A stretch of DNA of 63,909 nucleotides, counting the filler, from Sphaeroforma arctica JP610 (Eukaryota): assembly GCF_001186125.1 (NCBI RefSeq). It is 7 parts of 3 records of this genome, joined end to end, with 100 filler letters (N's around TTAATTAATTAA, not from the genome) between each part and the next. Parts side by side here need not be neighbours in the genome. Positions count along the whole stretch, not along the records: positions 30,318 to 53,148 come from NW_014040522.1; 6 more parts are not named here. One strand, 5' to 3'. Shown one piece after another: positions 1 to 63,909 of the stretch. The notes below the pieces were generated by a model that was not told the origin of the DNA, ran no database searches, and saw only the letters and a list, made by a program, of their open reading frames with translations. Made by a program: the position numbers and the translations under genes. How positions within the stretch are numbered: the first letter of the stretch is position 1; every line of letters begins with the position of its first letter.

Positions 1-317
1 TATATATATACTATAGTATTGGTATATATCAGGAATTATATATCACAGGCTACCGTCGTCTCTCAGGATATTGATTCATCTAATGAACTGATGGTTTCCA
101 TTGACCTACTGTGCCCTCCTCATCTGCATAGAGAGTCTCAAGGGTCTTAGGGTTTTAGCTATGGTTGAGCGTCCACTTGAACAAAATCATATATATAAAA
201 TAAACCTTTGAAAGTAGTGTACTTCGTGTCTTTATTGTAGTAATAATATCTTTATTGTATTTTCTAAATGATTGCCCATTCTGGACAAGATATGACTCGC
301 AACTCGTCAGAAGCTAC

Positions 318-3300
318 CTAAATACTCTGTTGGCCGGGTTGATTCGCAAAGCTCATGTTGGATGCACCACTCATGAATCCCATCTGCGATTGCTGCGACA
401 CAAGATTATCCTCTTGCCTGTACTTCTTCTCAGCAGCACGACGGCGCATAACCACAATACAAGCGACAACACAGCAGCAACAGCATAGGCATAGCAGCAG
501 AAGGGCAGCCACAGCTCCGCCAATGATCATCAGTTCGGAATCATCAGCTTGAGCAGCCGCAGTGGTACCAGCCGCAGTCCCAGCTCCAACAACGGCAGCC
601 TGGATCAGGTCCTCGGCTGTGTAGCGGACACCAGCTTCTTTGTCTACAGCCACCTCGCCAGCATCACGCGTAGTCAACCCATTGAGAGAACGACGGCGGC
701 GACCAGCTGATCCATCGTCGTAATCCACAAGAACAGTAAAGTTCATGGTGATAGCATTACCGGTACGATCGGAGGTTGCACAGGCCATCTGTGAAGTTAC
801 TTGGAAAGGCATGGAGATTGCTTGGGTTGCCGGTTTGTAGGTTTGACTGAACTCGGCGTTGTCGGTGACGTCGCCCATGTAGTCAGCGAAGCCAGAACAG
901 TCGCCGTCAGTGGTGCGTTCGACGTAGGTGACCTCGGCGTTGTACAGCGCAACTCCGCTTTCAGATGTATCAACGATGATCTGCCAGTATGACATGGTTC
1001 CAAGATCGAAAATAGACTCTTCCTCTAGGTATTCGTCGGACGCGTACACTGCGATCGACAGGTCAAACAGAGCATCGAGCTCAAACTCCTCCACCTCACA
1101 GAAATTGTTAGTATCGATAAAGAAGATGACCTTGGGCTGGAAGATCTGAGCATCAGTCAATGCGGGACACGCCTGGGGATCGCCATTCGCGTCCTGTTCC
1201 TGACAGGTCACGATAAGACCCTCAAGCGAGTACTCACCAGTCAGATCACACGTTACGATGTCAAACTCGACATTCTGAACACACTCTTTGCCGCTCGCCA
1301 CGTTATTGCAAGCAGCATCGAATACATAACTAGAAATGGAGCTTACTTCAGCCTCGAAACTTACATCTCTCATGCCAACCACACCTACTAGGCCTCCCTG
1401 GATTGTCATGGGAGAGGGCAGGTGAGTTTCCAAGCGAATCTTAGAATGATTCCATCCGTCAAAGAATCCCACATCCACCAAGTTGATAGCTGCCTCAATG
1501 TCGAACACAGGGGGCTGAGGTCCACACTGAGGGTCGGTTGAGTACAAGTTACACTCAGATGGGCAACCCTCATCCATGTCAGGATCACATCCATTGTGAC
1601 TACATGCGGGATCTGTGGAGTAAGGTGTGCACTCAACAGGGCAATCTGCATCAGCAGCAGGGTCGCAACCACCGACGTTACACGCGGGGGCGGTTGAGTA
1701 AGCGTGACAGCCTTGAGGACAATTGGGGTCTCCTGAGCTAGGATCACATCCGCCTGGGTTACAAGCAGGGTCAGTTGAATATGGAGAGCAGGTAACTGGG
1801 CAACCATCATTCAAAGTAGGATCACATCCGGGAGGATTACATGCTGCCGATGTCGAGTAGGGACTGCACTCTACCGGGCAGTAGGGATCGTTGACGGTGT
1901 CACAGCCTGGGTTGCAAGCAGGATCGGCGGAATATGGAGAGCAGGTAACGGGACAGTCGGCATCCACACCTGCAGTGCATCCTGGGGGATTACAAGCCGC
2001 TGCCGTAGAGTACGGGCTACACTGCTCGGGGCAATCAGCATCGACTGCTGGGTCACAGGCAGTGGGTTCTTCGCGAAGCATATATAGGTACGGGTCCAAC
2101 TTGATGGGGTTGTTATTCACCAGGATGGAGGCGACGATACCATCCCCATTGTGATCGTGATCATCAGTCAACGTAGCATCACCAATACGACTTGCAACTT
2201 CCATAGGCGCAATAACAGTGTAGTACTTAGGGGAAAGGTCGAAGAATATGAAGGTACCATCCTCCTCGGTTTTGGTAGTGGCCAAAACATTGCCCTGGGC
2301 ATCCCGAAGGTAGACCAAGACATCCTGGATAGGCTCAAGAGTATTCGCAATTCGAGTTGAACCCTCAATACTACCAAGATGAGTGACTGGGATGACATCA
2401 TACTTGAACGGAGGTACAGTCAGTGCTGTGTTGGGCGTTTCGTAAGCTGCCTTGGTATTGCCATCTCTGAAGCCATCTGGATCTTCAGCAAGGAATATTC
2501 CTCCTTGTAGATAACGAGGCACATCAACATAGTGGTCGCCGACCTCAATGTTGTCGAAGGTGTACTCTCCATTCTCATCGGTGAATACGAAACGAATTCC
2601 GGGATATCCGACCTCGGAAATAAGAATGACTGGAACATTTGGGATGGGGGTTCCATCTAACATCATCACACTTCCAGTGATAATACCTTCCTGTGTAAGT
2701 ACAAAATTGACGTCACTGATGGAGACACCCTTGTAATCAACAGGTGAGATACCGTCTAGAACTTTAGCACCGTCAACGTCATATTCATCATCATGCAGCA
2801 AATACTCGTCAGGCTTGGTCATAGTCACGGTATAAATGGCAGAATCGTACACCTCGTCGAAGAAATATATTCCCTCCTGATTAGTGAGCGTAGTGCGTAC
2901 GTCATCTCCATTAGTGAGAGTAACGGTGACACCTTCGATCATCTCGTTTTTAGTATTTCGTACATGACCGGTGATCGTTCCTGGTGGAGTGTAACCGAAG
3001 TTGACATTCTCGAGTTCAGTAGCAGGAGTCACGTAGATTGGGGTTCTTGTGCCGCTATTGGTAGGATCAAGGTAATCGTCAGTAAGCTGCTGTGTAAGAT
3101 CTTTGGGATTCTCGGGAGGAACCTCGATGATGTATTCCTTTCCAGGAGGAACTCCCTCGAAAGTATATGTACCGTCGGGGCCGGTCGTAGTTTCTTCAAT
3201 TACTTCGTTCGTCTCAGGGTCAATTAGTTTGACAACAACACCTGGAATAGGCTCGTCGGTAGTTGTGGTATAAGCGGTACCAGTAATGTTGCTCATGGGA

Positions 3301-5378
3301 ACATATGGCTCCAGTGGCTGACTGTAGTGATAGTCGACATTGGCAACGGATGTTTCAGTTGGAGTAATTGTTACTACGAAAGATCCGTCTAGTACTTCAT
3401 CACCGTTGAAAGGCTCGTCGTCAAGCACGTCCGTGAAAAGACTATTCGTAGGGGCAATGACAGTATATTGCTGATTGTTCGTGTTCAGCCCGGTAAAAGC
3501 ATATCTTCCTTCATTATCAGTGAAAGTAATGCTGATCAAAATTCCATTTTCGTCTGTCAGCGTCACAGTCTCACTGACAAGAGGGCTATTATAATCTCCA
3601 GCCGTGAGCTGTCCGCTGATAGTTCCTTCGTTATCATAAGGGAAAACACCAGCATCACTACTCTGACCTTTTACAACTACTACTGTTGTTTCTCCATCGA
3701 TTACATCCTCACCTTCGGGATCGCCTACAAGCCTGATATCACCGTAAGTTTCATCAGTCACTTCAGGGACAATTTTGACGGTGTATTTTCCTTCAGGTAT
3801 GTCGGTGAAAGTGACCACACCATCCTCGCCTGTTGACTTGGTCTCTATGATTTCACCTGATGGACTGAGAACTACTGCCTCGACGCCAGACAATGGGGTT
3901 CCGGAACTAGCGTGGATTGCCTTGACAGTAATTGATCCGGTGGGTGCAGACACAAATGGAATACATTCTGGCGCAGTCGAGTACAAGTTACACTCTGGTG
4001 GACAGTTGTAAGCATCTGGACTGTTCGGGTCGCAACCTCCTGGATTGCACTCTGGTAGCGTTGAGCCTTCCGAACATGTTGCAGGGCAATCAGTGATGAC
4101 TGCAGGATTGCAACCACCAGGATTGTGGCACTCGGGCTCGGTAGAGTACATATGGCACTCCGAAGGACAGTACTGATTGGTAGCGGTGGTGCAACCATTG
4201 GGCTGACAAGCTGGGTCTACGGACCCAGGCCTGCAGTTTACAGGGCAATTCTCATCCACATCAGGATCACAACCACCGGTGTTGCACTCTGGTTCGGTTG
4301 AGCCGAGTTCACAAGTAACGGGACAACTAGGGTTTGTATCGGGGTCACAGCCCCCTGGGTAGCAGGCAGGGTCTGTCGAGTACAAGTTGCAAGTAGGTGG
4401 GCACAAATCATCTGTCGCTGGATCACAACCATCAGGGTAACACGCTGGATCTGTGGAATACATATGACAAGTTTCTGGACAATCCGGAGTTGTTGCTGAG
4501 TCACAACCAGTGGGTTGGCAGCCTACGGCTTGTGAACCAGGATAACAGTTCTGTGGGCAATCTGCATCTCTAGTGGGATCGCAGCCAAGTGTGTTGTTCC
4601 ACTTAGAGTTGATCGTGGCAGCCACATTTGCGACAGTATCAATTTGCACCAACAAGTTCGTAACCGCGTTACCTTCGCGAACAACTGGAATACGCAAAAA
4701 CTCTTCATCATTGATTCTTTTTACATACTCATCCCACTGTGCTTCAATTTGTGCCTCGTACGATGTGAAGGTTCCGTAGTCTTTGATGGTAGTACCACAA
4801 CCAGTAGGCGCTGTACCGCCGAGTTTGTCAAAACTGACGCTGAAATCTAGCTCTGAGCGACAATTTCCCATCAGCTTGTACACGCCACCTGACATTTTTT
4901 CCGGGTGATCTACTGCATAGTGACAGTCTTCAAAGTAAAAATCGTTCAGCTTTCGCTCATTATGCCAAACTCCAACATCCGTTCTCAGATTGACATTATT
5001 ATTTCGAACATACGCCTCAAGGATCTCTATGCTAAAGTTTGCCTGCAGTGCGTATGGTTCTCCTAAACTGCATGATGCTCCACCAACTGTAGAGACTGTA
5101 ATTTTATCCAGCGTGGTAGCATAGCCAGGCATATTGCCGAATGCAAACACAGCATCAGCGGCTGAACCGACAATAAAATTTGCACCCCCGCCAACCACTG
5201 CCAAATTCTTGTCCACTACGATGGGGTCTGTAACTACATAATCTCCAGGTGCGAGCTCGATGGTGTCGCCGTCGGCGGCATTATCTATAACAGTTTGATA
5301 ATCTTTGTTATTGGCAGCTAAATTGGCGCCGGCAGTAGACGCCCAAAGAGCGCTTAAAACCGTTGCGCAGTATTTCAT
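318..5378 (-). CDS. Intronless 1686-aa type-I membrane/cell-surface protein: signal peptide, beta-helix-like N-terminus, 8+7 Cys-rich ~26-aa repeats flanking six SdrD-B/Cna-B-like Ig beta-sandwich repeats, RRRR furin-like site, TM helix, poly-Cys juxtamembrane
   Basis: Single long ORF; hydrophobic N-terminus (MKYCATVLSALWASTAGA); YQTVIDNAADGDTIELAPGDY; GCDPxxDxxCPxxCxxYSTDPAC repeats (~3960-4586 and ~1520-2062); G-x-I-x-G...P.xGV.V.L...TDxxGxYxF repeats (~2065-3945); GRRRRS; TM IIGGAVAALLLLCLCCCCCVVACIVVM followed by RRR. Confidence 0.9.
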   Translation of the reverse strand: MKYCATVLSALWASTAGANLAANNKDYQTVIDNAADGDTIELAPGDYVVTDPIVVDKNLAVVGGGANFIVGSAADAVFAFGNMPGYATTLDKITVSTVGGASCSLGEPYALQANFSIEILEAYVRNNNVNLRTDVGVWHNERKLNDFYFEDCHYAVDHPEKMSGGVYKLMGNCRSELDFSVSFDKLGGTAPTGCGTTIKDYGTFTSYEAQIEAQWDEYVKRINDEEFLRIPVVREGNAVTNLLVQIDTVANVAATINSKWNNTLGCDPTRDADCPQNCYPGSQAVGCQPTGCDSATTPDCPETCHMYSTDPACYPDGCDPATDDLCPPTCNLYSTDPACYPGGCDPDTNPSCPVTCELGSTEPECNTGGCDPDVDENCPVNCRPGSVDPACQPNGCTTATNQYCPSECHMYSTEPECHNPGGCNPAVITDCPATCSEGSTLPECNPGGCDPNSPDAYNCPPECNLYSTAPECIPFVSAPTGSITVKAIHASSGTPLSGVEAVVLSPSGEIIETKSTGEDGVVTFTDIPEGKYTVKIVPEVTDETYGDIRLVGDPEGEDVIDGETTVVVVKGQSSDAGVFPYDNEGTISGQLTAGDYNSPLVSETVTLTDENGILISITFTDNEGRYAFTGLNTNNQQYTVIAPTNSLFTDVLDDEPFNGDEVLDGSFVVTITPTETSVANVDYHYSQPLEPYVPMSNITGTAYTTTTDEPIPGVVVKLIDPETNEVIEETTTGPDGTYTFEGVPPGKEYIIEVPPENPKDLTQQLTDDYLDPTNSGTRTPIYVTPATELENVNFGYTPPGTITGHVRNTKNEMIEGVTVTLTNGDDVRTTLTNQEGIYFFDEVYDSAIYTVTMTKPDEYLLHDDEYDVDGAKVLDGISPVDYKGVSISDVNFVLTQEGIITGSVMMLDGTPIPNVPVILISEVGYPGIRFVFTDENGEYTFDNIEVGDHYVDVPRYLQGGIFLAEDPDGFRDGNTKAAYETPNTALTVPPFKYDVIPVTHLGSIEGSTRIANTLEPIQDVLVYLRDAQGNVLATTKTEEDGTFIFFDLSPKYYTVIAPMEVASRIGDATLTDDHDHNGDGIVASILVNNNPIKLDPYLYMLREEPTACDPAVDADCPEQCSPYSTAAACNPPGCTAGVDADCPVTCSPYSADPACNPGCDTVNDPYCPVECSPYSTSAACNPPGCDPTLNDGCPVTCSPYSTDPACNPGGCDPSSGDPNCPQGCHAYSTAPACNVGGCDPAADADCPVECTPYSTDPACSHNGCDPDMDEGCPSECNLYSTDPQCGPQPPVFDIEAAINLVDVGFFDGWNHSKIRLETHLPSPMTIQGGLVGVVGMRDVSFEAEVSSISSYVFDAACNNVASGKECVQNVEFDIVTCDLTGEYSLEGLIVTCQEQDANGDPQACPALTDAQIFQPKVIFFIDTNNFCEVEEFELDALFDLSIAVYASDEYLEEESIFDLGTMSYWQIIVDTSESGVALYNAEVTYVERTTDGDCSGFADYMGDVTDNAEFSQTYKPATQAISMPFQVTSQMACATSDRTGNAITMNFTVLVDYDDGSAGRRRRSLNGLTTRDAGEVAVDKEAGVRYTAEDLIQAAVVGAGTAAGTTAAAQADDSELMIIGGAVAALLLLCLCCCCCVVACIVVMRRRAAEKKYRQEDNLVSQQSQMGFMSGASNMSFANQPGQQSI

Positions 5379-8300
5379 AATTAAATGTAACTATGAGTTC
5401 TACCTGCACTTAGATCGAATGCGTAAACGTTGCTACGTGTCTGATATATATATTAAATTTGTACGTGACTCACGCATGCACACTTGCCCAGGGCCGCCCC
5501 TGGAGTCAGGCCAGCCATTGGTGTCAGGGACTCAGGGCAAAATACTATTTCTTTAAAAACATAGTTAAACGGTACTCCCTACATTGTTTTGTTTATTGTT
5601 TGATCATTTTTTTTAAGTATTTCTAAATAAAACATAGTGTTTTCCATACTATACTATATATTTTTAAATTTTTTAAACGAAAACAAACCAAAAAAAAACC
5701 CCTTTATAAAAATATTTTTTAAATTAGGAATTTTTATTGATAACAATATCGAATCATATTACTTTATTTTAGGCAAGTCACTCTAGCCTCCCTTGCAAAG
5801 TCCAAAAAACTCAAAGGACCAAGTCGACAAGAGGACTTTTTTTTGAAGTTAAATGTCTTTATAACAGTTAACAGTCAACAGTTTATCCATTTCTTTTTTT
5901 TATTCAAAAAAAACAAATATAAAAAAATCCTTATTTTCATATTTAAAAAAAACAGATATGTAAACTTTATATGTATCGGCCTACCTTTAACAGCTGTTTA
6001 TCATCCGCTGTATGTATTTAGTTATTAACTTATTGTAGCCTGTACAACAAGTGTACATGTCGCCAGTTTGCCACGGAAGCTTCGGTTCGGACTTCGAAAG
6101 ACTGGAAGGCGGAACCGGGAATACAGCCTCTGAGGCCTGAGCCTAGTTTTTACTTTTTACTTTTTGCACAACACTGACAACAGGGCGCAAGTCGGAACGT
6201 GTACTGTCACTGTGTAGTGTGTACATAGCACATATACAGACGACACACACACACTTACACAGTCACACACTGATGACACTCGGACTCAGAAGTGACTAGC
6301 TAGTAGCTAGTCACAAACTGATAACACTCAGATTCTCAGTCTGGCGGCTGACCGACAACAAGGGATTTTAGATTTTAACCAGCCATATTTACATGTGTAC
6401 GGTATCGTGATTTTTGTTTTGTTATTTTTCTTGTAACAAAAAGGACAAGAATAAACTAATACCCACACTCAAAAGAGTTCATGCATCTCTCTAGAGATTC
6501 TAGAGAGTGAGTTCTGAACTTCTGAACTTCTAGAAGGAGTGAACCAGCATACTCCTTTCGTCTTCGTACCTTTAATTGGATAGTTTTACAAACCATTTTA
6601 AACATTTAAACAAATTTACATTCCTATATTCTAAACAATCGCTATATCTGTATATCATAGGCCATAAGTCATTTATAAACACCTATTTGTTTTTCCTCAG
6701 CGGCTCAGCCTAGGGGCTGGGAGCCTGGGACTCTTGGCACTTGGGAATGGGAGGCTACGCGACTGAAAGTCAAAATAAAGTTTATTTGCTTTTTTTCTTT
6801 TAACACAGGGCATTCCAGCTCTTTAAATACACTGATTGAAGGGTCTTTTTAAAAACCTTAAACCCTAAAACTACCAAATATATGCACGTTGGACACGAAG
6901 AAATGATGTGACGTCATCAATTGTGAATTGATGTTTGACATGTTCTCTTCGAGGCTATGAGTAAAATCTGAAAGGCTAAACCTATGAGACCTACGTCGCC
7001 CAAGTACCGAACTGAAGATATTTCGTTTTATGAAATAAACAGCATCCCCTACCAGCTTCATGGGACCAACTCTCCTATAACGACAATTACCACAACTTCA
7101 TTGAGGGCGTACAGGTCGACAGACTTCCACCTGAAACCAGGTGTGACTCCGCGATGTATTGTGTATAAGCAGAAGAATTCCAAGCTGATGGCTTGGGAAG
7201 CGGAAATTTGCGATACGAACTATAAACGAGGTATAATTGAGCTCAGAGACTTCTTTAGCAAGACCCGCTTGTTGGCGGTCATCACGCGTAAAAATCCGAG
7301 AGTTGACTCCAAATCAGCGGAAGACATTGTTATTTCCCCGACTATTCGGTCGCGAACGAAAATTTCGACGTAGAACCGTACCCCTGCAAATGAAGGACGA
7401 GGGTCTTGGCCACCCTTGTAATGCCGACACCAGGTCATGTGTCAACATGGCATGCAGATTTAACCAACTTAAATATACGAAACGCTCCCGCAGGTACCAA
7501 ACATGTATCACGTCTAAAGATTATGTTTGGCAACCGATTGTAAGGTGATCGGGGTCAAACTGGGTTTCTTCTTTAATTTCCAGCTGGTCCTCTGTACCAA
7601 TACTTTACAACGAATGGGCCAGAAGATCCTTCACTTTGTCGACGAGGGTGACATGGTTGAGTCCAAGAATGGCCATTGGCACACGATGGAGTCGTACGTT
7701 GCCATAGCGTGGAAGCACAACATATGACTGTGTCTTTTGAAGACATACCTAAAACCCTACAACCCTTTATTATTTAATACCTTTTACATATTACCTAACA
7801 GATATTTGGACAAGACCATTAAAAGGCCCCAGTAAAATACCAAACATAAGATTTGGACTAGTTCTATTAATAGAACTATTTTTACTTTCCAAATCTATTT
7901 ATATCTGAATACTTCGGTAGCGAGATGACTCAACCGAACATAGGTTTCTAATGACTATTAGCGTTGCTTAGTTTATCCTCCGTTCAACCAACCAGATGTG
8001 CCAGTCTGACGAAGGCTAAGTCGGTAATTCTTGATAAGTGGCAAGTTATTGGTTAATGCAATAACTATGGACATCAGGAGTATTTTTTTCTTTCATCTTT
8101 TTAAATTTTCCGAGGATTGCGTTTTCTCGGCCTGTCCCTTTCGAGATTTTGCCTTCTTCGCTGGTGGCTTCTGTGGCTCCGTAGTCACATTACCTCCAGA
8201 TGAACCTACACCCAAGTCAACCAACTTCTTACGTTTCTGTTTAGTCAGAGTTGGTACCGGTTGTACCGGCGTGATCTCAGTTGCTTCAGATTCCACTGAT

Positions 8301-11237
8301 GATGCTGGGGGGTTTTCTGCGTTTCATCTCCTACAGTAAACCAATTCGCTTTTGTAGCCTTAGCTACATTCGCCGCCTTATTGTTTCGTCATAATATCGA
8401 TAGCGTATTATAAACTTAAAAATGCTATCTGGAAGCACGCCGTTTTTAACACGATTTATCAACCTCTGTTAGAAATTCCGTTTGCGAAGTTGTAGCCGAA
8501 ATACCTATAGAAATTCCGTGGCTTCCTGTACATGCGCTAGCATTGTCAAATGGCCATCCTAGTCAGTATTTCATTTCAGACGTTGTTCGGCATCAAACCC
8601 TCATCCAACGTAGAAATCGAGTGTTGAGCCTCAGAGACCAGTCGGTCACAAGCGGGTCCGACGTACTCAGCAGTAAAACCTCACTGAACGAGGGCGGGTT
8701 GAACTCTCCTGTACAAATACACCGTTTACAGGCCGAATCTGGGTTGTTGACGCTAGTATTGCTGGTTTCTGTATTAACGGTATTGACCGTCTCTACCCGT
8801 TTGCATATCGCAGTACAAAGCTGTGTGAACTCTGCACAGTGTCTTGTCACGTATCAGACCTGAAGAATGATGAAATGATCATCACAGCTAACTTCAATCC
8901 GCTCATCGTCTGGACGGGCCTTTCTCGTGGTGACCGACTCCTCCGCGTGGTACAAAATGTCCCGCGCCATACTGTACGTATACGTACATTCTAGGCGAAT
9001 GAAATTGCGTTGCCGATATGTTATCTCGGAGTTCCTAGGCACTTGTCCTTGAGCCGGAATCTCTACTAGGTACTCGTTTCTTCCCTTATAATACGTCTTA
9101 CTCTAATGTGATATTTTTCAATCCCAGCTGGATAGTTGTTCTCTTTAAGAAACAAGATTCCCAGATGTTGACTTGTATGCAAGCTACAAGTGTCATTGTC
9201 AACCCCGCTACTGCGCTTAAATTCCCGGCCCCTTCACTACTGCGCCTTCGTACCTTCATCCATTGCCATTGTAAAATTGCGCAGGACAATGTATCTACAC
9301 CTATGGACTATACTTTACCGCCACCTGCCCCCATGAAACCTGTAGTGAATTCGCTGAACCTTCCGCACTGCGCAATAGTGCTGGTTAGTGCCAGTGGATT
9401 GGCTCTCTTCACAAAATTTACCCAAGACACAACTCGTGACCTTTCCAGTTTTGTTGTAAATTAGGTGAATGACGACTGAACCAACCAATCTAGTAGTACT
9501 AGGTCGGCTGGTTCAATCGTTCATTTAATTTGCTTTCTATAGTACTCCTACTGGTGACGCTCACCTAACGTCGACCCGTATGTATGTTTCGACGGCGGTT
9601 CCTTCCCGGACACCTCCATCCTCTTTACTTATGAGCCTTGGCGAGGTTATGTCTGAGATTTCCAGGAACGGGTACAAGTCCCATGACCTGCTGTCGAGGT
9701 CCTTGAATACATTTGGGCGACTTATCGCAACCGTGACCATCTTCGGCCACAATCAATTGAACTAGTACTTCAACGAAACCTTCATCCTCCTGCTGGTTAT
9801 GTCTGCCTCTGATGTACATTAGAAGGTACTCTACAGGGTCTTACTATCGGTCTACTAACCCAGCCTACATGTGGTAGCTATCTAATTGTAGTCTAACATT
9901 TGGGCTTCAAAGTCATCTCTGAGACGGCTCGAGGCTTTGAATACGGTGTTTTTTTGTTGTTGCATAGCTGCAACTGCCGAGTATGTCATTTAACTCCAAA
10001 CCTTTTTAGGGCTGGTGTGCAACTGAAGGCACCGCATGCCGTATTGTTACCGCTGGTTTCCACAGCCATAATGATATTGTTCATACCAAGTTCACTGCGT
10101 CTACTAGGTGTAACAAAGTCCAGTCTGAGTCTGCTGTGCCGGTCCAAAAGTTTATCACAAGGATCTAAGAATTCGGAGCGCGTTATGAAAATATCAATCA
10201 CACACATTTTATTAATATTAAATTAATACACATGAAAAGCACAGATCGAAGTAGAAAGTAAGAGAATGATCCCCGCTAATTTTTCACTTCTAGAGGACAT
10301 AATACATATAGTGCAAGACCCTGTACTGTTTTGAAATGTCTGCCATGCAGCCATTTTTTGATCGTTTGGACTGAAATTAAAACATGATTGGCATCGCATG
10401 TGGTCGGAATACTCTAAACAGGGATTATTTGATGAATATTGGTAAATTTCGCTTTTATGTTAGGATCTGTAAACTTGCAAGTTTAGAGTTCATGTATTAT
10501 TATTAGGATTGTCAACAAAGGAACGACGTCTCTCCTTGTAAGAGGGGAGTATGTTTAGATACAATTATCTGCGAATTACCACATTTTTAACTTACTAGTA
10601 AGAAGTTATTCATTTTTTCAACAATCCAAGAACACAATATAAACTAGTGAGAAGATAGAGAAATATTGACTAATATATACTAGACGAGATTTAGATGGTA
10701 AACATCAAGATGAATCGAGTGAATGGCACTAATGGAGAGCGAATGCAATGGCTACCTCGGCGAGATGCCGAACAATATTTTCAGTTGGCTGAAAAGCCGT
10801 TGAATGGCACTTTATATAAAACAGACCACTTTGTTGTAGCATACGCAAGAGAATAGACGCCAGCTAAGATAGCCAGAAAATGTAGAGGGCTTAGTAAAAG
10901 TGTATTCGAGCTGACAGTGTCAATCACAGGCCTCAGGGCTAGTATAAATTGACCTTCTATAGATACTGAACTCAATTGTGATTGGGTGGAAATCGAACTC
11001 TCACACTGCTGCTTGACAGTGCTTCTGAGATACATCCGTATCGACACGAAAAATCCACTTACAGAGGGCATAAGCAGCAGAAAGCGCATATACTGACTAA
11101 GGATTCATTCACTCATACACTCGTGTTAGACGTACAGCGCGCCTAGTGGCGGTGAAATATTCCTGAACTGTGAGGGATAGCAACAGCCGGGTAAACAGTT
11201 TAAGGATACAAACAACCGATTAAATTTAGCCCTGCCC

Positions 11238-13268
11238 CTAGGATGCGATAGCAGATTTGCGGACATCGGCAATTTGGTCCCTACGCTGCTTCACGAGCCA
11301 GGTCTTGAGATCATTCTCGCAAAAAACGAGTTCTCCCGTATTCGTTGACCGTAACTGAGTTGAGATCGGGGGATTCAAACTTTCCAGGACAGCCCGCACC
11401 GCTTTGTCGAGCACCAATCCATCGGCACTGTTCTTACCTTCGCCTACTATGATTCTTGCAGACGGCGGCCTCGTTCCCTCCTGTGCATCGCCGTGGAGTG
11501 TCTGCAGTATGCGAAGTAACCTTCGCACAGCAGCTTGTGCTTGTAGCTGCGTGTGGTTGTGAAGATCAAGGACGCCTACCTTGTCAAACGTATTCCAGCA
11601 AGACCCATAGAGAGCGAACCTCTTAATCATATCCTCATATAACGAATCGATATGAGTATGTCCGCTGCTGATTGTCCCCAGTGCTTGCATAACGGCGTTG
11701 TATACCCCCGTGTCACGTTCGATACCTTTGATCTGCATTTGATCAAAAATCTCAATAGCTTTCATCCAGTCCTTCCCTTTCTCGCAGGCGGTTATAGCAG
11801 CACTGTATGTAAAGGTGTTGATTTCGACACCTTCGCATTCCATCTCACATAACAACTCAACAGCCTTCTCCGACTTTCCCACTCTCGCACACGCAGATAT
11901 GATAGCACTGTATGTTCTTGTATTGCGTACTATACCTGTACGAGCCATTTCATCGAACAATTCTATAGCTTTGCTCCACTGTGTCTCGTCCTCGCATGCA
12001 GAGATGGCTGTAGTGTACGTGATCGTATCCCGCTTGACATCTTTCCTGTCCATCTCATCGAAGACCTCCATTGCCTTCTCGAAATGACTACTCTTTTGAC
12101 AAGCGGATAATATAACGTTATACGTGATTGTATCTCGAACGCAGCCCGTGGCGCCCATTTCTTCAAACAGTTCCAAGGCTTTATTCGCCATTTCCCCTTT
12201 AACGCAGACGGATATCATTGTATTGTAAGTGATCGTGTCGCGTTTTATGCCTTTCCTTTCCATCTCATCAAATAACTCGATAGCTTTTCTAGCATTCTTA
12301 CGTGCTCCGCAGGTGGAAATGATAGTGTTGTAGGTGGTCGTGTTCGGTGCGATGCCGCTAGGCATCATCTCGTTGAATAAATTCATGGCTCTCTTGTACT
12401 CCCCTCTTTTCTCGCACGCGGATATCATCGTGTTGTATGTACCAGTGGTGCGTTCAATGCCCTTCCGGCCCATCTCATAGAATAACTCTTCGGCCTTCTC
12501 CGATTGCCCTCCACTCTCACAAGCGGATATTGCAGCACTATACGTGATGCTATTACCGGGAATACCCCTGCTCTCCATCTCGCTAAACAACTGCAGCGCG
12601 TCTATCCATCGGTCTAATTTCTTGTACGCAGTCATAGCAACAACGTACATCCGGGCATCCGGAGAGAACCCATCAGCAATCATATCTTGGAATAGAACCA
12701 CAGCCTCTTCGGCCTTCCCAGCCTTAATCAGCATCTGCATCACAGTAGTCCAGGTAATCCTGTCCGGCGTCACCCCGCGAACTCTCATATCGCCAAACAC
12801 CGCATACGCCGTTGCGTACCTTCTACTCGCACTCAGTGCAGAAATGCATGGGTTGTAATGATTGGCCGTGAGGGTATCCCCTTTTGCGCGATGGTACTTC
12901 AGCAGCGACAAACACCTATCAGGCTGGCGGTTCTCTTTGTATATACTCATTGCGTACTCACCATCGCTCGGACTTAGCTGCTTAGCGTACAGCAACTGGT
13001 CTACCACCAACGCCGCCTCTTTATAATTGCTGGTGCGTTTGGCATCCTGGGCCAACCGCTGCACTCCCAGTTTCTCATTGTACGGCGACTTGTCTCCCAC
13101 CAGCCCCGTTTCTTTATGTTGTCTGATGCGTTTGGCACCTTTGGCGGGCTGCTGGGCCGACTTCACTTTAGTTTGGCCGTGTTTGTGTCTATTTCCCGCA
13201 CGGCTCTTAGGTGGCTTGGTATGTAACGCAGCCGTTTGCGGAGAGCTGCTAGCCCTATCAGTCCCCTT
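11238..13268 (-). CDS. Pentatricopeptide-repeat protein with C-terminal SMR (MutS2/Smr) domain; 5' end runs into assembly gap
   Basis: About a dozen 35-aa P-type repeats (e.g. RDTITYNTMISVCVKGEMANKALELFEEMGATGCV); SMR motifs LDLHNH...AVRRLL and RIIVGEGKNS; reading frame stays open upstream to the N gap at 13269; no introns in visible part. Confidence 0.9.
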   Translation of the reverse strand, partial: KGTDRASSSPQTAALHTKPPKSRAGNRHKHGQTKVKSAQQPAKGAKRIRQHKETGLVGDKSPYNEKLGVQRLAQDAKRTSNYKEAALVVDQLLYAKQLSPSDGEYAMSIYKENRQPDRCLSLLKYHRAKGDTLTANHYNPCISALSASRRYATAYAVFGDMRVRGVTPDRITWTTVMQMLIKAGKAEEAVVLFQDMIADGFSPDARMYVVAMTAYKKLDRWIDALQLFSEMESRGIPGNSITYSAAISACESGGQSEKAEELFYEMGRKGIERTTGTYNTMISACEKRGEYKRAMNLFNEMMPSGIAPNTTTYNTIISTCGARKNARKAIELFDEMERKGIKRDTITYNTMISVCVKGEMANKALELFEEMGATGCVRDTITYNVILSACQKSSHFEKAMEVFDEMDRKDVKRDTITYTTAISACEDETQWSKAIELFDEMARTGIVRNTRTYSAIISACARVGKSEKAVELLCEMECEGVEINTFTYSAAITACEKGKDWMKAIEIFDQMQIKGIERDTGVYNAVMQALGTISSGHTHIDSLYEDMIKRFALYGSCWNTFDKVGVLDLHNHTQLQAQAAVRRLLRILQTLHGDAQEGTRPPSARIIVGEGKNSADGLVLDKAVRAVLESLNPPISTQLRSTNTGELVFCENDLKTWLVKQRRDQIADVRKSAIAS

Positions 13269-13368
13269 NNNNNNNNNNNNNNNNNNNNNNNNNNNNNNNN
13301 NNNNNNNNNNNNTTAATTAATTAANNNNNNNNNNNNNNNNNNNNNNNNNNNNNNNNNNNNNNNNNNNN
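13269..13368. other. Artificial contig linker N44-TTAATTAATTAA-N44 (also 30218-30317, 53149-53248, 55807-55906, 60174-60273, 62098-62197)
   Basis: Same 100-bp spacer design each time, with stops in all six frames. Confidence 0.97.
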
Positions 13369-14068
13369 AAGCCCGCAACCGTTGCGCACGAGTCATGACA
13401 GCAACTGCACGGGTCTGATGCGCCTCAAACTCATGCGCGGCCCGACTCACAGACTCCTCCAACACCAATTCTCCAGGCATGACAGCGGTCGTCATAAAGG
13501 TACATGAACCCACCACATGCTCAAGTGGTCGTATGAAAAAGCCTCCTAGCCTGGGGTCACGTCCACACCGAACAGGCTTCGTAACTACACCAGCCTCTAC
13601 CGGGACCACGCGATCCTGCACCATACAGGACTCCAAGTCATCCAGTCGTACCATCACCGCGCCAACCACAGCACTGATCACAGGCCGATGCGCATCCACC
13701 ATTGTCCAAAACTCCTCAGCCAACGTGAACTTCTCACAACGAGGACTAAGATGACAAATTAACGTCACAAATGGCGGCGGCGACATCGCCTCACGCCCAT
13801 GCTTCAAAAACACACCATGCTTAGGTGGAATAACAATTGGCGTATCCGCCAACAATGGGACCAACTGCTTAAACCAAGCAGCCTCAGGATAATACGGCAC
13901 CACCAGCGTCGCAGTGGCTCTATCTGACTTCACCCGTTGAACAACAGCATCCAACTTGGAAAACGGAGCATTCATGTACCAACGCCGCCCGAACCAAGTG
14001 TCCAAAGCAAACACCCCACCGTCTAAAGTGGGCGAATAGTATGGCACCATCAAGTTATTGCCCGGCAA
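13369..14068 (-). mobile_element. Retrotransposon pol fragment with Dam-like (N6-adenine methyltransferase-like) domain
   Basis: VFALDTW...WYMNAPFSKL..VVQRVKSDRATATLVVPYYPEAAWFKQL resembles the DAF.xW..NPPF..LVVP.WP..W.W MT domain of DIRS-type elements; ends in AVMTRAQ, a gypsy-like linker; truncated by gap. Confidence 0.65.
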
Positions 14069-14386
14069 TGCAAACCCTTAAAACTCGGAAATGTACAATA
14101 TTTACCAACTTTGATCTCTGTGTGCGATGCAGCTTTTATTACTTATTTCAGCTGAGGTGCTTGTAGGATTGAAACCAGGTGTGTTGGTGTAAACGGTGTT
14201 TAATTTGTGTCAATTGTGATCGCCAATAGTATATATAGCGGACGCTACGCTGCCGTATGACCACACACCAACGATACTACTTAGCTATCACAGCTTAAAC
14301 GTGAGCAAAAGTTATACACCTTTCTTCAACACGAAGAAGTAAACACCTCAAAGTGACAACAATCTGGCAGCCTGCTACTAATTCGG

Positions 14387-17300
14387 ATGCGACTGGATAT
14401 CTCTTTACTGGTTGCAATACTTGCCGTTACATACTACTACTTTTTACTGCCAGTTACAGTCGAATACTTATTTAAAACAACTTCAGTCGAAGAACAAGTA
14501 CATTCGGTTACCGAGAACACCCAAGCTACTATGTCGAATGTATGCTACCATGTACACAGAAAATAATGGCGGTTGTACTTGGCTACATAAGTGTCGGTCT
14601 CTACGCTTTGCTTTGTGTCTTTGTGTCTACTTCAGCAGTAGAGTATCAACGACAGCTGCTTCGCTTGAATGACAAATCAGTAGCAGTGTGAATCTTGCCG
14701 ATTTGTTATGATATTTAGCGTAGAGAGTCTCGGCATAAACCGCACGTACGTTGAATTTTGTAGAATGTGTGTGTCTCATTGATATTGAACTTCTCATATG
14801 ACGTCTGCGATTTAAAGAACTATAGTTGAACCTACCCGTACTGTGCAAAGTATATGTGTGTAATCATTCATCCATCCTCATGTGCCATGCTTCAGATACC
14901 AATCCATACAATGTGGTGTATCGTTGATCTGACAATCCACACCATACCATCCTTCATTTTGCCACAGATACTGTCACGTAGTGTTGTTCAGAGCGTGCTC
15001 TCAGTTGAACAGGCCGAGGGTGCCGGTGCCCGTGTGCGCCGGTCTATTGGAGGTAGACAACTGCGCAACTTTGACCCGTTTCTAATGCTGGATGAGTTCA
15101 AGGTTAAGGCCCCCAATGGCTTTCCCACGCATCCACACTGGTATGTACTCGTTTGTTATTTTTGGAAAAGAGAGACTACCACGATGATCAGAATATCTGA
15201 ATATGACTCCTGTTATAGCTCTGGGATGTTCGTGTGTATCTGGAGGCTCGTCTTGTACGCTCGTAGTGTTCATTCACATTCCCGATTGGTTGGTGTGTCA
15301 CTTGTTGTAAATTCTCTATTCCACTAATCAGTACAGTCCTGTGGTCCGGTCCTAAAATAATCCTCTAGGTGCGGTGTTCTAGTATGCTTACACTGCACGA
15401 ACAATGTTCAATGAAGCTGTTCCCAAGACAACTGTCAAGTGAAAATACGTATCCTTCGGTCTCGATTGACAGAGTTTTCGAGATATAGTTGTAAGTTCAC
15501 GTACGCTTTTATGGCTACATTGTGCTTTTCATGGAAGAGTCAGTGGAAGTGAGAGTGTGCTCGTATCGAATCCGTATGTGTACGCTGAATAGATACAGCC
15601 ACGCCACCGGAAGAAACTGTATCTACCACAGATATGTGTGGAGAATGCAAGTGTATTTAACGCCACCGGAAGAAACTGTATCTACCACAGATATGTGTGG
15701 AGAATGCAAGTGTATTTACAGTGTTGAATTCTCAGCCCAAACCAACGCGCGAGCATCATAAATCACTGTGTAGATAAATTCATATGGAACAATTCGCTTC
15801 ACAGGGGATTTGAAACAGTCACGTACATGCTCCAGGGGGCCGTTTCCCACGAAGACTTTGCCGGCCACCAGGGAGTTATATATCCCGGCGATTTGCAGTG
15901 GATGACCGCGGGACGGGGGATCATGCACAGTGAGAAACCGTATGGCACAGGGGAGTCAGCAGGTCTGCAACTGTGGGTGAACTTGGCGAAGGAGTACAGA
16001 ATGGTCAAGCCAGCGTGCCAAATATGGATATCTATTTGTTGGTACGTATTCGATATTTAATGGTACGGATTAGAGATTTAATAGTACGGATTAGATTTTG
16101 ATGAAGGGTCAGCTGCCGATTCTTTTATAATAAGAGCTCGATTGGTGTGTTCACCCTTTCTGGGATCGATCCCTTATTCCCATACAATGAACACTATGTC
16201 TCTATGTACAATGGCTTGGTCGTGCCTGGGTAAGCAACCTAGCCCCTCGACCTTATTGCCAAGCGTAGTGTATCGAGTGCGTGCTTGTCAGTTATATGTT
16301 CTATTCTTTCGAGGATATAACAGTACAGTATATAATAAAGCATCTGCTAACTTTTTATCGAGGTGACCTATCCTTTGCCCATCAGGAACTTAGAAGCAAG
16401 GACATAAGCAAAGTGGAGAAGGACGGTGTGCACATAGCCGTCATCGCAGGCAAGGCGATGGATGTGGAGAGTGTGGTGTACACACGCACCCCTACAATGT
16501 ACCTGGACGTCACAATGCAGCCCGGAAGCAGCTACAGTCAGGCAATCCCCAGTGATATAGCATATGTTTAGAACACCTGCTACGATGTTTGCACAAGGTT
16601 CACATGTATGGATGCGCCCCAAGCGCACCAATACGAATATACGGCATTGCATTCGTATGTAGTTGTGCGTAATCTTGCCTGTATTCGGTAGTGAAAACGT
16701 TTATACGTATTCCAACCCATGGCATAGCTGACTTTGGTGCAAAGTCTGGTCGTGGGGTGCACATGTTTGTTTTATAGTTAGTATTCTATCGTTCGATACC
16801 TTTGTGCTTGTGCATGTGTGTCCGCTTGTACATGTGTGTCAGTACGCATGTATGTACTCCCGTTCCAATCGACCTTTGCATATCTGCAAGGGTGCGGCAA
16901 GCGGTGCTTAACGTTATCAGACACAGCTGCTCACATATGTATGGGACGCCAATTGAAAGAACATGATAGCTGCCATGCTACACGCGCATGTGTACACAGG
17001 TTCATACGTACAGAAGGGCGTCTCCTGTGCTTATAAAGCTTTCATGAGAAGTCAAAGCCCACGAACGCACATAAACGTACCTCAGACTTAGACTACCACA
17101 CCCTACGCTTATATGCCACAGATTATAACGCGTTCGCATACACGTTGAGTGGCCAAGCCGTATTTAGGACCGAGGGAAGCACAACACCGTCTGACGCGCA
17201 CTATACCGTTGTGTTCTCGTGGCAAGAGGGGGAGTCAGGCATACACATCTCTGTGCCTGCCGATGCCAAAGCGGTGTGTGTGTTTGTGGCGTTTGCATAT

Positions 17301-18762
17301 CAGTATCATGGGTGCCTGGTTAAACGTCTATATCAAAGTCAAGGAACTCCTTGGCTAGACTAATACACGCATCATAGTGCCGGCCTAAGCCAGAGAGGTG
17401 CTACTGTGTGTTAGTATGTAGTTAATGTGACTGTGTGTTAGTATGTAGTTTTTGTGACTGTGTGTTAGTGTGTAGCTATTGTGACTGTGTGTTAGTGTGT
17501 AGTTATTGTGACTGTGTGTTAGTGTGTAGTTATTGTGACTGTGTGCTGTGTGTTAGTGTGTACTTTTTGTGACTGTGTGTTAGTGTGTAGTTATTGTGAC
17601 TGTGTGTTAGTGTGTAGTTATTGTGACTGTGTGTTAGTGTGTAGTTATTGTGACTGTGTGTTAGTGTGTAGTTATTGTGACTGTGTGTTAGTGTGTAGTT
17701 ATTGTGACTGTGTATTAGTGTGTAGTTATTGTGACTGTGTGTTAGTGTGTAGTTTCTGTGACTGTGTGTAAGTGTGTAGTTATTGTGGCTGTGTGTTAGT
17801 ATGTAGTTAATGTGACTGTGTGTTCGTATGTAGTTGATGCGACTGTGTTGTGCTTCAGGTCTGTTGCTTGGCTGACATCATACGGTTCGCAGACCCTCCT
17901 GCAATAGTTTTGCACTCCACTCGTAGTGCGTAAGAATGTTACATCTTGTTTCCTCTCGCTCGACCCATCTACCCGAGGCACCGCGTGAGTAAGCGTTGAA
18001 CTAGGCTTCACGTATTGTATCCGAGTACAAACGTTAGACCAGTTTTTGCACAGTGTATTAAACTTTGAGACGTATACTACGCGGCTGCTGCTAGTGCGCT
18101 CGATCGTACTGGTCTTGGTGACAGCTACTTTACGCTTTCACACCGGTGTTCATTCATGGTTAGGCAAACCAACATTGCCAAGCACCCACCCACGTGACGA
18201 TTGTGCATGCTAAATGAAAATTCACACACTTCTCTTGACTTACTGTGCTATAGCCAGCGAGGTTTGTTCTGCTCGGTGGAAGACCAATCAATGAACCGAT
18301 AGTACAACATGGCCCGTTTGTGATGAACACGCAGGCTGAGATTAGGCAAACCTTCGAGGACTTCTCGAATGCAAAGGTACTTAGACCTGTCGTTGTTAGG
18401 TATACTTGAGCACAAAATCAGACAAAGGTTTGATGCGTGTCCAAATACGAAGCTTCGTGGCTGTGTCTGTTTTGCCTTCTATATGCAGCTGATAACATAT
18501 TATTTGAATTAATTTGCATTAGTTTCTTGGTATTGATAAGTTTCCTTTAGAATGCTTTCTATATGCAGCTGATATCAGATTACTTGAATTAATTCGCATT
18601 AATTCCTTGCTACAGATAAGTTTCCTCTACAACTCTTTCTATAAGCAGTTGATCCCATATCACTTGAATTAATTCGCATTCGTATTTCGCCCCTTTGACC
18701 GGCAGAATGGATTTGAAGGTGCAGACACATGGCAAGCCACTCAGGATGTGAGTTTGGATTAG
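14387..18762 (+). CDS. PIR: Pirin (cupin, quercetinase-like), multi-exon; exons ~14968-15140, 15805-16021, 16386-16554, 17122-17273, 18254-18376, 18706-18762; tentative first exon 14387-14497
   Basis: [90 protein letters not shown]; two donor sites look non-canonical (see findings). Confidence 0.88.
15601..15718. repeat. Perfect 59-bp tandem duplication in pirin intron
   Basis: acgccaccggaagaaactgtatctaccacagatatgtgtggagaatgcaagtgtattta x2. Confidence 0.9.
17403..17850. repeat. 27-bp minisatellite (intronic)
   Basis: Unit gtgtgttagtgtgtagttattgtgact repeated ~16 times. Confidence 0.95.
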
Positions 18763-20255
18763 CTAGCCCGCATGTAGGTACCGCAAATAGTTGCCGTACA
18801 TACATAAGAATAAGTACAATAGTTAACGTACATCAGAACAAGTACAATATTAAACGTACATCAGGACAAGGACAATAGTTAACGTACATAAGAACAAGTA
18901 CAATACAAGAATGTCCACGACTGAATTGTTTCAGCGCAGGTCTAAGGTACTACATATATATTCCCTTTTACGGAAAGACTGCCGATGACTGGGCCATTTG
19001 ATACACAGCCAATACTAAGGAAATACACAACCAATAATAAGAAGATTGAACCATACAAACGCACTAGCTTAACGTCACATAAACTACATGATACAGGATG
19101 AATAAACCATACGTAACGTACTAGCTTAACTTTATATACAATACACGTTACAGGAATAATGAACCATACCTAACGTACTAGCTTAACATTATATACACTA
19201 ATTGAAAATAGCTATATCGTTTTCAGCGAAAAGCCGGCACGCGGACACTGTAGGTGATCCCCTCTGACAGTGACAGTGTTTCAACACGAAGCCCAGAGGC
19301 CGAAACAAAGGGGCTTCATTTCAATCATTTGGCCCGAAGCCGAAATGTCAATGAACGCATATCCCGCCCTTTCTACAGTCAACAATCTGATTGGACGCGT
19401 ACCCACTGCAGAGTAGCGAATTAGCCAATGGTTTCCGAGCAAGTTTTGATTGTGCAATACAGCCGGCTTCTGAGTTCACTCAGTTCAGTTCAGTTCTGAC
19501 TGTAGTGAGTAGTGACTAATACTTTTAAAAAGTAGCGATTATTAATGCATACATACTGAGTACTGACTACATATGAATTGCCAAATAAACATACATACAG
19601 TACTAGAAAAGTCATGTCTATTATATTATAAAGCATGTTAGCAGGATCCTCGACAAGCCAAGCAATGCAAGCTTTGCGGCCAGCCTAATAACCTCTACCC
19701 ATGGGCTATGTATCACACGGGAGCGGTCAGCAGGAGTGATGGTCTAAGTCCCCACGATACCACTGTAATGGATAGTATCAAGTTGGGTGATATCGGGGAG
19801 AAGACACCGATACGAGAATCGAGCACACTCAAACACCACACCTTTCAACTTAGCACGGCAGTCTATGCACATGTACAACATATTGAAGGATTCCAGATGA
19901 AATCTGAGAACTACACCGTAGTTCAATTTTAGCAAGCTAGTGCGGAATAAATATCTTACATATACATACAAATATATATATGTATACATATACGAATATA
20001 TATATAGTCTTATTTGTAATTATATCCTATCTCTGTTACTGGAGTCAATCCTTAGCGCTTAGAGCAGCGTATGCACCGTTTTGCTACCATATCCATTTAT
20101 ACGCATGTGTGTAGTGTCTGGCCTAAAACAACCGATATATATACACCACTTAACTTTGTATCTTAAGCTCGCACAGACAATCTCATTCCTTTACTAATTA
20201 TATACATGTACGTGTAGTACTACTAAATAGAGCCATTGCAGGTGCGTTTGGCCGG

Positions 20256-23200
20256 TTACTCTTCATCATCTCCTTCATCGCTCTCGTCCTCACTGTCACC
20301 ACTGTACTCCACCATGTCATCGTCGGCCGCATCCTCGTCTTCTGATTGGCTGTCCTCGGACTCTGACTCTGAATCAGAGGTATCTGCCAATGAAATCGTA
20401 GGTATAGTTACAGGGATTATAAGTTCACCTGTCTTGGGTGTAAATTGTGTATAGACCAATAGGTCTGGATCAAGGCTAGTACAGGCACACTTGCATGTAT
20501 CTGCCAATGATAATGTAGGTATAGGTACAGGGAATATAAGTTCATCTGACTTGGGTGTATAATTATGTATATAGTAAAATATAGGTCTGGATCAAGGGCA
20601 GTACAGGCACAGTTGCGTGTATATCTGCCTTGTGACTCAGATATAAGCACATAACCTTCTGGCCGAAAATGAGGATAGCTGATGGCAGGTACATAGATGA
20701 ATACAAAACAAACAAAGCAATGGATCCTAATACAATGCCTGTTGAAAAGCAAACAGTATATACGTACACTAATATTCATGGCAAAGACAATACACGCACA
20801 TCCAGTAGTTTAAACGGAACACAAACATTATATATATCCATATTCAAAGTAAAGGCAAATACATGCACATCAATGGAAAGCAAACATTATAAACATCCAT
20901 ATTCATGGTAAATAAATACACGCACATCCACCAATTCACATGGGAACGCCGATATACCTTCATCCTTGAACGTTACAGCGTTCTCCTTCAGTCCACTCAC
21001 ACCATCCAGTTGTGCTTGTACCGATATCTGAGACAGACAGACAGAGAGAGGGAAAGTGACAGTGTGCAATAGGGTGAGCACAATGCTTCTATTGTATACT
21101 ATGACACTATGATCTTATGATACTACGATCATATGATATTATGATACTACGATCATATGATCTTATGATACTACGATCATATGATACTATGGAGACTTCC
21201 CACATGATTGCGACTTCCTGTCGTCCACATGGTAGTTTATAGATCTGATCCACGTGTCAAATGCATACGTCGCGCGATGCGAGATTATATCCGATGTTAC
21301 AAGTATGCGATTGGTATTACACACAAGCATGTGATAAGAACGCTACCCTCGTAAGCATATGATAGGACTACACTTATGAAGTATGAGCGTATCGATGCGC
21401 ACAGGCATGTGGTGCTCATACTCAAAACTATGCAGGTGTTTTCCTGGTATGTGCTTGTGTATTCTAATGGCGCTTCACGGTGTATTGGTCCGCGAATCAG
21501 GACAGTTGCAGTCCTTCTAGATACCAAAGGGGTGCAGGACAGGACAGAGAAATGAACCCATCAACGAGTACACGCGGACAGTTAGCCAAACCTGACCAAA
21601 CTAGACTACGCGCACACCAGAACCTTCTTTGCGCAATATATGAACGATACTTCAATAAACGCTTGCGACGCTACATCGGGATGGACAACGTTACACACAC
21701 AAAGGAAGGTAGATGATACAGCCTGAACACGCACCCATACAACCAGTGACAAGCTAGCACATCCCAACAGGGCATACTTTCTGAGACTACGGAACTACGA
21801 TCCAGCTTACTCAAGGACTGAATGAATCAAAACGCCCCTTATGTACACAGCAGCTATACATTCGAACAACAAAGCAAAGTAAAACCCACTATAACCCAAC
21901 CCAACGCTTAACGATACGCACCTGGCTCAACAGCAGATCCAGCCGACCATTCAGCGCCAAAAGCTTCCTGAACACACTCAACCGTGCGTCAACCAACGAC
22001 GACAGACCCCCCAGACTCTCCCGCACGTTGGGGACAGTCATCAGGTAGGATGTGTGGACTACCATCACCGTCTTAATCCACGGCACCAGCTGAGCGCCGC
22101 GAACCGGCTTGGCCTGGAATTTGGCTACGATAGCCTCGAGGAAGGGGATGACGTAGGGGGTGGGCAGGTGCTGCACTGTGTTACGCACCACGTGCTCGTT
22201 GGTGTTGGAGATACACTCTTCCAGAAGGGACAAGTCGTTGCTGTGTAGGGCCTGCAGGGGTTTAGGGGGTAGTTTTAGGGAGTAGGGAAGGGGGTTTAGA
22301 GTTTGGGGGAAAGTCGGATAGTTTCTTTTAGGGTTTAGAGGGTTAAGGCGTGTAGGCTTTTAGGGGGTAGGTAGTAGGGTTTAGGGTTAGAGGAGGGAAT
22401 TATCAGTTTTAGAGTCCAGGAGAAGTCGGATCGTTTCTTTGCAAGGCCCGTACGTTTCCAGAGAGCAACAATACATCAGTGGTCACTACACGAGGAGATA
22501 TATATATACACACCCACAAATAGGGTTTTAGAGTTTTATTCAGCACGGCAATGGATAGTCCAACTGTCGCTGAAGTCAATAACGAGTGAAAACTGGGTAC
22601 TACCAATGCACAAGCATAGCCTTCGGATTTAGAAGGCCATGACACAAGAGCATGTTATACAGATGACACAAGAGCATGTTCAAATAAAAGAAATACAGAT
22701 ACAACTATTACACTACATTACCAATGCACAAGCATAGCCTTCTGATTTAAAAGGCCATGACACAAGAGCATGTTCAAATAAAATAAATACATATGCAACT
22801 ATTACACTACATTGGTTCATAATAGCAATGACTCAACAACTGACAGATCCCGCTACGATATCACTGTGGCATGGATTCGCAAGCAAATGGGAAAGGAAGC
22901 TACGCCCACACCGAATTCGTCGTGGGGATTTGGATTCAAGACTGGTGTTCTGCATGGACAAGTATATACACCCGTGTATCTGTAAAATGCTGTGAATGTG
23001 TAGAGGTATCTATAGAAAACATCGGAATCATGCATGGGCAAGTATATACACACGTGTATCTGTAAAATGCTGTGAATGTGTAGAGGTTTCTATAGAAAAC
23101 ATCGGAATCATTAAGGGTAGTACACACATACGCACCTGCGCCAGAAGTTTCGCCAGGGAATCGGCCTTGGTGGTTTTGCCCCTGCTGCGCTTTGTGGGCA

Positions 23201-26200
23201 TATCGTCCTCTTGCTCGATCTCAATCATATCGCCCAATACAGGCCCATCCTGTTGGCTGGTCTTGGGTGTTTTCTTCTCTACTTGTCCGTCGAGGTTCAT
23301 AGGCATTTCTGCGGGTGGTTACAGCGGTGTTATTAGGGATGCATGGATGTCAATGCATGTGCATATGAAGAAGTCAATGCATGTGCATATAAAGAAGCCA
23401 AGAGTATGATGCTCGTTGTGTATGCTTCAGAGCGGAATCGAGTCCAACATGCACGTCAACTAAAACCCTAAAACATAAACCGTGTACGCCCCCACATCTA
23501 CCTCAAATCGCTCGCCCACCAAAACCAAGTTTACAATCCAATCCCAACACACACCAGAATGCACGTTATCCGCTCCAATGATATGTGCGTTATCCCCGGC
23601 CGCCTTGATTCGGCTAGCGCGTGCGTCGGCGTCTGACTGCTGAGTGGCTGCCATGAGATGTATCGGTGCACGGGCCATAGTCCCCCCGTCACTCCATTTA
23701 CCAGTGCTCTCTTTGTACGAAACGTTTTCAATAGCCGGGCGTAACGGCGTACCCCTCACCACACACAGCTCATTCTCGGGCAGGCGCGCATTGAAACAGG
23801 CGTACAGGACACTGGTTGGGACAGAGCCGGATTTGTCCTCTGAACCTGCCTCTGTGCTTGGTGTCTCGGATACGAATGTGCACCTGAACACCGGGTTTTT
23901 GGACTGCTTTCCGCTTGATTTGGCCTCTTTCTTGTTGGGCACCTCCCACACTCGCACTTCATCCGCATGCGACACGGCGACTACATTGCATTGCTGCATC
24001 AAAATATAAGATATTGGGATCGGCTGAGTCGTGCGATTGGGCAAAAGCTTACGATCCATATGCATATACAAGCATTGAGGCGCTATGACACCTACAGCCG
24101 TACAGAGATAACTATTCAATCAGGAACAACACGGAAACAATCTAGAATCATACAAAAGCAAACAATACCAAAACAACCTAGAATCATACAAAAAAAACAG
24201 TACCAAGCGGTGTAGAAACATACGAAAACAAACAGTACCAAAACAATCTAGAATCATACAAAAACAAACAGTACCAAGCCGTGTAGAAAATCGCCAAAGA
24301 TTTTCAAAGTCATATACTCCCAGTACACAACCCCCATCCAATTTAAGGCAGAAGACCTTCTGTAGATCTCACTCCCACACAGCATGTACAACTCAAGTCT
24401 TGGGGTTTTACCCTCCATCCACCAGCACGGCCACAGACACCAACCCAACCCGAACGTTAAACCAACTCAACCCAACCCATATACCACCACGACCACAGAC
24501 ACCAATCCAACACTCACATACCGCATCAGGCGACGAGCTGTGTGTCACTGCAATGCACTTGCTGGCTGCCTGCAAGGCAATCGCACCGACGGTGTGAGCG
24601 GTCTTGCCCTTGAGGTTCCACACGTTTGCGAATCGACCCACATTGTCGAAGGTCAGGAATTGGTTGCCATTGGGGTACACGCAGATCTGTATGATGCTCT
24701 CCTCTTGACCGGAGAAGTTCTGGTGGGAGAGGGGGAGGGCGTCCAATCGCATCAGTATATGGGCTTGAATTGGAAAGTGTACTTCTCTATCTATCTATAT
24801 GTATATATCTATATGCTGGGATAGAGATAACCCATCTGCAAGGGTGCGAAGTGGGAGCATTGGGAACTACGCTCTCGGCAAAAGCAGCAAACACTTAAGA
24901 TCAATACTACCCTCGTCAGACCTCATACGATTCAAATACGTTAACTGCACAGAGATCAACGTCAATACGCTCCCTTGCGAACACGCATTACCCACAAGAG
25001 TATCAGTACAACACATTCCCTTGCGAACACTCACTACCCACAAGAGTATCAGTACAATACAATCCCTTGCGAACACTCACTACCCACAAGAGTATCAGTA
25101 CAATACGTTCCCTTGCGAATACGCATGCGTGATAGTATAGCACCGTATGGATTCGTTCGTTCTAATGAGTTGCTGGCGCGAGCCGTGCATGTGCTCATGT
25201 ATACGAAATCAGGAATTCGATATGTCATCACAGCAATTAAGATGTAAAAAATAGTTAAACAACCAACGTATGGGTGTGGACACCAAGGATAAACCCTAAA
25301 ACCCTGGAAATAGTACAAGGTTGACACGGGATTCAACGGGGCCAAGGTGTGTTGTGAATAGAAACATTAAGTAGGAAGGCAGTATACAGTCAGGTGAAGG
25401 CAAACTCGAACTCTGTAGTCGTCGATGCATACAGTTGCACGCGCACGCAACGGGTGTGGTGGGAAGGGATGGACAGCTACACCCAGATACATGGGATAAA
25501 CGGAGCGAAGAAGTCCATTCACAGCACTCGATGGACTCTTACAAGCCCTAAACTCCACCCAGCAGGTGCATTGGTTGAGTCTTTATAGGACACTACATGT
25601 CTTGTATTTGTGGTACACGGGGCATATATACAAGTACTTGCACATACCTTTGTGGTTTTTTTAGTGTCGAGATCCCAAAGCTTCACAGTCCTACCGGCGG
25701 TCAATATGCTCTTTCCGTTTTGACACAGCGCCAATGCTGTGACTTTGTGGTCGTCCGCTTGAAACCGACTGAAACACCATAAGGAGATACAAATGAGAAC
25801 CTATATATGAAATACACATATTTATATGAAATACAGGTACATAAATATAAATATATATATACATACATGCACATACATACACGCACACATAAACACACAC
25901 ACACACACGTACATATATATATATATGTATTTGAACATTGGTATATGGCTGAATGTCAAACATGTATATACAATTCTATACCTACTTTCCCCTTCCTCTC
26001 TACATTTAAGGTAGATACATCAAAATTGCAGGATTGGGTTGTTCCGAACGACGGGATGCACGTGCAATAATAGAAAACAAATAATGCGGACGGTACCAGC
26101 ATATAAGGAGTAACCCACGCGTATACAGATCACCCAAATGTTCTATTATAAGGCACTAGCACACATGAAATGCGTATACGCGTTTTCGGATGTTAGTATA

Positions 26201-26230
26201 TAAAACTTGCGCACATAACGCCTTCCAGAA

Positions 26231-26265
<35 letters not shown>

Positions 26266-26276
26266 TACATATATAT

Positions 26277-26309
<33 letters not shown>

Positions 26310-26484
26310 CATATATAAATACACATATACATACATGCTTATATATATATGTATATATATATTTCATGTAGGTATGTATATATGTGAACGTAAATATGCA
26401 TAAATTTGATGTTGTGTGTATATACATATCGAATATATATATTTTATTATATATATATATATATATATATATGACTACACACAC

Positions 26485-26519
<35 letters not shown>

Positions 26520-27057
26520 CGTGAATAAACAAACTGTGGGATTGCCAAATATATTACCCTCAAGTAATAGCAAATGTACTACAAGTATCGATACATAAAA
26601 TGCACACTGTTAGCCATATATTTGAAGCGACGCAAATAATTAATAGTTTTTCTTATTGTGACTGTTATTTTTCATACCTCGTTGATGTGCCCGATTCGAC
26701 TTTCCATATTTGTACGTGCTTGTCATTCGAACACGTGTACAGTGTGCTCCCGTCATCAGAGAAGATCATAGCGTTCACCTGCTCTGTATGTCCCTTTAAT
26801 TCCTTCACAACCTCACTCTTGGCTATGTCGAATAAGTGCACACTGCCGCTGCGTGTACCTAAGGCTATAGTTGACTGTGTGGGATTCGATGCACTCGGGT
26901 TCCAGGCCAGACATGTGTAGGCGTCGCTCAGATTGGCATCTGACACATGCTGTACAACAAGCTTTGATGTGGCTGTGTCATATATTCTTAAACGTCCGTC
27001 TGTGCTTAGGCAAGCGTACAACGCCCCTGTTGGGTCTACAGAGCTGTGAATACTCAT
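20256..27057 (-). CDS. WDR43: WD-repeat protein 43 / U3 snoRNP-associated Utp5; 8 exons: 27057-26678, 25768-25648, 24719-24522, 23993-23555, 23308-23136, 22251-21922, 21027-20958, 20383-20256
   Basis: N-terminal WD40 repeats ([31 protein letters not shown]); Utp12-type domain [22 protein letters not shown]...[17 protein letters not shown]...[11 protein letters not shown]; acidic C-tail; all GT-AG junctions are phase-compatible. Confidence 0.92.
22256..22390. repeat. Degenerate telomere-like (TTTAGGG) tract next to WDR43 splice acceptor
   Basis: ggggtttagggggtagttttaggg...tttagggtttagaggg...tagggtttagggttag. Confidence 0.75.
24972..25120. repeat. 46-bp tandem repeat (intronic), ~3 copies
   Basis: cccttgcgaacactcactacccacaagagtatcagtacaa.. 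starting at 24972, 25018, 25064, 25110. Confidence 0.85.
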
Positions 27058-27721
27058 GACTATATATGTTTGTATGTATTTGCAGGTCGAAACTTTACTG
27101 GTTGTGTGTTAACGGATTGCTATTGCAAAGTAGTCAGGAGATGTATACGTCAATGGACCAGTGCAAGTGTCGATTGTTATGATTCGATCGACAAAGCAAC
27201 ACTTTATCTGCTATTATTTAACTTCAACTTTATGAACCACAAGGTACTGTCTCATTCAAATACAACAGCTTCGCAGAGTATATTACACATAGTAAACCAA
27301 AAAGTCATAATATCAATATCGAACACTGAGCCGCTGAGGTGGAGGATGGAACACATGCACCCCTACACGCCCGTAGCTTATTTGCCGTCTAAAAATAGAT
27401 TAATCCATGACAATGGTTCCATATTGTTTATTTTTGCAAAAGAAAACTAAATACCCTCGCTAGGCTAAAACTTGAAAGCCGGTTCTTACAATTTTTGGGT
27501 TTTGGGTTTTTAATTAATTTTTAATATATTTTAGGCTTACTTGGTCGATTAGCCTCCTAAAAACAGAACATTTTAGGAGCATTTACCGAAATGCCAGTAA
27601 CTCCTCACTCACTCACTCAGGCCATGTTCCATGTTGTAAACCGAATAGCCATAGGCCCCCATAGGCCAAAGGCCTCTAAATCGAACTTATCAAAGCACGG
27701 GCGAGTGCACATACGCTACAA

Positions 27722-27875
27722 ACATAGGGTGATTATAGCACAAGCATGCTTACACTCTTGACAAGGATGATTATAGCACAAGCATGCTTACACTATTGAC
27801 AAGGGTGATTATAGCACAAGCATGCTTACACTCTTGACATAGGGTGGTTATAGCACAAGCATGCTTTCACTCTTG
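27722..27875. repeat. ~38-bp tandem repeat, 4 copies
   Basis: agggtgattatagcacaagcatgcttacactcttgaca units. Confidence 0.9.
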
Positions 27876-30800
27876 GGCCTATGTGAGCTCTGTACCATAT
27901 CAATGCTCGTAGTTCTTTTTTATTCGCAGTGCTTTCGGTCGCAACTGTCGGCTGAAATTAGTGTTTTAAAAACATTTTTGCTGCATGTGATGAGAGATGT
28001 ACTAGCGCCGTCATCTAGAAGTAAACGTGAACGATTTTTTTCTACTTGTATTGATTTCTATTTCAGTAAAACTTTGGGACTGGATGATACAATAATTACT
28101 TCCCTGACAATTTTATGTCGAGGTACATTGGTCATATCAGCGTATTCTAGCGGTAACTGATTCAGCGTGGTAGGTTCCTATTCCTGTCTTTGTAAAGTCT
28201 GATTTTACCGTTGACTTGGGTCACCTGGCTTTGCGACGTTATAGGAGGTAACCATTGCGTCTGCGAACACCACAGACGGACGTTGTTGTAACAGTTGAGG
28301 AACCATGTTTCTTTCCTCGACATGTCTGTTGAAGGATTTGTTACGAGTGACAGCAAAGCTTTTTCGATGGCTTTAATAGAGTTTAGGCGTCATCGAAAGC
28401 AATACATTTCGCCATCAGCGCGTGTATATATATTTTTGTTTTTTTTTGAAAATGGTATTGACTCTTCTGAACTGTGTCGTTTCTGACCTGCTTCGCTGCG
28501 CTGTTGATCTTATTTGATCAGTGTTGTAGAAATAATTGTTCCTGTGATAAGAACAAAAGTAGATGAGGGTGTCATTGCCCAGGTGTCGACACTTGTTGGT
28601 TTCATGGGACGTGGGAGTACACCATGTTTTTCAACATGATGTTTTGGCACCGGATGCCAAAACATTCCCGACTATATGGTCTTCTTGGTTGCGCATTAGG
28701 TTTGGAAATCTGTCGCACCAAATATAACCTTTCTCAGTAAAGTGAGTCGAGACTGTCAAGTGTCAACCGTTGCAAGAAAGTTGCGACTGCACATTTCGTC
28801 CGGCATTTTGATTAAAAACCAAATGTAATCCTGGTCTTAATATATGGGCGGTAAGTGAATATGTGTATCGTACTGCATCATTACTAGGCACTGCGTGCAT
28901 GTTACCTTTAGTGTACGTGGGTGCAGCCTGTCGATGTTGGCCAAATTCCCTCCTGTTGTTGATCGGGTGTGTTTAACTCTGAACTCGTGACAAATGAAAG
29001 AGTAGAGCAACCACACCAGGATCAATCGTGTTGCCATAACGACCAAACCGTTGTTGATTTCGTTGTCGGCCAAGAACGTCCCGAACTTCTAACTGCCGAT
29101 CTTTGGGTTTTGAACGCTACTGAAGTATGCTACCCAACTCGGGGTGTGGTGATTGGGTCGTAGCCCTGCTAGTCCTAAATAGGACATCCCAAGTGGTCAG
29201 TGAAGTAAACTTTCATAAGTTGCATACTCTGAGGGTGAATGTTGACGTCCAGTTCACTTGCGAACGCCGCTTCATCAACATTCATTGCGTAAGCGCTCGA
29301 GGTGTATGTGAGCCTATCGAATTATTTCTATGAGTTTGTGAGCCTACTATCTACGGGATCACCCTTTAGTTCTCTACCGAGGCATAAACTCATCTACCCC
29401 CATAGCTCTTCCTGACCCCAGTAGACCGATCGTAGTATATTATAAATATGATAGACTATCTATCACTCCCACCCCCATACTGGCCTAGTAGACTTCGCTA
29501 AGCCCACTATGCTATAGTCCTCCTAGATGGGCATATGTGCCAGATATACACACGACTTCTAGGTGTTAGGCTGCGTCCCTGTACGATATATTTCTACCAT
29601 CATTCTCTCAGCTATACCCTAGATAGTAGTACATACACCCCTATAGAGTATACCTAGCCACTCGGTCTCTAGGATGATCACTATAGTACACCAGTCGACA
29701 GACTACTACCCGTTATATGTATATCAACGGTGTACCCAGGGGAGGGGGGTAGATATGACATTCACTACAGATAACCTCCCTACCCCATCAACCACTACAC
29801 AGCTATACACTATAGATACAGTCCGTCAGGATATACTAGCTTTACAGCTCCTGTCGTTAAGGTCTACTATATACCTACACCATATATATACTATACTATA
29901 GTTTAGTCCTAGACGATAGCATATTAGTACACTGTCTCACTATCATGCGCCTACCTCTAGTTTGCTCCCTACTAGCTCTCTGGTACTACGAAAGATACCT
30001 ATACCCATACTATATACATCTACCATAACTGTCGGCTTAGTACTTGTACATATATATATATATATATGCTATACTATACTATACTATATACCTAGAGTAT
30101 ACGTATTCCAGCATCTATACACCCGTCTCCACCGCACTGCGTAGACGCTTTCATTGTATACATACACCGACTACAGTCTACCGTATACCTACACCACATA
30201 TATAGACCCCACACCCANNNNNNNNNNNNNNNNNNNNNNNNNNNNNNNNNNNNNNNNNNNNTTAATTAATTAANNNNNNNNNNNNNNNNNNNNNNNNNNN
30301 NNNNNNNNNNNNNNNNNTATGTATGTATGCATGCATGAATGTATGTAAATATGTATGTATGTATGCATGTATGTATGTATGTATGTATGTATGTGTATAT
30401 TTATGTATACATATATATATAAACGCTAGTGTGTTTATTAGATCATTTAATTCCACTGCACATTATACATATAATGTATATGAACATATATACGAGCAGT
30501 GCTTTAACGATGAGGGACTTTCAATGCCATGTATTTTGCTGTGAATTGCCTTATGGTGGTCGGTCAGACCATATTTTCAAATGTGTACCAATCTGCCTAC
30601 CTTGGGATAAACCAAAGGAGATGTGCACTTATATACAAGTGTGACCTGGTCTAATATTTTGAGAGCGACCTATACTGTTCGTCATTTCATCAGTTTCCCC
30701 TATAAGTTCACCTGCGTAGGCTGACGTGTATGTACCTGCTGGCAATTGAAAAACGCGAGACAAGAATCCTAATATTGCGAGGTATTTCAGGTCGAGCATT

Positions 30801-33336
30801 TATTTTTAGTCTATAAACAACATTTCGAATGCTGACGTGCTTTACAAGTTGGCTAAACGACTACATATAGAGATCATACAGGACTTCGTTGAAGTGGCAC
30901 TAAGGAGACACGAGAAAACAATGATGCAATGTACCGCGTAACCACCAAGCATATCAAATCAAAATAATAGTTGGTCAGATTGTGGCAGTGGTAAATCTGT
31001 CCCGCTAGTGCATAAGAATGAAGAATATAACTTTTGATATCCCGAGGGAGGGCGAATATGTTTAACTTCCCAATATCCCGTCTGCTGTACATTCCAGTGA
31101 CAGAGGGTCATGAAAACTGTTGATTTTCTTCGGGTTTTAAATATTCACCACACTAATCACTATTCAGTGACGAGTGCCACGCTTGTCCGAACCGAGAACC
31201 CAACACAGGCCAACTCGTATATTTGATCATTATGCAGTGTTTCGTGTGATTGCAGAGTGCAGACTGACTGACTGTGGCCTTGTGGATAGAAGGTACTTTG
31301 AGTGTTATTTTTTAACATTTGTCTAGCTATGCTGTTGTAGAAACTAGAATGTAAATAGAATATTGAATACAAGCCGCGCCCGCGCCCGCGCACCGCGGCC
31401 CGGATCTCGAAACAGGCCGCGAGCCGCGAACTCTTCTCAGTTGTTTTTTTCTTGACCTGCCGGCTGTCTATCTCTCTCTCTATATACAGAGAGTAGAGAC
31501 TAGAGTGAAAGTGAGAGCGAGTCTCTCTACTAGAAGACTCTATTTATTTATTTTAATCATATAAATTCTAAAATAGCTAGAGTTGCCTGGACTGCTGGAC
31601 TGTTGGAGTCACTGCTGGAGTGCAGAAGAGTCTCTAGAGTCACTGGAGTCTAGACTCCTCTAGTTTAGTATGCAGTTAAAGTCTCTCAGTCTCGCTCTCT
31701 CACTACATAGTCTCTCTCAAATAGAGAGTAGATACTATAAATTCAAAATTTGGAGTGATGTGAGACTGTGAGTAGACGACTTCAACCGTTTTCCGTTAAA
31801 ACTTTTACAAATCGAATAAATATACGTTTACGTTCATCTTTTATTTCATATGCGGTCCTTGTATGTATGGCATAGGTACACATTGCGGGTCTAAACATTT
31901 AGGTGTGTACTGTTTTCATCATACGAACTCGTTCTAAAAAAGAACTTAGGGAGGCCGTTCTGATCACTCTACAACCGTTAGAACGTTTTAAAATTGTGTA
32001 AATAAATATGCGTTCAACTTCTATTCCATACCCCCATAACGTAATGAGCTTAGATTCCAGTCAATATTCAGAGTTCAACTGTTCACTGCTGTAAACCTGT
32101 AATGTATCGTAAATCCGTACATAACTCGCGAGCTGCGTGACACGTCAGCATTTCAGCGCTCTCAGAGTTTCTGTCCTCGGAGGCTCGGAGTCAGCGGCCT
32201 TTTTTTGTTTTGTTTTTAAACAATTTAAAAGAGCTTTCACCACACATACCAAGTTCTCGAGTCCATTCATTTATGCAATAAACATTTTTTTATAAAACAA
32301 ACCAACCCAAATTGTATCAGGACTTTAACACAAGGGTTGGCTCAACTTGATTGGTTAAAACTTTTCACTTTTGTGCAGTCTGGAGTATTTGAAGTTTTTA
32401 TTTTTGTCTGTGATTTGCTGAGTACCTCTTTTTATATATATAAAATTCAAACTGATCTACAAGCAGTTCCAGTGAATCTTATCAGTAAAACAAATACACA
32501 CAGTCAGTACTCAGTACTCAGTACTCGTACTTCAGTACAGTCAGCAGTTAGCACCACTTACAAAGTACATACTACAATACATAGTACTTTGTACATACAG
32601 TCATACACAGTACATATGATAGCATTTATTTATTTTAGGTATATTTTGCTTTGTTTTGTTGAAAACGAATGAGCAACAAGCCAGAATTCTGAAAGTTGAA
32701 ACTCGTTTCGCATAAATATTTTGTTTTGATTTTGTATATATATATTTTTATAAAAAAACAAATAAAAACCATATATAGTATTTTTGTTTTTTAATAAAAA
32801 CAATATGTAAATAAAATATACATAAATACATACATATTTACTCCGGAGAGATGGAAGAGCCGGAGACTCTCCTGCGATTGACGTCTGATATATAATATTC
32901 AGACATGGTATTTCCGTTCTTGTATTATTGCGACACGTGTCGCGATACTCGTCAGTGACTGCATACATCTAGCTAGCGGATGACAAAAGAGATGGCCAGT
33001 TAGTAACCCTTTATGGGTCTGTTTGACAAATTTAAGAAGATGCAGTCACCTATTTCCAGTCTTAGAATATATCAACATACGTGTTACAAGTAAAACCGAT
33101 TCATGAACTATTGCTGACGGCTGTTAGTGTTTTAAAGATATCATATCGTAGTGACTGTCTAGCAACTTTTCCCCGACTATCAAGGAAACAATTTAACTGA
33201 TTAGAGCATACTAAATACAACATCTAAGTATTGGTTGGAAATCAGTCTCGTCGAGATAGTACCTGATGGATAGTTCTGTCGCCTACTTTCCTGACATTAT
33301 CATAAATTACATAGGTGCGTATTAGACATATGCACA

Positions 33337-36300
33337 ATGATTGTCAGAATATCATTGCATGCGGCTGTGTGGTGCCTCAGTGTATTTGGGGCGTGTGGAG
33401 CGCAGAAAATTTTGAATTTTGAAATCGGCTGGAAGACACTCATACTCTCATCTAACGCGGATTTGGCTCAATTGCCGGTAGGAATGGCGAAGGTAAGCTG
33501 GTTTTTTGTACATACTACCTTCAATTTTGAAAATGGCTGTAGTATCGTCGTTGATAGATTTGCCTTGAATTGCACTAGAAGTCTGATTTTCTTACAAAAC
33601 AACTGCTCAACCAGGCATACGGGGCGAATTATGATTTGATATCTGTCGACGCGCAAGGTGGATTGCAAATCCAACTTATCGACCCTGTCACATTAAAGCC
33701 AAAGTACAACTCAAGTAAGTCTACGTCTAACTCATCAATACTAGTTATTTCGGTGTCTATCGTACTTTGTCGCACCCGATAGGCGATATTTATATGTTCG
33801 CATCTGAGCTATATATCTGCTCGATCTATACTTCCAATGGTGTATGAATATGGAGGCATGTGTATCTAAACCAGAAATTTATGTTTAATATTCAAAGTTG
33901 TTCAGACATCTGCGACTGCCAATGGTTTGGGGGCTAAGCGAGCTATTTTAGACGACTATTGTGCAAAGTATAATGTGAGGAGGGTGATGCTCAACTCAGG
34001 ACCCATCGATGTAGGTGAGTGAAAGTTCTCCGGCATGCACTCGACCCATATTTTACGGAGTACATATTTTTATCAGCGGTGATTGCCGTCAAAACGCATA
34101 CAATCCCTTGAGATAAATACACTCCGTGCAAAATTCTATTCACAGCCGATGCAGCAATCTACGGACTCTCAGGGCGATTGAGCACGTCGGCAACGACGGT
34201 GCAATATCTGTACGACACTGCTGTACAGGGTGTAAGTAATGTTGTACGTTCGGGAGTGCCAATTAAAGTAGGTATGGAAACCGAGTTTGCTTCCAGTACA
34301 TTCTGGATCAACCCGGCATATATCAACACTGCCTTGAATAAGGACCAACATATTCAACCGTTGCTCAATTTGAACTTTGTGGTGACCAGCTCGGATGCAC
34401 AATACGTGACGGACCCCGTTGGCACTATAACGACCGCTTTGGGGGGGATAATCCATCGCACTCCCAGTACTGGCGTAGAGGTGATGTACTTTTTTATCAC
34501 TGCAAACGCTAACGGATTGCACGGGCCCACACTCGCGCACTCTTGGTTCCCCTGGGTTACAAAAGGCCTGTTCATGGGTCAAAGGAGGTTAGTGCTGGAC
34601 ACACAAATCGACGACTTCTACCTTGATAGCAAACTGTACAACACCGGACAACGGTATCGCACCACGGCAACAGACTATGCATATCACGTGACGGAACAGT
34701 ATAAGCTAAATGCCGCAAGTGCTCCTGGATCTAACTTCACGATACAGATGGCTTTCAATGGCAAAGGATACGACAGTCTCGCAAACATCTATGTGCCTGA
34801 TGTCAATCCGCAGAGCGTAGCTCAATTTGACAAGTTTCTTTGGCTCACACACACGTGGAATCACATCGACATGTACTGTATTCAGTCGACTTGTGCACCG
34901 AAAAGCACCTACATCGATCCACAACTGAAAGCTTGTCACGATTGGCGTGCATCTGCTTGTCCTTATACCGAGCCAGTGTACCCGTCTACGGGTTATACCC
35001 CTTACGAGTACCAGATGTATGAGCTTACAAGAAACATGCGCTTTGCTTCCACGGTGCTGAAGACCTCTGCTCATCCAAAAGTTTGGTCTCCGTACTCCAT
35101 TGTGACCCCAAGAATATCAGGACTTAATTACACCGAATCGATTAGGTATGGTTTTTATCTGATTCATGGGATAGTTTCTGCCTACCTATTGTCTTGACTT
35201 TCGGTTTCATAAATTAGCTGTTGATCGTAGTACTGCAGAATTGGGCCGAATTGGGTGGTATGTATTGGTCGTGGCGCACAAGTTTGTATAATGTGTCACC
35301 GTACTCATTTCTCAGCATACGATGTTCATGATAATCAGGGCCATGCTTGCAGCTGGACTTCGATTTGCGGTAGGCGATAATTCACGCGCAGACTTGAGGC
35401 CTGTAAATCCTTGGCACCCCTTCGTTGCAACTGCTAAGGTCGGAGCAACTGGCAACCTCCTCACAGACATCCAAAAGGCAAATTTCGAAACTGAGATGGA
35501 GCGGTTGTACGGTGCCAAGTCTATGGTGGTGATACCAAGATTCGCCACTGAGATTTACTTTGATACGGCTACCCAGCAACAACTGCAGAGTGAATTCAAT
35601 AGTTACTACGGACCAAAATGCTACGGCTATGATCAGAGCGCGTCAGCAACGGATGGTGGCTACAAATGCAACGTGAATTCATTCAAGTTTCCACGCGATC
35701 TGACGGCTACCGAGATTATTGGGATGGAGGGCTTCCGCACTGCGAGAAACTTACTTAACATGAGAGTCGACCCTTACATGGTAAGTTGCCTCTGCGATAT
35801 ACTATTGTACGCTCGCAGAGAATATGGCATTTTGATGTTGTGTTGATTATGACTGCGTCCATCTACAACCTCGGCTACTCTAAATTTCCACCCCCATTTC
35901 TAGTTTGATATCTAAGTTTGTTCATGTGTTCTTCATTATTCTTGTAATGTAAGGAAACAGTTCGGATTTTCACAGAGACAGGATTGGCACACACAAACTT
36001 TGCTATATAGCTGGTTGGCATTCTTTTCAATTGAATTGATGCGATGCTTAACACCTCTTTATTTAACTTTCATCGGGCACTATGATCACCCAAATCCGAA
36101 CCATCGGTTAACAGTACCATTTTGTGAAATGCCATCTAATCCACACCTTATACACAATTCTTCATAACAGTTTCACCAGGCCAACCTGGCAGTGGTCGAT
36201 GGTGTCAGCCTCCTCAGTCTATGGCTGCGAGTGGTTCAAAAGTGGCTAAACCTGTACGTAACCTTCCCCATCATCACATACAAAATGGACGATCTCGCCC

Positions 36301-38665
36301 TGTATTTCCTGAGGCGCAAGTTCAGAGATGAGTGTGGGTTGACGGCGTCGGTCAAATACGCAGGTGGATTGCCTACCAGTATGAGTGTGACCTCACAGGG
36401 AAGATGTACTGCCGTCTTGACGCACACCAAGACGGTGGACTCTGAATTAACCGCACCACGCATGGTTGGGACAAAGTATGGTGAGCACGACACCAATTAT
36501 TACTTGCCTTTGGTTACTCCCGGTAAGTCCACAGTGGTTAAATTGGGGGTGGCGGGGTGCAGCACATGCCAACTCCAACCACAGAGACCCAAAATGTACA
36601 TCTGGGATTGGGATGATATGGACGCCATAAAAAAGGCCTACAAGGATAGTGCAACGGGCCCAGTCTTTGCAGATACACTCAGTTTCTTACTACGAGAGTT
36701 GGTCAGATGGGGAGTGATGGATGGGAAGAAGTTCTCGGTCACACAGCAGACCCTCTTGCCTGGATCTGGTGATCGCAAAGACTATTTTACTATAGGATAT
36801 TACGCGTGGCCTTGTCAGGTGAGAAAATGCACAACTGTGTTGTTGTTTCGCGTCGTACTCATATTGGATGATTCTGCTGTAGTATAGAGATACAATCCGC
36901 CAATCTCTGCTTGTCTTTCGTCATTGTTCTCACATCTGCTTGAATGGAAACCCCTCAATTTAATAGGAAGCCCTGAAGTTGTATGGTTGGGGCGACGCAG
37001 TAGGACAATGCGATCCCCCACCCAATAACCTCTGCGTTGCTGACGCGCACTGGGGTAGTGTACCCTATATCGTTTGTGATGGTAAGTTGTTCAAAACAAT
37101 CGAATCTACTTTCAGTTCCCTGATTTTCAATAGTTTATCATCGAGGGAGATCATGTTCTTGCCATTTCTAAAACGATGTCATGCATATTGCAGGGATCCC
37201 GAACAGGGCGGCTTTCGACGGAACATCGAAGGATCATATGCAGCAGATGACAAGATCCGTAACGTCACTAGCCCTGCTATGGTTTTACAGTGATGATGAC
37301 AAGTATGCCCAGGTAGGCCCATATGTTAATAACTGAACTTAGCTTTCAGCTGTTTGCTCGTTACGTGAGTGCATCTAATCACACATTGAATTCCCGAAAC
37401 CCGCACTGGCACTCGCAAATGCATCTATGACGTCTACGCGGACCCGCACATTCAATGAGGTATCCCAATGCACCCTTCAATTAGATTGCTGCCGATCTGC
37501 TGCGGTACTTCTTCCTGGAGGCCACGACAGCGATGAATCCGAATCTGCAATGGGCACAGTACCGCCCGGGAATGCCCTTTGTTGGCTTTGTAAGTTCTTG
37601 ATTCTCATTGCGTACTTGTATAGCAATCGATCAGTGTGCAACATGAGTGATACTTCGTGTGCGCTACTTGAAGAAAACTCGGCGTATCGATCTTAACTTA
37701 TCGATCTACATTTTAATCACTTCAATCTTCTGGTGGGTGTCATACACTTTCGACCTATTTTTCAATTGGAATTTGAAACATCCAACTTATCAGGGAATCG
37801 TTGAGATGGGCCCTTGGTCTGAAATGCTGGACGCAGTTGCGATCATCAGGACGTCTAATTACTGGTCTGAAGCGGAGCATAGACAGTTGATGGATTGGAT
37901 GACTAACTTACTTCAGTGGTTAGAAACTAGCGACAACGGAAAGCTGGCAAGGTACCATCAGAATAACCATGCGACATGGTTCCACAACACGGCTATTGGC
38001 ATCGCACAACACGCCAAAGAGTATCACAGCTACGCCGCGAGTTTTGGACTACAGTTGCTCGCAGCTGTTCCTGCAATCATCAGATCGCAGATTGACAACA
38101 CTGGCTTGCTGCACGAGGAGGTCACGGTAAGTATTTTGTATATATGTATTAAGTTCTTGCTTTATTATGAACCGGCAGTCTTGATTCTATTTTCGATATT
38201 ATATTCACATACGGTCGCCATGAGTAGCTGATTTGTATCTCATTTGTATTTGTTCCTCCACAGAGGAGTAAGAGTATTCACTACCTTTGCTATACCTTGA
38301 CGCCATTCCTACGAATCCGAAGTATGGCGGAAAAGTCTTCGAATGGTAATTACTTTGCCGGTATTTCCGATTTGCTTCTGCAAGAGGCAATCAAGTGGAC
38401 TTACCCCTATATGCAACGGAGGGTGGCGTACCCATACAGAGACATAGATTTGGAATCCGGTTACTACAGTGATGTGTGGCACAGGTGTATGGAACCGGTG
38501 GCGCTCACCACCAGAATCTATCCCAGCCTCAAGACTAATAACGATATGGGTATTAGGATACAAAGGGACGAAGCTTATTGTGTTAATCCTCGCACATTCG
38601 GTCATCCCACGCCCACGTGGGACTTTAACACACTCGCTCTATTCGGTGATATCTCATGCTTATAA
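33337..38665 (+). CDS. Secreted multi-exon protein: Agd3-like (CE18) polysaccharide deacetylase fused to a PL5-like alginate lyase domain
   Basis: Signal peptide; CE18-like motifs LDTQIDDFYL, AFNGKG, WLTHTWNH, VGDNSRADL, IPRFATEIYFD, MRVDPYM|FHQANL (intron 35781-36170); lyase-like motifs SGDRKDYFTIGYYAWP, PYIVCDG, WMTNLLQWL..S..G, NNHATWF; both parts are linked within one exon (36171-~36818). Confidence 0.75.
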
Positions 38666-39192
38666 TCTACCGATAGCATGCGGATGGTAGATCGAATACA
38701 CAGTGACACCATCTTGCAACCTCGACACGATTCGAAGTGCGTAATCGATTTGATATTTCTTTAACAGACAAACAACAGTCTGAAACATAAAGTCTTGCAC
38801 ACCACTCTCAAATTGATACAAGCATCTTCAAGGTATTTGGTTGTTCAATGACTACACTGGCAGCCCATAGTATATCGCTACGACAGTTACGTTCGCTATG
38901 TTTGTTTTCATCGCTATGAAAGTTATAGTCGTGGACAGACTCGGGTTACAAAATGACAAACTTGAATTATCGTATCGACATTGTTTAGTTCGTATGTATA
39001 TCTGCACATCTGAATACCTGAAGTAAATACATTTTTGAGTGAATAAAATAGACACCACGTCGCCACCTGTACGTGATTCCAATGATACGCGTTGTTGACA
39101 TTATCTGCAATTATATCCATTGTACCATTGAGAGTATTCAATATTGGGATCTGGGGAGGCCTATTTGATGTATTGTCTAAATTTTCATAGCC

Positions 39193-39651
39193 TCAAGCTC
39201 GGAAAGTGGAAACCCCCTCTCTCGCAAGCTCCGGCGTGGACGGTTCCGTTAAGATCAGAGGATCCTCGTAAACTCTTCTTTCCAACTCGATCACGCGCGC
39301 CAAAACTCTGTCGCCAACGTCATAGTTTGCGATAAAGTCGAGGAATATCCGTAGCAACCAATCGATCACACAGGCAAAGACTGCGATACCGAACCCATTT
39401 CCGGGTATGGCGATGATATCTGCTAGGGCAAGAACCTCACTTATCCGGGGGGGGCGATCCGGACTCAGAATGTAGTCTTCAACAACGCAGATCATTTCCG
39501 AGTCTCCGTCCTTGAGTAATTTTTCGATCAGTTTGAAGAAATCAATTTCCGAGTCTCCACCCTTGAGTAATTTTTCGACGTAATCCACTTTCGACTCTGT
39601 TGGTTCACCTTCGGGATCCACTTCAGAGCCTACGTTGGTGTGATCCGTCAT
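39193..39651 (-). CDS. Hypothetical 152-aa acidic protein with internal 17-aa duplication, probably element-borne
   Basis: ATG ORF without introns; EKLLKGGDSEI...EKLLKDGDSEM duplication; TATAAATA ~40 bp upstream. Confidence 0.45.
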   Translation of the reverse strand: MTDHTNVGSEVDPEGEPTESKVDYVEKLLKGGDSEIDFFKLIEKLLKDGDSEMICVVEDYILSPDRPPRISEVLALADIIAIPGNGFGIAVFACVIDWLLRIFLDFIANYDVGDRVLARVIELERRVYEDPLILTEPSTPELAREGVSTFRA

Positions 39652-40316
39652 ATTTTTTTAGACTGATAATATTTATCTATCAACCTCTATATTTATACCG
39701 CTCACAAGTCACACATTTTGTTGCGAGACGTTTCGACATTTATAATACTTACCAGTAAGTCCCACCGCGTTCTACCAATAGACCTGGCACCTACCATTAG
39801 ACCTACCATAGTAGCTGGCGTCGGTGGCGCGTGAATCGGTAGGTTGTTGTACAGTGAGACAAATTTCAAGTTGTTGAATTTGTCGAGGCTTTTGCAATTA
39901 TGTGAGCGGACAAGTACTACCGTTCGTCCAAACGGCCCGGGTGTAATGGTACAAGCAAGTTGTGGACGTCAGGGCACCTAGAAAACACCCAAACGCTCGT
40001 CGTTTCCACGCTGCTGTTTACATTTCTTTTATTTGACAAGGTGAGTCCTCAAGTGAAATTTACTGTTCCGCACGACCAAGCGGAACGAATATTGAAAACG
40101 TTCAACCTAATTTTGTTGCGAGACGCTAATTTCGACATTTATAATACTTACCAGACTGGTGCTTCTGCGTTCGAGTACGTGTGCCTGTAAAACCCCAAAC
40201 CCTACGTTCTCTGTGAGCTCTGTGAGAGTTTTCCGACTGTAAAAAATGTGTATAAAAGGCGGGTGATTCACACGGCTTGCTTCACACTTTTGTCTTCTGT
40301 AAAGTAGAACAACCAG

Positions 40317-43300
40317 ATGTTGCGCCTGAACTACCCGATTAATAATCTCGATTCGACGGACACGTTGTATCGTCGTATGCGTTACGAAGACTTTGTCACT
40401 GGTCACCGGCTCATGTGTGAACATACTGTTGTGGAAATTGTCAGGAGCCGCGTTGACGGTCCGGGAACCCCAAACACCGACACCATAATGTTGGCCGCCA
40501 ACTCGACGAACTGGGACGATTTTCTTGCGCGTATGTTCTTCGATCCCAGCTCACCTTGGGGTTTACAGCCAACCACACGAGATCGGATGGCAATGATGAC
40601 GACGGTATAGGAACAACCACGAGATCGGCGAGTCAGTTTGGGGAGAACAAGGATGCGACGTGTGTATTTGATGCACTCATCACGACCGCCCAATTGGTAT
40701 CGAACCTCATACTTTCGCATAACGGCGTCCGAGCAAAAAAGTGTGGTGATGTACTGCTCAATATTCTAGTGCCACTAATTCAGCGTGAGAAAGAAAAGCA
40801 CCTGAGTTTGCGCAAAACGAAGGGTCTTAATGAACTTTTGACGAATCTGGCTGATCGAGCCAATATTTCAATCAATCTAGCGACCATTAACTTGAAAAGA
40901 TTGATGCATATCAAGCCGACGAGGGCGGCAGTATCATGGACGTCCCAGGATATCCGGATCAGGGAGTTGTTGAGCAAACACGTCCCCACCCGGCACCGTG
41001 TCTTTACCATCATGTTCATCGACGTCAATCAGGTGACACATATGAAGATGTCTTTGCGAGCCTATAGGGATCATGTCATGTACACGACGCATCTCGAAGT
41101 CACCAAAGAAGATATAGAGCTTTTGATGCGCAAACATACCGAAGATCCCTGGTCCAACCAAATAAATGCCATCAAGTACCATCGAGGTGGACAACTGGCG
41201 GCCATACATTTCAAGAATATATGGCTCACCACGGAGCTTATCAACATACGCCTCGTCAAGATCAAGGAGCAGTGCCTTGAAGTCCGCCTGGGGGGGCACG
41301 TAGCCCAGTTTGTGAAACTGGCATGCGCGGACTTTCTGAGCTAGAACATGACCGGTGTAGACGACAAGGACTGGACCACTCGGCCCATGGAATTACTTTA
41401 TGGTAACGTCACCAACTCGCGCGCCGTTACACCCAACAGTGTGTTACGTATTGGCGGTGAATCCATGTATATATCGACGCGTAAATTAGCCGCATATGAA
41501 GGCGTGCCTATCATCACGGACTTCCGGACCACAGACCGAATCTTAGGACCGAGTTTTTACTTGTACAAGATCATATCACACGTGAATCCGACCGTGTGGG
41601 AGAAAGTCGTAACCCCCATGGGTCTACATCTAGTGACGCACGTCGATTACTCTCCCGTCATTGTACAGATGCGACAACTGGGATATAGGATCCAGATCAT
41701 CGCCGGATGCTGGGAATGGCGCACTGTAGATTGCTTGGATGTGGTATACCGCCACAGTTTCACCGACTTGGGCCTAAAAATCGTGGACGATCACGATATA
41801 CCCGTGTATCGTAAAGTTTTTGAGATCTTGCAAGAGAGTGAAACTGACACCTATCGCTTACCTTCACATGCGCACGCTGAGGTTATGACTAAAACCCTAT
41901 AAAAAACCCCTAAGACCTTCCACTATGGCGAAACTATCAACGGTGACGCCGTCGTGGGCGTTAACACGACCAATGATCGGGTCTTTGTTGCCATTACAGC
42001 AACCGTCAAGTCACTGACGCGATTCGCTATGCTGGAACAATTGCAGACCCTGGTCCTGGGAGGCGCCACGTTGCTGCGCATATGTGTGGACGGTATTTAC
42101 TTTTCTAACCTCAACACTGCGCATATACATTGACCGTTCCGGATCAAGACTAGCACGTATATTCCGAACCTAGTACTGAACCTTGAACAGTCGACCAACA
42201 CGGACTCGGCGCTGCTAGCCCAGCACCACGAGTTGGACCCCACCGACGTTGATCGGCTCGCGGGGTCCATACATGTCTGCTGCAACATCAAGGGGCTTAC
42301 GCACCAAGACCAGGTCGACGCGTACCTGCAGTTTGCCGGGGAATCGGAACAGCCACAGTTTGCTTTGGAACACGTAAATATCCGAGAAGGTCCGGCCGGT
42401 ACCGGTAAATCGTACATGGCCGTGTTGGGGGATGTCGGTGTCATGCGCGAGTTGCACGGATCATTTCTGACCACCAACACCAACGCTTTGGTCAATGCAC
42501 ACAAGTCCAAGATATTCCATCACGGGGGGTGGGACGGTGTGTCCGTGACCAGCAACGAGGACGGTAATCCGACCATCAACCCCAGCACTCTCACCACCGA
42601 GTACGCGGCCGAGAACTTTGGCACTAACACGGTGCATATGTCGGCGTTTACATGCGACCGCACCCTCTCCGGTGCCAACGGCGGTGAATATAAATACATA
42701 TGGGACTCCTTGGTCAAGTTCATATACGAAGGATCAGGCAAACTGAACGGCTTTATCCCTAAAAGGTCGGATCGACACGAGTTTGTACGTATACTGAGGC
42801 TGCTGAACCTGTACAATGAAATGGCAAACGAGGTAAACTCGTGGAACACCGTGGACGAGGTCAAAGACGCATTCTTGGCTAAGATAAATGCCCGCGACGA
42901 TTCCAAAGAACCCCCGCACCCACTTGGTATCAAACCTTTTCTGGGCGGCCCGAAATCACATTCGGGGGTCCCGAATTGGTTTGATTGCAAGTACGTAATC
43001 CTGGACGAGTTTGCGATGCAGTCACCCAAGTTCGTATTGTGTCTCATAGCCAAGTTCTGGAATGCCAAGGTCTGACAGGCGACCCAGCCTACCAACTGGG
43101 TCATTCGTCTCTGAAGTGGATGGTCATCACGCGCAACTTGGAGTTGCTTAATTCAGCCAAAGTGTCCCGGTTGCCCAACATATCGTACTACCGATACACG
43201 ACCGTTCGGCGGTTCGATACCGGTGACCGTATCAACGAATTGGTAGCTAGGCTGATGGATATACGTACCGGGTTATCCGAAAACATCATCATCTCGGTCA

Positions 43301-43925
43301 GTTACCAGGAGTTCCAGATCAAGAGTATGCTCAAACAGTACTTCCCGGAAGTCCTTATCAAGCGCTCGGAGGGGCTCCAGCTATTCTACGATTCTCGGGA
43401 TTCGCACATGAATTATCTTATATCGGCGCGACGTTCGTGCCCGTACAACGTGTGTACGAAATGGGGTAGATTCTACAGTGAACCCGCGGAAGATGACAGC
43501 ATGCCCCGACTCACCGAGTCCCAGAGAGCCAAGCTACGCCTGAACTGCAATTGTTCGGGCATGAATATTATCCAGCAAGTCCGAGATGAACGCCCGGAAG
43601 ACAAGGTTATCTACAGGGCCAACAATATTGCTAAGATATGGTCATGTCCCGTACTCGAATGCAGCAGTTTGTGAATAGTGGTGTGCCCCAGGGTACCTTT
43701 GCGACTTGCTGTGGCTTTACCGTACATCAATTCCAGGGCGGTACCGTCGACCCTCCGAACACCATCATCTATCATCTATCGTCGGGATGGGAATACACAA
43801 GTGAGATACTCGACGATGCGACAAGAGTTCAAGACCTTCTTCGTGTGCTGCGGCTTTTCTACACATTTGTCAGTCGATGTAGAAGAATCTCCCAAATATT
43901 CGTCATTGACGATGCCCTGGAGTAA
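40317..43925 (+). pseudogene. Degenerate protein-primed PolB-like domain fused to superfamily-1B (RecD/Pif1-like) helicase, disrupted
   Basis: 40556-43075 is a single frame broken by three stops (41342, 41900, 42131); frameshifts at ~40550, ~43070, ~43670. PolB-like FVAITATVKSLTR and LRICVDGIYF (42074-42103); helicase Walker A GPAGTGKS (42389-42412), Walker B ILDEFAM, motif III TGDPAYQL, motif V TVHQFQGGT, motif VI YTFVSR. Confidence 0.8.
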
Positions 43926-43980
43926 GCAATTCGCTGCCTCTTTCGTGTTTCATTTATTTAAAGTATTTCTACATTTAACT

Positions 43981-45059
43981 CTAATCGTCAAGTCTGAGGC
44001 GTTTACGCATTGGTGCTGACATACCGAGCCGCGTAATTTGCACGTTGGCCAGATCAAGTTTGGTTCTGATCTCTCTCAATTCTTCGGCGTGCTTGTATTG
44101 ATCGTCGTCACGACGTTCAGAGATCAAGTTCAAGCGTTGTGACAAACGCGCGTTCTTCTCCTTCAAGATGACCTTCTCGTCTTTTAACACGACATTCTCT
44201 GCATCCAGAGTTTTCTTAATATCAGATGTATGCTCAAGGTTCAGCTTGAGAGTCTCGATGATGTGAGACAGACTGTGTGTCACATTCACGCTCCCCACTT
44301 CCTTAGCAATGTTAGTAAAGTGGCCCACTATACCCTGGAGCTTTTCGCGCGGAAGAGAAAATACTTCCGTCTGCCCCTCGTACATGAACGGCTTCGCGTC
44401 GTGGAGCTCGTGGAAAAGTCCTTGACTGCCTTCTCGGCCTTGGAAGCCAGTTCAGCGGGCATGTATATAACAGCCAGACGTTCCGCACCGGGGAACTTAC
44501 CTTCATGTGCAGTCAGTCGACGCATGATACTTGTTTTGGACATACCGAGCTTGACCACGACGTGGTTGTCGTCTGCGTCAGTGGGTACAGTGCACTTGTC
44601 CTGCAACTGCTCCACGGTCCCGACGAGGATGAGGTAGATCCCCATCTCAAAACAAACAGCCATTTCTGGAGGAATAGTCTTGGAGAGAGACTCCTTCGCC
44701 AGCTCGATAATTGCCACGTCGTCGCGCAGCATGAATGGGTGTAGGATATCCAGCATCCACTTACCATATGGCCCCTTCCTGTCCTTTCTACTTGTAAACA
44801 TGTACTGAACGAGCCCGTCTAGTGAAATGTAGACAGGATCAGTCGCGTCCGATCCGAATCGGAAACACAGCTCATCGTCAACTGATGCCTTTACAATCTT
44901 TGCCCCCATAACTACAACGAGCTTGGCCACATCACCAGCCTTGTAGAATGTACCGGAAACTGTACCGTCCCCAATGGTGTGCACGTCAAATACATCACCG
45001 TCACATGATACAAATAGTGTACTGCTACGTGTGGGTGTGTCCATACTTAACGTTTGCAT
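43981..45059 (-). pseudogene. Bro-N + T5orf172/GIY-YIG-like protein with coiled-coil tail (giant-virus type), one frameshift
   Basis: VYISLDGLVQYMFTSRK...KWML (Bro-N-like); GIYLILVGTVEQL...VVKLGMSK...RRLTAH; restoring one T at ~44415 gives KDFFHELHDAKPFMYEGQTE and joins the 44328-45059 and 43981-44385 ORFs. Confidence 0.7.
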
Positions 45060-45777
45060 TGTAGCGTCGTTGAAAAATCGGATTCGGATTCGTCAGATTC
45101 AGAGTTTGATTTGGATTACAATGCTTTTTTTTACGTTAACGGATTAGAATCGTTGTGAAAGTGACAGGGTGCTTTACCATTGCCCTTGAAGCGTAGGGTA
45201 AATGGTAGTCCGATGTGTAAATCACCCTGACGTATCAAACCGACGGGGTGCTATACCAGCGTAGGGTAAATGGTAGTCCGATTTGTAAGAAAGCAAGGGG
45301 TGAGCTGTGCGAATAGGCCCAGAGTGAGCTGAAAAGCAAGGGGACACGTAATTGCAAGAATCAACGCAAATTTGCAAAAACCACCGTCTGTGTCCGTTTC
45401 AAGCGGACACAAAATTATAATGTCCAGAGGCTTTAAACGTCTCTACTGCACACACTCCAACGGTGATACCACCCGAGTTACCGTTCGAGTCTGGTCTGTT
45501 GGTTCAAAGTTGCAGGGTGGTTTCTGCGCTGCTACCATTAAGACCTTGTCTGAGTCGTAGTTGGATACGTGACGTACGCCGCCATGGAGCTTGTTCAAGG
45601 GATGGGTGCACATGACGAGCCGGGTCGCGTCGTCGTGCTTTTGCATATGGTCCCTTTCTGGCCTTGCGTGAATTGTATATATATATATAAAAATAAATAA
45701 ATAAAATGTCACTCCGCATAATTGGTCGTGCGTGTTGTACCGCGCCGCTTTTGCGTGCAGATGTGCTACCAACCTCC

Positions 45778-46915
45778 TTTGACTACGAGGGTTTTTTTTA
45801 GCAGAAAATCAGCCAGAAAAGAACAGACAACTCGTACCGCGTGTTCAATGACATAAACCGTCTGGCTGAGCGCTTTCCCAAGGCCCGTGGTGGGGGACAC
45901 GCCGACATTACCGTTTGGTGTGCCAACGATTATCTAGGTATGTTGAGACATCCACTGGTTATCGATACGATGCGGCGGGTCATGTCGCTCCACGGCGCCG
46001 GGTCCGGTGGTACACGCAATATCAGCGGCAACACCCGCTTTCACCGCGAACTTGAAGCGGAGCTTGCGGACTTGCACCGCAAGGATGCGGCACTGGTGTT
46101 TACCTCGTGCTACGTGGCCAACGATACTACACTGCAGACGCTGGCCAAGCTTTTGCCTAACTGCATCATTCTGAGCGACAAACAAAATCATGCCAGCATG
46201 ATTGCCGGGATTCAGAATAGCCGCGCAGACAAGGTTGTTTTCAACCACAACGACACGAATGATTTGGAACAGAAACTGGCAGCGCTGGACCCTTTGCGAC
46301 CAAAGATTGTGGTGTTCGAGTCAGTGTATTCAATGTCTGAGGTCATTGCACCAGTTGACGAAATCTGCACGATAGCTCAAAAATACGGCGTACTAACGTT
46401 CATTGACGAGGTTCATGCCGTTGGTATGTATGGCCATGGAGGCGCCGGTGTAGGTGAGCAGTTGGGCAATCACGTGATGGACAAGTTTGATATTGTTGCC
46501 GGTACGCTAGGCGAAGCGTATGGTGTGATGGGAGGGTATATCGCTGGATCCACACGACTCGTGGATACGGTGCGCAGCTACGGGTCCGGATTTATTTTTA
46601 CAACATCGCTCCCCCCAGCCGTTGCATCTGGTGCGCGTGTGAGTGTCAAGCACCTCAAAACGAGTCAGGTGGAGCGCACTAGTCAGAGACGGCACGTGCG
46701 TGAGCTTAAGACACGGCTACACGAGTTGGGGATCCCAATAGCTGAAAACACGGGCCACATTGTCCCCATCTTGGTCGGCGACGCCAAGACTTGCCGTGCC
46801 ATTTCCGACACATTGCTGCAGAAACACAACATATACGAGCAGAGCATCAACTATCCCACGGTACCTGTGGGACAGGAGCGGCTGCGCGTTACCCCAACAC
46901 CGGCACACACCCCTG
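45778..46915 (+). pseudogene. ALAS: Intronless 5-aminolevulinate synthase pseudogene
   Basis: FDYEGFF*QKI..SYRVFNDINR, VWCANDYLGM, GSGGTRNISG, NHASMI, FESVYSM, DEVHAVG; in-frame TAG at 45799; PLP lysine motif GTLGKA changed to GTLGEA; no transit peptide; similarity ends after TPTPAHTP. Confidence 0.88.
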
Positions 46916-47969
46916 GACACGTTCTCGGACGCTCACTGTGCGGTAAAAAATTAGCTTCAGTGTAGGGGCGAAAAGACTCAGACTCACAGAGCCCGAGTGA
47001 AGAAAAAAAATTGAAAAAAAGGTGATTTTACATTTGGCATGAAATAAAGGCATTTTTCGATTTGGTATGAAAAAAAGGCGATTTGACATTTGGCATAAAA
47101 AAAATGGTAAATATGCCACTAAAAAAAGAGTATTTCCAAATACGCGCACTCTAGCAGAGGTCGCCGCCAATACCTGAGGCACGTCATTCAAAGAAACGCC
47201 CAGCTATGGAACGAGCAACACGGCACTCGCTCGCCGAACCATCCCGAGCTTATCGCTCCTTGCATACTTCAGCTCTCGCAAGCCACGGATGTCGATGAAG
47301 CTGGCGAGCCCTATTGGTGACTTTCTGGCTCATTGGCGCCCGCCGGGTAGCAAAAAAAACTTTCGGCCCTAAAATACTTTCGTAGTTGAGCAAGCCAGCC
47401 ACACGCTATTTGATATCTCAACAGGAAAAAAAAGGAAGAATATTTCAATAAATCAAATTCATCTCACGTTCTCTAGATCGACAGACGTTCGACTTCCTCA
47501 ACACTCACCTGACCGATGCGATACTTCCCCCCCCTCCCCCATACCTCTCCAAGTCCGGCTATGGTCCATCAATAGCATGTAAGACCCCCCCCCCCACAGC
47601 ATCGTGTTAATTAAAAAAAGTATTTCGTTCGTCGTTCGTGCATGACACGCACGTACAATCGCTGTCCAAAACACACAGTGACATGCATTTTGCTATAGGA
47701 CATCATAAGTCACACTTTGAGCACCGGCAGGCTTCTCTGAAACCCAATCGCTGCCTTACTCGCCACATTATAGAATCAGGATGAATCACCAGTATCGTAA
47801 GGTCAGCAGTTCTTGGATGATGCCTAATTACTCCAGAAATTTGCGCGCAAGTAGGTTTTAGCGAAACAAAGCCCTCATGGGGGAAAATCTTTGCAGAACA
47901 TGCACAACCAATTGAGCACGAACCTTTGCCAACAGCAGCAGAGGAAGTCTTTCGAGCAAGTCGTGGCTA

Positions 47970-62768: not shown

Positions 62769-63134
62769 ACAGCTGTACTTGGTGGATGGCTGCTGAGAAG
62801 CAAACAGTAGTACCGAACTGATACGGATACTTTCCCATCACCGGATCTATGGCTTGCTAGTGTAGTCCTGACCAGTGTTGTCTGCGGCCGGCTGTATCGC
62901 CCTTGCCGAAGTGGTTATTTCTGTGCCAATCAATGCTTCCCTGCTGAGCTGGTCGTAGCTCTATTAGACAGTCCTCCTACACACTACACTACGGAACTTT
63001 GACGTTCAATACGTTAATGCCTGGTAGGGTTTTAGTTCATATCAATTGATACCTGGTAGGGGGTTGATTCATGTCCATTGGTTATTGAGCACCAACACAC
63101 CCCTCACTCAACCAACGGCTCACTCTGTCTGCAG

Positions 63135-63674
63135 CACGCTGTACTCGCCACGCTGCTGTACGGCAAGGAATTCCGCATAACGCACCAAGAGATGATCAAG
63201 GGCATCAAACGCGACGGAAAGTATGTGCCTTTTGTGTACACCAGTTGAATAGCAATTGATTTGTTAAGTATGTATCGTCCGCATAACCCACCAAGAGATA
63301 ATCAAGGGCAGCAAACACGACCTAAAACCCTAAAACGGAAAGTATGTGCCTTTTGTGTGAACTAATTGAATAGCAATTGATTTGTTAAGTATGTATCGTC
63401 TTTAGTGATGGGCATTGGGTAGGCTGCTGTCCAGTCGTGGTTGTTTGTGCATGTCATGTGCTGAGGCGATCGGTGTAGCGTACAGGATAGTCGCATTACA
63501 GTGCAAGTAATCTTATCAGTACTGTTTTTTTAATTTAAATTTATAATACTACATACACGTCCGCACGTACTCAGGGGCGTCAATCTGAAGTATTTTGAAA
63601 CCCTTGTTGTGCCTATCATCGACAACACCCCGGAGGAGCGCGATTTGACGACGTTTATGGCCGATGCTATGAAG
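63135..63674 (+). CDS. APIP: Methylthioribulose-1-phosphate dehydratase (APIP/MtnB/Mde1), two internal exons 63135-63220 and 63575-63674
   Basis: HAVLATLLYGKEFRITHQEMIKGI...K|GVNLKYFETLVVPIIDNTPEERDLTTFMADAMK; GT-AG, phase-2 junction; not in the ORF track. Confidence 0.88.
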
Positions 63675-63833
63675 GTAGGTTGAGGATACACATTTGGGTT
63701 TGTCGCGGTTGGAAGAGATGTATTCATTGCCTGGGACGGTGCCATGAGGGGTTTCTACGTTGCTGCGAAGCTGTCGTAGGTATGTACTTTCATGCAGTAC
63801 GTCGTGAACATACACACATACACACACACACAC

Positions 63834-63892
<59 letters not shown>

Positions 63893-63909
63893 CACATATA
63901 TAATATATA

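What the first reader, a model, noticed from the sequence alone, without database searches (positions are those of the whole stretch)
40317..43925. Degenerate pPolB-SF1 helicase fusion: relic of a Polinton-like virus/Tlr1/transpoviron-type element
Six ORF pieces join into one ~1200-codon gene. Upstream of a full set of SF1B helicase motifs lie PolB-palm-like segments (AITATVKSLTR resembling 'ITAyaR'; RICVDGIYF resembling 'YxDTDS'), including a stretch (41903-42232) missing from the ORF track. Fusion of an inactivated pPolB with an SF1 helicase is an established hallmark of some Polintons, PLVs, Tlr1 and transpovirons. The PolB assignment rests on short motifs and is inference. Such an element in this host may represent an undescribed lineage.
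Basis: partly seen in the sequence, partly recalled or inferred. Interest (0 to 1): 0.8.

Follow-up and report, generated by a model that had tools for sequence, protein, structure and literature searches.

The report
Broken viral replicase carrying heme enzyme
A single-celled relative of animals holds several decayed copies of a small virus-derived element whose DNA polymerase-helicase gene is of a known type, but which likely also carried a captured copy of the host's first heme-making enzyme stripped of its predicted feedback controls.

Summary
Observation confirmed. 40317-43925 is a pseudogene (3 stops, 3 frameshifts) of a Tlr1-like protein: a protein-primed PolB palm fused to an SF1 helicase. 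The palm matches a family of metagenomic Polinton-like-virus (PLV) proteins (E 1.6e-17). A model folds like phi29 polymerase. No Pif1 or Helitron profile hits.

Correction: 'inactivated' is not supported. The motif A Asp is invariant in the family and present in a sister copy; current literature predicts these palms are active.

The host is an ichthyosporean. The gene lies in a multi-copy stretch of about 8 kb (about 39.2-47.1 kb) with a Bro-N/T5orf172-like gene and an intronless 5-aminolevulinate synthase (ALAS). ALAS also lies beside the helicase at a second locus. It groups with ichthyosporean ALAS on a long, purifying-selected stem and lacks the host enzyme's three N-terminal Cys-Pro heme motifs.

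No capsid, ATPase or terminal inverted repeat was found, so PLV versus transpoviron-like is open. The replicase is a known kind; the ALAS cargo is the new part.

The parts
40317..43925 (+). Pseudogene of a Tlr1-like pPolB-palm/SF1 helicase fusion, about 1200 codons in seven segments
40317..40610 (+). N-terminal piece, no homologue found; join to the rest inferred
40640..41341 (+). Region at the position of the vOTU domain; a Cys (40661) and a His (41039) in motif-like context, but no statistical match
   Evidence: 611 of 1000 shuffles score as well
41444..42172 (+). Protein-primed PolB-type palm; motif A at 41450-41470 (Asp position is Gly here, Asp in a sister copy), motif C at 42080-42100; stops at 41900 and 42131 lie inside
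42389..43877 (+). SF1 helicase: Walker A 42389, Walker B 42998, motif III 43078, motif V 43719, motif VI 43860; about 135 residues more between Walker A and B than in the metagenomic family
43981..45059 (-). Bro-N/T5orf172(MUG113)-like gene with a coiled-coil tail, frameshifted near 44413
   Evidence: feature score 0.93, 165 of 256 features: a lead; table 4; no Pfam hit to these families
45706..46934 (+). Intronless eukaryotic-type 5-aminolevulinate synthase with a short N-terminus; this copy is broken (stop 45799, PLP lysine position Glu at 46513, frame change at 46912)
39193..39651 (-). 152-codon ORF divergent from the replicase, no family; partly shared with another copy
39715..40154 (.). 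Upstream intergenic region with a 41-45 nt direct repeat about 400 nt apart; another copy joins 39707 to 40109
47012..47135 (.). High-copy repeat with three 28-nt units at the right edge; terminus of the element or an unrelated repeat
   Evidence: depth 800-3000 against about 57-70 in the flank in X1 and X6

Best explanation
This is a broken copy of a polymerase-helicase fusion gene of the Tlr1/Polinton-like-virus type, lying in a multi-copy stretch of about 8 kb in an ichthyosporean genome that likely was a small mobile DNA element carrying a captured host 5-aminolevulinate synthase. Shown: palm and helicase homology, the lesions, several diverged copies, and ALAS beside the helicase at two loci. 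Inferred from the family (PMC11161782): the intact protein would have primed synthesis at the ends of a linear genome and copied it with its own palm while the helicase unwound the template, with no proofreading domain. Inferred: the element took ALAS from a Sphaeroforma/Creolimax-like host and kept it under purifying selection while losing the Cys-Pro heme motifs and the C-terminal tail, which would predict heme synthesis freed from feedback. Copies then entered the host genome and decayed separately.
For: Family profile hits 41444-42172 through two stops, E 1.6e-17; profile-profile probability 98.1. Model palm pLDDT mostly 70-90; the top 7 PDB hits are phi29 polymerase, best E 3.5e-4; Z 11.8 over residues 217-516, and SF1 helicases (Dda Z 9.3) over the C-terminal part. 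An A32-type ATPase lies beside the homologue on 9 of 14 viral contigs. Copies: two more loci by gene models; contig depth 2-6 times the flank over 39.8-46.9 kb. Sister copy: sense codon at the 41342 stop, Asp at motif A, 11 non-synonymous to 2 synonymous codons. The element ALAS clade joins ichthyosporean ALAS at 100/100 with a stem of 0.56. Of 39 changes shared by the three copies, 4 hit invariant columns, against 140 of 308 columns invariant, p 7e-7; private changes hit 9 of 24. Cys-Pro motifs in the N-terminus: 0 in both copies that have one, against 3 in two host enzymes.
Against: No terminal inverted repeat, target duplication, capsid, ATPase or integrase was found in the window, so element limits rest on read depth, which the tool says is no copy number. 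The vOTU domain was not detected. The fold was predicted with an alignment of homologues, so it leans on the family; the single-sequence model was useless (pLDDT 31). ALAS linkage at the second locus rests on accession order and contig length, not on DNA. A segmental duplication of host DNA would also link the genes. Purifying selection on the ALAS stem could have acted in an unsampled host. None of 17 fetched loci (14 contigs) of environmental relatives carries ALAS. Loss of the C-terminal tail need not activate: it is inhibitory in human ALAS2 but reported as positive in yeast (search listing).
Confidence: 0.7

Rival explanations
1. The replicase and Bro-like gene are a viral relic, but ALAS is a host retrocopy or paralogue that happened to lie beside it, and the block was then copied by segmental duplication.
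For: ALAS is of host type. No environmental relative carries it. No element ends were found. A Gypsy-like relic lies just to the right.
Against: The intron-split host gene on the left is single-copy up to about 39,170 and depth falls again after 47,186, so host flanks were not duplicated. The lesions checked are private to this copy, so copies separated before decay. The ALAS stem is several times longer than the host branches and was under constraint.
Confidence: 0.17
2. The stretch is a fragment of an endogenous giant virus (Nucleocytoviricota) that carried a Tlr1-like replicase, for example an integrated transpoviron, together with Bro and ALAS genes.
For: Bro-N/T5orf172 look-alikes are often from Nucleocytoviricota. 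Giant-virus gene islands are reported in S. arctica (PMC5294986 passages).
Against: No giant-virus core gene was seen among the 26 ORFs scanned. The repeated unit is only about 8 kb. The best replicase look-alikes are mostly Preplasmiviricota where a eukaryotic-virus phylum is recorded. PMC11244446 found no reliable ViralRecall hit in S. arctica (passage).
Confidence: 0.09
3. It is a living, domesticated host gene whose stops are removed by introns, as the public gene model (P0002) assumes.
For: A public model skips the stops with GT-AG gaps and gives 785 aa.
Against: The second gap removes the end of motif C, whose Gly is invariant in 118 of 118 relatives. The full read-through scores higher against the family than the spliced model (58.4 against 47.2 bits). 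A sister copy has a sense codon at a stop, and differences look neutral.
Confidence: 0.02
4. It is a Helitron Rep-helicase or a cellular Pif1 that has captured host genes.
For: Helitrons capture host genes and lack terminal inverted repeats (general knowledge). Candida Pif1 appears at Z 7.5, rank 46.
Against: No PIF1 or Helitron Pfam family at E up to 0.1 in the pieces, or up to 1 in the paralogue models. The upstream domain is a PolB palm, not an HUH nuclease.
Confidence: 0.02

Closest known systems
[quoted passage not shown]
   Same: Palm with motifs A and C (one Asp in C) directly upstream of an SF1 helicase, no exonuclease seen, 1000-1400 aa.
   Different: Only 22-26% identity to the nearest palms and a branch of about 3.5; long insert between Walker A and B; no C-terminal HNH or GIY-YIG; vOTU not detectable; pseudogene.
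Metagenomic PLV-like family of P0008 (813 proteins at E up to 1e-10; 14 IMG/VR contigs of 6-26 kb)
   Same: Collinear palm and helicase motifs.
   Different: 9 of 14 contigs show an A32-type ATPase in the fetched flanks and none shows ALAS; the window has neither ATPase nor the other shared genes.
Mimivirus transpovirons (PMC7031253 passages; PMC5499653)
   Same: About 7 kb, few genes, Tlr1-like helicase, no capsid genes, a small divergent gene upstream.
   Different: No 380-520 nt terminal inverted repeats and no Zn-finger gene found here; lies in a host genome; carries ALAS.
Viral ALAS auxiliary metabolic genes (PMC13390420 passage; 584 of 600 scanned IMG/VR stretches confirmed)
   Same: Virus-borne ALAS is known.
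   Different: Those are 49-56% identical to this ALAS; none of the best 80 lies near a Tlr1-like replicase or PLV-type ATPase. This one is eukaryote-derived, 80% identical to the host's enzyme.

Membership tests
Tlr1-like pPolB-S1H protein | PolB palm of the protein-primed type | tested here: met
   (model built with family alignment); TPR1/TPR2 not delimited
Tlr1-like pPolB-S1H protein | SF1 helicase C-terminal to the palm in one gene | tested here: met
Tlr1-like pPolB-S1H protein | Catalytic Asp in motifs A and C | tested here: met
   motif C Asp in this copy; motif A Asp only in a sister copy
Tlr1-like pPolB-S1H protein | vOTU protease upstream of the palm | tested here: inconclusive
   no score above shuffles; Cys and His present by eye
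Tlr1-like pPolB-S1H protein | Helicase in the Tlr1/PLV/transpoviron clade rather than Pif1 | tested here: inconclusive
   no PF05970 hit and motif match to the PLV-like family, but no tree with named references
Polinton-like virus | Double jelly-roll capsid gene and packaging ATPase | tested here: inconclusive
   none in the window with small profiles; other copies not visible; 3-4 capsid hits per S. arctica assembly in the PMC10120064 supplement, link unknown
Polinton-like virus / transpoviron / Tlr1 | Terminal inverted repeats | tested here: not met
   none between 38.6-40.3 and 45-47.8 kb in this decayed copy
Transpoviron | About 7 kb, no virion genes | tested here: inconclusive
   fits this copy; truncation cannot be excluded
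Transpoviron | Propagation with a giant virus | not testable with these tools
   no data
Tlr1 element / Polinton | RVE integrase | tested here: inconclusive
   no hit among the 26 ORFs scanned; the whole window was not scanned for it
Helitron | HUH Rep domain fused to a PIF1 helicase | tested here: not met
5-aminolevulinate synthase | PLP fold-I core with active-site lysine, grouping with ALAS | tested here: met
   lysine intact in P0249 and P0250, lost in the window copy

The most novel reading that the evidence does not exclude
An undescribed, capsid-less, transpoviron-like element of about 8 kb in ichthyosporeans, with an active protein-primed polymerase-helicase, that captured the host's ALAS and trimmed off its heme-feedback motifs to drive heme synthesis: a metabolic reprogramming gene on one of the smallest kinds of eukaryotic DNA parasite.
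Probability: 0.35. Interest if true: 0.8.

Novelty: new variant of a known kind. Interest (0 to 1): 0.55.

Why it matters
The fusion protein is known, but this lineage is far from all sampled relatives and sits in a close unicellular relative of animals, where my searches found only capsid-gene hits reported (PMC7805220, PMC10120064). If ALAS is cargo, a PLV-derived element carried a rate-limiting metabolic enzyme taken from its host and pared of its control motifs. I found no report of that in searches. A near-intact paralogue (P0250) makes the idea directly testable. The sister copy's motif A Asp also agrees with the 2024 view that these palms are active.

Tried and rejected
No whole genome was held, so other copies were seen only as gene models and laid contigs.

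Single-sequence fold: pLDDT 31, not used.

No match for the replicase in PDB sequences, PHROGs (nothing under E 0.1), the phage collection, viral contigs by the single protein or metagenome contigs. No close viral relative of the ALAS or the Bro-like gene.

vOTU profile: not above shuffles. The first motif-order test had a mistyped motif III pattern and missed the real locus; it was corrected.

The palm tree cannot place the lineage: one very long branch, no named references (the first attempt failed). The top viral fold hit, H6WBE3 (999 aa, E 7e-9), has no name in the tool and no paper hit.

No RNA holder was listed, so expression is untested. Two short relatives without ATPase (L005, L010) show no terminal repeats. 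Earlier-findings look-ups returned nothing.

Full report
Observation. Three-frame translation shows a gene of about 1200 codons from 40317 to 43925 in seven segments: stops at 41342, 41900 and 42131, and frame changes near 40600, 43070 and 43620-43635. Pfam gives only faint P-loop hints. Five SF1 motif words, present together in 103 of 118 relatives, occur in order across the frame changes; 0 of 200 shuffled windows do this. Laid contigs match this copy without a difference over 37500-40391, 40845-41502 and 44926-45503.

Host. The only near-length database hit is a gene model identical in every aligned residue, named by its source as a Sphaeroforma arctica protein. The host is therefore an ichthyosporean. 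That model skips two stops as introns and drops the end of motif C, so I read it as an annotation artefact.

Identity of the protein. A search of 1.84 billion representatives gave 5 hits: 4 gene models from two other loci of the same species and one metagenomic protein, E 1.4e-5. The full-length cluster mate of that protein (1094 aa) has 813 relatives at E up to 1e-10 among 4562 candidates. A profile of 118 of them hits the window at 41444-42172 (E 1.6e-17) and 43851-43919; the next hit has E 4.6. Control: 61.3 bits against a best shuffle of 3.6 in 1000. On viral contigs the homologue has an A32-type ATPase in the fetched flanks in 9 of 14 distinct contigs (cluster; Pfam-confirmed for 3). An AlphaFold model built on that alignment has a confident palm. 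Its top 7 PDB hits are phi29 polymerase, most named top viral hits are protein-primed PolBs, and an all-against-all fold search gives phi29 at Z 11.8 (rmsd 4.4, 244 aligned) and SF1 helicases for the rest. The model leans on the family alignment; the link between window and family is independent of it. Atlas features of the gene model point to viral SF1 helicase clusters (0.92-0.96). PIF1 and Helitron families were not hit. The vOTU domain expected upstream was not detected. In a palm tree the two host copies sit about 3.5 changes per column from 32 relatives.

Active or inactivated. The 2016 paper called these palms inactivated (PMC5499653, parts 1-3 of 5 read). The 2024 paper predicts they are active (PMC11161782, passages and section 9 read). 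In the family the motif A and motif C aspartates are each invariant in 118 of 118. This copy has Gly at motif A, but a sister contig, about 91% alike over 201 bases, has Asp there and a sense codon at the 41342 stop. The 13 differing codons are 11 non-synonymous and 2 synonymous. The damage is thus later decay, not an ancestral design.

The element. Contig depth is flat at about 57 up to 39,169, 2-6 times higher over 39.8-46.9 kb and back to about 42 after 47,186 in run X1; three other runs agree in shape (summed contig depth is not a copy number). Inside lie a 152-codon divergent ORF, the replicase, a frameshifted Bro-N/T5orf172-like gene (a lead at 0.93) and an ALAS at 45706-46934. No terminal repeats, ATPase or other shared PLV genes were found. 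Published screens report novel capsid genes in S. arctica (PMC7805220 passage) and 3-4 hits per assembly (PMC10120064 supplement rows; that file was cut when stored, so contig annotations there may bear on this locus). PMC11244446 (passages) mentions few polinton-type viruses in this species. I could not link any capsid gene to this element.

The ALAS. The species has a 559-aa ALAS, 80% identical, and three gene models 93-96% alike among themselves. In a 36-row tree the three copies form a clade (100/100) joined to Sphaeroforma/Creolimax-type ALAS (100/100) on a stem of 0.56; host monophyly beside them is weak (84/36). Changes shared by the copies avoid columns invariant in 10 cellular enzymes (4 of 39, against 140 of 308; p 7e-7), while private changes do not (9 of 24). 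The two copies with an N-terminus have 42-49 residues before the core and no Cys-Pro motif; two named host enzymes have 140-151 residues and three motifs. In mammals such motifs mediate heme block of import and heme-dependent degradation (PMC9329541 passages); that they do so in ichthyosporeans is inferred. The copies also end about 20-25 residues earlier than the host enzyme. The window copy is dead (stop, lost PLP lysine, frameshift); P0250 keeps the lysine and the whole core. Being intronless is weak evidence: I did not see the host gene's DNA, and two long host-type ORFs in the window are also unbroken.

Mechanism. Shown: architecture, homology, decay, several copies. Inferred: protein-primed replication of a linear DNA by palm plus helicase; capture of host ALAS, constrained evolution with loss of feedback motifs; repeated insertion; separate decay. 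How it inserted and whether it had a capsid are unknown.

Novelty. The replicase is a new, distant member of a known kind (about 0.95). ALAS as cargo I put at about 0.75. ALAS is known on viral contigs (PMC13390420 passage), but none of the best 80 such loci has a PLV-type replicase or ATPase, and searches showed no report of ALAS in a PLV or transpoviron. One preprint on algal-virus tetrapyrrole enzymes has no ALAS term. Most subscription papers are outside the library. Verdict: new variant of a known kind, interest 0.55.

Noticed in passing
window 47012-47135: Short repeat at very high depth (tens of times the flank) with three 28-nt units and varied flanks; contigs join 40002 to 46972 and 45399 to 47025, as if deletion derivatives of the element exist.
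   Followed up: partly
window 45130-45480: Intergenic region with a 31-nt direct repeat and several joints to the ALAS region in other copies; possible origin or rearrangement hot spot.
   Followed up: no
window 49276-50600: Repeated FRALIDTG words resembling a retroviral-type aspartic protease of an LTR retrotransposon relic (resemblance recalled).
   Followed up: no
window 34112-38665 +: Intron-split Agd3-type polysaccharide deacetylase and alginate-lyase genes, unusual for a holozoan.
   Followed up: no
window 318-5390 -: Unbroken 1690-codon ORF for a likely surface protein with SdrD/prealbumin-like repeats, Cys-rich repeats and a C-terminal membrane segment.
   Followed up: no
window 11238-13316 -: PPR protein with a weak C-terminal Smr domain, unbroken ORF.
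   Followed up: no
L005, L010: 6-7.5 kb viral contigs labelled GVMAG with a Tlr1-like replicase and no ATPase cluster member; possible transpoviron-like elements; no terminal repeats.
   Followed up: partly

What the first reader, a model, noticed from the sequence alone, without database searches (positions are those of the whole stretch)
63173..63400. Paired-copy evidence of a clean telomere-like micro-insertion
A ~107-bp segment (3' half of the APIP exon plus donor) is tandemly duplicated. Copy 1 reads aaacgcga-cggaaagtatg. Copy 2 reads aaacacga-CCTAAAACCCTAAAA-cggaaagtatg (63321-63335). The extra 15 bp are two (CCCTAAAA) units with no template in the flanks, so slippage cannot explain them (seen). 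Copy 1 is the coding exon and the insert carries an in-frame TAA, so the insert is the derived state. Telomerase-templated patching of internal breaks is a known origin of short interstitial telomeric sequences; that this happened here is inference.
Basis: partly seen in the sequence, partly recalled or inferred. Interest (0 to 1): 0.85.

Follow-up and report, generated by a model that had tools for sequence, protein, structure and literature searches.

The report
Telomerase-like scars in protist introns
A 15-base telomere-like insert sits in a dead copy of an exon inside an intron of a single-celled relative of animals, and its 11-base core recurs nine times in this window with the same end point, so these are likely scars left when telomerase patched broken DNA, a process known from mammals, which would also predict this organism's still unreported telomere repeat.

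Summary
A 106-nt tandem duplication copies half of an APIP exon plus its splice donor. Copy 2 carries 15 extra bases. Contigs from two DNA runs bridge the insert unchanged. A spliced contig uses copy 1's donor, so copy 2 is intronic, and spacing against human APIP shows the empty state is ancestral. On the G-rich strand the insert reads as a 2-nt GT duplication around TTTAGGGTTTTAG, with GT in register. Its core, TAGGGTTTTAG, occurs 9 times in the window against 0.05 expected, and none of the 9 continues into a full further repeat. That fixed end is what a telomerase template boundary would leave. Best reading (0.6): telomerase-primed repair of a staggered break, as for mammalian short interstitial telomeric sequences and the model for plant telo boxes. 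Not shown: the chromosome-end repeat, telomerase itself, and genome-wide enrichment among insertions (0 of 12 visible indel rows in repeat copies were telomere-like; 125 were hidden). Nearest named proteins are ichthyosporean (Sphaeroforma, Creolimax). The scan noted telomere-repeat inserts in three other genomes. Known kind of event; the new part is the lineage, the density and a predicted template.

The parts
63135..63220 (+). Coding exon of APIP/MtnB (methylthioribulose-1-phosphate dehydratase); its 3' half and donor are copy 1 of the duplication
   Evidence: PDB 4m6r match E 1.8e-6; covered by spliced contig of X18
63221..63574 (+). Intron (GT..AG, 354 nt) that holds all of copy 2
   Evidence: joint 63220 to 63575 in X18, a run only guessed to be RNA
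63174..63279 (+). Copy 1 of the 106-nt tandem duplication (empty state)
63280..63400 (+). Copy 2, a dead partial exon plus donor; 4 substitutions in the exon part, 3 of them changing the amino acid
63321..63335 (-). 15-nt insert; on the minus strand a 13-nt telomere-like core (63322-63334) between two copies of GT (63320-63321 and 63335-63336)
63575..63674 (+). Next APIP exon
   Evidence: PDB 4m6r match E 3.4e-5
63025..63035 (+). Nearest other copy of the 11-nt core, inverted relative to the insert, upstream of the APIP exon
61894..61916 (+). Telomere-like tract with the 11-nt core (61905-61915) at the end of a small tandem array whose earlier unit lacks it
   Evidence: ambiguous as a filled/empty pair
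56797..56854 (-). 58-nt degenerate TTTAGGG-type tract in an XPO7 intron, abutting a dead partial copy (56697-56792) of the next exon; possible second filled/empty pair
   Evidence: far flank not significant (356 of 5000 random pieces score as well)
54450..54493 (+). Tract with the 11-nt core in an XPO7 intron, about 20 nt before the 3' splice site
58701..58868 (+). Two TTTAGGG-type tracts (58701-58729, 58855-58868) in an XPO7 intron
41889..41917 (-). Tract with the 11-nt core inside a decayed ORF of a multi-copy virus-like element; another copy lacks the motif at the protein level
22256..23474 (.). Three tracts (22256-22415, 22521-22538, 23460-23474) in introns of a WDR43/Utp12-domain gene, intron bounds read from the sequence
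141..158 (+). Tract with the 11-nt core 160 nt past the stop codon of the large ORF 318-5390
7748..7766 (-). Tract with the 11-nt core in intergenic DNA

Best explanation
[quoted passage not shown] Shown: the insert is real, derived, intronic, a perfect TTTTAGGG-type sequence, and flanked by a 2-nt GT duplication that is in register with the repeat. Shown: the same 11-nt core recurs across the window with a fixed 3' end. Inferred: the break, the action of telomerase (one partial round of 5 nt and one full round of 8 nt, or one short addition later doubled by slippage), fill-in of the C strand and end joining. Predicted: a chromosome-end repeat of type T3-4AGGG and a telomerase RNA template close to CUAAAACCCUA. 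The insert itself most likely has no function; it survives because it is inside an intron.
For: Reads and splicing. Ancestral spacing: 6 residues between the matched blocks in both human APIP and the empty exon pair. Core TAGGGTTTTAG 9 times against a mean of 0.05 in 100 shuffles and 0.03 in 100 Markov simulations. 19 exact T3-4AGGG runs of 10 nt or more against a mean of 1.5 (max 4) in 40 simulations; 11 of 19 end at AG or AGG, against 14 of 61 simulated runs (binomial p 0.004). Of 10 sites with TAGGGTTTT, 9 go on with AG, 4 with AGG, none with AGGG. The Arabidopsis template CTAAACCCT (PMC6765143, passages) ends its product at the same phase. In-register bases and short target duplications are described for mammalian short interstitial telomeric sequences (PMC2246262, PMC7215372). 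Cores also lie in a dead exon copy and a decayed virus-like ORF, where selection for a binding site is unlikely.
Against: The telomere repeat and a TERT gene of this organism were not seen. Two bases in register arise by chance in about 1 of 16 sites, and a blunt reading with no duplication fits the alignment equally. The core is also sharply bounded at its 5' side, which fits a one-round product but also a protein-binding motif. The phase test is post hoc, from one window, and some runs are pieces of one tract. No telomere-like insertion of 5 nt or more among 12 indel rows in other self-duplications (which missed the focal pair itself), nor among 12 shown indel rows and 7 distinct fill-ins in other copies of the repeats at 39000-49200 (125 and 2 rows hidden). 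The 2 insertions among 26 laboratory mutations of Sphaeroforma arctica are +AG and +G (PMC8963540, supplement rows). Longer tracts use the 7-nt unit and several variants, which one 8-nt template does not explain without stuttering or a past change of template.
Confidence: 0.6

Rival explanations
1. The insert was copied or captured from existing telomere-like DNA or RNA (a telomere fragment, a telomeric transcript, or another short tract such as the inverted one 285 nt upstream) by polymerase-theta-type or other end joining, without telomerase acting at this break.
For: 11 of 15 bases stand inverted at 63025-63035, and an identical 15-mer is at 23460-23474, so donors are plentiful. Capture and telomeric-RNA routes are named alternatives for mammalian cases (PMC2246262 section 14; PMC7215372 passages).
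Against: The near donor differs from the insert beyond the 11 bases on both sides and offers no exact priming match. Fragments of a long telomere array should end at any phase, not mostly at AG/AGG.
Confidence: 0.22
2. TAGGGTTTTAG is a protein-binding site (telo-box-like) kept by selection, possibly unrelated to present chromosome ends; this insert is a chance copy of such a site.
For: Both ends of the 11-mer are sharp. Plant telo boxes occur at a similar density (155 per Mb in Arabidopsis, PMC3022908 table, against 142 per Mb here) and act as promoter elements. Most cores lie in or near housekeeping genes.
Against: Cores lie mostly in introns in both orientations, in a dead exon copy and in a decayed virus-like ORF. 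Many have degenerate extra repeats 5' of the core, as old additions would. Selection explains survival, not origin.
Confidence: 0.11
3. Ordinary small mutation: a short untemplated addition later doubled by slippage, telomere-like by accident.
For: The insert has an internal 8-nt period, so its second half can come from slippage.
Against: The first half still has no template in the flanks, and the result matches exactly the most over-represented non-microsatellite 11-mer of the window.
Confidence: 0.06
4. Assembly or sequencing artefact.
For: Draft assembly with many gaps; the site lies in a tandem duplication.
Against: Contigs of two deep DNA runs bridge the insert with no differences.
Confidence: 0.01

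Closest known systems
Short interstitial telomeric sequences inserted at double-strand breaks in mammals (PMC2246262, PMC7215372)
   Same: Filled and empty copies, bases in register with the repeat at the primer side, short direct duplication of the target, no other change of the flanks.
   Different: Under two units long (those surveys began at four units); unit is TTTTAGGG-type, not TTAGGG; empty state comes from a tandem paralog, not an ortholog; no telomerase-RNA flank seen; telomere repeat not established; density of short tracts appears far higher, though thresholds differ.
Plant telo boxes (AAACCCTA) and the non-processive telomerase model for their spread (PMC3022908)
   Same: About one repeat unit, a favoured phase, similar density per Mb, proposed origin from one round of telomerase.
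   Different: Telo boxes are concentrated in 5' regions and serve as promoter elements; here the cores are mostly intronic and no function is shown. Here one birth event can be read from a filled/empty pair.
Chlamydomonas- and Theileria-type telomere repeat TTTTAGGG with TTTAGGG variants (PMC6549138, PMC3622300)
   Same: Same unit and the same mix of three and four T.
   Different: Those are proven chromosome-end repeats in other lineages; choanoflagellates and sponges have TTAGGG (PMC3622300 supplement, PMC5405514), so this would be an independent change within Holozoa.
Telomere sequence insertions in human cells (PMC5388398, seen as search listing only)
   Same: Telomeric repeats placed at internal sites in telomerase-positive cells, raised by breaks.
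   Different: Somatic and experimentally observed; here a fixed evolutionary scar, inferred from sequence.

Membership tests
Short interstitial telomeric sequence inserted at a break | An empty ancestral copy of the site exists | tested here: met
   Copy 1 is empty, spliced and matches human APIP spacing
Short interstitial telomeric sequence inserted at a break | The inserted sequence is the organism's own telomere repeat | not testable with these tools
   No genome held; no ichthyosporean repeat found in paper searches and look-ups
Short interstitial telomeric sequence inserted at a break | [quoted passage not shown] | tested here: met
   GT in register on the G-rich strand; only 2 nt, about 1 in 16 by chance
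Short interstitial telomeric sequence inserted at a break | End-joining marks (clean join, small deletion or target duplication) | tested here: met
   Reads as a 2-nt duplication or as a clean blunt join; the two cannot be told apart
Short interstitial telomeric sequence inserted at a break | At least four repeat units (working threshold of the mammalian surveys) | tested here: not met
   1.9 units; a search threshold, not a mechanistic limit
TERC-ITS (insert with telomerase RNA flank) | Non-template telomerase RNA sequence beside the repeats | tested here: not met
   All 15 bases are repeat or target duplication
Plant-type telo box | Over-represented motif of about one unit with a favoured phase | tested here: met
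   9 against 0.05; fixed 3' end; one window only
Plant-type telo box | Enriched in promoters and 5' UTRs, with regulatory effect | tested here: inconclusive
   Most cores are intronic; those at 7749 and 61905 are intergenic; no functional test possible

The most novel reading that the evidence does not exclude
This ichthyosporean genome carries on the order of ten to twenty thousand one- to two-round telomerase footprints. Telomerase would then be a routine contributor to break repair and intron growth, and the footprints would spell out both a non-TTAGGG telomere (T3-4AGGG) in a close relative of animals and the template (about CUAAAACCCUA) of a telomerase RNA not found in the papers searched.
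Probability: 0.35. Interest if true: 0.68.

Novelty: new member of a known kind. Interest (0 to 1): 0.45.

Why it matters
The single insert is a neutral scar of a known type. Its value is as an anchor: it shows one birth event of an 11-nt motif that is about 180-fold over-represented in the window and has a fixed end. If that end is a template boundary, it gives an 11-nt search key for the telomerase RNA and a prediction for the telomere repeat of a lineage next to animals and choanoflagellates, for which the papers searched give neither. It would also offer a cleaner test of the one-round telomerase model for short telomere motifs, so far argued mainly from plant promoters where selection blurs the origin.

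Tried and rejected
Whole genome not held, so no chromosome-end or genome-wide test. No RNA holder on record among 24 listed runs; X18 is only guessed to be RNA, though its contig skips a GT..AG intron. Homolog search with the Utp12 exon: 0 hits among 5 candidates. Protein atlas unavailable twice. Metagenome scans for relatives: 77 pattern hits, none confirmed; 0 matches to a 22-nt junction pattern. No Rfam family in 60300-63909. The 4-nt CTAA indel at 40126-40129 between two near-identical 40-mers was rejected as a telomerase product: it is not in register and CTAATTT stands 18 nt upstream as a local template. A second CTAA row at 20769 shifted on realignment. The XPO7 dead-exon pair is suggestive only. 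The tract at 41889: another copy (P0003) reads HRC where this copy reads KTL-stop, and one contig of another copy fails to align over 41833-41929, but the bases were not shown. The binomial on four-T runs used 9 of 11 and left out the run at 22326, which also ends in AG; the unselected figure 11 of 19 is the one relied on. Paper searches for the 11-mer gave 34 papers, 30 listed, none on ichthyosporeans by title. TeloBase itself could not be queried, only one supplementary file; file 1 of the PMC3622300 supplement was not searched; either could list this organism.

Full report
Observation. The window holds a tandem duplication at 63174-63279 and 63280-63400, with TC shared at the junction. The copies differ by 8 substitutions in 107 aligned bases and by a 15-nt insert in copy 2. 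The gap has three equal placements. Of 4 runs laid, the DNA contigs of X1 and X14 span 63250-63395 with no difference from the window; X16 carries the insert at low depth and starts only 7 nt left of it. The insert is therefore real. These runs may be the same strain as the assembly, so they say nothing about polymorphism.

Gene and direction. The exon 63135-63220 and the next exon 63575-63674 both match human methylthioribulose-1-phosphate dehydratase (APIP; PDB 4m6r, E 1.8e-6 and 3.4e-5). A contig of X18, a run guessed to be RNA, joins 63220 to 63575 across a GT..AG intron. Copy 1's donor is used and copy 2 is intronic. Six residues separate the two matched blocks both in the human protein and in the exon pair without the insert, so the empty state is ancestral. 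Copy 2 has also changed residues that match human APIP in copy 1 (M to I, I to S). The in-frame TAA is real but irrelevant in an intron.

Organism. The nearest named proteins are an 82% identical protein of Sphaeroforma arctica and an 86% identical exportin-7 labelled CFRG0134T1, a label I recall as Creolimax fragrantissima. The window is therefore ichthyosporean, most likely Sphaeroforma.

Anatomy of the insert. On the G-rich (minus) strand the empty site reads TTTCC GT CG and the filled site TTTCC GT TTTAGGGTTTTAG GT CG. This is a 13-nt addition between two copies of GT, where GT is in register with GGGTTTTA. A blunt reading, GTTTTAG plus GGTTTTAG with no duplication, fits equally. Both end the addition at TTTTAG.

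The insert is one of many. A local-alignment scan found 17 tracts like (CCCTAAAA)n and 18 like (CCCTAAA)n, largely the same places and some of them loose, against 0-2 and 0-3 in 8 simulations each. TAGGGTTTTAG is the most dispersed 11-mer that is not an AT or AC microsatellite: 9 copies against 0.05 expected, or 142 per Mb. There are 19 exact T3-4AGGG runs of 10 nt or more against a mean of 1.5; 11 of 19 end at AG or AGG, against 14 of 61 simulated runs (p 0.004). Of 10 sites with TAGGGTTTT, 9 continue with AG, 4 with AGG and none with AGGG. The 5' side also drops after TAG. Four tracts lie in XPO7 introns (exons mapped with P0006), three in introns of a WDR43-like gene, one in the APIP intron with another just upstream of that exon, and one in a decayed virus-like ORF, in both orientations. 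The test is post hoc, from one window, and some runs are parts of one tract.

Mechanism. An 11-nt unit bounded by TAG on both sides is what one round of a telomerase with template CUAAAACCCUA would write (8-nt repeat plus 3-nt anchor). The Arabidopsis template CTAAACCCT is one repeat plus a 2-nt anchor (PMC6765143, passages) and ends its product at the same phase. In mammals, filled/empty comparisons show in-register bases at about three quarters of sites and occasional target duplications from staggered breaks (PMC2246262, outline, two of three parts of Results and one Discussion section; PMC7215372, passages). For plant telo boxes a one-round, non-processive telomerase has been proposed (PMC3022908, passages). 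I give telomerase-primed repair 0.6. The break, the enzyme and the joining are inferred. Copying from existing telomeric DNA or RNA (0.22) and a selected binding motif (0.11) remain open.

Results against, or not in favour. I could not see chromosome ends. Nine paper searches and passages or supplement look-ups in PMC3622300, PMC5405514, PMC10767889, PMC12221973, PMC12695648 and PMC12572184 gave no telomere repeat or TERT for an ichthyosporean; choanoflagellates and sponges are listed with TTAGGG. Other duplications in the window gave 12 indel rows of 3 nt or more, none a telomere-like insert of 5 nt or more. Laying contigs on 39000-49200 showed the stretch is largely multi-copy, but none of 12 shown indel rows or 7 distinct fill-ins was telomere-like, with 125 and 2 rows hidden. 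The two insertions among 26 laboratory mutations were +AG and +G (PMC8963540, passages and supplement rows). Three further filled/empty candidates (56797, 61894, 41889) are suggestive but not resolved. The long tracts use the 7-nt unit and recurring variants such as GGGTCTTAG; Chlamydomonas telomeres also mix TTTTAGGG with a few TTTAGGG (PMC6549138, passages), but whether this organism stutters or has changed its template is unknown.

Earlier notes of the scan. None on this genome or on look-alike sequence. Three notes on other genomes describe telomere-repeat inserts in or as introns. I did not test them and they are not independent evidence.

Verdict. A real, derived, functionless insert of a known kind, new for this lineage. 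Its interest lies in the window-wide motif with a template-like end, which makes two cheap predictions: the telomere repeat and the telomerase RNA template. Interest 0.45.

Noticed in passing
window 39100-45200: Decayed multi-copy element (contig depth up to about 7 times single copy). ORF 41345-41899 matches an unnamed 1369-aa protein P0005 (E 1e-3), and a P-loop ORF follows at 42134-43075. From recall it resembles a Polinton-like virus polymerase-helicase gene; not tested.
   Followed up: partly
window 56697-56792 and 56251-56583: A second dead partial exon copy, in an XPO7 intron just upstream of the true exon, abutting a 58-nt telomere-like tract.
   Followed up: partly
window 22256-22415 and 54450-54493: The two tracts are C-rich on the sense strand and end within about 20 nt of 3' splice sites, so they stand where the branch and pyrimidine signals would be.
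   Followed up: no
window 141-158, 41889-41917, 58715-58729, 61897-61916: The variant GGGTCT(T)AG recurs four times at the same position of the repeat; it could be a telomerase error or a template variant.
   Followed up: no
window 45802-46965 (as listed, plus strand): Intron-less, multi-copy ORF that reads like 5-aminolevulinate synthase (recalled, no family search succeeded), next to the virus-like element; probably a processed or captured copy.
   Followed up: no
window 318-5390 minus strand: 1686-aa intron-less predicted surface protein with cysteine/proline repeats and a C-terminal membrane segment; its only relative found is an 82% identical Sphaeroforma arctica protein.
   Followed up: partly
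window 34112-38665: Multi-exon gene or gene pair with Agd3-type deacetylase and alginate-lyase Pfam matches.
   Followed up: no
window 49276-50417: Several near-identical pieces of a retrotransposon-like protease segment around an assembly gap; may be partly an assembly collapse.
   Followed up: no
window 13269-62197: Six assembly gaps carry a 12-nt spacer between two runs of 44 N; these are scaffolding marks, not biology.
   Followed up: yes
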